Virus record (IMG/VR): IMGVR_UViG_3300024252_000004
Span: 186,001 to 250,000 of that record
Strand: one strand, 5' to 3'
DNA length: 64,000 nucleotides
The notes under the pieces were generated by a model, which searched no databases, was not told the DNA's origin, and saw nothing but the letters and a program-made list of their open reading frames with translations. Both the position numbers and the translations under genes were made by a program. Positions 1-64,000 of the stretch are shown here, one piece after another (position 1 is the first letter of the stretch; every line of letters starts with the position of its first letter).

Positions 1-216
1 CCCACCTGATGAGGCCATGGCAGTCTGTCAGGAGTCTTGGGATTGAAATGGAGACGCCTCTTGGGGCAGTGTATATTTGTCCCCTGGATGACAAGAAGCA
101 TGTAAGGGTAAGAGACACAGAAGGTGTTGAGCATGATTGGCCCTTTGACTATGCTGTTGGCAACGCATTTGTAGCAACATTTTCAGAAAATGATGCCGCC
201 CCATCCTGAAGGGAAG

Positions 217-244
217 TTTTCTAAATTTCTCACAGGATGTTATA
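217..244 (+). promoter_or_regulatory. phage-specific promoter motif copy 1 (TTTTCTA-N15-GTTATA)
   Basis: TTTTCTAAATTTCTCACAGGATGTTATA; 14 same-length, same-strand copies in the window, nearly all upstream of gene starts. Confidence 0.8.
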
Positions 245-319
245 GGGTTATGTAAGCCCGCACAATGTCAGGAATAGGTCGCCGCCATTCCTTGGCAATA
301 CTTTGTCCCCGAGAATAAA

Positions 320-868
320 ATGCCTCCGTCTATCGTTTGGTATTACCACAATGATGAATGGGTCAAGCTTTACAAGGAGAGTAGCTCTTACTACTTTGTA
401 GATGTATTGACTTATGGTCGAGGAATGTGTTTCGGAGCAGCGCCTTCGAATACATATTCGGATAAGCCAAAGTATATTCCTGGGAAGATCCCTCTCGATC
501 GGGTTAGGGTCTTTACCGAACGGAAAATCTCCATTGATTACGTCGAGGAAGCAGAAAAGGTTCTCTTCAGAGATACTTGCTTCAGCTTCAGTCAAGACAT
601 GGAGGCTATTGAGTGGGGCGGAGAGAGCACGAAGATCACCGTTACTGAGACGGTTACGAAGATCGAAGGCTGGAACAACACTCACGTCTGCTCCTATTGC
701 GAAGAGAGTTCTGTGACTCCAAACGATAGCATTGACCTCTCTGCTGTCACTTGTAACTGCGGAAGCACGGGACGCTTTGTCACAATGGAGCATTGGCTGA
801 GTAGCAGCGGGATCAATGAGATTCCATACGTTGGTCAGACGGTCACCGTTACCAGAGAGGGTAGATAG
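320..868 (+). CDS. hypothetical protein with CxxC...CxC...H (possible Zn binding)
   Basis: 182-aa ORF downstream of the promoter, abutting the next gene. Confidence 0.65.
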   Translation: MPPSIVWYYHNDEWVKLYKESSSYYFVDVLTYGRGMCFGAAPSNTYSDKPKYIPGKIPLDRVRVFTERKISIDYVEEAEKVLFRDTCFSFSQDMEAIEWGGESTKITVTETVTKIEGWNNTHVCSYCEESSVTPNDSIDLSAVTCNCGSTGRFVTMEHWLSSSGINEIPYVGQTVTVTREGR

Positions 869-869
869 C

Positions 870-1088
870 ATGTCTGCGGAGACTATCTCACTTCAGGAAT
901 TCATGATCGAAGTTCGCAGAATCCTCCGCAAGAACAACTGGTCTGCTGCTTACTTCCTTTGGCACACAATCCACTTTGTATATTCAGAATGTGATCCCGC
1001 AGACTTCCTGTGGTTCTTGCTCGAAGTAAATAAAAGAAAGGCCGGCACGGCCTGCGAAACGTACACACAGACTAAGGAACCAGTATAG
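870..1088 (+). CDS. hypothetical protein
   Basis: ATG at 870 just after the previous stop, purine-rich upstream. Confidence 0.55.
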   Translation: MSAETISLQEFMIEVRRILRKNNWSAAYFLWHTIHFVYSECDPADFLWFLLEVNKRKAGTACETYTQTKEPV

Positions 1089-1104
1089 GTTCTGAGGAAA
1101 TCTG

Positions 1105-1614
1105 ATGACTGATGGCGAAGGTTTTGATCCCAACAATGTTTTCTCTCTGAATGCAAAGCGAAACTACGGTAGGTCTTTCGAGATTGGCCGGAAGTATGCT
1201 GAGTGCATCATTGATGGTGTTGAAATCAAGCACAATTTCAAGGTTGCAGATCGGGTGGCGTTCACTATGGATTGTTTTAAGGAGGTGATTGACGAGAGTT
1301 ACTCTCTTGAGTTTTCCAGATTCATGATGATTTGTGTTCGTCACAAGATTGATCCCATTCATTCTGCTCTACTCTCTCAGAGTCTTTCCGGCAATGTCTT
1401 TGGTTTCTATACCGTGAAGATTGAGGATGGTAAGGCGCCGGTTCGAGAGTATCCTCGCATTGGAACTTACATGAACGATGGTGTCATTATGGTTTCTGAA
1501 GAGGCTGGGCTTAAGGCCATGAAGTTCTCAAGAAATCTTGGATACCTTATGGTCTCCATTGCTATGGCACTCTCAGGGGGTTTTGTGGCGGTCCTCTTCT
1601 TCATCTTTGGCTGA
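1105..1614 (+). CDS. hypothetical protein with C-terminal TM helix
   Basis: GAGG RBS; hydrophobic C-terminus. Confidence 0.65.
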   Translation: MTDGEGFDPNNVFSLNAKRNYGRSFEIGRKYAECIIDGVEIKHNFKVADRVAFTMDCFKEVIDESYSLEFSRFMMICVRHKIDPIHSALLSQSLSGNVFGFYTVKIEDGKAPVREYPRIGTYMNDGVIMVSEEAGLKAMKFSRNLGYLMVSIAMALSGGFVAVLFFIFG

Positions 1615-1630
1615 AATAAAAGGAGAAGTG

Positions 1631-2035
1631 ATGGCAACGAGTTTTACATTCAGAGATAGGGACGGAAAGACCCTGAGCATTAGCCATGATGGTCCTGTGG
1701 ATATCCTACTTACTCCGAAGGTTTGGAGAAGGGACAGAGAGAACTATCGGATGGTTACGGTTCAAACTGTAGTTGATTTTGCAGAAGACCCTGGCCCTGA
1801 AAATGAAGTGTGCTATAGTGAAATTGCTCATGTCACTGGATGGCATGGTAAGGGTTTCATGGTACGCGTCAAGTCAAGAGAAGATGAGTCTGAGCCTGTG
1901 TTTGCATTCCGTTCGTCCAGTAAGGTTTTCTACCTTCAGGACTACGATGATGACTCTACGGCATACTCTGATGCCATGACCTGGGCAACTGAAAAGATTG
2001 CCCATTACTACGAAATGAATCAGAAAAACTACTAA
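1631..2035 (+). CDS. hypothetical protein
   Basis: AAGGAG RBS before ATG 1631. Confidence 0.65.
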   Translation: MATSFTFRDRDGKTLSISHDGPVDILLTPKVWRRDRENYRMVTVQTVVDFAEDPGPENEVCYSEIAHVTGWHGKGFMVRVKSREDESEPVFAFRSSSKVFYLQDYDDDSTAYSDAMTWATEKIAHYYEMNQKNY

Positions 2036-2098
2036 GAGAGCGCCGAGACTCTTAGTAGATATTAATCGGTAAAACAAAAAACCTGTAGAGGTAAGTCA

Positions 2099-2458
2099 AT
2101 GAATCTTCGCAATCTTAGCGCCATGCTCCTGTTCTCTTTCGCAATGGCGTGTGGTACCATTGAGGGCGTTGCTGACAGGACTCTTGATCCTGACAATGTT
2201 ATTCACAATTACGAGTGGTTCCACGACACGAGTGAGGCCATTGAGGCTCGTCTTCCTCAGATTGCTGACTATGTTCAGTATATTGCAGACGAGACTGATC
2301 CTGCTGAGAAGCAGCGTCTTCGGACGGAGCTTAACGCGATGCGTCAGTCGTGCCGAAGCATGGTGTCTGATTACAACGCGAATTCGAAGAAGGTCAACGT
2401 GTCTATGTTCAAGGGGCGTACTGCTCCTGCCAGCTACTCTCTCTCCATCTGCGACTAA
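2099..2458 (+). CDS. putative lipoprotein
   Basis: signal peptide ending FAMA-C; biased codon usage. Confidence 0.65.
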   Translation: MNLRNLSAMLLFSFAMACGTIEGVADRTLDPDNVIHNYEWFHDTSEAIEARLPQIADYVQYIADETDPAEKQRLRTELNAMRQSCRSMVSDYNANSKKVNVSMFKGRTAPASYSLSICD

Positions 2459-2469
2459 GGTTTTATACA

Positions 2470-2949
2470 ATGAAGCGTCTATTTTTTGCTGCCCTCTATG
2501 CTCTCACCCTCACTTCGTGTGAGTTTGCTCCGCCTACTGCGTCTGAGAAGCAGGCTCGTAAGGCTCAGAGGGCTGCGGAGACAGTCAATTTCACTGAGAA
2601 TGCAGAGATTGAGAACATTCAGCGTCGTCTCAAGCTGACTTCTTCTCCTGGCCTGACCGGCTATGTCCTGCTTCTGAATGATGCTGGTCAGCCCATCATG
2701 TATGTTGCTACTGAGGGCAAGCTGACCTCTGGTGGTAAGCGTCTGACCAGACCTTATGATCTCAGCGGTACTTATGGACAGATGCCGACCCCTTCTGACG
2801 AGGGAACTTGGAGCGGTGGTGGTTCTCTGCCGTATATCTACTTCTGGTCTGTTAGCGGGCAGTATTACCAGTGGAGTGGAGACTATCTGTTCAGTGACCA
2901 GCCTTTCCGTCTGAGTGTCGAACCTCTTGTGGTTGACATTCAGCGCTGA
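2470..2949 (+). CDS. putative lipoprotein
   Basis: MKRLFFAALYALTLTS-C lipobox; paired with the preceding lipoprotein. Confidence 0.7.
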   Translation: MKRLFFAALYALTLTSCEFAPPTASEKQARKAQRAAETVNFTENAEIENIQRRLKLTSSPGLTGYVLLLNDAGQPIMYVATEGKLTSGGKRLTRPYDLSGTYGQMPTPSDEGTWSGGGSLPYIYFWSVSGQYYQWSGDYLFSDQPFRLSVEPLVVDIQR

Positions 2950-2997
2950 GAAGCCTGTAAGGTAGCAAGCGTTTGGTTTCAAGCTGCGGGAGTTCTG

Positions 2998-3321
2998 ATG
3001 TATATTTTGGATCGCAAAACGAAGGTTGAAAACCCGGAAGACTTGGGTGATACAGAATTCGTCATTCTGAAACAGAGTAAGATTGTTCCTTCTTCTGGTT
3101 GGGAAAGTGATCCGGGCTACTCGACTCCACCTCCGGAAGCTTATTGGGAAATCTATCCCTTTGAGTCTCGGGAAGCATGGGAGTCTGCGGTCCTTGCTCT
3201 TGGAAAGAAGAATCTGGAGAGAGCAGAGACGGGCAAGTATGGCAAGCCTGATATCTTTCTTGCTCTTAGGATCTCCGGTTCTGCCTCTGTTCAGACAGTT
3301 GTTCAGTTGGTGAATCGATGA
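2998..3321 (+). CDS. hypothetical protein
   Basis: GGGGAG RBS; overlaps the next start (ATGA). Confidence 0.6.
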   Translation: MYILDRKTKVENPEDLGDTEFVILKQSKIVPSSGWESDPGYSTPPPEAYWEIYPFESREAWESAVLALGKKNLERAETGKYGKPDIFLALRISGSASVQTVVQLVNR

Positions 3322-3809
3322 ATGGAATCGTTCTTTTTGACAGAGACCTTGACGAGACTCATTCTTCTAAGGGGAATGAGGAGGTTCTGTTCACCTCGGA
3401 GACTGGCGGAGTAAAGATTAAGTTCTTCTCTTCGGGAACTCTTGAGAGGGCGATTAAATGCTGTGAGCAGCACGGTATGCCTCTTCATATTCTGGTAACC
3501 AGATGGTTTGGATCCAAGGATGCTTTCGCTAAGCATGTGTCAGAGAATGAGACATGGTGGTATGACAAGCTCTACTCCACGAAGGTAAATGTCACACTGC
3601 ACTTGAGCAAGAGACTCTATCATCATCCGGATGGCTTCCTTGACAGGATGGCGAGAGAGTCTCTTGATTTGACACTTCCAACACGGATGTATCTTGGTAG
3701 AGAGCGAGCGATGAGGTTGCAAGACATTCAGACTATGTTGCTGACTAAGGGTTGGTTGACAGTCTCGAATGAGAGCCTTTGGGAAGTGTTGTGTCAGGAG
3801 GATTCTTGA
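3318..3809 (+). CDS. hypothetical protein
   Basis: translationally coupled ORF, 163 aa. Confidence 0.6.
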   Translation: MNGIVLFDRDLDETHSSKGNEEVLFTSETGGVKIKFFSSGTLERAIKCCEQHGMPLHILVTRWFGSKDAFAKHVSENETWWYDKLYSTKVNVTLHLSKRLYHHPDGFLDRMARESLDLTLPTRMYLGRERAMRLQDIQTMLLTKGWLTVSNESLWEVLCQEDS

Positions 3810-3856
3810 ACGAAAGAGAGCAGAAGATTTGCTAAGGTAAGTCTCAAACAAACAGG

Positions 3857-3888
3857 AACCCCGGTAGGCTTAGGCTTACCGGGGTTTT
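3857..3888. terminator. intrinsic terminator between convergent genes
   Basis: AACCCCGGTAGG...CTTACCGGGGTTTT hairpin. Confidence 0.75.
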
Positions 3889-3910
3889 CTGCGTTTGGGA
3901 TATGCTTAAG

Positions 3911-4849
3911 TTATCTTCTTCCTGGGTCAAAGCCGGGAATCATTTTCAAAGCGAAGGCAATGTTAGTGAGGTTATCTGGATCAATCAGCAGATTCTCAAT
4001 ATTATAAGTCTTGCCGTAAAGCTTTACTGCATCTTTGATTGCAGCTTCAGTCTTCTTGCCCCACCAGCCATCAATGTCTCCAACGTTGAGACCCATCCTT
4101 GCACAGTGACTCTGAACTGCTCTAACTCTAAGCTTCCTGTTAAAGTTAACATCAAGCAATGCAGGCTTTTCCTTCACCATTCTTGCTCTTAGATAAATCT
4201 CTAATTGGTTCCAGGGGAATGCAGGCCCGGGGTCAGTCTTTCTTGTAGGAGATACATGCTCATGACCGATGACATTCTCTGGAAGAATGTTATATTCTTT
4301 CATCCAATTCCATACTTGCCAAGCCACAGCTTCTACTTGCTGGTCAGGATACTCTGCCCAAAGTTTATTACTCCAAGCCTTTCTATGGTCGGGGAACTTA
4401 TCCATATCCTGTGCTGTTACCACACGAGTAGTAACTAGTTTACCCTTGGATGATTTATATCTTTCATCACGATAGAATTCCTTATCAGATTGCATAACCT
4501 CTGGAGTTCCTTTGTTTCTGTATACATAGCGAGGAGAGGAGCCATCAAACTCTCCGTCTCCCCAACCAAAGTTAACCATCTCAACACCGAAGGCGTGATG
4601 ATTTATGCCGGAGTATCCGCACCAGCTACTGGAGCCAGCGTGCCATCCTCTGTTCTCATCCTCAAGGTATCTAACAAGCTTGCCGTCTCGTTCAACACAG
4701 AAGTGAACAGAGATGCCTCTGTTCTTCAGCACACTGTGCGTCTGAGGCTCAGTATAGCCGGCAGTATAATGAAGGACGATAGCCCAAGGGGTACGTGTCC
4801 AGCCCCTGCTATATCCTTTTGTTAAAAGGTTCTCTTCTACTTTTCTCAT
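3911..4849 (-). CDS. N-acetylmuramoyl-L-alanine amidase (Amidase_2/AmpD type) with C-terminal peptidoglycan-binding domain; endolysin candidate
   Basis: IVLHYTAG, SVHF, GWHAG, GVEMVN, IGHEHVSPTRKTDPGPAFPW; C-terminal DIDGWWGKKTEAAIK. Confidence 0.9.
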   Translation of the reverse strand: MRKVEENLLTKGYSRGWTRTPWAIVLHYTAGYTEPQTHSVLKNRGISVHFCVERDGKLVRYLEDENRGWHAGSSSWCGYSGINHHAFGVEMVNFGWGDGEFDGSSPRYVYRNKGTPEVMQSDKEFYRDERYKSSKGKLVTTRVVTAQDMDKFPDHRKAWSNKLWAEYPDQQVEAVAWQVWNWMKEYNILPENVIGHEHVSPTRKTDPGPAFPWNQLEIYLRARMVKEKPALLDVNFNRKLRVRAVQSHCARMGLNVGDIDGWWGKKTEAAIKDAVKLYGKTYNIENLLIDPDNLTNIAFALKMIPGFDPGRR

Positions 4850-4894
4850 AATGTTCCTTTTAGTTAGTTGTGTCGCATCTTCAGTTAGAGGTGC

Positions 4895-5317
4895 TTAATC
4901 TATTGTACTCAACGCGGCACCCTGGCCACCGGGGAGAAAAGCTTGATAGGCGATTTTCCTGACGATTTGCCCGGCATCTTTTTGCCCGAGAGATATCAAA
5001 GTGTTTGAAAGATCGATCAGCTTATCATAAGAGGATTTCTTTTTAGTCTTCTTATCTTGCTTCTTGGTTTCTTTCTTTGTTTTTGTTGGATCGGTTTTAT
5101 GATGGCTCGACTTGAGCTTCTTGTTATTATTAAGGACGCCCCAAGCTTTTGCGTAAGCGGTAGACTCACCATCTCCATCAGCTATAGCACCGTTAAAGAC
5201 GTGGATGAACTGTTTGACTTCTTTCTTGCCAGCTTTAGGGTGACGCTTTTTGATTCGTTTGACTAAAGCCTTCGGCGGATTTTTAACACTATAGGGCATG
5301 GTACTTTCTATCCTCAC
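4895..5317 (-). CDS. ChaB-like basic protein
   Basis: MPYS...P...FIHVFNGA...AYAKAWGVL pattern; true start probably the MPYS Met. Confidence 0.6.
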   Translation of the reverse strand: MRIESTMPYSVKNPPKALVKRIKKRHPKAGKKEVKQFIHVFNGAIADGDGESTAYAKAWGVLNNNKKLKSSHHKTDPTKTKKETKKQDKKTKKKSSYDKLIDLSNTLISLGQKDAGQIVRKIAYQAFLPGGQGAALSTID

Positions 5318-5347
5318 TATTGATTCTCATTATTAGTTGAAAGATTC

Positions 5348-5375
5348 TTCTCCAAAATTCTTGCAGGATGTTATG
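5348..5375 (+). promoter_or_regulatory. phage promoter motif (degenerate)
   Basis: TTCTCCA-N15-GTTATG. Confidence 0.55.
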
Positions 5376-5437
5376 GATTGGCATAGCCCGATGGAATCAT
5401 CGTGGATGATAAAACTATTCATATGTAGTAGAATAAT

Positions 5438-5785
5438 ATGGAGAGAGGGACAATGGCTGAAGCTGTTACGGTACATGCTTATAAAGCATCTGGATCCGAA
5501 AGAGAATATACATTTCTATTTGATTCAGATCCTGGCCAAGAAGCAGTAGAGGAACTTCTTGGCAGCTTCGAGGGTGACATCTGGATTACAGACAGATTCC
5601 CATTCATGATGGGCAATATGTATACGCTTCTTAAGGGTGAGAAACCTTTCAACGTCTATGACTTTGATCTTACTCTTGTTGGGGGAGGAGTCATTTCGGC
5701 CGGCACCCAAGTCATGTTTAAAACCTACACCGACATTTTGTGGGAACCAGTAGAGGACGGAAATGAAGAAGGATTTCAAGCTTGA
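5438..5785 (+). CDS. hypothetical protein
   Basis: ORF downstream of promoter. Confidence 0.6.
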   Translation: MERGTMAEAVTVHAYKASGSEREYTFLFDSDPGQEAVEELLGSFEGDIWITDRFPFMMGNMYTLLKGEKPFNVYDFDLTLVGGGVISAGTQVMFKTYTDILWEPVEDGNEEGFQA

Positions 5786-6101
5786 TAAGGAACTGACTAC
5801 AGATACCGCTGCCTATTTTGGCAGTAGTCATTACGTCGTTCATTATGATCTTGATCCTATCAACCCATTCTCTCTTAACAGACTGATCGTCATTGATGAA
5901 GTCCCTGGCAAAGTAGCTCAGCTATTTGGCAAAAGAACAACTCGTCGTGTTTTTCTTGGCAGGATGAGTTGGCACGAGATTCTTAACGATAAGAGGCTGC
6001 TCTGTCCAAAGCAGATGGAACTTCAGCTATCAGAAATATGTTTCAGTTTGGAGAAGAAGAACAAGAGCAGACTAAAGGCTAAACGAATTAAGAGGACTTG
6101 A
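5763..6101 (+). CDS. hypothetical protein
   Basis: GAGG RBS, overlapping the upstream gene. Confidence 0.55.
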   Translation: MKKDFKLDKELTTDTAAYFGSSHYVVHYDLDPINPFSLNRLIVIDEVPGKVAQLFGKRTTRRVFLGRMSWHEILNDKRLLCPKQMELQLSEICFSLEKKNKSRLKAKRIKRT

Positions 6102-6117
6102 AGATCCTATTCGGATT

Positions 6118-6145
6118 TTTTATAGATTTCTCGTAGGGCGTTATA
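6118..6145 (+). promoter_or_regulatory. phage promoter motif
   Basis: TTTTATA-N15-GTTATA. Confidence 0.7.
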
Positions 6146-6184
6146 CTGAAGGGAACGAAGCCCCCAACGAATCCCGAGGTTTGA

Positions 6185-6496
6185 ATGGCCACTCCTATTG
6201 TTACCACTGATGATGGAACCTACACCTATTCTACGAGCCTTAGGCGGTGGGTCTGTACGGCTGGGAGAATCCCCGGTATGAGTGGTGGATTCCATCTCAA
6301 TTGCTGTGTTCACCTCACGTTTGGTGCGGAGCTTAGTGCTGTGGCACTCAAGGAAGGGTTCACCCGCGAGGACTTTGGTTTCTTCACGAAGCCTGAGAAG
6401 CCTGAGAAGTCTGTTAAGGTGAAGAAGCTTCGCACTGGAAAGCCCGGTGTTCGTCGCAGCAAGGTCAAGAATTTCGAAGAGCTTTTCAGTCTGTGA
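6185..6496 (+). CDS. hypothetical protein
   Basis: GAGG RBS; follows promoter. Confidence 0.65.
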   Translation: MATPIVTTDDGTYTYSTSLRRWVCTAGRIPGMSGGFHLNCCVHLTFGAELSAVALKEGFTREDFGFFTKPEKPEKSVKVKKLRTGKPGVRRSKVKNFEELFSL

Positions 6497-6535
6497 TTGA
6501 CTCCCTGAGCCACTTAGGGTACAACTCTCTGTAAT

Positions 6536-6611
6536 GGCGAGATACCCAAGTGGCCTAAGGGGCGCGGTTGCAACCCGTGTATCGTCGGTTCAAATCCGAC
6601 TCTCGCCTCCA
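6536..6611 (+). tRNA. tRNA-Cys(GCA)
   Basis: GGCGAGA/TCTCGCC acceptor, TTGCAAC loop, GGTTCAAATCC T arm, encoded CCA. Confidence 0.93.
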
Positions 6612-6628
6612 ATGCCTGGAGAAATAGG

Positions 6629-6868
6629 ATGAACGAAGTTAAAGCCCAACGGTGGTATGTGTACCCGGAAGGTGCCGGAAAGGGTGAAGGGAAAGACCTT
6701 TACGATTTCGGTCTTAGGCTCACGTCTTGTGGCACAGATGAAGATCCTCAGGAGCTTCTGGATTCGTGGGACGAATTGAGTAATGATAATCTGATCATTG
6801 TTCTCTGCACACATGATGGATCTGGTTGGCTGCGTGCCACCGATAAGTTGAACCCCACAGTCTCTTAG
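6629..6868 (+). CDS. hypothetical protein
   Basis: GGAG RBS. Confidence 0.55.
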   Translation: MNEVKAQRWYVYPEGAGKGEGKDLYDFGLRLTSCGTDEDPQELLDSWDELSNDNLIIVLCTHDGSGWLRATDKLNPTVS

Positions 6869-7239
6869 TGAGAGACGCAAACAAAGTAAAGGAGGCCATA
6901 ATGGCTAACGCTGAGACTACTCGTAACTTCTGTCAGAACGGCGGACGTGTTGCGCATTTTCACGAGACGGATGATGACGGTCCTCTGATCGCAACCATCG
7001 CATACACTCGCACTGATGAGGGCGAGATCCTCTTCGGTTCCACCATCTATCGCCCGGGTGATGACCCGTGGACGAAGCAGCCTCACACTGAGACTGCCAT
7101 TGGTCGGGCGACTGTGCGTCCTATCTCCATTCCCGATGCTGATATGTCCGGTGCTGAGCGCAAGGTCTATGTGCGGGAGGCTATGAAGACCAACTACCGT
7201 GGTAGTCGAGTTCGGGTTCGGGCAGTCTCGACTGACTGA
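6868..7239 (+). CDS. hypothetical protein (likely start ATG 6901)
   Basis: AAGGAGG RBS before ATG 6901; strongly biased codons. Confidence 0.7.
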   Translation: MRDANKVKEAIMANAETTRNFCQNGGRVAHFHETDDDGPLIATIAYTRTDEGEILFGSTIYRPGDDPWTKQPHTETAIGRATVRPISIPDADMSGAERKVYVREAMKTNYRGSRVRVRAVSTD

Positions 7240-7247
7240 ATGAATAT

Positions 7248-7341
7248 GGGGCGGTACGCCATATGTGGACCGCGAGCGAACGACAAACTGTGAGGGGTAA
7301 AGATCCCCTGCTGTAGGGCCCGATCCCTACCTGCCCCACCA
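7248..7341 (+). ncRNA. tRNA-like RNA with degenerate anticodon arm
   Basis: GGGGCGG/CTGCCCC-ACCA acceptor, long variable arm AGGGG/CCCCT, T stem GTAGG/CCTAC with non-canonical loop; no foldable anticodon arm. Confidence 0.65.
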
Positions 7342-7645
7342 TTCGTGACAATGAAGTTTCCGTAGAGTACATCGCTATTTGTAGTGGTAGCTAATACTCA
7401 AACTATAGATAGGAGGTGACTGATGGAATTTCTTCTTAGAATTCTGAGACATATGGATTTTCCATTCTAATTGAGTGGGGTCCGTGACTGAGCCTAATGC
7501 TTAGGCTATATAACTGCCAAAGAGTCCTGTGCGTTTTGCCTTGTATCGCGGTAGAGAACGACAGTTATATAGTTAGGACAGGGTATGCCAAGAAAGTAAA
7601 TCAGAGTCATGCACCCGTATGTATACACACAGACGGAGGTGTTAT

Positions 7646-7840
7646 ATGACAAAAGAAGAAGCGATTTTGGTAAGGAATCTTATTGACGGAATGGAAGAGA
7701 AGCGTTGGGGAGGCACTCTGTATGAAGGTACAGAATGTTTGGGCTGCTACATTGTGGTAGACGAAGATGAGACTCAGACGCATGAACCCGACTGCCTTTG
7801 GCATAGGGTCATGGAGATAATCAATAAGGTTCTGGAGTAG
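7646..7840 (+). CDS. hypothetical protein
   Basis: GGAGGT RBS. Confidence 0.6.
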   Translation: MTKEEAILVRNLIDGMEEKRWGGTLYEGTECLGCYIVVDEDETQTHEPDCLWHRVMEIINKVLE

Positions 7841-7868
7841 ATGGGGCGTCGGCCCCTTGCTCCGACAT

Positions 7869-7945
7869 GCGTGCGTAGCTCAGTTGGATAGAGCATCGGT
7901 TTCCTAAACCGAGGGTCGCAGGTTCGAGCCCTGCCGCGCGTACCA
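7869..7945 (+). tRNA. tRNA-Arg(CCT)
   Basis: canonical cloverleaf, TCGGT-TTCCTAA-ACCGA, CCA end. Confidence 0.95.
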
Positions 7946-8122
7946 TATTTCCGTTCGATGATCGTAGCTCTTTTCTGTAAAGGAATGGGGAGCCGTTAAA
8001 GATCGATAGTGTGTTCTTCCGAGCATGATAGAAAGGTTTAGCTAAGTCTATCGGAGGCCCATTTGAAAAGCTTTGTTTTTCAGAAGCAAATTCTGATTAG
8101 TTAAACTTCAAAGGATATAGCG

Positions 8123-8338
8123 ATGCCTACAACTAAGATTGATGTGACTCCAAAGGGTCTTGCATTGCTTAGACTAATGTGGTGGCCGGAAGGTTCCGGA
8201 CCTATTGGGGCTATGCGCTGTATCGTAACTCTGATCAATCTTCTCGCAGAAGAGAAGGGAATTGATCTCGATTCTGTTGTCGTTGAACACAACGGACATA
8301 AATACTCAGGCTCTCCCCCAAGGAGGGTCAAACCTTAA
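8123..8338 (+). CDS. hypothetical protein
   Basis: AAGGA RBS. Confidence 0.5.
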   Translation: MPTTKIDVTPKGLALLRLMWWPEGSGPIGAMRCIVTLINLLAEEKGIDLDSVVVEHNGHKYSGSPPRRVKP

Positions 8339-8476
8339 GGTAAAGAAATGCTACGTTGTTCTAGATTTTATCGCTGGCGTAATCGTCCAGTATCTCGTTT
8401 TCATGACGACCGTTACAATCATCGAGCCAATCGTCGTTGGCGTCGATAACTCAATACTCCTACTAAGGAACACACA

Positions 8477-8737
8477 ATGAAGAATCGTATTTTCGGAATC
8501 CTGGCAATCTGTCTTGCTATCGGCACTGGATGCGCAGAGTCTAAGGTGATTGATGGTCGCGTTTATCAGCCTTATGGCCTGATTGATGAGCATCAGGTCC
8601 GAGATCCTTGCGTTGAGTACCGTGCTTCTACTGAGAATGTCATTTGGGGCATCCTTCTTGTGGAGACTGTCGTTGCTCCTGTGTTGCTGTTTGGCTATGA
8701 GCTTTACGAGCCCGTTGGCAAGCGGCAGTGTGACTGA
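8477..8737 (+). CDS. putative lipoprotein
   Basis: LAIGTG-C lipobox plus a second hydrophobic segment. Confidence 0.65.
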   Translation: MKNRIFGILAICLAIGTGCAESKVIDGRVYQPYGLIDEHQVRDPCVEYRASTENVIWGILLVETVVAPVLLFGYELYEPVGKRQCD

Positions 8738-8757
8738 TAAATATATAGATTAAGAAG

Positions 8758-9006
8758 ATGCTTCATATTAGATTCCTTTTTCTGCTGATGACAGCTTGTG
8801 CTTCTCCGACTAAGGCGGAGTATGTTGATGCTTATGTGTCGTATCTCTGCTCCTGTAGTGAGAACGAAGAGTGTGAGGGTTACCTATCCTCATTCGAAAG
8901 CTGCGACTATGATCCTCAAGCTGGTCAGGAATGTGTAAGGGATCTGTCTGCACTTGATAACGAGTGTGAGTGGGCTCCCTTGTCTTGCGAATATGCTTGC
9001 CCTTAG
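8758..9006 (+). CDS. Cys-rich putative lipoprotein
   Basis: LLMTA-C lipobox, many Cys. Confidence 0.6.
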   Translation: MLHIRFLFLLMTACASPTKAEYVDAYVSYLCSCSENEECEGYLSSFESCDYDPQAGQECVRDLSALDNECEWAPLSCEYACP

Positions 9007-9020
9007 GAGTTCTGAAAGTG

Positions 9021-9263
9021 ATGATCTATACCGCACTGCTTGCAGATAGAATGGGAAGAACAAAGGTCTTCACGTTCCATGGATCAAAGACAAAGTCAGA
9101 AGCCTACATTGATTTCAGAAAGGCCATTCCTTTCACTGGTTTCGATGGGTTTAGGCTTTTGGCGATTGTGCCAGGAGAGCATGAGGTAACCTGTTGGGAT
9201 ATAACTCATACTTTTCCAAGAGACGTAACAGATACCGCTACGGACTTTATGTCGGAAGACTAA
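9021..9263 (+). CDS. hypothetical protein
   Basis: AGGAG RBS. Confidence 0.55.
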   Translation: MIYTALLADRMGRTKVFTFHGSKTKSEAYIDFRKAIPFTGFDGFRLLAIVPGEHEVTCWDITHTFPRDVTDTATDFMSED

Positions 9264-9300
9264 GCCTCAGGCTCGGTCACAATTTAACTCAGAGAGTTTC

Positions 9301-9534
9301 ATGTCTTTCACTGCTGCTATGATTATGATCCTTGTAGGAATCATTCTCGGCCTTCTGTTCGCTGCTGGTTGCGTGGGGGCCGTCTTTAAGATTGTCTTTT
9401 CGACAAAGGGCGGAACATTTAGTGATGTATCGAGTTTCTTCATCGCAAGTTTCGTTGGAATGGTAGTGTCCATCATGATCTTCTATGCCGGTCTCGTCTT
9501 TGGCGGGCTGGAACTAATTCAGATGTTTTTTTAA
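9301..9534 (+). CDS. small membrane protein
   Basis: two hydrophobic helices. Confidence 0.6.
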   Translation: MSFTAAMIMILVGIILGLLFAAGCVGAVFKIVFSTKGGTFSDVSSFFIASFVGMVVSIMIFYAGLVFGGLELIQMFF

Positions 9535-9620
9535 CAGGTAGAGATGCCTAAATTTAAACGCTTATATGTTTCGCCCAGGACATATTAAGTTTAATGTATT
9601 CTGGGTAATGGAGAATTAAC

Positions 9621-10013
9621 ATGTCTACTTATAAGAACACCGATCTTTTATCTGCTCTGGCTCAGAAGCTCTCTGCAAATGAGGCTATCTCTGCCATGGG
9701 AACTGCTGAGGCTGTCCTCGTCCCTCTGTGGGAGGGTGACCGTGCTCCCCGTAATCTGTGGGAGCGAGTCTGTGTTGCCTTCGGTGTTACGCTCACTGAC
9801 ATTGCGTGTCTGAAGGTTCGTTACAGCGCATCGTCTGGTTTCGACATTACTGGTGTTAGCTCCAGTGTGCTCCTTGAGCGTATGGATGCTGGTGCTGTTG
9901 TGACGATGGTTGTCAAGGCGATCAAGAAGAACTATGCCAGTACGAATGGTTGGGAGTCTGCCATCGAGTCTGCTCTCGCGGCTGTTGATGAGATTGATGT
10001 TGAGGCTCTCTGA
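9621..10013 (+). CDS. hypothetical protein
   Basis: GGAG RBS, biased codons. Confidence 0.7.
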   Translation: MSTYKNTDLLSALAQKLSANEAISAMGTAEAVLVPLWEGDRAPRNLWERVCVAFGVTLTDIACLKVRYSASSGFDITGVSSSVLLERMDAGAVVTMVVKAIKKNYASTNGWESAIESALAAVDEIDVEAL

Positions 10014-10295
10014 GGCTTAAGAGCCTCATTGTGTGTAGGCACGCGAGTCGTGCTACCTGAATCCGTGAGTTCCTGTTTGTAGTTGAACGCACTCAAGGCG
10101 AGACGGTCTGGACAATGAAGCCAGAGAACGGTGTCGATGCAAAATTCAACCTCCATCGACTGCACACATAGGCCACATCTTGAAGAGAGCCCTGTTGTAA
10201 GCTAGCAGGCTGATACTTGTTGACTCATAGATGGCCGCTGGCACACCGGTTAAAGTGTGCCCCCTTTTCTCTTCGGAAATAACTTGGAGTTCCTG

Positions 10296-10583
10296 ATGTC
10301 TTCTAATGATAGATTCATCCTTAATGTCGGCTGGTTCGATGAGGATTACTACGACTTCATTCCCGAAGATGCTGCCGGACGTGAGTACGAGACAGTAATT
10401 TGCAGAGGGTACAGCAATGACAAGGAGGAATTCGTTAGCACAAGCGATGCGTTTCCGCTGAGTGATGCACTCAATTTCATTCAGTCAATGGCAGAAAATC
10501 CTCCTGCTCGTAATATGACAATTGAGGAACTGAAGCTTGCATATGATGAGCTTAGTGAGAAGGCAAACAATCTCCTTCCTTGA
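10296..10583 (+). CDS. hypothetical protein
   Basis: GGAG RBS before ATG 10296. Confidence 0.6.
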   Translation: MSSNDRFILNVGWFDEDYYDFIPEDAAGREYETVICRGYSNDKEEFVSTSDAFPLSDALNFIQSMAENPPARNMTIEELKLAYDELSEKANNLLP

Positions 10584-10599
10584 AGCAAAGGAGCGCAAG

Positions 10600-10971
10600 A
10601 TGTCTGACGACAAAAGTAAGAAGCCTATCAACTGGGACGCGGAGCTACGGCAGATTGTCCGCGATGTTGAGAAGAACTTGAGGCTCAATAACAGAAAGCG
10701 TGCCAATTCAAGGGAGCACAAGATGCCAGAAGAGAAAAGCTATTTTGTTGTTAGAACTTATCCAAACCCAGTCAATGGGCAGGACTTCTCTGACATGATC
10801 AGAGTGAAGACTAGTCTTTCTAGGAATGAGCTTATCAAGGCTGCTTCCGAAGAGGTTGGTGGAAATGTAGACTTCGTGTTTGATGCAGATGATGTTGAAG
10901 ACGCAAAGCTCGAATCCAATCCATGTATTGTATGGCTCAAGCCATCAAAGAATTTCTCCCTAGAGTCCTGA
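10600..10971 (+). CDS. hypothetical protein
   Basis: AAGGAG RBS before ATG 10600. Confidence 0.6.
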   Translation: MSDDKSKKPINWDAELRQIVRDVEKNLRLNNRKRANSREHKMPEEKSYFVVRTYPNPVNGQDFSDMIRVKTSLSRNELIKAASEEVGGNVDFVFDADDVEDAKLESNPCIVWLKPSKNFSLES

Positions 10972-10994
10972 CGGATTCGGGCACAAACAATTTA

Positions 10995-11175
10995 TGATCA
11001 AGAGGCTCGAAAGACAGACAGTGTGCTTGTCTGTTTGTGAAGCCGCCTGTGATGAACAGGTCTTAGAATGGGAAACACACTTCCTTGAGATATGAGTTGC
11101 GTAGAAGCCGACTGGCTACGGCCGACAGGTGGAGCACTTTAAGCTCGCAGGTATCCAATCCTGCCTTGATCACCC
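10995..11175 (+). ncRNA. putative structured RNA closed by a tRNA-like acceptor stem and T arm
   Basis: TGATCAAG(10995)/CTTGATCA(11165) stem directly after GCAGG-TATCCAAT-CCTGC; several internal hairpins; gene-free region. Confidence 0.5.
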
Positions 11176-11662
11176 TTTTAAAACGAAATGGTCCTCTTCC
11201 GCGCTTTGTAGAGATCCTGCAAAGATTTGAGAATGGAAGAGTGTCAGACCATGGCGGTGACTTGATGACACAAGTAAATTCTCCCCGCCTCCATTTCAAA
11301 TAACAATAAGTTCCACTCCTTTAAAGAGGTTGTGCGCTTAGTTAGACTTGACTCAAAGATGGAATAAAGAGTCTCCCCTTTAAATCTCCGTTGCCCTGCG
11401 GTCTGGTTGGTAACCGACTCCGGGTAATGCAATGACCTCACCAGGGTCAGGTTGTCGTCAAAGTCATATTAGCTGAACGGTCCCAACTTACCGGGAAATC
11501 CCTCGCAAGTGCTTAGACTAATTGTTGCTATGAATCTCCAACCCTCTGCAATTTGCAGGGTAAAAATCTACTGCCGGGTGAGACGCGATTAAGCGGAGTC
11601 CGGCCAACAAACAATCAGCGCATTCCCATTCTCCCGACAAGAATATAAAAAGGTAAATATCA

Positions 11663-12544
11663 ATGAATAAAATTATTACGCTCCTTCTCGCGTGTTCGCT
11701 TTCCTTTAGCACTCCCGCAGAAGCTGCAACTGATCCTGTTGAGCAGGCTGCATATGCTGAGGCTATTAACGCACTGGAACAGCTAATTGCACAGCAGACT
11801 ACATCTCCATCTATCGCGGGTAAGATTCGTCTTACCGTGATGACTATGGAAGATCAGGCTGCTCGCCATCGAGAGAATCTTAAGAAGCTTATCCCTGGGA
11901 CGGGCTCTTATATTGCTCTCAGGGAAGTCATCCTCAATCAGGAGGCGAGAGCCGCAGCGATTCGTCGTGGTTTGGCGATGGCTGACGCTGCCGGATATCA
12001 GTATATGGCTATTATCAGTAGCCGACTGATCTCGATCAATGGGCTTCTCATGCCTACGCAGGCCCTTCTTGATCAGCTTATCTATGGGCCAGGTTATATG
12101 CCTAGCTATGATAGTGCTGAATGGAATCCTACTGGTCCGGCAGGAGATATTGGCAGTAGCGATCAGACTTGGCTTGTTGGCCTGTTTGATGGGGGGATCC
12201 GAGGCTCTAAGAGTAGTAAGTCTGATGATGTTGAGTGGGCACCGTGGTCCGAGGAAGACCCGGAGTCTGATAATCCCGGCCCTGTTGCGCTTGGTGGCGA
12301 AGATGCTCCGTCAATTACTGCTCAGTCTGAAGGCCCCGTTGGTCCGTGGATGCTGAGCGTTGGGATGGACCCGTACATGGTAGCGACACGCTACCGTCTT
12401 GGACAGCTTTCTGAGCAGTTTGATACACCTCTCGCCTATGGTGTCACTGTGAATGGTGTCGAGATTCTTACCGTGGTTCATGGGGCAGACTACGCAGAGT
12501 CTTTCGATATGAACGGCTCCAGAGTTGACTGGCATATGCTCTAA
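11663..12544 (+). CDS. secreted protein of unknown function
   Basis: Sec signal peptide (MNKIITLLLACSLSFSTPAEA). Confidence 0.7.
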   Translation: MNKIITLLLACSLSFSTPAEAATDPVEQAAYAEAINALEQLIAQQTTSPSIAGKIRLTVMTMEDQAARHRENLKKLIPGTGSYIALREVILNQEARAAAIRRGLAMADAAGYQYMAIISSRLISINGLLMPTQALLDQLIYGPGYMPSYDSAEWNPTGPAGDIGSSDQTWLVGLFDGGIRGSKSSKSDDVEWAPWSEEDPESDNPGPVALGGEDAPSITAQSEGPVGPWMLSVGMDPYMVATRYRLGQLSEQFDTPLAYGVTVNGVEILTVVHGADYAESFDMNGSRVDWHML

Positions 12545-12700
12545 GGGAGACCTTGAAGGATCTGAGTTAGTGCAGAGCAAAACAAGAGGATTAGTTTAAC
12601 GACTAATCCTTTTGTTGATTCTAAGAAAACAGTTTCGGTTTACCTCCCGGCACAGCTTCTGTGCAAACTATTATTTAATATGTTTCAGTGGGAGGTTTAA

Positions 12701-13855
12701 ATGAGAAGTCTACACATTCTATCTAAGACATTGAGAAGCTTAGGCTTCGAGAAATATGCGCAAGAAGTAGACGGCTTAGCTGAACCAGAAGAATGGGATG
12801 AAGATTGGCATGAGTCAGCAGTAGAGAATCTCGAAACTGAGGAGCGCAAAAGGCTGGAAGAATCTGCGCTATATCTTGATAAGGATAAGATGAATCCGGC
12901 TGGATCATATGTGTCCGGTCTTGATTATGAGATTCTATCAAAGCATGGGCTGATCCCAATAGAAGCAGACGGAGAGGCGTACTTAGGTAATGGCCGTTAC
13001 GGAACCGTTTACAATGTAATTTGGAATGGTAAGCCAGCAGCAGCCAAGTTGACAATGGATGACGAATCCGATGCAAACATATGGGATAAGATTCTTGCCG
13101 CAACTAAGTCTCCTCAGATGGAGTCAGTAGCGAACATATTCCCCGAAGTATATGAGGTCATCCGATCTCATGAATCATCCGATCTCTTTTCGGATTTTGA
13201 TAGCCCAACTTACTCAATCATTGTAATGGAGAAGTTATATCCCTTACCAAAAGAGGTAGCTAAAGTGTGGGGAGGCCCAGGCAAGGTGCCCAGGTTGGGG
13301 CAGTCAAATGTGGAGTATAGGGATATCTATCGTGAAGATGCTTTAAGTGCAGAGATTCAAAAGAGTTTGGCAGAACTGCTTCCGGGGAGAAGTATTGAGC
13401 TTGAGCTTCCGACAATAGAAGAGTTGGAGATTGAGGCTTCCAGGTATGAAACAAGATCTGAAATCATAGGGACTATGGCTTCCAGTATACTTAATATCAT
13501 ATATGAAAAGAATAAAATCATAGAAGATGATTACAGTCTTAGAGAGCCCGTATGGTATGGCGTGTCGGATTACGTTGGGAAACTAAAGCCTTATTTGAAA
13601 AGAGAAGATAACTATAGAGGAGTCCCGGATTACTACAACATCATGGAGGATGATATCGAAGAGGTAAGAAAGGAAGTACCTCCGGAGCATTTGGGTGTTT
13701 TCGATCAGTTACTTAAGCTTCAACGTATGTCGGGGATAAGGTGGCATGATTTGCACAGCAAGAATGTAATGATAGATGCTGATGGAAACATAAAGGTTAC
13801 TGATGTTGGCAACTTTAATGTAGTAGAGAATGAGGAAACTGCCCGCACGAACTGA
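12701..13855 (+). CDS. protein kinase-like (Ser/Thr kinase fold)
   Basis: LGNGRYGTVY, AAKL, IVMEKL, WHDLHSKNVM, TDVG. Confidence 0.85.
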   Translation: MRSLHILSKTLRSLGFEKYAQEVDGLAEPEEWDEDWHESAVENLETEERKRLEESALYLDKDKMNPAGSYVSGLDYEILSKHGLIPIEADGEAYLGNGRYGTVYNVIWNGKPAAAKLTMDDESDANIWDKILAATKSPQMESVANIFPEVYEVIRSHESSDLFSDFDSPTYSIIVMEKLYPLPKEVAKVWGGPGKVPRLGQSNVEYRDIYREDALSAEIQKSLAELLPGRSIELELPTIEELEIEASRYETRSEIIGTMASSILNIIYEKNKIIEDDYSLREPVWYGVSDYVGKLKPYLKREDNYRGVPDYYNIMEDDIEEVRKEVPPEHLGVFDQLLKLQRMSGIRWHDLHSKNVMIDADGNIKVTDVGNFNVVENEETARTN

Positions 13856-13906
13856 TTTGTTGCTATAGTTATAAGTAGCTTCGAACTACGGGCAGTAAGT
13901 CGAAAA

Positions 13907-13934
13907 TTTTCTAAACTTCTCTTAAGGTGTTATA
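13907..13934 (+). promoter_or_regulatory. phage promoter motif
   Basis: TTTTCTA-N15-GTTATA. Confidence 0.8.
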
Positions 13935-13968
13935 GTCTTAGGAAGCCTCCGCCGTTCAGGACAACGCC

Positions 13969-14667
13969 ATGATTCTTAGATATGCAGGTGATACTCACGG
14001 CCGTATTGACGAACTCAAAAGCATGGTTAGTAGCGCCGCAGATGCAGGCATCACCACGATGATTCAGGTTGGGGACTTCGGAGTCTTCACCCCTGATGAT
14101 TGTCCCCTATACAAGTGGATCAAGGAAAGGGCAGAGAGTGCTTGGACTGTAAAGATCATTACCAGTTTTGGTAACCATGACAATTGGAATCTTTACTACG
14201 AGCTTTGCGCTCGATATCCTGATGAGGATCTTCTTGAGATTTATCCTGGCTCTGGAGTCTATGTAGTTCGCAGAGGTTCTGTCATTGAGATTGAAGGTGT
14301 GAAGCATCTCTTTCTTGGCGGAGCATTGTCGAATGACAGACAGAACAGGGTGGAGGAAGTTAGCTGGTGGGATAGGGAACAGCCTTCCGAGGAAGAGTTT
14401 CAGAGATTCTTTGATTCTTGGGAGGCTCATAAGCCTGACACTATCGTTACTCACGATGCGCCACTGAGAGTTCCGTTCAATAGAGCGGGAAGAAACTCAA
14501 ACACAACAGTTCGAATGCTCGACCATGCGCTCAAGCTTTCAGATCATAAGCCTAAGAAGTGGTACTTCGGTCACCATCACAAGCTTAAGAAGTGGAAGAT
14601 TGGCGGCATTAGGTTTCATTGTTGCGGTCTTCACGGACAGTATTGGGACCGAGAGATCAGAGTATAG
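13969..14667 (+). CDS. calcineurin-like metallophosphoesterase
   Basis: GDTHG, GDFG, GNHD, THDAP, GHHH. Confidence 0.9.
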   Translation: MILRYAGDTHGRIDELKSMVSSAADAGITTMIQVGDFGVFTPDDCPLYKWIKERAESAWTVKIITSFGNHDNWNLYYELCARYPDEDLLEIYPGSGVYVVRRGSVIEIEGVKHLFLGGALSNDRQNRVEEVSWWDREQPSEEEFQRFFDSWEAHKPDTIVTHDAPLRVPFNRAGRNSNTTVRMLDHALKLSDHKPKKWYFGHHHKLKKWKIGGIRFHCCGLHGQYWDREIRV

Positions 14668-14688
14668 TTTTAAATAAAGAGGTAACCA

Positions 14689-15441
14689 ATGTCTGACGTT
14701 AGAATCTTTGAGGTTGGTGGACATATTCGTGATAGTATCCTGGGCATTCCGAGCAACGACATTGACTACTGTGTTGAAGCAGAGTCTTACGAGGCAATGA
14801 AGGAATGGATTGAGGCAACTCACCCCAACAGAAAGGGGAAGGATACCGCAATCTTTCTTGAGACTCCCGACAAGTTCACCATTCGTGCGCTAAAGGGTCC
14901 CCGCGATGTAAGAGACTACGTTCTCTGTCGTATCGAGGGGCCATACTCTGACGGTCGCAGACCCGATTGGGTAAAGATGGGGACGTTTGAGGATGACATC
15001 CTCCGCAGAGACTTCACTGTCAATGCTTTGGCAAGAGAAGTTGGTACTGAAGAGATCATTGACATTGTCGGTGGTCTTGATGACATCAAGCGTCGGCGCC
15101 TCAGTTGTGTTGGCGCTGCTCATGAGAGGTTTCAGGAAGATTCTCTGCGAATCATTCGAGCCATCCGTTTCATTATCGTGAAGGGTTTTCAGCCTGACGA
15201 TGAGATTGAGAGTATCCTTTTGAGTGGTGAGTTCGCTTCCAACTTGGCGGCTGTGTCTGTCAACAGACGACGCGATGAACTGCTGAAGTGTATGAGGACT
15301 CATACCGTTGCGACCTTGCGTTTCCTCGGTCAGATCAGTCCTCTCTACACCGAAGCTATTTTCGAGTCTGTTAAGAGTGAGAACAAGGACAGCAAGGCTA
15401 TTGTTGATAAGCTGTGGCTCATGCCAACGATGAAGGACTGA
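14689..15441 (+). CDS. cca: tRNA nucleotidyltransferase (CCA-adding / poly(A) polymerase family)
   Basis: VGGHIRD, DIDY, RRDFTVNALA, RFQEDSLRIIRAIRF. Confidence 0.9.
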   Translation: MSDVRIFEVGGHIRDSILGIPSNDIDYCVEAESYEAMKEWIEATHPNRKGKDTAIFLETPDKFTIRALKGPRDVRDYVLCRIEGPYSDGRRPDWVKMGTFEDDILRRDFTVNALAREVGTEEIIDIVGGLDDIKRRRLSCVGAAHERFQEDSLRIIRAIRFIIVKGFQPDDEIESILLSGEFASNLAAVSVNRRRDELLKCMRTHTVATLRFLGQISPLYTEAIFESVKSENKDSKAIVDKLWLMPTMKD

Positions 15442-15445
15442 CAGA

Positions 15446-15646
15446 ATGCTTTGGCTTACAGTTCAATATTTCGGTCTGATTCTTATCAACGTAGGTATTG
15501 CGCTTGTAAGTTTCAAAATGGCTTCGAGTCTTCATAAGAAAAAGAATTCTGGAGCGATTGGCGCAGTCATTTCGGGCGTAGTTAATGTGGTCTGTGTCCT
15601 TGCGGTTCTTGCGATCTACTTTAACGCCATGTACTTTGGTCAGTAG
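15446..15646 (+). CDS. small membrane protein
   Basis: two TM segments. Confidence 0.55.
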   Translation: MLWLTVQYFGLILINVGIALVSFKMASSLHKKKNSGAIGAVISGVVNVVCVLAVLAIYFNAMYFGQ

Positions 15647-15654
15647 GAGATACG

Positions 15655-15846
15655 ATGTCTCACTTCGATGCACTCATTAGCTATACCGGTCAGACTCTTG
15701 ACCTTGCAGAGCAGGCAGCACAGTCTGGTCACCGAGATGTCGCTTTGACTCAGATTGCTTTGGCGGAAGGTCTGTTGAGGCAGGCTTGCCAGGAAGCCAT
15801 CAACTCTGTCACTGATGACACTTCCATTAAGATTGTGGAGCACTGA
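15655..15846 (+). CDS. hypothetical protein
   Basis: AGGAG RBS. Confidence 0.6.
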   Translation: MSHFDALISYTGQTLDLAEQAAQSGHRDVALTQIALAEGLLRQACQEAINSVTDDTSIKIVEH

Positions 15847-15849
15847 CGG

Positions 15850-16140
15850 ATGATGTTTTCATTCTTGGTAGGATTTATTCTTGGACTGTTGGATGACGGC
15901 GGTTACATGCTTAGTGTGGATGCAACCACCAAAGGTCGTGTCCTGCAAGCAGTCTTCTTCTATCTAGTATTCTTCTTCAGTACGATGGGCGCAGTATACT
16001 TCATGACTCAGCAGGATTATGTTGGAGTCTTGGGAGCCGCTTGCGGCGGTGGTCTCGGAGTAGCTCTCGTTGCTTACAAGAATCGCAAGAACAAATCCAC
16101 TTCGAGAGAGGATAAGATTGAGGTAGAATGCAGAGACTAA
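15850..16140 (+). CDS. small membrane protein
   Basis: three hydrophobic segments. Confidence 0.55.
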   Translation: MMFSFLVGFILGLLDDGGYMLSVDATTKGRVLQAVFFYLVFFFSTMGAVYFMTQQDYVGVLGAACGGGLGVALVAYKNRKNKSTSREDKIEVECRD

Positions 16141-16808
16141 AATTTGGAGAAAAGAAGCCGGGGCATGGTGAGGCAGTCTTCACTGCTATCATGACAGAGT
16201 CTGTTCAGCCTTGGGAGTTTCATTACGTTAAGCGTGTTGCTCCGATTAAGTGTCCGAGCATGATCATTATCTCAAGATGGGATGGCGCGAGAGGTTTTCC
16301 TGGCGGTTTCATTGACAGCGGAGAGTCCATTAGAGACGCTGCTGTAAGGGAGACCATGGAGGAGATTGGGGTAGAGGTTGACCCAGATAGATTGGAGGAT
16401 GGGTATACTTTTTTTAACAACATATCAGTTCATTTGGTTAAGCTGATAGTTGATGAGAGAGAGTTCCTTGAGATTCTTCAGTCTGCTTGGATTCATTCTT
16501 CTGCTGTTCTTGGTGACATTATCAGCAGGAAGTTTTATCCTGAAGCTCCATTGCTGTTTGATGACATGAGAGATGTTAACTTCTTCACTGAGGTTAACGG
16601 TGTTGAAGCTGTCTATGTCACAGAAATTGACACAGCAAAGTGTTTCCCAAGGTTCCTTAAGAGTCCATTCCCTCCGACCATGATTGAGCAGATGGCTCTG
16701 CTTTGCAGGGACCACAAATGGGGAGACGAAGAGACCATGATCAGATGGTTCGCTGAAGGCGGGCATGATTATTTGAGTCTCATTGCCGAGGATACTGCGC
16801 CGGAGTAG
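16128..16808 (+). CDS. Nudix hydrolase, NUDT16-like
   Basis: RWDGARGFPGGFIDSGESIRDAAVRETMEEIG Nudix box; EVNG...FPRFL...EQ tail. Confidence 0.85.
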   Translation: MQRLKFGEKKPGHGEAVFTAIMTESVQPWEFHYVKRVAPIKCPSMIIISRWDGARGFPGGFIDSGESIRDAAVRETMEEIGVEVDPDRLEDGYTFFNNISVHLVKLIVDEREFLEILQSAWIHSSAVLGDIISRKFYPEAPLLFDDMRDVNFFTEVNGVEAVYVTEIDTAKCFPRFLKSPFPPTMIEQMALLCRDHKWGDEETMIRWFAEGGHDYLSLIAEDTAPE

Positions 16809-16815
16809 GTAGAAG

Positions 16816-16843
16816 TTTTCTACGAAACTCATGGGACGTTATA
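16816..16843 (+). promoter_or_regulatory. phage promoter motif
   Basis: TTTTCTA-N15-GTTATA. Confidence 0.75.
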
Positions 16844-16884
16844 GGCATCCGAGGTGTAACGCTAAACTCTACGGAGAAAATCGC

Positions 16885-17376
16885 ATGTCTGTTATGAATC
16901 CTATCAAGGACGCGGCCACCCTTTACAGTCATCTTGAAAAGGATTGGCGAAGCTTTCACGAGACCTTTTCCAAGATGGGAGTGACCCTTCGTGATATGGG
17001 GGAAGAGGGCGAAGGTGTCATGGTGATGGCAAAGAGCCTTGTCTCCAATGGCATTCTCGATGAAGTGATCGGGGCAATGACCAACGAGAAGCTTGCGAGT
17101 CTTGCTGACTCTGTGGCTTCCACGATGGAATCCGGTGGAAGAGATAAGAACTATGTCTTTGGCATGGTGAATCTTCGAGGCTCTCTGGACCTTTACCTCT
17201 TCCGTCCTGTGACCGGAGAAACTATTTCGGTTACTGCGGGACTTCCTGATTGTGGCGATGAAATTGCTGGGCAGTTGTATCTGACTGTCTGGATCAGCAA
17301 GAACATTGAGCGTTACGCTGCACAAAATGACGCCATTGTATTTAGTGAGCTTACTGATTTCCTGTGTGGAATCTGA
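16885..17376 (+). CDS. hypothetical protein
   Basis: GGAG RBS before ATG 16885. Confidence 0.65.
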   Translation: MSVMNPIKDAATLYSHLEKDWRSFHETFSKMGVTLRDMGEEGEGVMVMAKSLVSNGILDEVIGAMTNEKLASLADSVASTMESGGRDKNYVFGMVNLRGSLDLYLFRPVTGETISVTAGLPDCGDEIAGQLYLTVWISKNIERYAAQNDAIVFSELTDFLCGI

Positions 17377-17400
17377 ATAATTAACCAAGTGGTATGACCT

Positions 17401-17910
17401 ATGCGATTTAAAGTAATTTTTTCTGACGATGAAACTCTCAACATTGATGCCGAGACTCCGAATGCTGCTTTCAAGGAGGCACAGACGAAGAATGGTGTTG
17501 GTCGCTTTGTGACCAGGATTTGTGCTCGGGGTAATAGTTCTCACATCTATTATGTCAATGGTGAATTCGTCGATCCGTATGCAGAAGCCTCTCGCATTCT
17601 TGGAGAGGTTGACCTTCAGATTATCATCAAGCGAATCCGTCCCAGCTTTTCTCGGCTTGATACTTCACGAGACGTAAAATTTGACGGCATCTATTACACC
17701 ATGAAGTCCGTTGGGAATGGTCCGGGTAGTTTTATCACTGACATTCGGGACTATAACAACCATGCGGTAGTTCTTCGCCGAGTGATTACTTCTGTTACCA
17801 TTCAGGACTTTGTCCCTGTGGTTCATGAGTTCAAGGATATGGTCTGCATCCACTGTGAAGGCGACCTGTTTGAGATTGAGAACCCCAACGGAGAATGCGG
17901 TGGGAAGTAG
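17401..17910 (+). CDS. hypothetical protein
   Basis: 169-aa ORF in gene run. Confidence 0.6.
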   Translation: MRFKVIFSDDETLNIDAETPNAAFKEAQTKNGVGRFVTRICARGNSSHIYYVNGEFVDPYAEASRILGEVDLQIIIKRIRPSFSRLDTSRDVKFDGIYYTMKSVGNGPGSFITDIRDYNNHAVVLRRVITSVTIQDFVPVVHEFKDMVCIHCEGDLFEIENPNGECGGK

Positions 17911-18135
17911 AGAAGAAAGAATCAGAATCTATAAGGATTTGGAGCCAGACGATCATGTGATGACTCTTGATGATTTTCGGGAAACCGTTAAGTCAGGAGG
18001 CTTCATTGATTACGATGGTTATGCTTCTCCTATGAAGGATGGAAAGGTTCATCAGGTAGTTGTCTACCCTTCAGACGTTCCATTCTTTAACTTCGAAGAC
18101 TTTACTCACATAGTTTGGTATAATAGGTAGTAGAT

Positions 18136-18660
18136 ATGGATGATGTTCTATTCGATCTCGGTGAAGACAAGGCTGTTAAGCCTAAGATTAAACCCAAGAT
18201 TTATACGTCTGGTGGTAAGGGCAAGAAGCAGTGTCAGAACACTGACTGCGGTGTTTTTGTTGGTGTCAGGACGAAGCTCTGTCCGATCTGCGGAACAGAG
18301 TTCGTCAAGAAGGCTCCGCAGAAGGCAGCTCTCAATCCTGCTAAGGATGCTGAGAGCGAGACAGATTCGCATTACTGCCCGAGAACGATTGTTAAGACCT
18401 CCCGGCCTTACGATGCAATCGTGCTGATCCCTTCCGGTCTCTGTCCTATTGTTCCAACAAAGGATGACCTGACTGAAGAGGGAATCATTCTGTGGGCTGA
18501 GGCTGTAAGAGATTGGGGACTCTCTGAGAAGAAGGACTATCTGACAGGTAGAGCTATCCTGTACTACGCTCGTCATACGTTCAACATCTTCTCTGATGAG
18601 TATAAGCAGATTCGTTCCGTACTGACTGTATGGGAGGAAGGCACAAGTGAAGTTCGGTAA
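18136..18660 (+). CDS. zinc-ribbon protein
   Basis: GKKQCQNTDC...CPICG. Confidence 0.65.
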   Translation: MDDVLFDLGEDKAVKPKIKPKIYTSGGKGKKQCQNTDCGVFVGVRTKLCPICGTEFVKKAPQKAALNPAKDAESETDSHYCPRTIVKTSRPYDAIVLIPSGLCPIVPTKDDLTEEGIILWAEAVRDWGLSEKKDYLTGRAILYYARHTFNIFSDEYKQIRSVLTVWEEGTSEVR

Positions 18661-18775
18661 ATTCGAAATTCATTGGCTGGTCGTTGTTTCTGCGATGATT
18701 CTACTCTTCCTTCATCTAAACATTTAAAGGTGTCTGACTAAGTAATTTATTCTGCACTGAGAAAAAAGGTGCATA

Positions 18776-19543
18776 ATGAATAACGTAATTGTCTTTGGAG
18801 ATATACATGGCAAAGCACACCTGCTTACCAAGTTCCTAAAGAAAGTCAGAAAAGAATACGGATATGATGTTGAGCTTTGGAGTTGTGGTGACCTCGTAGA
18901 CAGAGGCGGTACAGAGAAAGAAGTTATCGACATCTGTTCTAAAGAGGAAATCAAAGCAGTAATTGGAAACCATGACCTTTGGATGATTGAACTGATAGTT
19001 CACCAAAGGTTTAATCCTAACATGATTAAGATGCTGGATGCTTATTCTACTCTCGAATCGTATGGAGTTGATTGGCGTAAGCTCATAGCGGATCTTGGTT
19101 GGACAGATGGTTGGGCGACCATTGGGGCAGAGTTCATTAAGGCGTTACCAGAAGATCACATCGGTTACATACTGAACATGTATGATGTCGGTATGATTGA
19201 TTGGCTGGATGACAAGACCTATTGGATCCTGCACGCTGGCCTGCAAACCAGTATTGCGAAGAAGCATAAGAAAAAAGATGGCGACATCGCCATGATGAAA
19301 CGTCTTACCAAGAATGACCATGGCAGTATCCTCTGGGGCCGACCAGACTTCTGGGGCGCAGAGGATAACCTGTATCACTTTGACAATGGAGTGCAGATAT
19401 TCGGTCACTCGTACACTAAGCGTCCTGTAGTAAAGGACCACTTCATTGCACTTGATACGATCGGGTGGGGCAAAGCAGACAAGTGGACTCTGTCCGGAGT
19501 AGTTCTTCCAGAGCAGAAGGTGATACAGGTGAAGGAGGACTGA
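18776..19543 (+). CDS. Ser/Thr protein phosphatase-type metallophosphoesterase
   Basis: GDIHG, GDLVDRG, GNHD, HAG, FGH. Confidence 0.9.
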   Translation: MNNVIVFGDIHGKAHLLTKFLKKVRKEYGYDVELWSCGDLVDRGGTEKEVIDICSKEEIKAVIGNHDLWMIELIVHQRFNPNMIKMLDAYSTLESYGVDWRKLIADLGWTDGWATIGAEFIKALPEDHIGYILNMYDVGMIDWLDDKTYWILHAGLQTSIAKKHKKKDGDIAMMKRLTKNDHGSILWGRPDFWGAEDNLYHFDNGVQIFGHSYTKRPVVKDHFIALDTIGWGKADKWTLSGVVLPEQKVIQVKED

Positions 19544-19544
19544 G

Positions 19545-19937
19545 GTGTTATCAGAAGATCGCCTTGTCATGTTCCTGTTCGAGTCTACGGCAGACAAAGT
19601 TTTGAAATGGTTCTACGATAAAGATGGTAACTTCTACCATGTTAAGTTGAAAATCTATTACGAAACAGAATGTTATGCTTCGCCTGTAGGGAGTGTTGTT
19701 CTGGCAAGGGGTGTCTTAACTGACTACAGCTTTGTCCACATAAAAATTCAGCTTCAGGAAAACAGGATACATCTGCGTCATTTTCACAATGATGATAGTC
19801 TAACTCAGGATGAGTATCCTGAACTGATCTCTCTGTACTATATGGTAACGGAGTTTTCTCGCAAGATGATCTTAAATTTTCTTGATGTTCAGATGTTTAC
19901 TTTGAGCGTTAATGGTTCGTATCACATAGTAGAATGA
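19545..19937 (+). CDS. hypothetical protein
   Basis: GGAGG RBS, GTG start. Confidence 0.5.
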   Translation: MLSEDRLVMFLFESTADKVLKWFYDKDGNFYHVKLKIYYETECYASPVGSVVLARGVLTDYSFVHIKIQLQENRIHLRHFHNDDSLTQDEYPELISLYYMVTEFSRKMILNFLDVQMFTLSVNGSYHIVE

Positions 19938-19949
19938 GGATCAGATTAT

Positions 19950-20570
19950 ATGAAGGCTTTTACATTTAGACTCTTTGATGTTCCTGTTCAGGTTCGTTGG
20001 GGATTCCTTGCCATGATGGTGTTCTGTGGGGTCCTCACTAATAGTATTACTATTCCAATTGTGATCGCACTGAGCATTTTGGGTCATGAGTTTTCCCACA
20101 TTCTGATGGGAAGAAGGTTCGGATATCACACTCAAAGAGTTATGTTGTTTTTTCTTGGTGGCGCAGCCATGATGGAAGAGAGGAAAGGCTCTTACAAGGA
20201 ACACTTTTGGATTGCAATTGCAGGTCCACTGTTTAACTTTGTTACTGCGATTCTAGCATTGGTTCCGTACATTCTTTTCTCATTGCCGGATGTTCTAACT
20301 TTTGTGCTCAGTGTAATCTTTGGTATCAATGTCCTCATTGGGGCATTCAATATGATTCCTGCGTACCCACTGGATGGTGGCAGGATTCTTAAGAATGGAT
20401 TGTGTCTCATGGGATGTAAGGAAGATACTGCCACTAATGTGGCGCACGTTGTCGGGCTGCTGTTCGCCATTCTGTTCATCGGTTATGGCTTTGTCAGACT
20501 CGATCCGGGTATGCCAATCATCGGAGGCTTTGTTGCGTACTACATTCTGAGGGAGAGAGACATCTTCTAA
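19950..20570 (+). CDS. site-2 intramembrane metalloprotease (peptidase M50)
   Basis: HEFSH, IAIAGP, FNMIPAYPLDGGRI, multiple TMs. Confidence 0.92.
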   Translation: MKAFTFRLFDVPVQVRWGFLAMMVFCGVLTNSITIPIVIALSILGHEFSHILMGRRFGYHTQRVMLFFLGGAAMMEERKGSYKEHFWIAIAGPLFNFVTAILALVPYILFSLPDVLTFVLSVIFGINVLIGAFNMIPAYPLDGGRILKNGLCLMGCKEDTATNVAHVVGLLFAILFIGYGFVRLDPGMPIIGGFVAYYILRERDIF

Positions 20571-20652
20571 TCAATTTAGAATCGTCGCGAGGGGTTTTCA
20601 CCCCTCACGGGGAGAAAAAGATGGCGTGCTCCAGAGCCGTAATAGATAAAAC

Positions 20653-20680
20653 TTTTCTACATTTCTCCTGAGGTGTTATG
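20653..20680 (+). promoter_or_regulatory. phage promoter motif
   Basis: TTTTCTA-N15-GTTATG. Confidence 0.7.
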
Positions 20681-20766
20681 CTCAAGCATGGGAAGTGATC
20701 GGCCATACTGTCGCGGAAAAAACTTCTGCCAATAGTGTAGATACTTCGACAAAATAACGGCAGAGA

Positions 20767-21162
20767 ATGAAAAGAATAAACAACATTCATTCGTTCGTTG
20801 GAACCGGCGCTTTCCAAACTGGGAAAGAGATGGCTCTTTCGAATGGAGAAGATTTTCATCTGGCGGCATTCCTTAAGCGGAGCAAGTCTCTTATCAGGAT
20901 TGGTGTCAATCGCAATGTCTCTCATGCTCGATTCATTAGGGTTGAGGATGGAGAGGTGTTGTCATTTCTTCATGCTGAAATGGATGCATTGATTGCTGCC
21001 CGTCCTGGCGACACATTGGTTGTCGTTAGATGGACGAAGGGCGGTGAAGTTTCAATGAGTCGTCCTTGCGAACACTGCCAGCGCTTCATTGCGAAGGCTG
21101 GAATCACTCGTGTCATCTATTCTGGATGGAATGGTGACTATTTCTCTGAGAGGTTCATGTGA
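20767..21162 (+). CDS. zinc-dependent cytidine/adenosine deaminase-family protein
   Basis: HAEMDAL and PCEHC motifs. Confidence 0.85.
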   Translation: MKRINNIHSFVGTGAFQTGKEMALSNGEDFHLAAFLKRSKSLIRIGVNRNVSHARFIRVEDGEVLSFLHAEMDALIAARPGDTLVVVRWTKGGEVSMSRPCEHCQRFIAKAGITRVIYSGWNGDYFSERFM

Positions 21163-21800
21163 AAAGAATTGAAATTCTTGGAGACATTCCTCGAAGAGTG
21201 GGTCTTGCATGTTCTGGTGGCGTTGACTCAATGGCGGTTGCTGATTTCCTTATCAAAGGCGGGCGGCAAGTCATTCTGATCAATTTCGATCATGGCACGG
21301 AGTACGGCGGAAGAGCAAGAGAAATGCTCAAGGCGTATTGTGAAGACAAGAATCTTATGAGGGTTTTTCCTAAGACATTCGATCCACCACCCAATGGTGT
21401 ATCTGTCGAAGCTTATTGGCACAAGCTACGGTATGAGTTTTACCGTCACATTGCACAGACAATGAAGCTTGATGCAATCATCACCTGTCATCACTTGGAT
21501 GATCAGGTGGAGACATGGATTATGACAGCAGCGACGGGTAATCCGAGGCTGATTGCTCATAGCAACAACGAGACCAAGGTAATTAGACCCTTTCTTTTGA
21601 CGAGGAAGAGTGTCTTTGAATCGTGGTGTGAAAGAAAGGGGGTTCCTTACCTTGAGGATCCTTCTAACGAAGATACGAAGTACACTCGCAACCTTGTGAG
21701 GCACGAAGTTGTGCCAGCTATGCTGAAGGTTAACCCTGGAATGCATAAGGTTATTGCGAGAAAGGTTAGGGCTGCGTATGATAAACGTAGCGAGCGGTAG
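21159..21800 (+). CDS. tilS: tRNA(Ile)-lysidine synthetase (catalytic domain only)
   Basis: SGGVDS PP-loop, HHLDDQVET, IRPFL, EDPSNEDTKYTRNLVR; adjacent to tRNA(CAU). Confidence 0.9.
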   Translation: MKRIEILGDIPRRVGLACSGGVDSMAVADFLIKGGRQVILINFDHGTEYGGRAREMLKAYCEDKNLMRVFPKTFDPPPNGVSVEAYWHKLRYEFYRHIAQTMKLDAIITCHHLDDQVETWIMTAATGNPRLIAHSNNETKVIRPFLLTRKSVFESWCERKGVPYLEDPSNEDTKYTRNLVRHEVVPAMLKVNPGMHKVIARKVRAAYDKRSER

Positions 21801-21862
21801 ATAAAAATAGTTTAAAAAGAATTGATGGACCATAGCTCAATTGGTTAGAGCAGCAGTCTCAT

Positions 21863-22637
21863 CTGAACCTTGATTTTCGGTTCAAATCTGAGTACAATTT
21901 CCTTACGGAGATTTGTATAATGATTGTGGTCAAGGTAAAGCCAGTCAGAATTCTGAATGGTTATCGTGTAATCTATAATCCTGAATACCACAGGGCCATG
22001 TCCAGTAATAATTGGAGTGGTTATGTTTATGAACATATTGTAGTTGCAGAAGAAATGATAGGCAGAAATTTGAGAGAGGAAGAGGTCGTTCATCATTTAG
22101 ATGGTGATCGTTCTAACAATCGAATAGAAAATCTGCTTGTACTTTCTAATGCTATGCACGCTAAGCTTCATGGTTGGCTTGAAAATGGTGGCGTATTTAA
22201 GGAGACTGAATACGTTAAGAGGGTGAATTCAGAGAAATCTAAGGAAGTAAGAACAATCAATAGGTTTTGCAAAGTCTGCAAAAAAACATTGCAGGCTAAA
22301 GAGAAACTTTATTGCTCAAACAAATGTCGAGGCATCGGAACTCGTAAGGTTGAAAGACCTTCGAGTGAAGAGTTAGCAAAAGACATTGAGAGTATGAGTT
22401 GGCTCGCCATTGGAAGAAAGTATGGTGTTAGCGATAACGCTGTAAGAAAATGGGCAAGGTCTTTTGAGCTTCTATGACAATTCTGAGCCAAGCCAGTCAG
22501 GCGTGACTGGAAGGTGCAACGACTAGTTGGTGTCAGACGAACTTCTGACGTAATACAACATTAGCGCCCTCCACCCTAACGTGTAATGACGAGGGTGATG
22601 ATATAGTCTGCGGAGTTAGGAAACTAACACAAACGGG
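21863..22637 (+). mobile_element. group I intron in tRNA anticodon loop (after CAU), carrying an HNH homing endonuclease
   Basis: 5' exon ends in U, intron ends in G; core motifs AATTCTGAGCCAAG, GGTGCAACGACTAG, GATATAGTC; P3 GAGGGTG/CGCCCTC. Confidence 0.88.
21920..22477 (+). CDS. intron-encoded HNH homing endonuclease with Zn finger and HTH tail
   Basis: YEHIVVAE...VHHLDGDRSNNRIENL...H; CKVC...YCSNKC; IGRKYGVSDNAVRKW. Confidence 0.9.
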   Translation: MIVVKVKPVRILNGYRVIYNPEYHRAMSSNNWSGYVYEHIVVAEEMIGRNLREEEVVHHLDGDRSNNRIENLLVLSNAMHAKLHGWLENGGVFKETEYVKRVNSEKSKEVRTINRFCKVCKKTLQAKEKLYCSNKCRGIGTRKVERPSSEELAKDIESMSWLAIGRKYGVSDNAVRKWARSFELL

Positions 22638-22697
22638 AAACTGCGGGTTGTGGGTTCAAGTCCCACTGGTCCTACCATTTAAAACGGAGTAAGTTCA

Positions 22698-22937
22698 ATG
22701 AGAGTTACAGAAGCACCAGTTGGTGAGATAGACTTTGATTGGACCAACTTCTCTAATGTTTCTATCAAAAGAAGGTTGCCACATTCTTTTTTGCTTAAGT
22801 GTGTTCAAGCACATGAGAGTGGAGAAAGCTATGTCGATCACCTGACGGATGGAGGCAACAGAATTGTAGGAAGATTGACCCCTGAAGGTCATATCGACTA
22901 CATTATTAATCCAGAAGAACACATGGTAAAGGAATAA
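22698..22937 (+). CDS. hypothetical protein
   Basis: GGAG RBS. Confidence 0.55.
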   Translation: MRVTEAPVGEIDFDWTNFSNVSIKRRLPHSFLLKCVQAHESGESYVDHLTDGGNRIVGRLTPEGHIDYIINPEEHMVKE

Positions 22938-23131
22938 GATGTTTAGCGGTAAGACTCAAAGGACTCTTGAGGCTATCATTTGGTTCATGATAGTAGGTGT
23001 ACTTGCATTTATCCTTGTCACGCAGGTCAAAGCCTGCGTCACCTGTGACGATGTGCTTGTAAAGACCATGTGGAATACCTACGCTTGCGTTGACGAATCT
23101 GCTCTAAAGTAGATAAGGGTAAGGAAATCAG

Positions 23132-24646
23132 ATGAAGATTATGAATGCACGGTTTGGTTTCGCTACCAATAGCAGCAGCACGCACAGTGTGATCGTACTA
23201 CCTGAAGGCACACCTATGCCTGCCACAGACGAGTGGGAGAGTTTTGGGTGGCAATACTTCACTGCCGCTGACGAGGAGTCTAAGCGTAAGTATGCAATGC
23301 TTACTATTCAGAGCACAATCCGTAGGGTGCTGAGTAAATCCGGTCTATTTAACTGGCAGGACAAAGGTGATATGTCATCTTACCTGATGAATGCATGGTT
23401 TGATGCAGGTATAGACCTTGAGAACTATGACCGCTATACGAACATGGAAGGTAGCATTGACCACCAGTCTTTGACTGGTTTGCCGATGCGTTGGGACGGA
23501 AAGATGATTGACATTCCATTCGCTAAGGCGTTCATGGATGCAATGGTCAACTCCAATGTTATTATCCTTGGTGGTAATGACAATGATGATCGTACCCATC
23601 CCCTTTCTTATTCGGGAGAGGCTTGGGATCTTATCGAGAAAGCGAATCTGCCCCTTGATGGCCTTTCTTCAAACGTTGTTAGGTTCGATGCAGAATACAA
23701 CTACTGGACCTCATTCAATAGAAGTAATGGGGCCAAGCTAAGGTTCCGTATCTCTGGCGATGAGCCTATTGAGAAGTCTTCATACCCTGAGCTTGTAGAC
23801 ATTAAGATTACGGATATGTGTCCGTATGCGTGTGCGTTCTGTTACATGGGCAGTACGAGTTCTGGCCTTCATGCGAAGGCAGAGACCGTCAATGCTTTCA
23901 TCAGAGAGCTTTCGAGTAAGAATGTTTTTGAGATTGCCATTGGTGGCGGAGAGCCAACGATGCATCCGTACTTCGTTTCGATTCTGAAGTATGCAAGACT
24001 CAATAACATTGTTCCGAATTTTACCACGAAGAATCTTTCGTGGCTCAGAGATCCTACTCAGTGGGTAGATATCATTCGGGAGTGTGGAGCATTCGCTTAC
24101 TCTGCGGACTCTAAGAAGGACGTAGTAAATCTTGTGAGCCTGCTTGATACCAATGGTATCTCTCGTAGCAAGGCGACCATCCAGATTATTCCAGAAGTCC
24201 TAAGTACGTGGGCTCTTGACGGCATCCTTCGTGAGGCCGGGAGTTATGGTATGACTGTGACTCTTCTTGGTTATAAGACAACCGGAAGAGGTGCAGAGTA
24301 TGCCGAGAACAAGCTTGACACCGACTGGCTGAGTGTCGTGACAGAGATTCAAGAAGAGGGTTCGAAGCTTCCGAGGATTGGTATTGATACTATCCTTGCA
24401 GCAAGCACAGACCTATCGGATTTTGATCCTAAGCTTTACACTCTTGAGGAGGGTAAGTTCAGCATGTATATTGATGCCGTAGGTGTCAAGGCTGGTCCGA
24501 GTTCCTTTGCGAATGAGGATGAGTTTGTTAGTCTTGGTGAGAAGCCAAGATACGCTGGATATCCAAAGCCTGGATACGTTACAGAGCTTAAGCTCCCCCA
24601 TAATGATTGGAATGATTCACTCTGGGAAGCGTTTCGTTCCTACTAG
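23132..24646 (+). CDS. radical SAM protein with N-terminal GFATNSSS domain
   Basis: CPYACAFC, GGGEP motifs. Confidence 0.88.
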   Translation: MKIMNARFGFATNSSSTHSVIVLPEGTPMPATDEWESFGWQYFTAADEESKRKYAMLTIQSTIRRVLSKSGLFNWQDKGDMSSYLMNAWFDAGIDLENYDRYTNMEGSIDHQSLTGLPMRWDGKMIDIPFAKAFMDAMVNSNVIILGGNDNDDRTHPLSYSGEAWDLIEKANLPLDGLSSNVVRFDAEYNYWTSFNRSNGAKLRFRISGDEPIEKSSYPELVDIKITDMCPYACAFCYMGSTSSGLHAKAETVNAFIRELSSKNVFEIAIGGGEPTMHPYFVSILKYARLNNIVPNFTTKNLSWLRDPTQWVDIIRECGAFAYSADSKKDVVNLVSLLDTNGISRSKATIQIIPEVLSTWALDGILREAGSYGMTVTLLGYKTTGRGAEYAENKLDTDWLSVVTEIQEEGSKLPRIGIDTILAASTDLSDFDPKLYTLEEGKFSMYIDAVGVKAGPSSFANEDEFVSLGEKPRYAGYPKPGYVTELKLPHNDWNDSLWEAFRSY

Positions 24647-24862
24647 GAGAGAAATATGTGTAAGAGTAATGAAGAGTGCGAGCACAAGAAGGTTCATCCT
24701 TTGAGTAAGCTTATCTACTCCAACTTTGTTCTGACCAGATTTACCGCTGCCGGCGGAGGAGTGTTTGCATTCGCGCACTCTTGTCTGCACATCGTCATGC
24801 ATGGATTTGGTTTTCCCTGTCCATAAGGGGCTCCTTCGGTTCTGCGGCGCGATACTTCAAAT

Positions 24863-24890
24863 TTTTCTAAATTTCCTGTAGGACGTTATA
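24863..24890 (+). promoter_or_regulatory. phage promoter motif upstream of the ncRNA cluster
   Basis: TTTTCTA-N15-GTTATA. Confidence 0.8.
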
Positions 24891-24924
24891 TTCTACCATC
24901 GATGGAGAAAAAACGGAAGCGCAT

Positions 24925-24953
24925 TTGACTTTCAACAAAAACCTTCGTATAAC
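24925..24953 (+). promoter_or_regulatory. sigma70-like promoter for the ncRNA cluster
   Basis: TTGACT-17 nt-TATAAC. Confidence 0.7.
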
Positions 24954-24990
24954 AACAGCACGAGGGTAGTTAATACCTTCCAAAAATTCC

Positions 24991-25127
24991 GGGGCTGTGG
25001 AGAAATTCGCAATTCAGTTTGAAGCCTCGCTCCTTACGTGGAGCAACCCACAGCAAACTCACAAGCATAGTAACTCGTTTACCTGAAAAGTAGAAGATTG
25101 TTGGTGCAAATCCAGCCGGCCCCACCG
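24991..25127 (+). ncRNA. chimeric tRNA-like RNA A: GAA-anticodon scaffold with module inserted in the D loop
   Basis: GGGGCTG/CGGCCCC acceptor; TTTAC-CTGAAAA-GTAGA; ~60-nt D-loop insert AGTTTG-aagCCTC-GCTCC/GGAGC-CAAACT-CACAAGCA. Confidence 0.75.
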
Positions 25128-25150
25128 AACACATTTTAAATAAGTATTAA

Positions 25151-25221
25151 CGAAAGGCAGCACGGAGAAGGTGCGGCCCTTACTGGGACGGTCGTTGGTT
25201 AAAGTCCAACCCTTTCGACCA
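25151..25221 (+). ncRNA. degenerate tRNA-like RNA with shortened anticodon arm
   Basis: CGAAAGG/CCTTTCG-ACCA, D stem GCAC/GTGC, CCC-TTACT-GGG, T arm GTTGG/CCAAC. Confidence 0.7.
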
Positions 25222-25236
25222 TACTTAGAATTAGTT

Positions 25237-25370
25237 TATCTGTTCATCATCACAAAGCTTACAAGCATAGATAGATCAATTGGTTAGATCATCGGACTAT
25301 TAATCCGAAGGCTGCGGGTTCAATCCCCGTTCCTTGCAACAAAAACCCAGCTTTGTACCTCGAACAGATA
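25237..25370 (+). ncRNA. chimeric tRNA-like RNA B (Y RNA-like): module replaces the acceptor stem
   Basis: TATCTGTTC/GAACAGATA and ACAAAGCT/AGCTTTGT stems with ATCATC/ACCTC loop, TACAAGCA, then full D, anticodon (ATT) and T arms. Confidence 0.78.
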
Positions 25371-25378
25371 CCCCTTCT

Positions 25379-25451
25379 GCCCTTATAGTGTCAAGTTAAC
25401 ACGCCGGCCAAATAAACCGGAACTAGAGTATCGAATCTCTTGAGGGCACCA
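25379..25451 (+). ncRNA. degenerate tRNA-like RNA
   Basis: GCCCTTA/TGAGGGC-ACCA; CCGG/CCGG stem with non-canonical loop (no U33); atypical T loop. Confidence 0.68.
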
Positions 25452-25459
25452 CATAACAT

Positions 25460-25553
25460 ATGTTTCTGAGCCTGGATGGCACCCCTAATAGGGGAAGAGA
25501 GGTTCGTTTCCTCTGCGGGACAAAAGCCGGTTCGAAGCCGGACAGAAACATCA
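25460..25553 (+). ncRNA. tRNA-like RNA with two T arms
   Basis: ATGTTTCTG/CAGAAACAT closing stem; GCC/GGC, CCCCT/AGGGG, AGAGG-TTCGTTT-CCTCT and CCGG-TTCGAAG-CCGG arms. Confidence 0.6.
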
Positions 25554-25606
25554 CTACATTTTATGCCGGATGATCCCTCGTTAAATCGCGGGGCCGGCTC
25601 CCATTT

Positions 25607-25729
25607 TCCCCGTCCAATCATTTCAATCTTACAAGCATAGCTCACTTGGTAGAGCATTAGAATTGAGATCTAAAGGTTGCAGGTTCGATCCCTGCTGCAA
25701 ACAAAACAGATTGATCCCTCGGACGGGGA
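25607..25729 (+). ncRNA. chimeric tRNA-like RNA C (Y RNA-like): module replaces the acceptor stem
   Basis: TCCCCGTCC/GGACGGGGA and TCAATCT/AGATTGA stems with AATCATT/TCCCTC loop, TACAAGCA, then D, anticodon and T arms. Confidence 0.78.
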
Positions 25730-25856
25730 GCCCTTTCATCATGGTGTTCCATGATGTAAAATGAAGCGAACATCTTTGCGTAGGCTCAATAACCGTTTGA
25801 TGCATTGAATGTTGAAAAGTGCTCCAGTCACCAGATAATCATAGGGTGACGCACAT

Positions 25857-26015
25857 GCCGAAGTGGCGTAATTGGTAAACGCAACAGTATATGGAACTGT
25901 CTTTAAAAAGTCACCAGCTTTAAACCTCGACCCGTTAGAAATAATTGGTCAACACTTCAAGCTTACAAGCAGCCTTCGGGCAAAAATGTTGGTTCGAGTC
26001 CAACCTTCGGCACCA
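25857..26015 (+). ncRNA. chimeric tRNA-like RNA D: module inserted in the variable arm
   Basis: GCCGAAG/CTTCGGC-ACCA, Leu-type D arm, ACAGT-ATATGGA-ACTGT, insert AGCTT-aaaCCTC-GACC/GGTC-AAGCT-TACAAGCA, canonical T arm. Confidence 0.78.
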
Positions 26016-26038
26016 TATAACTCCGCTCAAAACAATAG

Positions 26039-26079
26039 ATTGATCCTGCAAGTCACACAAACTGATTTGCAGGATCAAT
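26039..26079. terminator. long hairpin ending the ncRNA cluster
   Basis: ATTGATCCTGCAAGTCA/TGATTTGCAGGATCAAT. Confidence 0.55.
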
Positions 26080-26114
26080 TCATTTATGTATAGACCCTTT
26101 GCTAAGAGGCAGAT

Positions 26115-26399
26115 ATGTACGACGGTACTGATAAGCGTAGCCATAAACAGTATGGGCACCCAACCCTTGATGAGTCAAAGATTTTCAAGTGGTTTGGTTT
26201 TGATAATCCTCATTTTCCAGACTTCTACCTTTACAGTAACTCTACTGGAACAGTAGGCATTTGGATGCATGATGGTTCTCCGATAATTGAAGGTTCCGCT
26301 AAGTGTCTTGGTTCAATCTACACTCGTCTTGCGCCAATTGAGCGAATTCTTTTTATGGAAGAGTATGATGCTATGGCCGCATTGTTTGGAGTCAGCTAA
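26115..26399 (+). CDS. hypothetical protein (CxG...L..EE family)
   Basis: GAGG RBS; C-terminal motif shared with 26399, 43779, 47406. Confidence 0.6.
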   Translation: MYDGTDKRSHKQYGHPTLDESKIFKWFGFDNPHFPDFYLYSNSTGTVGIWMHDGSPIIEGSAKCLGSIYTRLAPIERILFMEEYDAMAALFGVS

Positions 26400-26710
26400 T
26401 GCTTGGTGAATTCAAAGAGTATCACAACATTCACGGAAACCCCGTATTGGATGCCTGCAATACATTTGAATATTGCTACGCATATATCTATCGGGTTAGC
26501 AATTTTTACGGTTACGCAAACAAGGGACGAACAGTATCTTTTTGGATGACCAATAGTGGTGCTAATGGAGAGCTAAGGGTATCTTTTAGCTCGCAGAGCG
26601 GCACCTGTATCGGAAACGTTTTTGCGTCCCTTAGCAAGGAAGAGCAAGAGTCTCTTCTTGCAGAAATTGATACTCTCGGAAAGGAATTTGAGTTTTTCCG
26701 ACAGGAATAG
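26399..26710 (+). CDS. hypothetical protein (CxG...L..EE family)
   Basis: coupled to the previous ORF. Confidence 0.6.
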   Translation: MLGEFKEYHNIHGNPVLDACNTFEYCYAYIYRVSNFYGYANKGRTVSFWMTNSGANGELRVSFSSQSGTCIGNVFASLSKEEQESLLAEIDTLGKEFEFFRQE

Positions 26711-26719
26711 GAGGTCCAA

Positions 26720-28600
26720 ATGACCAATACAAATACAGAAAGAGTTGAGTCTCTCGGTCCAGCCGAGACGATCATCAGTGCTCTTATCAAAGCTACAGAC
26801 CACATGGTCCACAACCGTCCCGGCATTGTTGTTTCAGACAATAGCAACGTTGTGGGCACAAAGTGGTATCCTGTTACTCACAAGAGTGAGGAAGGACAGG
26901 ATGTTGTCTACAGGCTTGATAAGGTTGGGGCCAAGAGTGTCCGCACCAGAATTGGTATTCGTGGTGAAGATGGTATCGTCCGTAGCAACGGTCGTGTCGT
27001 CGGTGAGTACCGTAAGCCTGGAATCTACAAGGAAGTTGCATCTTTCCTTTACAGGCAGGTCGCTAATGTTTGGGACATGGACAATGAGTTTGTAGCTCGT
27101 TGGGCATCTTGGTCTATGAATCAGGAGTACCGTGATCTCAAGGTTGTTCTTGCTGCATTCTCTATGGTTCAGAACCGTATGGGTGCCCCAATCAGAGAGG
27201 GTGGAGAAATCCTATTCTATGATGATGATTACCGTGATGTTGGTGAGGCCATGTGTCTCGTCAGGAGTAAGGGTAAAGACATTGATGCTAAGCTGCTGAT
27301 CCGTATTGGTGATGTTCTCCGTCAGGATGATATCGCTGCAATGAATCGTGAGCTTGGTTTCGGTATCTCTACTCGTAGACCTGCGATGGGAAGGTACAAT
27401 AAGGTTGTTGAGAAGTGGCTGCGTTACCGCGAGAATAACCCTCGTATGCTCGCCGGCCTTATCAAGTCTGGTCAGAGGAAGATGATCATGACTCTCGCTA
27501 AGAGAGTCGGATACAAGCCTCAGACTGAGGATTTCTTCAAGGTTCTTAGGTGGAAGCAGAAGCAGTCAGAAGATGGTCGCCGTACTATGATGATTGGTGT
27601 GGAGGTTTCCGAGGCAGAGTCTTGGGTGAACCTTACTGAGCGTCAGATTTGCGAGAAGATTATGTCTGACAAGCCGAACTTCAAGCGGATCACTGGTCTG
27701 CTTGGGACGACTACAGTTGGGCTTACTCGTGCGATTATGGCTGCGGCTATTGATGGCGGGTGTCTATCTGATGCTGACCTAATCATTCTCACTCCTACTC
27801 TTGAAGAGCTTGGACTCTTGAAGGTTGCGGCTATTAAGCAGAGGTGGGAGACTGCCACACTTAATGCTACAAACCAGAGAGCAATGAACATTGCTCGTAA
27901 TGTCAAGAGCAGAGAGACTGCTGATGTCTTGAAGGCTGGTGCTGACGCTGCTGTTCAGAAGGCAGTGGAGGAGAAGGTTGCTAACCTTCGTCTCTATGTC
28001 ATTGTCGATAAGTCTGCATCTATGGATGGAGCAATCGAGAAGGCGAAGCAGTATCTTTCCATGTTCATTCATGGCTTCCCACTGGATAAGATCCATGTTT
28101 CTATCTTCAACACTGTAGGTAGAGAGCTTAGGATTAGAAACAGGTCGAGTGCCGGAGTTACTCAGGCATTCATGGGTCACAGTGCGAGCGGTGGAACTAA
28201 CTATGCTGCCGGTGTTTCTGCGCTGGCGAATAGAAAGCCTGCTGCTGACGAAGATGCTATCATGCTTTTCGTTGGAGATCAGGACCCTCATGCATCTGGT
28301 GGTGTCCGTAGTAACTTCGCAAGTGTTGTCAGAGCTTCTGGCATTAACCCCGTCTCCTTCGCTCTCATTGAGGTAGGCAGAAGGCAGGGGCGCTGTGTCG
28401 ATACAACGGCTACTGCTCTTGGCATTCCATGTGTCAGGATTCAGGAGGACACTTTTCAGGATCCTTACGCAGTTCAGAGAGTGTTTACTCACTTGATTGA
28501 GTCTGCGCCTATCGGAGCTTCTAGTGCGAGAGCACCAAGGAAGACTTTGATTGATACGATCTTGGAGACAGAGCTTCTTGCTAAGCCGGCTTGGGCGTAA
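26720..28600 (+). CDS. vWA-domain protein with large basic helical N-terminal region; Ro60/TROVE-like candidate
   Basis: MIDAS VIVDKSASM, GGTNY, LFVGD in the C-terminal third (vWA is secure); TROVE assignment inferred from architecture and flanking tRNA-like RNAs. Confidence 0.7.
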   Translation: MTNTNTERVESLGPAETIISALIKATDHMVHNRPGIVVSDNSNVVGTKWYPVTHKSEEGQDVVYRLDKVGAKSVRTRIGIRGEDGIVRSNGRVVGEYRKPGIYKEVASFLYRQVANVWDMDNEFVARWASWSMNQEYRDLKVVLAAFSMVQNRMGAPIREGGEILFYDDDYRDVGEAMCLVRSKGKDIDAKLLIRIGDVLRQDDIAAMNRELGFGISTRRPAMGRYNKVVEKWLRYRENNPRMLAGLIKSGQRKMIMTLAKRVGYKPQTEDFFKVLRWKQKQSEDGRRTMMIGVEVSEAESWVNLTERQICEKIMSDKPNFKRITGLLGTTTVGLTRAIMAAAIDGGCLSDADLIILTPTLEELGLLKVAAIKQRWETATLNATNQRAMNIARNVKSRETADVLKAGADAAVQKAVEEKVANLRLYVIVDKSASMDGAIEKAKQYLSMFIHGFPLDKIHVSIFNTVGRELRIRNRSSAGVTQAFMGHSASGGTNYAAGVSALANRKPAADEDAIMLFVGDQDPHASGGVRSNFASVVRASGINPVSFALIEVGRRQGRCVDTTATALGIPCVRIQEDTFQDPYAVQRVFTHLIESAPIGASSARAPRKTLIDTILETELLAKPAWA

Positions 28601-28607
28601 AAATTTA

Positions 28608-37391: not shown

Positions 37392-37886
37392 ATGGGTAAA
37401 GATATCGAGCATTTCTATGCCAAGTATGGTGTGTCACAGGTAAGAGATCAGAGTTACATAGATGAGTTCAAAGAACTGCTGGAAGCAGTCTTCGCTGCCG
37501 AAGAGAAGATTCAGTTGATTGTGTTCAGAGGATACACTCCATCATTCAATGATGGTGACCCGTGCCGACATAGTTCTGGCATCTCCGTACTAACGACTGA
37601 TGGTCTGGAAGATGATGATGAGATCGTTTGGCCTGACGTGGAGGAGCACTACGATGATACGATAGAAGATGCCGTATTGCTTGACGAAGTGTTTGGAGTG
37701 AGGCTTGCTACGCCAGTCTCTTCTCACATTTTTGATTCAACAACAGCCATTAGCAAAAAGGTTGATAGAGTAATCTATGGCAATGATTTGGCGGATATAA
37801 TCTACGACACTAACTATCTTGTGAAGGTATATCGCACAGCGAATGGCATCACAATTGAGCATAAGGAGTATCACTGTGGCTGGTAA
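37392..37886 (+). CDS. hypothetical protein (GYTPSFNDGDPC family)
   Basis: tandem paralog of the next gene. Confidence 0.7.
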   Translation: MGKDIEHFYAKYGVSQVRDQSYIDEFKELLEAVFAAEEKIQLIVFRGYTPSFNDGDPCRHSSGISVLTTDGLEDDDEIVWPDVEEHYDDTIEDAVLLDEVFGVRLATPVSSHIFDSTTAISKKVDRVIYGNDLADIIYDTNYLVKVYRTANGITIEHKEYHCGW

Positions 37887-38397
37887 ATTTGACGAACTAT
37901 ATGACAAGTATGTGAAAAGCGAAGTTGTGAAGGAGCAGTTTAAGGCTGATCTTGACGAGCTATTGCTCGCGACCTTTGAGGCTTACCCTACCCTTCGGAT
38001 GATAATCTTTCAGGGTATGACCCCTGCTTGGCAGGATGGAGAAAGGTGTGAACATAGCGAGGAGATTATGCTCGTATGTGATGATGGCCTCTATGATAGC
38101 GGCTTTGCTTCGGATTACAGTTTCGATTCTAATGAGTTTACCGATAAGTACGGAGACAAGGCCGAGAGTATGATCGGGAAAGTTCTTAAGTTTCCTGGAG
38201 CAGAAACTGTCTATGTAGAACTTCCAGTTAATGTTGGACCACACCCTAAGAAGCTACCCAAAATGGAAAAGGTGAAACAAATCCTTAAGGCTCAACTTCT
38301 TACTACTTTGATCCATGACACTGATTATGTCTTAGCGATTACAAGAACAGAAGAAGGATACGACTCTAACGTTCAGGAATGCTGGGATGAATACTAA
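37843..38397 (+). CDS. hypothetical protein (GMTPAWQDGERC family; likely GTG start near 37876)
   Basis: tandem paralog. Confidence 0.7.
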   Translation: MASQLSIRSITVAGKFDELYDKYVKSEVVKEQFKADLDELLLATFEAYPTLRMIIFQGMTPAWQDGERCEHSEEIMLVCDDGLYDSGFASDYSFDSNEFTDKYGDKAESMIGKVLKFPGAETVYVELPVNVGPHPKKLPKMEKVKQILKAQLLTTLIHDTDYVLAITRTEEGYDSNVQECWDEY

Positions 38398-39004
38398 ACC
38401 ATATACATTCCTGGCGCTTGATAAGAGGCCAGTGAAGTATATAGAGCCGCCTACATGGGACTCTATTAAAGATCAACGTAGCTTTAAGTATGCCGCGTTG
38501 GATTTTGTAATGCGGAATAGTACGGAGCCTATCAGGGCCATTTTGAAGCAGATGCCTATCGAGGGTAATCATCGTTATGTCGTAGTGGATGTTAAGTTGC
38601 ACGACATAATTGAGGGACAGTTTCCATGTCTGCCGGGATGGCACATGGACTGTACCCTAAACCCTTGGCATGATACTAAGCCTGACGTTCACCATATCTA
38701 TGTGGTTGGCGCAGGATGCAGGACAAGATTTCTTGCAGAGGATTTCACCATGGAATTTCCTACTGTGATTCCTGCACAGGTTAAGACTCTTATGAACTCA
38801 GTTGAGCATAAGAGTTGGAAAGCAGAAGAGGCTCATGTATATCGCTATGATAGATTCGGACTCCACGCTCCGTCCGTCGCTGAGTCAACCGGAAAGAGGA
38901 TGCTCATTCGGGTGACAGAAACCGATCTTATCAGACCGAACAGACGATATTTTTCTAAATTTACCACAGGACGTTATAAGGGTACGAGCCGTAGCCGCAG
39001 ATAA
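38387..39004 (+). CDS. 2OG-Fe(II) oxygenase-like protein
   Basis: PGWHMD ... H ... R pattern. Confidence 0.65.
   Translation: MNTKPYTFLALDKRPVKYIEPPTWDSIKDQRSFKYAALDFVMRNSTEPIRAILKQMPIEGNHRYVVVDVKLHDIIEGQFPCLPGWHMDCTLNPWHDTKPDVHHIYVVGAGCRTRFLAEDFTMEFPTVIPAQVKTLMNSVEHKSWKAEEAHVYRYDRFGLHAPSVAESTGKRMLIRVTETDLIRPNRRYFSKFTTGRYKGTSRSRR
38951..38978 (+). promoter_or_regulatory. phage promoter motif (overlaps the 3' end of the upstream CDS)
   Basis: TTTTCTA-N15-GTTATA. Confidence 0.75.
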
Positions 39005-39375
39005 AAGCGGTCCCCGTCCCTTTGCAGTGAGTGATAAATGGAAAAGGTCACACTTTGGTATGAGATCGTGGATGGACAGGATGGTAGTGCTGAGCTTTTT
39101 TGGTATTTTGATCGCCCTAAGTGGCGCGAGTATCAGATGAACACTGGATCAGTAGAAACCTTTGTTGGTTCCGATATTCATAAAGAAGCTGCTTTTGGAT
39201 ACGATGATTAAATCTTCAGCCGAATGTAAAGGCTGAATGAAGACCGAGCAACACTATACATATAGCGGGACAATGCTTGGTCTTCTGGGAGAGGAACGAA
39301 GAGGTCGCTCTGCTAACTTGGCGGCTTAGCAGAGAGGGTGGGTCTCTTCATCAATTTGGATAAAGGAAGTGTGGC

Positions 39376-39744
39376 ATGGAGCTTGGAACAAATGTTCAGA
39401 ATGAACTTGGTGCAATCCAGTCACTGAATGCCAAAAATCAACTGACGATAGATAATCTTCGTGAGCTTTGGTCTCAAGTCTTCAGACTCAATTTGGGCAA
39501 AAATTCTAATATGACGTTCAGTCCGGAAGGTTGGAATCATATCACCATTCGTTTCTACAACTTCGGAATGGTCGTAAGTGCCAGAAAGGAACCAAAAAGA
39601 TGGAGCGCCGATTGGTTCTGTGGAGCCAGCGGAGAAACGTGTGGCTTCTATGTGAGAGAGGAATCCACTTTCGAAAAGCAGTATGGTTCGTTTGAAGATT
39701 GCACAGAAGTAATGGAACTCGTTCTACAGTTTCTACAAGAATAA
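39376..39744 (+). CDS. hypothetical protein
   Basis: AAGGA RBS. Confidence 0.55.
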   Translation: MELGTNVQNELGAIQSLNAKNQLTIDNLRELWSQVFRLNLGKNSNMTFSPEGWNHITIRFYNFGMVVSARKEPKRWSADWFCGASGETCGFYVREESTFEKQYGSFEDCTEVMELVLQFLQE

Positions 39745-39757
39745 AGTAGGTTAAGAT

Positions 39758-42037
39758 ATGTCTGACGCACTAGTTAATGCTCTCCTTGATAACTCAAAGG
39801 CTGGCAACCCACGGCACTATGCCGCTGTCATTAGAGCTACGGAATCTGAAGAGGTTGCCGTTCTAAAGGCTCAGCTTGACAATCTCAAAGAGCAGATGGA
39901 GAATGCCGCAGCTTCCAGTGAAATCTTTGGAAGCATTCGCAATGCCATTCTTGGCACTGGATATGCTCGCCGCAGAAAGGCGACGAAGGATGACCTGTTC
40001 GGCAGTCTTTCTGCTGCTCCTATGGCTGGAGCTAACACAACTATCATCGATATTGTGACCTATCAGACTGCATTCATTGGTTCGTTCTCTCGTATGATCT
40101 ATGAGGGTGCCGAACTTGTTTGCAATTCGAATATCATTTCCTTTGATCAGGCTAAGACTGATCTATCGGAACAGCTTGGAGAAGACTCTAAGGTGATCGG
40201 TAAGAGTAGGGCTGATGCTATCCTTGCTAAGCTGGGGAACGCAGAGAAGGATGCGCTACAGTCTCTTGCACTGGAGCAGCAGGTAAATGCCAGCGCAGTT
40301 ACTAACTTTATGACAGGAGTTAGAAGGCTTGGTCAGGCTCTAATGATGGGTGAGGACTACTGCGCAAACATGCTTAACAGCTTTGATGGTTACTACAACC
40401 GTCTTCGTCATCGTCACACCGAGGAAGGCATTGTCGTGCAGCCTTGGCATGGAATCCCATGTCCCGTCCTCACAGACGTGGCTATCAATGTCTGGGATAA
40501 TTTGGACCGTGCCGGAGAGATTGAAGGCGGAGCTTCTACTCGTGAAGAGATTGGAGTTTATACCGTTAGGCGAGCTAAGGCTATGATTGAAGCCTGTCAT
40601 TCTCTGAGGGTTATGTTTGCCAACGCTAATGACTTCTTTGCGATGGAGCTTGAAGATATCAGAGCTACTACCACTGCCCTGCGGTCTACTGTTGTAGCAC
40701 TTGATACGATTCTTGGCAACAGTGTCTGGAAGTATTCGCCTTACAAGTTCGATGCATACGCCAAAGAGCTTTCCGATGCTTATATCGACATGAATCTGCT
40801 CGACATCCCTCCCGAGGGAAGGACTAAGGAAGCACTGGATAAGTCTGAGACTTTCGCGCTTAAGCATAGGAATGATTGTATTGCAGATATTGCAGCAATG
40901 ATTGCCTCCGAGCGTCCCGTTGATGAGATTGTTGAGGTTGCACTAGAACTGAAGCTCGAAGAGAAGGCATTCCTTCTTGAAGAGAATAGTTTCTTTGTGT
41001 GCAAGATCGGAACGGGGAACTCCTTCCTTGGTGAAGCTCCCGGTGCTATCGAAGTGATGCCGGGAGAGAAGCCTACCGCAAACCTTGACAGGATTTGGGG
41101 CTCTGGCTTTGACGAAATGCGTCATTACATCGCAGGTCTTCATACTATCAAGAAGTGGGCTCCGCTATATCTCGCAACAAGTCCAAGCTTCAGTACGGAC
41201 AAGAGCAACGTTCTTCTTGTTGGACCACAGGGTTGTGGTAAGACTGAGCTTCTGAGGGCAGTTGGTGCAGACAATGGATCCATTTCCATCTTTGCTACTG
41301 GCTCTGACTTTCTGACCTGTTGGATGGGTGAGGCTCAGAAGAACCCAAAGCGTCTCTTCAATGAGGCACGAAAGCTTCAGAAGGCTTCTGGTCGTGATGT
41401 CAATATCCTTATTGATGAGATTGATCAGGTGCTTAAGAAGGGAGATGGAAGCTCCGGTAAGGTTGACCTGTCTCTTGAGTTCCAGAACCTAATGGATGGT
41501 GTGGTTGCATACCCTGGCATTAGAATCTGGGGAGCTACTAACTTCCCCGACCTGATTCCTACTCCTATGCTTCGACGCTTTGCTCGTGTTGAGATTGTCG
41601 GAGAAATGGATCAGGAAGATAGAGAGCAGACTCTCAGATACTACATCGGCAACTTTCTTCCCACTACTGAGGATTGTGAGGATAAGTACGAAGGTTGGGC
41701 CAGAGGTCTTGAAGGTGCGACTGGAGACATTCTTCGCAAGGTTGCAGACGATGTTTGGCGCGGAACCGTTCGCTCTCTGATTGATGTGAATGAGGATCTT
41801 GCAGAAGAGATTGTCACGTACCTTGTCGATACCTACGGAGAACGCTTCTCCGCTCAGGATCTTTCTGACGAGGATAGAGAACTTATCAAGGAAATGATGG
41901 GCGAGCACAAGGTAGGTCCCCTTGTCGTACAGTCCTGTATCACTAAGCTACTTGGCAATCAGGCAATCAAGGATCAGATTGCCGGTGCCAGCAATACTTA
42001 CGCTCTCGCCAGACAGATGAAGCGTAAGAGTCAGTAA
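39758..42037 (+). CDS. classical-clade AAA+ ATPase with long N-terminal helical region
   Basis: GPQGCGKT, pore loop WMGE, ILIDEID, GATN, RRF. Confidence 0.9.
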   Translation: MSDALVNALLDNSKAGNPRHYAAVIRATESEEVAVLKAQLDNLKEQMENAAASSEIFGSIRNAILGTGYARRRKATKDDLFGSLSAAPMAGANTTIIDIVTYQTAFIGSFSRMIYEGAELVCNSNIISFDQAKTDLSEQLGEDSKVIGKSRADAILAKLGNAEKDALQSLALEQQVNASAVTNFMTGVRRLGQALMMGEDYCANMLNSFDGYYNRLRHRHTEEGIVVQPWHGIPCPVLTDVAINVWDNLDRAGEIEGGASTREEIGVYTVRRAKAMIEACHSLRVMFANANDFFAMELEDIRATTTALRSTVVALDTILGNSVWKYSPYKFDAYAKELSDAYIDMNLLDIPPEGRTKEALDKSETFALKHRNDCIADIAAMIASERPVDEIVEVALELKLEEKAFLLEENSFFVCKIGTGNSFLGEAPGAIEVMPGEKPTANLDRIWGSGFDEMRHYIAGLHTIKKWAPLYLATSPSFSTDKSNVLLVGPQGCGKTELLRAVGADNGSISIFATGSDFLTCWMGEAQKNPKRLFNEARKLQKASGRDVNILIDEIDQVLKKGDGSSGKVDLSLEFQNLMDGVVAYPGIRIWGATNFPDLIPTPMLRRFARVEIVGEMDQEDREQTLRYYIGNFLPTTEDCEDKYEGWARGLEGATGDILRKVADDVWRGTVRSLIDVNEDLAEEIVTYLVDTYGERFSAQDLSDEDRELIKEMMGEHKVGPLVVQSCITKLLGNQAIKDQIAGASNTYALARQMKRKSQ

Positions 42038-42050
42038 AAGAGAGGCAATC

Positions 42051-43550
42051 ATGAATGAGCTAAGAACTTCTGCCGAGAACATCGGTGTGTATCGAGGATT
42101 CTATAATCGGCAGTACAATGGGGGCGGAAGGCTTGTAACTAGCGGCGCAGGATATACTGACCGTGAGAATGACGATGCGGTCATTAAGCTGATCACTGGC
42201 AACAAAAAGGCTGGTCCATTCGGAGAACTGTATCTGGAAAACCGAGCAAAGGTTATTCGCTATGGCGATACCTTTACGGTTCACACCCCTGGATTCTACA
42301 TCTATCGCAACATGCGCAAGAGAACTAAGGGAAAGTTTAACGTAATCCTCTTTACTCGGGTAGGTACATTCGACTCTTGGTCGATTTACGATAAGCTCGA
42401 TCGCTACGGTGATTCGTTTGCTGAGTTTGGAATCTTCGGAGAAAATGAACTATTTTCCGGTGAGGAATTCGAGAGATCCACACTTAAGTGTTGCATCCCT
42501 TACGGTGGTTATGGCACTCCGACGAGCCCGGTCCTCCTAGTTGCTGACATATACGGTCAGACGCTATACACTCAGTTGATGAGTAAGATTCTCGGAACGG
42601 AAAATGTCGAAGAGGCAGCCGAAGAGGTTGTCGATGAGATCAGGGTTGAGTCTGAGTATGCCTTGTTTAATGGGTACATTCCCGTCTTTGCTTCGAACAA
42701 TTCAGTTATCACTGTTAAAAGCGATGGCACAGTTGAGGACTTCAAGTTTCCTTACTCTCCAGATGCAGATCCGTCTAGTGTTGCAGGGAACATTAAGGAT
42801 GGCACAGCCTATTGGGGACGCAGAAGTATCATGAGGCACTGGAATTCCGATTATGATGACTATTCTCCTGCCGAGTTTATCTTCTACGATGAGTTCAAGA
42901 ATGAGATTGTTTGGTGCGATCAGGCACAGGAAGAGTTCGCTGCATTCTGTGATACAAACCAGAAGGTGATGAAGGCTTCCTTTGATGAAAGAACCGACAG
43001 ACTGCATGATGATCCGCTGAGGGATCTGTTTGTCGGATACCTTGAGGCGATGAGTCCTATTGCGTTTAAGGAGTACATGAATGATTACTTCAAGAAAAAG
43101 GGACTCCCTAATCTGGAAGTAACGGAAGTGTGGCCAGCCATGTGCTGCGGTGGAAAAACCGTACACGATTGGGACACAGGCCATAGTGAGTTTATGACCT
43201 CAAAGGATATGGGGTATTACATTGAGGTTGCTTATAACGGTAAGAAAATCATTGGTGGGAACTCCGGAACCTCTTTCTCCTGGCTTGCCGTAAAGCATCA
43301 GAGGGAGAAGGATAGGGTCAGACTGATTCACTCCAGTCGTTGTCAGCACATCTCTTCGTGGTCCAAGCATACAACTGATCAGGGTTACGCTCACTGGGAG
43401 ATTTCGGACTGGATTACTGGTCCGATGGCTGAAGAGTCCCGGCTTAAGATCGGAGATTGCCCTGCTGTCTTCATGGGTCGTGACTCTACTGGTAAGTCCA
43501 GAAAGAAGCTTGCGATGGAGACTCTGAGGGCAAGGATGGCGAATCTCTGA
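42051..43550 (+). CDS. hypothetical protein, paralog of 51599-53020, conserved C-terminal Cys
   Basis: YIPVF, TEVWP, RCQHISSWSK, DWITGP shared with the paralog. Confidence 0.8.
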   Translation: MNELRTSAENIGVYRGFYNRQYNGGGRLVTSGAGYTDRENDDAVIKLITGNKKAGPFGELYLENRAKVIRYGDTFTVHTPGFYIYRNMRKRTKGKFNVILFTRVGTFDSWSIYDKLDRYGDSFAEFGIFGENELFSGEEFERSTLKCCIPYGGYGTPTSPVLLVADIYGQTLYTQLMSKILGTENVEEAAEEVVDEIRVESEYALFNGYIPVFASNNSVITVKSDGTVEDFKFPYSPDADPSSVAGNIKDGTAYWGRRSIMRHWNSDYDDYSPAEFIFYDEFKNEIVWCDQAQEEFAAFCDTNQKVMKASFDERTDRLHDDPLRDLFVGYLEAMSPIAFKEYMNDYFKKKGLPNLEVTEVWPAMCCGGKTVHDWDTGHSEFMTSKDMGYYIEVAYNGKKIIGGNSGTSFSWLAVKHQREKDRVRLIHSSRCQHISSWSKHTTDQGYAHWEISDWITGPMAEESRLKIGDCPAVFMGRDSTGKSRKKLAMETLRARMANL

Positions 43551-43753
43551 TGACTAAGATCATTCTGCGATTTCCGAACGTTTCCAAAGAGGACCTGAAA
43601 AAGAAACTTGATCCTGCGGTTGAGAACTTCAATCTCTCCGCAGAGTATCAGGACGAAGAGGTTGCTATTGTTGGGCCGGAAAGAGCTATCAATGCTATCC
43701 AGCAGGCTTATCTAACTCAGAAGCTGATGAGTGATCTGGGAGTAAGGTTCTGA
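43550..43753 (+). CDS. hypothetical protein
   Basis: TGATG coupling. Confidence 0.6.
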   Translation: MTKIILRFPNVSKEDLKKKLDPAVENFNLSAEYQDEEVAIVGPERAINAIQQAYLTQKLMSDLGVRF

Positions 43754-43778
43754 TCCGATAAGGATCGTCCTTCAAACA

Positions 43779-44081
43779 ATGGGGTTCACGATGTATGGTG
43801 TCACTTTTGAATTCGCAGAGAAGGCAAAGCATTTTGTCTCCTACCAGTATGATAACTGCAAGATTTATATTCCAAGAAGCTATGTAGACGAACGATATAC
43901 GAAAATGGGCCTTCCGTATTTCTGGTCGTATAAAGATGACGGAAGCTTTAATATGAGTTGGTCGAATATGTCTCACGAATATATATGTTACGGAAAATTC
44001 TATTCCATTTTGAACGAAGATGAGAAGCTGGAATTTGCTTCAGATATTATGCCAGAACTAGAGAAACTTTGTAGACGTTAG
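43779..44081 (+). CDS. hypothetical protein (CxG...L..EE family)
   Basis: CYGKFYSILNEDEK. Confidence 0.55.
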   Translation: MGFTMYGVTFEFAEKAKHFVSYQYDNCKIYIPRSYVDERYTKMGLPYFWSYKDDGSFNMSWSNMSHEYICYGKFYSILNEDEKLEFASDIMPELEKLCRR

Positions 44082-44121
44082 GTGATCACGCAGGTTATCT
44101 TCCGTTGTTACTGAGGCAATA

Positions 44122-44730
44122 ATGTTTACTTCATACGGAAGACTAAGGTATGATCCTAAGTTTCGTAAAAGGTTTGATCCCTGGTGGGCGCTGCTTGAGT
44201 GCAACGACCATGACTATAACCTTTACAGGTGGCTAATCAAACAGAGAAGGTCCTACAAGATGCACTCTGCTGACTGGCTAAAAATGGTCGGACTGCCGGA
44301 GAGTGATAAGGTATGGACGGTTGATGTCCCTTACGGTCCAGTAGTGAGGCCAGCTTGGGGGACACATATCTCTGTTGTTAGAGGTGAGAAGCCTTCAAAC
44401 CCTGATGCTTGGAGAAAGTATCAGGGCAAGAGGTTTAAGTTCACTTACGATCCTGAGTATATAAACACTAACGGTAGACACTGGTGGTTCAGGACACATT
44501 GTCCTGAGCTTGAGGAAGTAAGAGTCGAGCTTGGCTTAACTCCTCAGCCAACATATGTTCATCGGTATACGAAGAGAACGAAGATCAATCACATGCATCT
44601 AACATTCGGGAAGAATGTAGAGACTCCTTCATACAAAGCCCTCAAGAAAAATGCGAGAGCAACCTCTCGAAAGGCTCCGAAGAAAACCCAGCCAGAAGTG
44701 GTTGTTCATCGGCGCAGGCGACGCAAGTAA
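44122..44730 (+). CDS. 2H phosphoesterase-family protein
   Basis: HISV and HLTF motifs; YDPEYI..N..HWW shared with 30329. Confidence 0.7.
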   Translation: MFTSYGRLRYDPKFRKRFDPWWALLECNDHDYNLYRWLIKQRRSYKMHSADWLKMVGLPESDKVWTVDVPYGPVVRPAWGTHISVVRGEKPSNPDAWRKYQGKRFKFTYDPEYINTNGRHWWFRTHCPELEEVRVELGLTPQPTYVHRYTKRTKINHMHLTFGKNVETPSYKALKKNARATSRKAPKKTQPEVVVHRRRRRK

Positions 44731-44735
44731 GGAAT

Positions 44736-44763
44736 TTTTCTAAATTTCCCCTAAGATGTTATA
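44736..44763 (+). promoter_or_regulatory. phage promoter motif
   Basis: TTTTCTA-N15-GTTATA. Confidence 0.78.
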
Positions 44764-44837
44764 GGAAAATGAGGGGGGGCACCATATCTTTGAGCCTTCT
44801 ATTGACCTACTAATATTCACCTTTCACATAGTGAGAG

Positions 44838-45506
44838 GTGAATGTGCCAAAAAAGAAATTCAGTTGTAAAAACTGTAATACGGTCACAGAAAGATATAGG
44901 AGCACGGTAAGAAATCCAGACAAAGTCTTTTGTTCTAAAGAATGTAAAGGCTCTTGGCAAAAAGGTAAGACTACCGGAAAGGATAATCCAAACTATCGCG
45001 GCGGACTACACTGCGAACAATCCTACTGCAAGTGTGGTTCTGAGAAAGACTATAGAAGTGAGCAGTGCATGAACTGTCGTTCTATCGTTTTCAATATGGA
45101 TCAAATCCTGTTGGCAATAGCGAATAGTAAGAGCTACAGTGAAGCTTCAGTCAATCTTGGAATGTCGCGAACATACCTAACGAAATATATCAAAGAGCAC
45201 AAATTAGATATAGCACACTTTAGGCCGGGAAGAAATAGGGAGATTCCTAACGAAGAGTTATTCTCAAAATCTTTTTCGAGAAGAAATAACACGGTTAAAA
45301 AAAGAATAACTAGAGATAAACTGCTTGTCAATTCCTGTTTGTGGTGTGGAATTACAGACACTTGGAATGACAAGCCTATAACATTAGAACTTGATCACAT
45401 CAATGGTGATCCTACTGATAATCGTATTGACAATTTGCGTTTACTGTGTCCTAATTGCCACAGCCAAACTCCCACGTCGAAAGGTAAAAACAGTAGAAAA
45501 AAATAG
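44838..45506 (+). CDS. free-standing HNH endonuclease
   Basis: LELDHINGDPTDNRIDNLRLLCPNCHSQT; AT-rich. Confidence 0.9.
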   Translation: MNVPKKKFSCKNCNTVTERYRSTVRNPDKVFCSKECKGSWQKGKTTGKDNPNYRGGLHCEQSYCKCGSEKDYRSEQCMNCRSIVFNMDQILLAIANSKSYSEASVNLGMSRTYLTKYIKEHKLDIAHFRPGRNREIPNEELFSKSFSRRNNTVKKRITRDKLLVNSCLWCGITDTWNDKPITLELDHINGDPTDNRIDNLRLLCPNCHSQTPTSKGKNSRKK

Positions 45507-45517
45507 GAGGTGCCGCT

Positions 45518-46167
45518 ATGTCAGGTCAGAAGACTTTTTTCACTTCTGACCTCCATTAGCTGGAGGTCACTTTTTTCATCACAATATAATTAAATATTCT
45601 AACAGACCTTATCGTGATTCGCATGGCGAGCCTGATGTGAATGCAATGAATGAGGGAATTGTTAATAACTGGAATGAAGTAGTTGGTCCTAAAGACCGAG
45701 TATTTATCCTGGGCGATGTAGCAATGGGCGGAATGTCTAAAGCTCCTTACCTCGCAGAATACCTGCGTCGTCTTAACGGTGACAAATATTTGGTTCCTGG
45801 CAACCATGATACTTACATTCTCAATAGCGAAGAATGTATGGAAGAGCTAACCTTGCTTCCTGCCGTTTACGAACTGAAGATTCCAGATGACACTCTTCCT
45901 AAGCGAAAGAATGGTCGTATGAAGCGTCAGACGATTGTTCTGTGTCACTACTCTATGAGAGTATGGCACAAAAATGGCAAGGGTGCTTGGCATCTATTCG
46001 GCCACAGTCATGGCAGCATGGATGGCATCGGACTATCTTTCGATGTTGGTTTCGACGGACCATACTCTAATCATCGCCCTATGAGTTATGAGCAGGTTCG
46101 CGACGTTATGAGTAACCGAGAAATGGCTCTACTTGATCATCACGGCGAACATACAAGCTACCATTAA
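45518..46167 (+). CDS. metallophosphoesterase interrupted by a 14-nt insertion (45557-45570); candidate translational bypass
   Basis: AGGAGG-ATG, MSGQKTFFTSDLH then TAG; resumes FFHHNIIKY...LGDV, GNHD, HY, GHSH in another frame. Confidence 0.8.
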
Positions 46168-46177
46168 GAGGTGTTCT

Positions 46178-47395
46178 ATGCAGTTCGAGGACTTCTGTAA
46201 AGCTCTCAACGAAAGCAAGTGGCGAGGCTGGATTCACGAAGTTGGATTCGGCCTCCCTTTGCAGGCTTCTTATCTCGATGTTCCTGGGGCTTCCGCTACC
46301 ATTATCAGTACAGGCTGTCTGTATGATAAAAGTGTGCAGGGTCTTGGGAGTATTCGTTCTGTAAGCAGAGAAGGCGCCACAAGGTTTGCTGCTGGCTTCA
46401 TGGAAGGTCAGTTGGGCAAGCTCCCTGAGTCTTATGAGGACCTGTTCAGCATCGCTGTGAGTGGGGCACACAAGACTGCTGAGAAGCGTGGTGATAGTCA
46501 TGCCTGGATCTCTCTCATTACTGTCTCCACCGGATTTGAGCTTGATGGAGAAGAATGGAATGTGCATGTAACCTTCGATAAGGATGAGTTCGAAGACAGA
46601 AAGGTTGCCGGTCAAGTGCTGGCACAAATCTGTCAAGACCTTATGTGTTCGGTCTTTAAGCTTGACGTTTGGACAGTCGATAGGTTCATCCGAAAGTATC
46701 GTGATGCTTCCGGCTTCTCTGTCGATGTTGTCAGTAATCATTTCCCTGGAAATTGCCTGACTCTTGAGCAGCAAATCTCTTTGGCAGGAACAGGTAAGCC
46801 TGTCTTCATCAGAGAAGGTAAGCTTGTTCGTCCGACTGACATTCTGAGAGAGAAGACCACAATCTACAGGGGTTCATTCAATCCTCCGACCAAATCTCAC
46901 GATGCTATTGGTGGCGATGCCATCTATGAAATCGTCATCTATAATGCTCGAAAGGGTATGGCCGACTTGGGAGACGTAGCACACAGAGTTAGAATGCTCA
47001 ACGCTATGGGCAAGACAGTTATGATCACCTACTCTGAGGCATTGTTTTCAGAGATTGATTTTGTCTTGAGAAGGATTGTTGACGCAAACTATAGTTATAT
47101 TGTTGGAGTTGATACTTTCAATGCAGTTGTAGACCCGAAGTGGTATGACTATTACCCTTACGAACTTGAAACTTTCAAGAACGGTAGTCGCTTTATCGTA
47201 GCTGGAAGAGACGATGCTCCGATCAAGAAAACTGTCATTGCGGAGTACATTCAATACGAAAGGCTAACCGGTGTTGAGTATGATCACGCCATTAGTTCTT
47301 CGAGAGTTAGAGGTGGAGAGAGCAATCTCTGTCCCGAATCAGTTCAGAAATACATTGCTGATAACAAGTTGATAAACTATCCCGCAAAGTCTTAG
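46178..47395 (+). CDS. NadD-like nucleotidyltransferase with CinA-like N-terminal region
   Basis: YRGSFNPPTKSH, VGVDT, ISSSRVR; N-terminal PGAS...Y...SVS pattern. Confidence 0.7.
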   Translation: MQFEDFCKALNESKWRGWIHEVGFGLPLQASYLDVPGASATIISTGCLYDKSVQGLGSIRSVSREGATRFAAGFMEGQLGKLPESYEDLFSIAVSGAHKTAEKRGDSHAWISLITVSTGFELDGEEWNVHVTFDKDEFEDRKVAGQVLAQICQDLMCSVFKLDVWTVDRFIRKYRDASGFSVDVVSNHFPGNCLTLEQQISLAGTGKPVFIREGKLVRPTDILREKTTIYRGSFNPPTKSHDAIGGDAIYEIVIYNARKGMADLGDVAHRVRMLNAMGKTVMITYSEALFSEIDFVLRRIVDANYSYIVGVDTFNAVVDPKWYDYYPYELETFKNGSRFIVAGRDDAPIKKTVIAEYIQYERLTGVEYDHAISSSRVRGGESNLCPESVQKYIADNKLINYPAKS

Positions 47396-47405
47396 GATTT
47401 TTCAA

Positions 47406-47720
47406 ATGACTATTACCCGAAAGAATGATCCGGATCTTCGTTTTGATTTTCTGACTTCAGAAAAATATCAGTTTAATCCGAGCGACTATGATACGACCGG
47501 TCATTACTCTGCTGACAGAAAGGCACTTCTAATCCCAGGTGTCTATGATGTGAAGGATCCTCAGAAAAAAAACGGGAACGTTACTTATCTTTTTAAAGCA
47601 AGAGATAATGGGCGAGCAGTTCGAAAGCGCCTTTGCTTGGGAGAATTCGCAGCACTTCTGAACGAAGAAGAGAGGGCGGCTTTTGCAATGATCGCAGAGG
47701 AATTGACCGTCGGATTCTGA
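47406..47720 (+). CDS. hypothetical protein (CxG...L..EE family)
   Basis: CLGEFAALLNEEER. Confidence 0.55.
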   Translation: MTITRKNDPDLRFDFLTSEKYQFNPSDYDTTGHYSADRKALLIPGVYDVKDPQKKNGNVTYLFKARDNGRAVRKRLCLGEFAALLNEEERAAFAMIAEELTVGF

Positions 47721-47802
47721 TGATTATTAATATCTTTTTATACCTTCTGTGTGATGATTCACACAGAGATTCACGGTATAATTAAAAGGTGGAAGGTACA
47801 TA

Positions 47803-48078
47803 ATGAAAAGAGTTCTTTATGCTGAAATTGAGGCACTGAACATTAATGCTTGGGTTACCAGCCTTGGTGTGCCAGAGGACTCTGTTTCTATCGTGGAGTT
47901 TCTGCTGACTGGTCACTATAAATCAGAGAGACTTGAAGTCTCTTGGGAACCGAGCGAAGCTGTGGAGATTTATCTGCTTGCTCTTTGGAGTGCAGGATTC
48001 GGAGGCCATCATCACTCTAAGAGTGTAGCGAAAGCTGCCGTAAAGAAGCACATCTTCGGATCAGATTTCCTATTGTAA
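47803..48078 (+). CDS. hypothetical protein
   Basis: purine-rich RBS. Confidence 0.55.
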   Translation: MKRVLYAEIEALNINAWVTSLGVPEDSVSIVEFLLTGHYKSERLEVSWEPSEAVEIYLLALWSAGFGGHHHSKSVAKAAVKKHIFGSDFLL

Positions 48079-48087
48079 AGGTGAGGT

Positions 48088-48321
48088 ATGGACGACGAGA
48101 ATGATGACATTTTTGAGGAAGAAGATTCCGGAACACTAATGTATCACGTTGTCTTTAAGGGAGGTGGTATGCTCAGAGTAGAGCTTCCCATTGATGAAGT
48201 ACCTCAGTCTAAAGATGAATTGGTTCTGGCCAGAAACGTCAGTCCAGTAGTTTACTACACAGGTGCGATTCTTGACTGGAATCAAGTTGCTGCTTGTGTT
48301 CCCGATTACTCTACAGTATGA
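48088..48321 (+). CDS. hypothetical protein
   Basis: AGGTGAGG RBS. Confidence 0.55.
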   Translation: MDDENDDIFEEEDSGTLMYHVVFKGGGMLRVELPIDEVPQSKDELVLARNVSPVVYYTGAILDWNQVAACVPDYSTV

Positions 48322-49011
48322 TTAATAAGATTTGCCATCTTTATATCTTTCGCGCCTCTTATATCTTCCCATGCCTTTGTTCTTACCTTTATAAGTATCA
48401 GTCTGAGCATGACAATTTGGACAGATTAATCTAAGATTCGATAAAGAATTGTTTTCTGAGTTACCATCGATGTGATCTAATTCAATCGGCATTGGTAACT
48501 CATTCCATTCTAACAAATCGCACACAGAACATTTGCTTCCGTTGTGTTTTAAAAGATATCTTTTTCCAACTACCGCAGAAAACTTTCCAGATGCTATTCT
48601 TTTCTCAAGATCAAAATCATGCTGGCAATAGTTTGAGCAATACTTTGCAGAACCTCTCTTGGTTTTTTTGCCGCAATTTACACAATCTGATGCGGGTTTA
48701 CCATTTCTGGTGACGCCTACATTGTGAAATGAAGCAGAGCAGCTATGAGAACAAAATTTGGAATTAGCTTTAGCGTAGTTGGTGAATGAATTGCTGCAAC
48801 CTAAACAAATATATTCTACGAGAACTTCATTAAATAAACTCCTGCATTGACCTGAACAAAATGAATGCGTAAGATTTTTTCGAATGGAACGCAAAACTGA
48901 ATGCTTATTTATGCGATAAGCTTCATCGCATTGATCACACTCAAGAGTTACAATTTCTCTTGATTTGAAGTCTGATAACCACTCTCTGATGTTATCATCT
49001 GAATATTTCAT
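48322..49011 (-). CDS. free-standing HNH endonuclease with multiple Zn fingers
   Basis: IELDHIDGNSENNSLSNLRLICPNCHAQT; AT-rich; inverted, next to a tRNA. Confidence 0.9.
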   Translation of the reverse strand: MKYSDDNIREWLSDFKSREIVTLECDQCDEAYRINKHSVLRSIRKNLTHSFCSGQCRSLFNEVLVEYICLGCSNSFTNYAKANSKFCSHSCSASFHNVGVTRNGKPASDCVNCGKKTKRGSAKYCSNYCQHDFDLEKRIASGKFSAVVGKRYLLKHNGSKCSVCDLLEWNELPMPIELDHIDGNSENNSLSNLRLICPNCHAQTDTYKGKNKGMGRYKRRERYKDGKSY

Positions 49012-49024
49012 GTCTTCCTTTTAT

Positions 49025-49102
49025 GGCCGTCTAACTCAATTGGCTTAGAGTACCTACCTCGTAAGTAGGAAGTTTCCGGTTCGAGCCCGGAGTCGGCCTC
49101 CA
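49025..49102 (+). tRNA. tRNA-Thr(CGT)
   Basis: CCTAC-CTCGTAA-GTAGG, canonical T arm, CCA; one acceptor mismatch. Confidence 0.88.
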
Positions 49103-49180
49103 TATGCTTTATCTTAAGAAAATAATAGAAGTATCACTTCATTAAAAATAAATTGCTCCATAACATATAGGAAAGCTATA

Positions 49181-49588
49181 ATGGCTAAATACGATATGTC
49201 TCCACACATCAGAAACCTTGATAATTTCGTCGGCTGGATCTTTATCCGCACTGTTACCAGAGAGGCTGAAAAGAATCTTGGTGATGGCGGAAAGTTCTGG
49301 GAACAGTTCCCTGGAATGCGGGAGGCACACAAAGCAGGAGAGATTGATATCTCTCTGACGATTCAGGGTGTTGAAGTAGACTTTGTCGATGTGATGAATC
49401 AGGTTTACGCAGAGTACCGTAAGGCTGTCGCCGATGACTCTCGCACTCTCGCCAAGACTCTTATCTCTGACGAGTTGTCTGATAAGATTGATCTTATCAA
49501 GGACATGCTTGACGAGGTTGAGTCTAAGATTGCGGAAGAGATTCCTGAGGATAAACTGGCGAACATTAGAGAATGGCATAGCGATTGA
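49181..49588 (+). CDS. hypothetical protein
   Basis: AGGA RBS. Confidence 0.65.
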   Translation: MAKYDMSPHIRNLDNFVGWIFIRTVTREAEKNLGDGGKFWEQFPGMREAHKAGEIDISLTIQGVEVDFVDVMNQVYAEYRKAVADDSRTLAKTLISDELSDKIDLIKDMLDEVESKIAEEIPEDKLANIREWHSD

Positions 49589-49611
49589 CTATGCTATAAC
49601 TTAGGAGTTCA

Positions 49612-50043
49612 ATGACCGAAGGAACCATAGGATTTACGGGAACAAGAGAAGGCTTGACTAATCTTCAAGTTTTCGAATTGGCCCGGTTGTTTGTGATAAA
49701 TTCAGAGCTATACGATACGTTCATACACGGGGACTGTATCGGTGCTGATGCTGACGCAGACCACATTGCGTACTCATTGGGTTACGCAATTAAGATGAGA
49801 CCATGTACTCTCGAAAGTATGAGAGCTTACTGTCGATCCGGTATAATAGTAGCAGAGCCAATGCCTCCCTTGGAGCGAAATAAGTTAATCGTCGGTGATT
49901 CGAATCTGATGATTGCTTGCCCCAAGGAAATGAAAGAGGTTCGTCGCTCTGGTACTTGGGCGACAATTAGGCACTCTATCAAGATGGGCACTAAATTGGT
50001 TATCATATATCCTGATGGTAGTCTGGAGGTAAAGAATGACTAA
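49612..50043 (+). CDS. SLOG (DprA/YspA-like) family protein
   Basis: IGFTGTR, HGDCIGAD, RN, SGTWATIR. Confidence 0.8.
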   Translation: MTEGTIGFTGTREGLTNLQVFELARLFVINSELYDTFIHGDCIGADADADHIAYSLGYAIKMRPCTLESMRAYCRSGIIVAEPMPPLERNKLIVGDSNLMIACPKEMKEVRRSGTWATIRHSIKMGTKLVIIYPDGSLEVKND

Positions 50044-50260
50044 GAGTAGAGAAGAGTTTTTGCATAGAAAGAGTTTGATCCTGGGTAAGATGTTCCGCGA
50101 GGCTTATGAGCGTTGTGGCAAAGATCATCAAATCACTAAGGATCTTCTTGAAAGATATTGCAATACTCGCAGAGAGCTACCGGGTGAAGGGAATGACGGT
50201 CAACGTCAGTCTACAAGACTTGGAGCGTATGAGGCTTTCCAGTCAACGCAAGAAGGCTAA
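50036..50260 (+). CDS. hypothetical protein
   Basis: GGAGGT RBS. Confidence 0.5.
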   Translation: MTKSREEFLHRKSLILGKMFREAYERCGKDHQITKDLLERYCNTRRELPGEGNDGQRQSTRLGAYEAFQSTQEG

Positions 50261-50283
50261 GAAAGAAACACATTCTGCATAGC

Positions 50284-50316
50284 AAAAAAGGGACACTGTA
50301 ATGGTGTCCCTTTTTT
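50284..50316. terminator. intrinsic terminator
   Basis: AAAAAAGGGACAC/GTGTCCCTTTTTT. Confidence 0.8.
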
Positions 50317-50350
50317 CGTGGCCGCCGGGGAGAAAAACTTGATAGCGGAT

Positions 50351-50486
50351 TTTTCTACATTTCTCACAAGACGTTATACTAAGCCAGCAGCACGGCGCTG
50401 CAAACAACGTACAGCATCGGGCAAGCGGAAAACGAAACAAACTGTCGATAGACGAAAGTTTTCCAAATTTCCCACAGGATGTTATA
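50351..50486 (+). promoter_or_regulatory. tandem phage promoter motifs (50351-50378, 50459-50486)
   Basis: TTTTCTA-N15-GTTATA and TTTTCCA-N15-GTTATA. Confidence 0.78.
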
Positions 50487-50530
50487 CGATGGTGTCGGGT
50501 GAGCCGATAACGATTAAGGAGCGCGAAAGC

Positions 50531-50911
50531 ATGTCAAGTCGCAATGCAAAGTGGGATAAGGCGGTCAGTGATAAGACGCCTCTGAACCCAGAAGATACTC
50601 TCGCTTACTACGAGAATGTTCAGCTTGACCCCACCGCTGGTCTTTCCAGCCGTGACCGTGCTCGAATTGCTGGATGGATGAGTGCTACGAAGAATAGCTC
50701 CAACCAGCCTGATACTGTCGAGCTTTCAGATGGCGACAAGAGATACCTTGCCCGTCTGGACAAGAGAGCTAACGCTCTCCCCGCTGACAACACACAGTTT
50801 ATACAGCCGGTTGATTACTACAAGCTCCTTGGAGACGCATGGGACAATATGTACGTGTGGTTTAAGGGGAACAGTTGGCCAAAGGCCCGACCGGTTACTA
50901 CAGAGTCTTAG
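50531..50911 (+). CDS. hypothetical protein
   Basis: AAGGAG RBS before ATG 50531. Confidence 0.65.
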   Translation: MSSRNAKWDKAVSDKTPLNPEDTLAYYENVQLDPTAGLSSRDRARIAGWMSATKNSSNQPDTVELSDGDKRYLARLDKRANALPADNTQFIQPVDYYKLLGDAWDNMYVWFKGNSWPKARPVTTES

Positions 50912-50980
50912 AGAGAAGAAGGAAAGGGTTGCTATTTTGACCTTGACCAATTAATTAAAACAAAAGAAAGGAAATTACAT

Positions 50981-51448
50981 ATGTCTGCTGAATTCGATCT
51001 TCGTCCCGATGACCTCGTCATCATTCGTCTTACCCTTCGCGGTCGCGATGGCGGTGCTGCCGTCAACGTGAATGAGACCCCTACTGTTGCTGATCTCGGC
51101 CTCGGTCAGGATGCTCCTACCGTCGAGCCCCCAACGCTCGATACTGCCGAGTACGCTCGCCTGCTTTCTGCTGGCGGAAGTGATGCTGAGGCTGCCCTTC
51201 GTATGCTCGCTGAGTTTAACGAGGCAACCGCTGACTTCATGGCTGCTGGTGGAACCCCTCCTGCTGAGTCTCTGGCTCAGGCAGTGGTTGACTGGGTCGT
51301 TGAGACCCGTCCTGGCGGACACAAGTTCGTTACCACTGACTCCGCAGACGGCTACGTGATCTCCGCTCGTGAGATCAACATCCACCAGGTTAGCCTTGGT
51401 GATGATGACCGTGCCTTCCGTGTCACCGCTGTCGGTACTTGGGGCTGA
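50981..51448 (+). CDS. second Ubl-like candidate ending VGTWG
   Basis: terminal aromatic-Gly; N- and C-terminal strand patterns echo the 34061 Ubl; very biased codons; E1 two genes downstream. Confidence 0.5.
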   Translation: MSAEFDLRPDDLVIIRLTLRGRDGGAAVNVNETPTVADLGLGQDAPTVEPPTLDTAEYARLLSAGGSDAEAALRMLAEFNEATADFMAAGGTPPAESLAQAVVDWVVETRPGGHKFVTTDSADGYVISAREINIHQVSLGDDDRAFRVTAVGTWG

Positions 51449-51502
51449 TTAACTGAGCGTAAAGCTTAGTTAGTCGCGAAGGGTCAAAAATAGCTAAACA
51501 CT

Positions 51503-51540
51503 GGGGGTCGGTAGTTCGGAAGTTCTACCGACCCCCTTTG
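51503..51540 (+). terminator. intrinsic terminator
   Basis: GGGGGTCGGTAG/CTACCGACCCCC-TTTG. Confidence 0.75.
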
Positions 51541-51598
51541 TCCATTCTTCTCTAAAGAATAAAACATTAAACATAACACCAATAACCTTTACTCATAG

Positions 51599-53020
51599 GT
51601 GATTAGAATGTCCGATATTGGTAAGCTTTGGTCCACGGTAGACGTAGACCTTGAAAAGTATAAGGCCGGCACAATGCCGGAGGTTCGCAGGAGCGGCAGT
51701 TACAGTAACTGCAATTGTTCCGAGTGCCAGAGTCTTAAGGCTCTGCGTGACAATATTCTCGCCGCACGAAACGGAAGTACATTCTTCGGCATCTCCCGAG
51801 ATGTGCAGGCAAAGGTCGAAAAGGTCAAGATGTCTCTGGTCGTAGAGACTCCAGGCTTCTATAGTCTTGGCCCTATCTCGGATCAGACGAATGGTATCTT
51901 CGATACGGTCTACTTCTCCGAGCCCGGAAAGTATTCTTTCGTCAAGATTTACAAGGCCGCACGCAATGCTCCAGATGGTCTGATGCTCATTGACGATGAG
52001 ATCAGCGCTGCCTTTGGAGAGGGTGGAATTACGTCTGCTTACAGAGAGGCTTTCGGAAAGGTCTTTGTTATGGGAGAGCTTGCCGGCGATGCTTGGGGCG
52101 CTCTGAAGAATAAGATCAATCTCGCTATCCAGGGTGTTGTGCCTGAGGAAGATGAGCCTATTCTCGAAGAGGTTAACTTCGATGGAGTGTTTCTGGTCAA
52201 TGACCGATACATCCCGATGTTCTACTTCAATGACACCTTCACTATCATCACGAGTGCCGATGGTAATAGTAAGAAGTGTGAGTCCATCCCTGGTCTTCCC
52301 ACTGATGATGCGACTAAGTCGATGAACTACATCAAGAGCATCGCCAAGAAGCTTCCTAAGTGCTTCGGCTTTGCTGATGATAAGCACGCGATCCCATTCG
52401 TCTATGATACCGAGACGCATTCTCTTGCGACTGGTGTTGGGATCTCTGATGTCATTCATTGCCTTGTGAATGAGAATAAGGATAAGTTCTCTGAGGCCAT
52501 TCAGAATGTCTTTGGTCACGTTCTGAGTCCGCTTGAGTTTATTGATGCAGTGAAGCAGGACTTCGCAGTCAATGGTGCAGATGAGTTTGAGATCACCGAG
52601 TTCTGGCCTAAGCATGTTACGGCACGCTGGTCGGAGTGGGAGACTCACGATAAGCTGGACCACTCTGTTACCTTCTCTGGCTATCTTGCAGGAGTTAGTT
52701 TCCAGGGTAAGCCTCTGGTTGGGAAGAATGGTTCTCAGCGTGGAGACATCCACATTCGTTTCAACCCTGAGACTGGCCGTCCTTGGCTTATGAAGTCTCC
52801 CTGGTGTCAGCGAATCAACTCTTGGTCTAAGAAGAATCATGGAGTTATCGATCAGCTTTATGATATCTGGGCTCTCGCTGACTGGCTGTCCGGTCCCTTC
52901 GCTGAAAAGTGCAACCTCAACATGAAGTCTGCTCCTTGTGTCTTTGCTGGAAACAAGATGGTTGACCGAAAGAAGAGTGCTCTTGACAAGCTTCGTGCCA
53001 AGCTTAACGCTGTAGGCTGA
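51599..53020 (+). CDS. hypothetical protein, paralog of 42051-43550, conserved Cys (possible E2-like)
   Basis: YIPMF, TEFWP, WCQRINSWSK, DWLSGP. Confidence 0.8.
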   Translation: MIRMSDIGKLWSTVDVDLEKYKAGTMPEVRRSGSYSNCNCSECQSLKALRDNILAARNGSTFFGISRDVQAKVEKVKMSLVVETPGFYSLGPISDQTNGIFDTVYFSEPGKYSFVKIYKAARNAPDGLMLIDDEISAAFGEGGITSAYREAFGKVFVMGELAGDAWGALKNKINLAIQGVVPEEDEPILEEVNFDGVFLVNDRYIPMFYFNDTFTIITSADGNSKKCESIPGLPTDDATKSMNYIKSIAKKLPKCFGFADDKHAIPFVYDTETHSLATGVGISDVIHCLVNENKDKFSEAIQNVFGHVLSPLEFIDAVKQDFAVNGADEFEITEFWPKHVTARWSEWETHDKLDHSVTFSGYLAGVSFQGKPLVGKNGSQRGDIHIRFNPETGRPWLMKSPWCQRINSWSKKNHGVIDQLYDIWALADWLSGPFAEKCNLNMKSAPCVFAGNKMVDRKKSALDKLRAKLNAVG

Positions 53021-53066
53021 AGCTTAGTTTCCCCGCTACATAACACTAACTATACAGGTGTAACAA

Positions 53067-53858
53067 ATGCTACGTAGACCCACTATTGCCATCGTTGGCT
53101 GTGGCTTTATCGGCTCGCATCTTGCAGACGAGCTTGCTAAGCTTTTCTACTCTCAGGATGTATTCCCTTTCCACTTCCTCTTCATTGACTATGATGAATG
53201 GGAGGACCGGAACGCTGCGAACCAGAATGTGTCTTACGAGATCGCAAATAGTGAAGAGCCTAAGGCTATCACTTGCGCTCGGTATGCCAATCAGTACCCG
53301 AACAACGAGGGCAAAGCTGTCGTTGAGAAGCTGACTCATGCAAATGCTGCTGAGCTTCTAAAGGATGCTGTGCTTGTCATTGATGCAGTGGATAACATTC
53401 CTACTCGTCAGATCCTTTGGGCTATGGGTATTGGTGGAGCTACTGCTCCCTGTATGCATGTTGGTATCTCGCGGAAGGGTGACGGTATCATCAACTGGTC
53501 TTCGACCAAGCTTGATACCTTCCCTTTCAACCCGGTTGCAATGGCCGGTCGTGATCTCGCTGAGCAGGATGTCAAGGAGCCGCCTTGTGAAATGTATAAG
53601 TATCGTGCCTCTGGCATGGTTCTTTTCCAGGCAGCAGCTAAGGCTGTATCCTTCTTCTTCGGAAAGGATCCTTGGAATTATCTTGAGTGTGATGGGGTCA
53701 CTGAGCGTGGAACCATGACTTGCTGGACTACCAGTGTTGAGAACGGAGCGAAGCTTCTGACAGATGATATGTATCTGGATATGGAAGAGGGCTTTTTCCC
53801 TGTTGATTGGCGGGACGTTGACTTCCACGCTATCAACGCAGAAACGGACGAGGACTAA
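53067..53858 (+). CDS. second ThiF/E1-like activating enzyme
   Basis: VGCGFIGS, DYDEWEDRNAANQ, VIDAVDN, PPCE. Confidence 0.88.
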   Translation: MLRRPTIAIVGCGFIGSHLADELAKLFYSQDVFPFHFLFIDYDEWEDRNAANQNVSYEIANSEEPKAITCARYANQYPNNEGKAVVEKLTHANAAELLKDAVLVIDAVDNIPTRQILWAMGIGGATAPCMHVGISRKGDGIINWSSTKLDTFPFNPVAMAGRDLAEQDVKEPPCEMYKYRASGMVLFQAAAKAVSFFFGKDPWNYLECDGVTERGTMTCWTTSVENGAKLLTDDMYLDMEEGFFPVDWRDVDFHAINAETDED

Positions 53859-53860
53859 AC

Positions 53861-55486
53861 ATGACTAATCGTAATTGGGGCAGGTCGAGTACGCCCACAA
53901 AGAAGACTGCTCACGCAAAGATCACGATCTACAGTGGCGAGATTCCAGAGGATGATAATACTGATGATTCCACTTGGGAGGTCGAGGGTGAGTATTACGT
54001 CGGAGAGCAGAGGCTCGGACAGGCTATTGACAATGCTGTTGATGTCCTTCAGGTCTACTCCGATGTAATCAAGGATGACAACAAGTCGTACAAGATGCCT
54101 ACTGGTAAGGACACTATTCCTAACCTCTTCATGAAGAAGGGAAGTGTTCCTACTAAGAGGACTTGGACCCGAAATGTTGCTTGCTGTGCATACAATGCAA
54201 CTGACGGCTACATGAAGCACTGGCTTGGTCGCCAGTTTGATCGGGATGATAGGGATTGGTACTGTCGCCACCATTTGGTGACCCCTGATGGTCTCCCTCA
54301 GGAGTTCAGTTTCACTGTGCTTCAGCAGCTTGTTGAGGCTTATGACTGTGGTATCAAGGGGATTCAGGTTCCACGAACCAGTCGTCGCTTTGATGAGCAG
54401 AAAATCTTCATTGAGGCTCTCGGCGCAAACCCTCTCTTTAAGGTGAATGGAAACACCACCAACGAAGAGGCTTATGAGGTTCTTTATCCCGAGGCAGCTA
54501 TTCCTATCTTCCTTGAGAAGGAAGGTCTGGATGATACTCCGAAGGGTCGTGCCGAGCTTAAGAAGCGTGTCTTTGACACTTGGCGATTCGAGTGTATTGA
54601 TATGCCCGATCTCGGTGCAGTCATCATGCGGCAGTTTTCTTTGAGCATGGTAGGACACAATGGTGGTTCTAACTACTATGGTCCTCGCTCTAAGTTCTCG
54701 GTGAATGATGATACTGATAAGTGGCTGATGGCTGTGCAGTTTGCAGAGCTTAAGGACATCGACTATCTTGTTCCGCTGGAGCTTGAGGCATACAAGGAGT
54801 ATGACGGTACTCTGATCTATGATTGGTGGGGAATCAAGTGCGATGCTTCTAAGACTCTTAGAGGTTACGCTCCCAAGTATCAGAGCACCAGTTCTTACCG
54901 AAGCGGCTATGGCGGCGGCAGCAGCTACAACGGTGATACTTCCGGCTCTGGCAAGGGAAAGACTGATTACTTTGTTCCTCCACTTCGGGCTCTTGGATAC
55001 GATGCTTCACAGATTCTTCTGATGTCTTGGAAGACTGCTCGGACCCTAAAGGAAGGTAAGATTTCTGCGAAGGGTACGGTCATTAAGAGTGATGGTACTT
55101 GGCTGTCTGAGAAGGATAAGAGTTCTTCCTCTAAGGATGGAGGACAGATGAAGCTTATCACGGACAAGGAGAATGTTTCGACAGAGGTGAAAGTCCTCGC
55201 TTACCCGCCTCTGTGTGAGGGTTGTCAAAAGAATCCAGGCGATACGGTCTATGATATCAATGATAACCTAAAGTGTGAGAACTGTGGTGATCTTGTCGAG
55301 GCGTACCTCGTTCCCAGGAACAACCTTCTGAGCGGCTGGACTGCTGTTAGCGAGCGAGCACTGTCTCAGCTTGATGACGACAGTGATGACGACCTTGAGG
55401 ATTGGGAATACCAGTGGCTTCTTGGGGGCGATGACACCGATGAGATAGATTTCAGTGGAGACTCTGGGAACATTCACCTTCCTTGA
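53861..55486 (+). CDS. hypothetical protein (541 aa) with Gly/Ser/Tyr linker, C-terminal Zn ribbon and acidic tail
   Basis: CEGC...CENCG; follows E1. Confidence 0.8.
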   Translation: MTNRNWGRSSTPTKKTAHAKITIYSGEIPEDDNTDDSTWEVEGEYYVGEQRLGQAIDNAVDVLQVYSDVIKDDNKSYKMPTGKDTIPNLFMKKGSVPTKRTWTRNVACCAYNATDGYMKHWLGRQFDRDDRDWYCRHHLVTPDGLPQEFSFTVLQQLVEAYDCGIKGIQVPRTSRRFDEQKIFIEALGANPLFKVNGNTTNEEAYEVLYPEAAIPIFLEKEGLDDTPKGRAELKKRVFDTWRFECIDMPDLGAVIMRQFSLSMVGHNGGSNYYGPRSKFSVNDDTDKWLMAVQFAELKDIDYLVPLELEAYKEYDGTLIYDWWGIKCDASKTLRGYAPKYQSTSSYRSGYGGGSSYNGDTSGSGKGKTDYFVPPLRALGYDASQILLMSWKTARTLKEGKISAKGTVIKSDGTWLSEKDKSSSSKDGGQMKLITDKENVSTEVKVLAYPPLCEGCQKNPGDTVYDINDNLKCENCGDLVEAYLVPRNNLLSGWTAVSERALSQLDDDSDDDLEDWEYQWLLGGDDTDEIDFSGDSGNIHLP

Positions 55487-55529
55487 CAATTCGTTACGGT
55501 TCAAGCAGTAGACGTAACTCTTGATTAAC

Positions 55530-55564
55530 AAGAAGAGGGTAGACCAAGTGTCTATCCTCTTCTT
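55530..55564. terminator. hairpin terminator
   Basis: AAGAAGAGGGTAGAC/GTCTATCCTCTTCTT. Confidence 0.7.
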
Positions 55565-55636
55565 GCCGTTTGATTCTGCCCCGCCCACCGGGGAGAAAAA
55601 GCTGATTCGCGGCTCTTGGCGGGGGTTAGTTTAAAT

Positions 55637-55664
55637 TTTTCTGACTTTCCCATAGGACGTTATA
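55637..55664 (+). promoter_or_regulatory. phage promoter motif
   Basis: TTTTCTG-N15-GTTATA. Confidence 0.75.
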
Positions 55665-55693
55665 GGAAGCCAAAGGATTTTTAAGGTAAAACA

Positions 55694-56212
55694 ATGAAGA
55701 AGATATGCTACATTATGCGGGGAGTTCCAGGTTCTGGAAAAAGTACTGCCGCCCGTTCAATTGCTCGAACAGCACCGCCCGGAAAGGTTGGTGAGTTCTG
55801 GCATCACATTGGCGAGTTTGGTCCTGATCAGCGTTGCGCTCTATACTTCGGTGAGCCTGACGGTGATATCTTTTCTGCCGTTCATTCTGCGGACGATTAC
55901 TTTCTCAACGAGGAAGGGGTCTATGTGTTCAACAGGATGGCACTAGGAAAGGTTCACTCCAAGAACTTCAAGTCTTTCAGGGAGTCTTGTGAGCTTGACA
56001 TTCCTATTGTCATATGTGACAACACGAACCTTAGGCGGAAAGAGTGGAAGAAGTACGCAGCCTGCGGGGATAACCGAGGATATATCGTCGCCTTTGTAGA
56101 GATGCCTCTTCCAAATCCTCAAGTTGCAGCAGAGAGAAACTCACACGGAGTTCCACTTGCTGACATCAAACGAATGATTAAGAATTGGGAACCATTTAAT
56201 GGGAAAATATAA
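55694..56212 (+). CDS. P-loop polynucleotide kinase-like protein (AAA_33 / N4BP2-like)
   Basis: MRGVPGSGKST, SADDYF, DNTN, RNSHGVP. Confidence 0.85.
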   Translation: MKKICYIMRGVPGSGKSTAARSIARTAPPGKVGEFWHHIGEFGPDQRCALYFGEPDGDIFSAVHSADDYFLNEEGVYVFNRMALGKVHSKNFKSFRESCELDIPIVICDNTNLRRKEWKKYAACGDNRGYIVAFVEMPLPNPQVAAERNSHGVPLADIKRMIKNWEPFNGKI

Positions 56213-56471
56213 TTGGCGTAAGCTACTATTTAAGCCTTTCGGCATCCTTGTAGTTATCTTGAGGCACATAACCTCATGGTACATTGCTCCAATATGGGCC
56301 TTCTGCTTTCCCTACTTTGTAGGTGATGAAAGCTTCCTTCTGAGTGCCGCAATGGCGCTCGTTGTTGGTTTTGGATCGTACAAACTGTGGTCAGATTACG
56401 AGCCAGAACTGGATGGACAGATTACTATTGACGAATTGAAAAATCCTGTTAAGGATGATTTGTCTGAGTAG
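56199..56471 (+). CDS. small membrane protein
   Basis: two TM segments. Confidence 0.55.
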   Translation: MGKYNWRKLLFKPFGILVVILRHITSWYIAPIWAFCFPYFVGDESFLLSAAMALVVGFGSYKLWSDYEPELDGQITIDELKNPVKDDLSE

Positions 56472-56512
56472 TTTTAACAACGGTACTAGATCCTAGACAA
56501 GGGTTATCGAAA

Positions 56513-56948
56513 ATGGGTTTGCGTTTCTACTCAGGTTCTCCGTTTGAACCTGAGCATGTGTATGTTCCTGAGTTGATCCCAGAAGGTGAACCGCTCGCCT
56601 ATGGGAACACTAGGGCGGTTTGTTTGATCCTTGAGGATTTGAATCAGGTTAATCAAGAATTTGATCTCGGCATTTCCTTAAGTGGAAGCGATTGTGCATT
56701 GGATCCTATTTCTGCTGATGATGCTTTGAGGTTGGCTTCTGCGCTGGAGATTTATCTATTGGATGTTCTCAAGCAAGATAGGCTTGATGGGCCGAAATTT
56801 CTTATCACAAGCGTTCTTAATGAGCCTCAGGGGGCCGATAGATAGCTTGAGTGAGTTGAGCTTCACGCCGCAATATCAAACGAGACGCGAGCTTCTCATG
56901 GAATTCGTTGAGTTTCTGAGGTCTTGCGATGGGTTTTACGCATGGTGA
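56513..56948 (+). CDS. hypothetical protein, possibly split by a +1 frameshift near 56800
   Basis: ORF 56513-56845 overlapped by a +1 frame ending EFVEFLRSCDGFYAW. Confidence 0.45.
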
Positions 56949-56978
56949 ACTGCTACAAAGAAGAGTTGGAGAATTAAA

Positions 56979-58166
56979 ATGGATGTTAAGCTGCCGGAAA
57001 ATCATTCTGAATTTGATATCAGAAAGCATTCCATCATCGTTGGGCTTGGAGGTTCCAAGTCATATGGGACAAACCATCCTCTTAGTGATACTGATTGGAA
57101 GGGTGTGCTCGTAGCGCCTCGCCGTTACAATATGACGGATCTGTATAACTTCGATCAAACTACTTGGAAGTCTGAGGAGAAATCTGGCAGGCTCTCTGAG
57201 CAGGCAGGTCTTGAGGAAGCAGACGAAGAGGGTGTTATCTATGGTTTCAATAAATTCGTTAAGCTATGCGCTGCGTGCAATCCGAACGTAATCGAACTTC
57301 TCTTTCTTCGAGAAGAAGATTACGCTATCGTAACTGACGAAGGCAGATACCTTATCGAGAACAGGGATCTGTTCCTTTCTCAGAGAGCACTGTATACCTT
57401 CACGGGTTACGCTATGTCTCAGCTTAAGAGGATTCGCACTCACAAGAGTTGGATCGATAACCCACCCACACATAAGCCTACTCGGGAAGAGTTTGGTCTG
57501 CCAGAGCACAGGGCATTGCCAAACGATCAGTTGCAGGCTGCTCGAAAGCTTGTTACTCGTCACCTATCGTCGCTTGCTCCGTGGCTTCTTGATGCAAACA
57601 ATGAACACAAGGAAGTCTTTTACGAAGGGCTCTACAACATTGTGGGTCTGCTTGCCGAAGAGTCGGGAGTATCTCTACCAGAGTGCGATAGTTGGCTTGA
57701 GATTGAAGAGGTAGCTGAGAACTGTGCTGCTAAGACTCTTGGTTTCGACTCTAATTTTATGGATTATCTCCGTAGAGAAAAGGTATACGGTCAGAGGCGG
57801 CAGCAGTACAAGCAGTATACTTCTTGGCTTAAGAACAGAAATCCTGCAAGGGCAGAGATCGAGTCTCGATACGGCTACGATTGTAAACATGCGATGCACC
57901 TTGTCAGACTTCTTAGGATGGGAGAAGAGATTCTTCTTACGGGAAACATGAATGTGTACCGCCCTGACAGGAAGGAGCTTCTTGAGATCCGCAATGGTTC
58001 TTGGAAATATGATTACCTTGTCGAGTGGGGCGATGCCAAGGTCGAAGCCCTCAATCAGATGGTAAGAGAAGGCGCGGCTGTTGTGCCAAAGACTCCGAAG
58101 CTGGCTGAGATTGCAGAAGTCTCAATGGAAGTTAAGGAAAGGTTCCTCGCGAGAGTTGGAGAATAA
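56979..58166 (+). CDS. Pol-beta superfamily nucleotidyltransferase (YcgL/RlaP type)
   Basis: GGSKSYG...SDTDWKGV, CNPNVIELL, YDCKHAMHLVRLL. Confidence 0.85.
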   Translation: MDVKLPENHSEFDIRKHSIIVGLGGSKSYGTNHPLSDTDWKGVLVAPRRYNMTDLYNFDQTTWKSEEKSGRLSEQAGLEEADEEGVIYGFNKFVKLCAACNPNVIELLFLREEDYAIVTDEGRYLIENRDLFLSQRALYTFTGYAMSQLKRIRTHKSWIDNPPTHKPTREEFGLPEHRALPNDQLQAARKLVTRHLSSLAPWLLDANNEHKEVFYEGLYNIVGLLAEESGVSLPECDSWLEIEEVAENCAAKTLGFDSNFMDYLRREKVYGQRRQQYKQYTSWLKNRNPARAEIESRYGYDCKHAMHLVRLLRMGEEILLTGNMNVYRPDRKELLEIRNGSWKYDYLVEWGDAKVEALNQMVREGAAVVPKTPKLAEIAEVSMEVKERFLARVGE

Positions 58167-58169
58167 AGT

Positions 58170-58661
58170 ATGACTACGGCAATCTATGCAGGATCATTTG
58201 ATCCGTTTACCTTTGGCCACCTATCAATCGTTACTGCTGCGGCAAGAATGTTTGACGAAGTGCTGGTACTTGTAGCAGATAATCCTGAGAAGGAATGTCT
58301 GTTCTCTCCAGACGAAAGAAAGGACCTAATCCATACCGTAATTAGGGATGGATTTAAAGGGCTTGGCACCAACGTTAGGGCGGTGAAGTACAGCGGATAC
58401 ATTGTTGATTTTGCTAATGTAGTTGGTGCCGAAGTCTTAGTGAGAGGCATTCGTGATGCAAGTGATGTTGTGTACGAAATGAATGTTGCCGAGATCAATT
58501 CAGCTTTTGCGCCAGGTATTCAAACAGTTTTCCTTCCTGCTAATCGCTCCTTGTCAGAGGTTAGTTCGAGCGAGGTAAAGCGTAGGTTTGCCGCAGGAGA
58601 AAGTATTAACTATTACTGCCCTCCACAAATCGTTAGAGCAATGAAAGTAAAGGCAGAGTAA
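58170..58661 (+). CDS. coaD: phosphopantetheine adenylyltransferase
   Basis: AIYAGSFDPFTFGH, VRGIR..SD..YE, VSSSEVK. Confidence 0.92.
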   Translation: MTTAIYAGSFDPFTFGHLSIVTAAARMFDEVLVLVADNPEKECLFSPDERKDLIHTVIRDGFKGLGTNVRAVKYSGYIVDFANVVGAEVLVRGIRDASDVVYEMNVAEINSAFAPGIQTVFLPANRSLSEVSSSEVKRRFAAGESINYYCPPQIVRAMKVKAE

Positions 58662-59263
58662 TGTATGTAGTTGGCGTAACCGGAGGCATTGGTTCTGGAA
58701 AATCTACTGTATGTAGAGTATTGGCTGAGCGATTTCAGATCCCTTTCATCTATGTTGATAAGATTTCGAGAGAGATCGTGCAGCCGGGGATGCCTCTTAA
58801 CGTTGAGATCCGTGAAGTGTTCGGGGATGAAGCCATGCTTTCCGATGGAAACATCAACAGAGCATACTTTAGAGCTATGATTATCGCGGACCCAGAGCAG
58901 AAGGCACTTGTTGATAAGACTTTCTATCCTCACATGAAGAATGAGATCGATAGGAAGCTTGCAAATCTAAAGGAGAACGGCTTCTTGGTTGTCGGTATTG
59001 AGAATGCTATGATGATTGAGTTCGGAGCAACGTCTTACGTCAACAAGGTTGTGGTTGTTGCTTGTTCTGAGGAGTCTCAGCTTCGCAGAGTGATGGAGCG
59101 AGATAATCAAACTGAGGAGTCGGCAAGGGGAATGATGAAATTGCAGATGCCTCTTGAGGAAAAGAGGAAACATGCAGACCTTGTCATCACAAACGATGGC
59201 ACGCTTGCAGAGCTACGCGATCAAATCAATTCTCTTTATGAAAGTCTCCCGAGAATCAAATGA
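58661..59263 (+). CDS. coaE: dephospho-CoA kinase
   Basis: VGVTGGIGSGKST, FG...DGNINR, QMPLEEKRKHAD. Confidence 0.92.
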   Translation: MYVVGVTGGIGSGKSTVCRVLAERFQIPFIYVDKISREIVQPGMPLNVEIREVFGDEAMLSDGNINRAYFRAMIIADPEQKALVDKTFYPHMKNEIDRKLANLKENGFLVVGIENAMMIEFGATSYVNKVVVVACSEESQLRRVMERDNQTEESARGMMKLQMPLEEKRKHADLVITNDGTLAELRDQINSLYESLPRIK

Positions 59264-59655
59264 ATGTATTTCAAGAGTACACTAAGTGTTCGTGGTACAT
59301 TGTTAAGCATCCTCAGCTAAATGCTACAACCAATCTATTTGGTGGGCAGCTATTGGCATGGCTTGATGAGGCTACAGCTATCTATGCTTCAACTTACATG
59401 GCAGAGAATAGAGTTGTTACTGCAAGATTGAATGGCCTTGACTTTCAGATTCCAACAGAGCTTGGAATGGTTGTTACGATTTGGGCCAAAGTAATCAAAG
59501 AGGGTAATTCTTCATTGACGCTTGAGGCTGTCGCAACGAAGCGTCGCATGGGTGATCAGGAAGAGATAGAGGTAGCGAAGACGACCCTGGTATTCGTCGC
59601 TATTGATGACGAGGATAACTCTAAGGTATGGAAGCCCGAGAGATTTACTAATTAG
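59260..59655 (+). CDS. acyl-CoA thioesterase (HotDog fold)
   Basis: LNATTNLFGGQLLAWLDE, GNSS, FVAID. Confidence 0.88.
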   Translation: MNVFQEYTKCSWYIVKHPQLNATTNLFGGQLLAWLDEATAIYASTYMAENRVVTARLNGLDFQIPTELGMVVTIWAKVIKEGNSSLTLEAVATKRRMGDQEEIEVAKTTLVFVAIDDEDNSKVWKPERFTN

Positions 59656-59682
59656 TTTATATCATGTGACGAGGAATCGCAC

Positions 59683-60480
59683 ATGAAAATTTTCATTCTT
59701 GCACATCAACTATATAGACTTGGATTCGTAAAGGAATCTCAGAAAGCAATGGGTTTAGGTAACGTATTGCAGACCTGGGATTTTGATAAAGATCAGTCTA
59801 CTGATCAGGAAATGTATGATAGCGACGACTCTGCGACATACGAAGAGGATAGCCGCACGATTAATGACACTCAGATCAGTAACCAGATGGGTCTTCAGAA
59901 TTCTCCAAGAGAAACCCAGCAAGCAAGCTCCGAAGTATTATGGCAGAGCGCCCCTCTGCCGAGAGATCACGCAATCATCAAGAGACTGACAGATTACTTC
60001 GCTAAAATTTGGCCTGCCATTAAGTCTGAGCCGGGGGCAACAATCTCTGCTTCCGATGCTACAAAGGCAGCCAAGGTATTTAAGTATTTCGATCAGAGCT
60101 TCAAAGATAAAATGGACAGGCCGGGCCGGATTGCGCAAAGCGGTATGGCTATTCAGCCTGCACAGGCAATGGAGATTGTATCTCTTGCTACTCAAGAGTT
60201 CCTACTTTCCGTATCTGATGCAGATTATCAGTATCAGTACCTAAAAGAATTGCAAGATTGGGGACACGGAATCTATCAGGAATATGCAGACTACTATTAC
60301 GATAGGGTAGACCCTTCTGGTAGAGAGCAGTGGATGGCCGACGCAGTCAAGAGAGTAGATGAAGCTCCAGAGATAACAGATAATGAATTCACTGATCTGA
60401 AGAGGAGATTTAATGAGGGACAAAGACGATGGGAAGAGTCCCAGGGAAGAACTTGGGGTGACCAAGAAGACGTGGACTAG
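59683..60480 (+). CDS. hypothetical protein with N-terminal LA..L..LG..KE helix
   Basis: GAGG RBS; motif shared with 12701, 37347 and the ChaB-like protein. Confidence 0.7.
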   Translation: MKIFILAHQLYRLGFVKESQKAMGLGNVLQTWDFDKDQSTDQEMYDSDDSATYEEDSRTINDTQISNQMGLQNSPRETQQASSEVLWQSAPLPRDHAIIKRLTDYFAKIWPAIKSEPGATISASDATKAAKVFKYFDQSFKDKMDRPGRIAQSGMAIQPAQAMEIVSLATQEFLLSVSDADYQYQYLKELQDWGHGIYQEYADYYYDRVDPSGREQWMADAVKRVDEAPEITDNEFTDLKRRFNEGQRRWEESQGRTWGDQEDVD

Positions 60481-60499
60481 AGTAATCTTTGAGGGACAC

Positions 60500-60856
60500 A
60501 TGAAGATTCATTGGGTTCCCGAAGAGTTTCTTGGAAATCTTATTGCAGATATAAATCACAGATATGATGTCTGCCCTTCCCTCATTGAGCAAAAGGATGT
60601 TTTAATTCTTGATCCTGGCGGCATGATGATGCTGCACAGTAAGCCTATCGAATTTGAAGTTGACGGCTATCGTTTTGATCTGCGACCAGAATGGCATTCT
60701 CGCATTGAGTATAGGTGGAGCAGGGGGAAGGAGCGAGTAGGGTTGATGAAGGTATATATGAATAGTAATTGCTACCTCCTACCCGAAGACCTTTACGAGA
60801 AGGTTTCTGATAAGCTAAAGGAGCTTGAACCTATAGCTGAGAGGCTTTTAAGGTAA
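60500..60856 (+). CDS. hypothetical protein
   Basis: GAGG RBS before ATG 60500. Confidence 0.6.
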   Translation: MKIHWVPEEFLGNLIADINHRYDVCPSLIEQKDVLILDPGGMMMLHSKPIEFEVDGYRFDLRPEWHSRIEYRWSRGKERVGLMKVYMNSNCYLLPEDLYEKVSDKLKELEPIAERLLR

Positions 60857-60872
60857 GCTTCTGTGCGAGCCG

Positions 60873-61397
60873 CTACTTATTAGCAATGACAGTTAGGTTT
60901 TTCGGTTTAGATTTTACCTTCTTAACGCTTTTGAATCCATTTTCCAAAAGTATATCTTTTAGAAGCTCGAAATCATAACCTGATTTATGAACATCCCAAA
61001 CTAATCCTTTTTCCGATTCCTTTTGATGTCCCCAAAATCCAAAACGAGCCACAGCTTCGTAGCTAAATTGACGACGCATTTTAGTTTTTCTATTGGGATC
61101 TAAGAATTGCTCTATGTGAAGTCTTAAATTTGGAACAATAATTTCGCAGACGCCATCATTTTTCAAAATAGTGTGCCAAGCTTTAATGGTTCTATTTGCA
61201 TCATAAAATGTGAGATGTTCTAAAAAGTGTCTGCTAAAAATAGCATCAACTGATTCTGGCTCCACATGCTCTGTGATCTCCCAGGCATTGCAAACGTATT
61301 TTACGTTTGGGAAGGAACGAATGTCAACACCATCATATTCTTCCCTTCTTGGTCTATCACCACAACCAAATTCTAAGCCGATAATTTTGTTTTTCAT
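60873..61397 (-). CDS. class I SAM-dependent methyltransferase
   Basis: LEFGCG, GVDI, SRHFLEHL, LKNDG...IIVPN; AT-rich. Confidence 0.8.
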   Translation of the reverse strand: MKNKIIGLEFGCGDRPRREEYDGVDIRSFPNVKYVCNAWEITEHVEPESVDAIFSRHFLEHLTFYDANRTIKAWHTILKNDGVCEIIVPNLRLHIEQFLDPNRKTKMRRQFSYEAVARFGFWGHQKESEKGLVWDVHKSGYDFELLKDILLENGFKSVKKVKSKPKNLTVIANK

Positions 61398-61457
61398 AGG
61401 AACTCCATATAGTAAATAGAAATATTACCACTAAGTAATGAGTGTGTTGAAAAAAAG

Positions 61458-61485
61458 TTTGCTAAATTTCTCACAGGATGGTATA
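61458..61485 (+). promoter_or_regulatory. phage promoter motif upstream of tRNA-Gly
   Basis: TTTGCTAAATTTCTCACAGGATGGTATA. Confidence 0.75.
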
Positions 61486-61513
61486 AAGGGAACGTGGCGA
61501 GAGCCATTTTTAT

Positions 61514-61589
61514 GCGGGTATAGCTCAGTTGGTAGAGCGTCAGCCTTCCAAGCTGAATGTCGTGGGTTCGAACCCCATTGCCCGCTCCA
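61514..61589 (+). tRNA. tRNA-Gly(TCC)
   Basis: canonical cloverleaf, TCAGC-CTTCCAA-GCTGA, CCA. Confidence 0.96.
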
Positions 61590-61616
61590 TAAGCGTAGAT
61601 AAAAGAGGTGAACTAA

Positions 61617-61829
61617 GTGGACAAAGTCGTAGGTTACACGAGGTATAAGTTGGACACTGATACGGGTGCTCTTGAAGCTGTTGGTCCAAGGCTAAAAACC
61701 TGTACGGCTTTCAAGGAAAGGGAGGATATCGTAATTATTCTTCCAGCAAGTGGCCCTCTTCATATGGGGCGCGAAATTCAAATCCCTATTGAGATTCTGA
61801 AAGAGTTTCTCGCAGAGAATGGTGATTGA
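61617..61829 (+). CDS. hypothetical protein
   Basis: GAGGTG RBS. Confidence 0.55.
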   Translation: MDKVVGYTRYKLDTDTGALEAVGPRLKTCTAFKEREDIVIILPASGPLHMGREIQIPIEILKEFLAENGD

Positions 61830-62479
61830 AAATGGAATACCCACTCGAATATCTTAGGCACAAAGAGAGGATGAGAGCTTGGCTGCTTGGTAGTCAATAC
61901 TACGATGCAATTAAAGCGATGGCTTTTGCCGGTAAGTATCATGTGGGGATGAGAAAGGATGGGTTGACTCCAGAGTTTCACCATCAGATTTCTATCGCAC
62001 ATTACGTTAGGACACTTCCTAATCTGATCAATCCAGAACATGCATTGGTGACATCATTCCTGCATGACTTGGTGGAAGATTACGATGTGCCAGCGGATAC
62101 AGTTCGTAATCAGTTTGGTGAAGTAGTTTGCACCGCAGTTCTTCTTATGTCTAAGAAGTACATGGGGCACACGAAACCGACTGAAGAATACTATCTTGCA
62201 ATGAGAGACAATTCGGTTGCCTCCATTTGTAAGGGAGCGGATAGGATTCACAATTTCCAGACGATGCCCTCTGTATTCTCATGCGAGAAGCAGCTAAGGT
62301 ACATCGCGGAGTGTGAGCAACACATCCTTCCGATGCTTGCAGAAGCGAGAAATATATATCCTGTTCAGGAGTTGGCTTACGAAAACATTAAGCACGCGCT
62401 GAAGGGACAGATTGAGTTGATAAAGCTTGTGATTGCAGCAAGGCAGTCACCGGCAGAGGCAGATGTCATAAAGGCATAA
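61826..62479 (+). CDS. HD-domain hydrolase, RelA/SpoT (Mesh1-like) family
   Basis: H.G.RKDG.TP...H, LHDLVED, KGADRIHN. Confidence 0.85.
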   Translation: MKMEYPLEYLRHKERMRAWLLGSQYYDAIKAMAFAGKYHVGMRKDGLTPEFHHQISIAHYVRTLPNLINPEHALVTSFLHDLVEDYDVPADTVRNQFGEVVCTAVLLMSKKYMGHTKPTEEYYLAMRDNSVASICKGADRIHNFQTMPSVFSCEKQLRYIAECEQHILPMLAEARNIYPVQELAYENIKHALKGQIELIKLVIAARQSPAEADVIKA

Positions 62480-62493
62480 TAAAAGGAGAAGTC

Positions 62494-63109
62494 ATGAGCA
62501 AGTTTAGTTTGCCAGCGGGTGTCAGAGGATACTCCGCTAATGATAGTCTCCAGCGGAGGTTGGTTCATCAGTGAACTGACTTCTTGGCTGGAAGCTTGGG
62601 GTTATAGATTCATTGAGGTGCCATCACTGGTCCCGCTTGAAACATTCAAAACCTGTACTGAAGGTACAGAAAACCGAATGTTTGAGCTTGACGAAAGTAC
62701 GGTGCTGATTCCAGAGGTTACGAATTATGTTCGTGCTATGGGGTCGGCTAAGCTTGGTTGTTCTAAGGTCTATTACGTTGCCAGATGTTTCAGAAATGAA
62801 ACAAGCACAGGCAAGGAGAGACTAAAAGAATTTACTCAGGTTGGTGTAGAACTTCTTGGAGATAATTCTCTCGATTGCCGCAAGGTAGTCAGAAGGGATG
62901 CCATAAGACTCTTCAAGAAGGTGCTGCCATCGGAAGCATGGACGTTAGAGGATGATGTTGAAAGAGGTTTGAACCTGTACGATGATACGGGGAAGACCTT
63001 TGAGGTGACATCTACTAAGTTAAAGAAACAATTGCTTGGCGGCGGACCATATGACGGTGGCGCAGGTTGGGCGTTAGGTTTGGAGAGGTTAATCCTTGCA
63101 AAAGAATAA
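62494..63109 (+). CDS. HisRS/HisZ-like class II aaRS catalytic core with a +1 frameshift near 62555-62571
   Basis: AAGGAG-ATG MSKFSLPAGVRG (frame 0), then GYRFIEVP, CFRNE, KEFTQVGVE, GGGPY..GWALGLERL (+1 frame). Confidence 0.75.
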
Positions 63110-63346
63110 TGTATTGGTGAACAAGAAGACTGGAGAAGTTCTTTATCGTAGGACAAAGGATGATAGTTCTTGCAGTCCTACGACCGCTGCTGCCATTACT
63201 CCTGTTAGTTCTGGCTCTCAGACTTTGCTGCCTCACCTTGAGTCTGACGATGGTTATTGTCCAATGTGTGACTGGGAGTTTGGTCCCTATGGGAATTGGT
63301 GTAATAATTCAAGTTGCCTTTCCTTTGGACTTTAATAGGAGTCATT

Positions 63347-63565
63347 ATGAATCTGTCTGATATGGTTATGTCTTGGGCAAGAAGCCCGAAGTTGGTTGGC
63401 ATTTTGACGAAGCCTGTAGTCGTAACTGACGAAGGAACTTTTGAGAAAGGAACCAAGAGCGACTTGCTGGTCTTGAAGGATGATGGAACTTATCACTTCG
63501 AAGTAGGTGATTGTGCATTCTCAGTTGCTAAGGATGAGATAGAAGTTTACGAAAGGAAGAATTGA
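63347..63565 (+). CDS. hypothetical protein
   Basis: AGGAG RBS. Confidence 0.55.
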   Translation: MNLSDMVMSWARSPKLVGILTKPVVVTDEGTFEKGTKSDLLVLKDDGTYHFEVGDCAFSVAKDEIEVYERKN

Positions 63566-63566
63566 A

Positions 63567-64000
63567 ATGAAACTTGAGCTTGCTTACAATATCGCCAACG
63601 GTGGCGATGGTTCCGCATCTATTGACTGGTATGAGAGCAGCGAACTTGCTGACTGGTACAATGACTACTCCCAAGGGAGAGGCGACGAAAGATATATGTG
63701 GGGTGAGCCGTGTAACGGCACTATCTCCATTACCTCAGACAGTCCTATGGAAGCCAATATCAGTGTCATTACTGCTGTAAATCTCTATGGTAAAATGGTC
63801 TCTGACAAATACGATCAGGACCTTGAAGCTGCGGCATATCTCCTTGAGAATTTCCTTGGTGGAGAGAAACCTGTCTTCACCGTGAAGTCTACCTCTTTTG
63901 TATATAGTAACAAGAGACGTTTCGGTATGGAAATTTTAATTGGAGATGAGAAGGTTCATGCAAAGTATGGAATAAGCAGTGAACCTACTGAGGCTGATCT
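63567..64000 (+). CDS. hypothetical protein, truncated by the window end
   Basis: ATG 63567, MKLELAYNIANGGDGSA... Confidence 0.55.
   Translation, partial: MKLELAYNIANGGDGSASIDWYESSELADWYNDYSQGRGDERYMWGEPCNGTISITSDSPMEANISVITAVNLYGKMVSDKYDQDLEAAAYLLENFLGGEKPVFTVKSTSFVYSNKRRFGMEILIGDEKVHAKYGISSEPTEAD

What the first reader, a model, noticed from the sequence alone, without database searches (positions are those of the whole stretch)
50351..55564. Second, divergent Ubl-E1 cassette
Seen: tandem promoters precede a highly codon-biased 155-aa protein ending VGTWG, an internal terminator, a 473-aa protein with a conserved Cys, a second ThiF/E1 (PPCE) and a 541-aa Zn-ribbon protein, then a terminator. 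The 155-aa protein echoes the 94-aa Ubl (IRLTLRGRDG vs LNITWGGENG; FRVTAVGTWG vs VFLRPKTPFG) with an insertion. It already ends in Gly, consistent with no JAB gene in this unit. Inference: a second orthogonal conjugation pathway with the modifier made in excess of the enzymes.
Basis: partly seen in the sequence, partly recalled or inferred. Interest (0 to 1): 0.78.

Follow-up and report, generated by a model that had tools for sequence, protein, structure and literature searches.

The report
Jumbo-phage ubiquitin-like tagging cassette
A 395-kb phage carries a self-contained operon in which an abundant, nearly lysine-free 155-residue protein with an invariant C-terminal glycine is paired with an E1-type activating enzyme and two unknown cysteine proteins; it looks like a virus-encoded ubiquitin-like tagging pathway built from mostly new parts.

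Summary
The sequence features are real: one transcription unit, 50290-55565, in a 395-kb jumbo phage.

The core idea holds. All 23 homologues of the 155-aa protein keep RVTAV[G/A]TWG at the C-terminus; 12 end at the Gly and 11 carry 1-3 extra residues. A complex model puts this tail in the E1 adenylation site (score 0.76, best control 0.01). The four-gene order is kept in all ten related loci with DNA.

High modifier expression is supported by codon bias (9th of 403 ORFs), a hairpin kept in 9 of 10 loci, and the only metatranscriptome pieces.

It is not a diverged copy of the first cassette. Only the two E1s are related (27%), the 94-aa/155-aa echo is not significant, and a 99%-complete relative has this cassette alone, with no JAB.

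The unit probably supplies its own peptidase: the 541-aa core has an invariant Cys/His pair and weakly resembles papain-fold Gly-Gly peptidases and a deubiquitinase.

The beta-grasp fold is only weakly supported. The 470-aa protein and the target are unknown.

The parts
50290..50316 (+). Upstream boundary. A 7-bp hairpin (GGGACAC / GTGTCCC) followed by T6 and preceded by A6. It looks like a bidirectional terminator closing the preceding unit.
   Evidence: Read directly. The terminator scan does not list it.
50365..50379 (+). Promoter-type motif, copy 1 (CACAAGACGTTATAC).
   Evidence: 7 copies in the window, all on the + strand, 0.29 expected..
50473..50487 (+). Promoter-type motif, copy 2 (CACAGGATGTTATAC). 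This is the only tandem pair in the window.
50531..50911 (+). Accessory 126-aa gene of unknown function with an AAGGAG ribosome-binding site. It belongs to a weakly conserved family.
   Evidence: present upstream of the modifier gene in 7 of 10 loci; absent in L008, L009 and L012. No family hit.
50981..51448 (+). The 155-aa modifier or carrier protein. It has an invariant C-terminal RVTAV[G/A]TWG, one Lys only, and is acidic and strongly codon-biased.
   Evidence: 23 homologues. (AF2 pLDDT 87.6). (weak beta-grasp hits). (tail in the E1 site). (Nc 36.6, rank 9 of 403). (Lys 0.65% against a genome mean of 6.9%). (the only RNA-library contigs).
51503..51536 (+). 12-bp G+C-rich hairpin in a 159-nt spacer, followed only by TTT. 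Likely a partial terminator, attenuator or mRNA 3'-end stabiliser.
   Evidence: z = -5.0; an equivalent strong hairpin with an unrelated sequence in 9 of 10 loci.
51608..53020 (+). 470-aa protein (alternative GTG start at 51599 gives 473 aa) of unknown fold. Its C-terminal block is invariant: S-x-W-C400-Q-R ... W406 ... D415-Q ... W421 ... D425-W-L-x-G-P ... E433 ... G448. It is a candidate thioester carrier (E2/E3-like) or adaptor.
   Evidence: No hits. About 50 clusters in 1.84 billion representatives. None in 185,579 species genomes.
53067..53858 (+). 263-aa ThiF-type E1 adenylating enzyme. It has G11xG13xxG16, D41/D43, K66, D106xxD109-N110 and R114. The crossover loop EPPC174EMYKYR carries a candidate catalytic Cys (or Tyr).
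53861..55486 (+). 541-aa protein. Its conserved core (about residues 95-335) has an invariant C109 (VAxCAYNAT) and H120, and H266 (GHNGG) is invariant in the eight full-length homologues. A low-complexity linker follows, then a C4 zinc ribbon (C452, C455, C472, C475) and an acidic tail. It is a candidate papain-fold peptidase for tail trimming or deconjugation.
   Evidence: AF2 pLDDT 69; every hit spanning 103-304 is a papain-fold peptidase, led by Josephin-2 with ubiquitin and C39 double-glycine peptidases, at Z 2.5-4.0.
55529..55565 (+). Strong intrinsic terminator (16-bp stem) closing the unit. The next promoter motif is at 55651.

Best explanation
This is a self-contained, phage-encoded, E1-dependent tagging module that works like a ubiquitin-like conjugation pathway but is built mostly from unrelated parts.

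Proposed mechanism:
1. Two promoters drive very high synthesis of the 155-aa protein. A conserved hairpin after its gene lets only a fraction of transcription reach the three enzyme genes.
2. Where the precursor carries 1-3 residues after the terminal Gly, they are trimmed. The most likely enzyme is the Cys/His core of the 541-aa protein.
3. The 263-aa ThiF-type E1 binds the modifier, threads the ...VGTWG tail into its ATP site and adenylates Gly155.
4. The acyl group is probably passed to the crossover-loop Cys174, or to a Tyr in that loop, and then to the invariant Cys400 of the 470-aa protein or Cys109 of the 541-aa protein.
5. It finally reaches an amine, most likely a protein lysine, on a phage or host target.

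The near absence of lysine in the modifier would keep it from tagging itself.

Shown in silico: the conserved terminal Gly, the E1 motifs, E1-tail docking, synteny, and the expression signals. Inferred: every chemical step after binding, the roles of the 470-aa and 541-aa proteins, and the target.
For: - C-terminus: RVTAV[G/A]TWG is invariant in 23 homologues down to 43% identity. 12 end at the Gly and 11 have variable tails of 1-3 residues.
- E1: a complete adenylation signature plus a near-invariant crossover-loop Cys.
- Complex model of an E1 dimer plus the modifier: ipSAE 0.76 (median of 3 runs) against a best control of 0.01. In the tool's calibration, 58 of 80 solved complexes and 2 of 110 mismatched pairs reached the mark. 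Modifier residues 149-155 touch E1 residues 11, 13-16, 107-111, 114 and 151-165.
- Gene order: modifier, then about 470-526 aa, then ThiF, then about 447-541 aa, in all ten related loci with DNA. Two further places without DNA keep the order with one extra gene of about 495 aa.
- Excess modifier: tandem promoter motif; hairpin kept in 9 of 10 loci with unrelated stems; codon bias 9th of 403 ORFs; the only two contigs of the one RNA library that holds any of it both lie inside the modifier gene.
- Lysine: 1.3% on average in the modifier family against 6.9% genome-wide, and normal in the enzymes.
- 541-aa core: an invariant Cys and His, and all core-spanning fold hits are papain-fold peptidases, including a deubiquitinase and Gly-Gly-specific C39 peptidases.
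- 470-aa family: an invariant Cys.
- A 99%-complete relative carries only this cassette and no JAB, although its modifier has a one-residue tail.
Against: - No biochemical evidence exists for adenylation, thioester formation or any conjugate.
- The modifier's beta-grasp fold is only weakly supported. VIA Z is 4-4.7 and only when the three-helix insert is skipped. Foldseek, Atlas and BFVD give nothing significant.
- No UBC-type E2 was detected. The PF00179 genome search is uninformative because its controls did not ring.
- The papain-fold assignment is weak: Z <= 4.0, and the loops with C109/H120 and H266 have pLDDT < 50.
- One of the three complex runs failed (score 0.01), and a pass can reflect the model's memory of MoeB-MoaD-type complexes.
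- The RNA evidence is two low-depth contigs, and DNA carry-over cannot be excluded.
- Lysine depletion may partly follow from the gene's high G+C content (58.5%).
Confidence: 0.6

Rival explanations
1. The modifier is activated by the E1 but joined to something other than a protein: a lipid head-group (as Atg8 is joined to phosphatidylethanolamine), a cell-wall or small-molecule amine, or a nucleotide or nucleic acid. The 470-aa and 541-aa proteins would then be the transferase and the processing or release peptidase.
For: - Everything up to activation is the same as in the main explanation.
- The aromatic-Gly terminus with short tails removed by a papain-fold protease is the Atg8/Atg4 pattern. 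This is from my own knowledge of that pathway and was not tested here.
- No recognisable E2 is present.
- Very high modifier expression would suit a stoichiometric coat or anchor.
Against: - No lipid-, sugar- or nucleotide-handling domain was detected in the cassette.
- Lysine depletion of the modifier is explained more simply by a lysine-directed pathway.
- No membrane segment was noted, though this was not analysed formally.
Confidence: 0.15
2. It is a sulfur-carrier system of the ThiS/MoaD/TtuB type. The E1 adenylates the terminal Gly, which becomes a thiocarboxylate that donates sulfur for a cofactor or a thio-nucleoside.
For: - The best named matches of the E1 are ThiF and MoeB adenylyltransferases.
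- The terminal Gly is invariant.
- 5 of the 11 tails contain Cys, reminiscent of CysO/QbsE-type carriers (from my own knowledge).
- The phage invests in translation and tRNA functions: tRNAs and TilS.
Against: - All ThiF and MoeB matches are far below the curated cut-offs (34 bits against 275).
- The terminus is W-G, not G-G. The protein is 155 aa with a helical insert, not about 66-100 aa.
- The genome has no rhodanese and no cysteine desulfurase.
- The only PP-loop enzyme is a TilS, which does not depend on sulfur.
- Structural-protein-level expression and lysine depletion are not expected of a catalytic sulfur carrier.
- Two large conserved Cys proteins would be left without a role.
Confidence: 0.08
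3. The 155-aa protein is an abundant structural or scaffolding protein of the virion or of an intracellular phage structure. The E1 and its partners serve to cross-link it covalently in place, as enzyme-made 'chainmail', rather than to signal.
For: - Its codon bias is in the range of the most biased genes of the genome, which cluster in one region at about 140-157 kb.
- It is made far in excess of the enzymes.
- The cassette is confined to very large phages.
Against: - This is a special case of the main explanation (target = virion) rather than a true alternative.
- The cassette lies among nucleotide, RNA-repair and translation genes, not structural genes.
- No virion proteomics exists for these uncultured phages.
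Confidence: 0.12
4. The resemblance is superficial. The four genes are co-transcribed but functionally unrelated, and the ThiF protein acts on something else.
For: Three of the four core proteins have no detectable family.
Against: - The gene order is invariant across homologues down to 23-43% identity.
- The terminal Gly is invariant.
- The E1-tail docking is specific and well above the controls.
Confidence: 0.03

Closest known systems
Bacterial ubiquitination-like antiphage operons: Bil (Ubl, E1, E2, JAB), Bub (PMC11601596) and type II CBASS Cap2/Cap3
   Same: - A small protein with a reactive C-terminal Gly, sometimes made as a precursor.
- A ThiF-fold E1 with a catalytic residue in the crossover loop.
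- A dedicated peptidase, all in one operon.
- The E1 gives weak matches to PADLOC E1-E2 (Cap2-like) models (best E 1.1e-06).
   Different: - It is encoded by a virus, not by the host's defence island.
- No UBC-fold E2 and no JAB were detected.
- The partner proteins (470 aa and 541 aa) belong to no known family.
- The modifier is 155 aa with a three-helix insert and ends W-G.
- The modifier is expressed at very high level.
ThiF-ThiS and MoeB-MoaD adenylyltransferase / sulfur-carrier pairs
   Same: - The E1 adenylation domain and its motifs.
- The predicted way the carrier's C-terminal tail enters the ATP site.
   Different: - All matches are far below the curated cut-offs.
- There is no CxxC zinc site in the E1 alignment, no G-G terminus and no sulfur-transfer partner in the genome.
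- Two extra conserved Cys proteins are present.
The JAB / Ubl-like / ThiF cassette of the same phage (window 33665-36552), of the prokaryotic JAB-E1-Ubl type described by Iyer, Burroughs and Aravind 2006 (PMC1779556, listed but not read)
   Same: - A small first protein ending in Gly.
- A large unknown protein just before a short ThiF.
- The same strand and the same genome.
   Different: - Only the ThiF proteins are related (27% identity).
- E1-1 lacks the crossover-loop Cys segment.
- Cassette 1 has a Prok-JAB; this one has none.
- The 94-aa/155-aa and 459-aa/473-aa pairs show no similarity.
- The two cassettes occur independently.
Atg8/Atg12 conjugation with the Atg4 protease and Atg7 E1 (an analogy from my own knowledge, not tested here)
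   Same: - An aromatic-Gly C-terminus.
- Short C-terminal tails removed by a papain-fold cysteine protease.
- A non-canonical homodimeric E1 whose catalytic Cys sits in the crossover loop.
   Different: - No sequence relationship was detected.
- The setting is a prokaryotic virus.
- The target is unknown.
- The modifier is twice the size.
C39 double-glycine peptidases (PCAT1, ComA) and the Josephin deubiquitinases
   Same: - They are the best structural matches to the 541-aa core, residues 103-304.
- The order is Cys first, His later.
- They cleave after Gly-Gly, or after the terminal Gly of ubiquitin.
   Different: - Z is only 2.5-4.0.
- There is no Pfam Peptidase_C39 or Josephin hit in any of 13 family members.
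- The active-site loops are poorly modelled.
- The core is fused to a zinc ribbon and an acidic tail.

Membership tests
Ubiquitin-like protein conjugation system (E1 / E2 / peptidase acting on a Ubl) | The modifier has an exposed or processable C-terminal glycine. | tested here: met
   G155 is invariant in 23 homologues. 12 end there and 11 have tails of 1-3 residues.
Ubiquitin-like protein conjugation system (E1 / E2 / peptidase acting on a Ubl) | The modifier has the beta-grasp (ubiquitin) fold. | tested here: inconclusive
   - The AF2 model is confident (pLDDT 87.6).
- Of the 14 VIA hits that span both ends of the model, 10 are beta-grasp domains of the ubiquitin or SSL type (Fubi, Get5 UBL, TBCB, PB1, RA, talin, kindlin, SSL7), but at Z 4.0-4.7.
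- Foldseek PDB and AFDB, the Atlas and BFVD give nothing significant.
Ubiquitin-like protein conjugation system (E1 / E2 / peptidase acting on a Ubl) | An E1 with a ThiF-fold adenylation domain and intact ATP/Mg motifs. | tested here: met
   Pfam ThiF at 47.4 bits against a cut-off of 28.1. GxGxxG, D41, D43, K66, DxxDN and R114 are invariant.
Ubiquitin-like protein conjugation system (E1 / E2 / peptidase acting on a Ubl) | The E1 binds the modifier with its C-terminal tail in the adenylation site. | tested here: met
   Prediction only; ipSAE 0.76 against a best control of 0.01 (mark reached by 58 of 80 solved complexes and 2 of 110 mismatched pairs). Tail residues 149-155 lie against E1 residues 11-16 and 107-114.
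Ubiquitin-like protein conjugation system (E1 / E2 / peptidase acting on a Ubl) | An E2 with the UBC fold and a catalytic Cys. | tested here: not met
   - No UQ_con or PADLOC E2 match for the 470-aa or 541-aa proteins or their family members.
- The 541-aa model gives no UBC hit.
- The 470-aa protein could not be modelled, so a cryptic E2-like domain is not excluded.
Ubiquitin-like protein conjugation system (E1 / E2 / peptidase acting on a Ubl) | Covalent conjugates of the modifier with targets are formed. | not testable with these tools
   This needs biochemistry or mass spectrometry.
Prokaryotic JAB-E1-Ubl cassettes | A JAB/JAMM metallopeptidase encoded with the E1 and Ubl. | tested here: not met
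   no Prok-JAB in the unit; none in the whole genome of the 99%-complete relative G001.
ThiS/MoaD-type sulfur-carrier systems | A small carrier (about 66-100 aa) ending Gly-Gly, an E1 matching ThiF/MoeB equivalog models, and sulfur-transfer partners. | tested here: not met
   - The protein is 155 aa and ends W-G.
- ThiF and MoeB models score 16-34 bits against cut-offs of 152-376.
- The genome has no rhodanese and no cysteine desulfurase.
- The only PP-loop protein is TilS.
Papain-fold cysteine peptidases (clan CA; C39 or Josephin-like), for the 541-aa protein | A conserved catalytic Cys followed by a conserved His. | tested here: met
   - C109 and H120 are invariant in 13 sequences.
- H266 is invariant in the 8 full-length sequences.
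- Both are kept in the distant 723-aa homologue.
Papain-fold cysteine peptidases (clan CA; C39 or Josephin-like), for the 541-aa protein | A papain-like fold with the Cys at the start of the core helix. | tested here: inconclusive
   - all hits spanning 103-304 are papain-fold peptidases, but at Z 2.5-4.0.
- the segments 109-126 and 260-269 have pLDDT < 50.
- no Pfam peptidase match.

The most novel reading that the evidence does not exclude
Very large phages encode their own complete protein-tagging pathway that arose independently of UBC-type E2s and JAB peptidases. An abundant, lysine-free modifier is activated by a minimal E1 and passed through two previously unknown cysteine enzymes onto host or phage proteins. 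One purpose could be to hand the tagged proteins to the phage's own classical AAA unfoldase, or to ClpP in relatives; another could be to mask them from host defence. That would be a viral counterpart of ubiquitination in the prokaryotic world, with two new enzyme families.
Probability: 0.35. Interest if true: 0.85.

Novelty: new variant of a known kind. Interest (0 to 1): 0.72.

Why it matters
Ubiquitin-like conjugation in prokaryotes has so far been characterised as a host tool: sulfur transfer, and the antiphage Bil, Bub and CBASS systems. My searches of the held literature found no description of a phage-encoded counterpart.

A conserved cassette that is restricted to phages would show that viruses of bacteria use the same chemistry for their own ends. 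It would also add two uncharacterised cysteine-protein families, each an entry point to new transfer or isopeptidase chemistry. One is a candidate Gly-specific papain-fold peptidase fused to a zinc ribbon. The other is a 470-aa protein with an invariant W-C-Q motif.

The system is compact and should be directly testable by co-expressing four genes. The strong signature of excess modifier suggests a stoichiometric, possibly structural or masking, role rather than a purely signalling one.

Tried and rejected
SEARCHES THAT FOUND NOTHING
- Family searches: Pfam, PHROGs, PADLOC and NCBIfam give nothing for the 155-aa, 470-aa, 541-aa and 126-aa proteins. Scanning all family members individually gives only zinc-ribbon noise.
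- Profile searches of PDB sequences with the 470-aa and 541-aa families give nothing.
- ESM Atlas feature and shape searches give only sub-threshold leads. Its own models of the 470-aa and 541-aa proteins are poor (pLDDT 0.31-0.32).
- Deposited phage genomes: megablast of the region and tblastn of the E1, modifier and 541-aa protein find no match in 50,697 records.
- IMG/VR holds only one other record.
- 185,579 species genomes hold none.
- The metagenome scan returned only 8 loci.

QUERIES THAT COULD NOT BE MADE
- A structure of the 470-aa family could not be made.

IDEAS TESTED AND DROPPED
- Paralogy of the two cassettes is rejected except for the E1s.
- Sulfur-carrier reading: the PP-loop gene in the window turned out to be TilS.
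- The UQ_con genome search is uninformative because its controls did not ring.
- The promoter motif is not shared by the more distant relatives, so it cannot be used as comparative evidence.
- The Rctr197k neighbourhood of the E1-1 relative showed nothing relevant.

Full report
CONTEXT

The window is bases 186001-250000 of a 395,127-bp virus record rated 100% complete, that is, a jumbo phage. Nearly all genes are on the + strand. No deposited phage genome resembles the region.

ANATOMY OF THE UNIT

Reading the DNA together with the scans gives one cleanly bounded transcription unit:
- A hairpin plus T6 at 50290-50316 ends the preceding unit.
- Two copies of CACARGAYGTTATAC follow, at 50365 and 50473.
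- The motif occurs seven times in the window, always on the + strand and always between genes, against 0.29 expected by chance. It therefore behaves like a phage promoter.
- This is the only tandem pair, and the next copy (55651) sits just after the unit's terminator.

The genes, in order:
- The 155-aa gene (50981-51448).
- A 159-nt spacer with a 12-bp G+C hairpin (51503-51536; fold z = -5.0).
- A 470-aa gene (51608-53020). The ATG start agrees with the identical 470-aa database protein.
- The 263-aa ThiF gene (53067-53858).
- The 541-aa gene (53861-55486).
- A 16-bp-stem terminator (55529-55565).

THE 155-aa PROTEIN

- 23 homologues were found, all unnamed and from metagenomes, several on contigs of 157-420 kb.
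- The alignment shows an invariant C-terminal R-V-T-A-V-[G/A]-T-W-G.
- Twelve sequences stop at that Gly. Eleven continue for one to three variable residues (C, GC, E, R, RC, Y, LKA, VCA).
- This is the pattern of a ubiquitin-like precursor whose reactive Gly is exposed by trimming.
- The AF2 model is confident (pLDDT 87.6): two N-terminal strands, three helices (55-109), then C-terminal strands leading to a flexible tail.
- Foldseek finds no significant match in the PDB, AFDB clusters or BFVD, and the shape search of the ESM Atlas finds none either.
- With VIA-align, 14 hits span both ends of the model. Ten are ubiquitin-type or SSL-type beta-grasps (Fubi, Get5 UBL, TBCB Ubl, PB1, NORE1 RA, talin F0F1, kindlin F0, SSL7). 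Three are Nudix folds. All are at Z 4.0-4.7 only.
- I therefore call the fold 'beta-grasp-like core with a helical insert', weakly supported.

Two further properties point to an abundant modifier:
- The gene is 9th of 403 ORFs in codon bias.
- The family is almost lysine-free, with a mean of 1.3% and 0-2 Lys in most members. The genome mean is 6.9%, and the three enzyme families have 4.7-8.5%.

THE E1

- Pfam ThiF matches the N-terminal half.
- The alignment of ten orthologues keeps GxGxxG, D41/D43, K66, DxxDN and R114.
- It also keeps a near-invariant EPPCEMYKYR in the crossover loop, the position of the reactive residue in ThiF/MoeB and other E1s. In Bub E1s that residue is a tyrosine (PMC11601596), so a Cys or Tyr intermediate is open here.
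- The 190-aa E1 of the first cassette lacks this segment.
- The complex prediction of an E1 dimer with the modifier scored 0.76 (median of three runs) against 0.01 for the best control. In the tool's calibration, 58 of 80 solved complexes and 2 of 110 mismatched pairs reached the mark.
- The confident interface joins modifier residues 149-155 to the E1 glycine-rich loop (11, 13-16), the DxxDN motif (107-111), R114 and the crossover loop (151-165).
- One of the three runs failed, and such a pass may partly reflect known MoeB-MoaD-type complexes.

THE TWO LARGE PROTEINS

470-aa family:
- It has about 50 clusters among 1.84 billion representatives.
- It has none in 185,579 species genomes.
- In 38 sequences with a mean column identity of 22%, the invariant residues are all in a C-terminal block: C400, Q401, W406, D415, W421, W426, P430 and G448.
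- Its fold is unknown.

541-aa family:
- It has a conserved core of about 190-240 residues with an invariant C109 (VAxCAYNAT), H120 and H266 (GHNGG).
- A variable linker, a C4 zinc ribbon and an acidic tail follow.
- A distant 723-aa homologue keeps only the core.
- The AF2 model is moderate (pLDDT 69), and the loops bearing the invariant residues are poorly defined.
- Even so, every VIA hit that spans residues 103-304 is a papain-fold cysteine peptidase. The list is led by Josephin-2 bound to ubiquitin and three C39 double-glycine peptidases, at Z 2.5-4.0.
- This fits a built-in peptidase that trims the tails and perhaps removes the tag.

CONSERVATION AND INDEPENDENCE

- The order modifier, about 470-526 aa, ThiF of about 243-259 aa, about 447-541 aa is kept in all ten related loci with DNA. 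Two further places without DNA keep it with one extra gene of about 495 aa.
- The 126-aa gene is present in seven loci and absent in three.
- A strong hairpin follows the modifier gene in nine of the ten loci, and the stems have unrelated sequences.
- In the one metatranscriptome that holds any of the 5.3 kb, both matching contigs (no mismatches) lie inside the modifier gene.
- If coverage were uniform, the chance of that is roughly (468/5301)^2, about 0.008. This is my estimate; depth is low and DNA carry-over cannot be excluded.

RELATION TO THE FIRST CASSETTE

- Cassette 1 is Prok-JAB, a 94-aa protein, a 459-aa protein and ThiF-190.
- Only the ThiF proteins are related (27% identity, E 1e-10).
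- The other pairs show nothing.
- E1-1 is 49% identical to an E1 of Virus Rctr197k, so it is closer to other phages' E1s than to E1-2.
- The 99%-complete 332-kb relative G001 has one ThiF, of the cassette-2 type, and no JAB at all. Yet its modifier ends TWG-R.
- The unit is therefore an independent, self-sufficient module, not a diverged duplicate.

RIVALS

- A sulfur-carrier role is unlikely. The terminus is W-G. ThiF and MoeB models score far below their cut-offs. The genome has no rhodanese or cysteine desulfurase. Its only PP-loop enzyme is TilS.
- A non-protein acceptor (Atg8-like lipidation or similar) cannot be excluded.
- A structural cross-linking role is a special case of the main reading.

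VERDICT

The sequence observations are largely correct, and the central inference holds up in silico: an E1 acting on an abundant C-terminal-Gly protein. The duplication and paralogy story does not hold, and the 'no peptidase needed' argument needs revising. The system works like a ubiquitin-like conjugation pathway. It fails the membership tests for a UBC-type E2 and a JAB peptidase, and the beta-grasp test is inconclusive. I file it as a new, phage-restricted variant of E1-dependent tagging with two unknown enzyme families.

Noticed in passing
window 231, 30014, 38965, 50365, 50473, 55651, 61472 (+ strand): A promoter-type motif, CACARGAYGTTATA[C/G/A], recurs seven times, always intergenic and on the + strand (0.29 expected). 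It is probably the promoter of one temporal gene class of this phage. It is not shared by more distant relatives.
   Followed up: partly
It belongs to a weakly conserved family with an internal repeat-like pattern (LS..D...I..W...SE.L). It is present in 7 of 10 related loci and has no family match.
   Followed up: partly
window 39758-42037: A 759-aa ATPase of the classical AAA clade (best matches CdvC, Cdc48, PAN and the Pup-proteasome ATPase, all below cut-offs). It lies 9 kb upstream, and a similar AAA gene lies upstream of the cassette in L007, L008 and L010. The relative L003 has a ClpP gene 5 kb downstream. These could be partners for a protein tag; untested.
   Followed up: partly
window 33665-36552: The first cassette: Prok-JAB (125 aa), a 94-aa protein ending in Gly, a 459-aa unknown and a minimal 190-aa ThiF without the crossover-loop Cys. 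Its E1 has a 49%-identical relative in Virus Rctr197k (KX853510) and a 33% relative in a 595-kb uncultured phage (LR756511).
   Followed up: partly
window 21159-21800; tRNA genes at 6536, 7869, 25265, 28615, 49025, 61514: A TilS (lysidine synthetase) N-domain protein and six tRNA genes. These include an unusual tRNA-Asn with anticodon ATT and one with an undetermined anticodon. Related phages carry IF3, RF1, a GlnRS-like fragment and thioredoxin next to the cassette (L003, L006).
   Followed up: no
genome G000:C1 about 140000-165000 (outside the window): The most codon-biased ORFs cluster at about 140-157 kb, and several of the most lysine-poor ORFs lie at about 145-165 kb. If these are virion genes, lysine avoidance in abundant phage proteins might relate to lysine-directed tagging by the phage or by the host. 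Some minus-strand ORFs in the list may be spurious.
   Followed up: no
window 48322-49011 (- strand) and 44838-45506: Two HNH-type endonuclease genes. The minus-strand one is Cys-rich (HNH-like motif seen only in the translation) and abuts tRNA-Thr (49025-49102). They may be homing elements.
   Followed up: no
window 46133-47395, 55694-56212, 56979-58166, 58661-59263: Genes flanking the cassette: an NMN/NaMN adenylyltransferase-like protein, an AAA_33 kinase, an RlaP nucleotidyltransferase (RNA-repair type) and a dephospho-CoA kinase. The AAA_33 and RlaP (or RNA ligase) neighbours are syntenic in several related loci.
   Followed up: no
A1 alignment, C-terminal tails (P0008, P0009, P0012, P0014, P0018, P0022): Six of the eleven post-Gly tails contain a cysteine (VCA, C, GC, C, C, RC). 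The reason is unknown. It recalls Cys-adduct sulfur carriers but could be chance.
   Followed up: no
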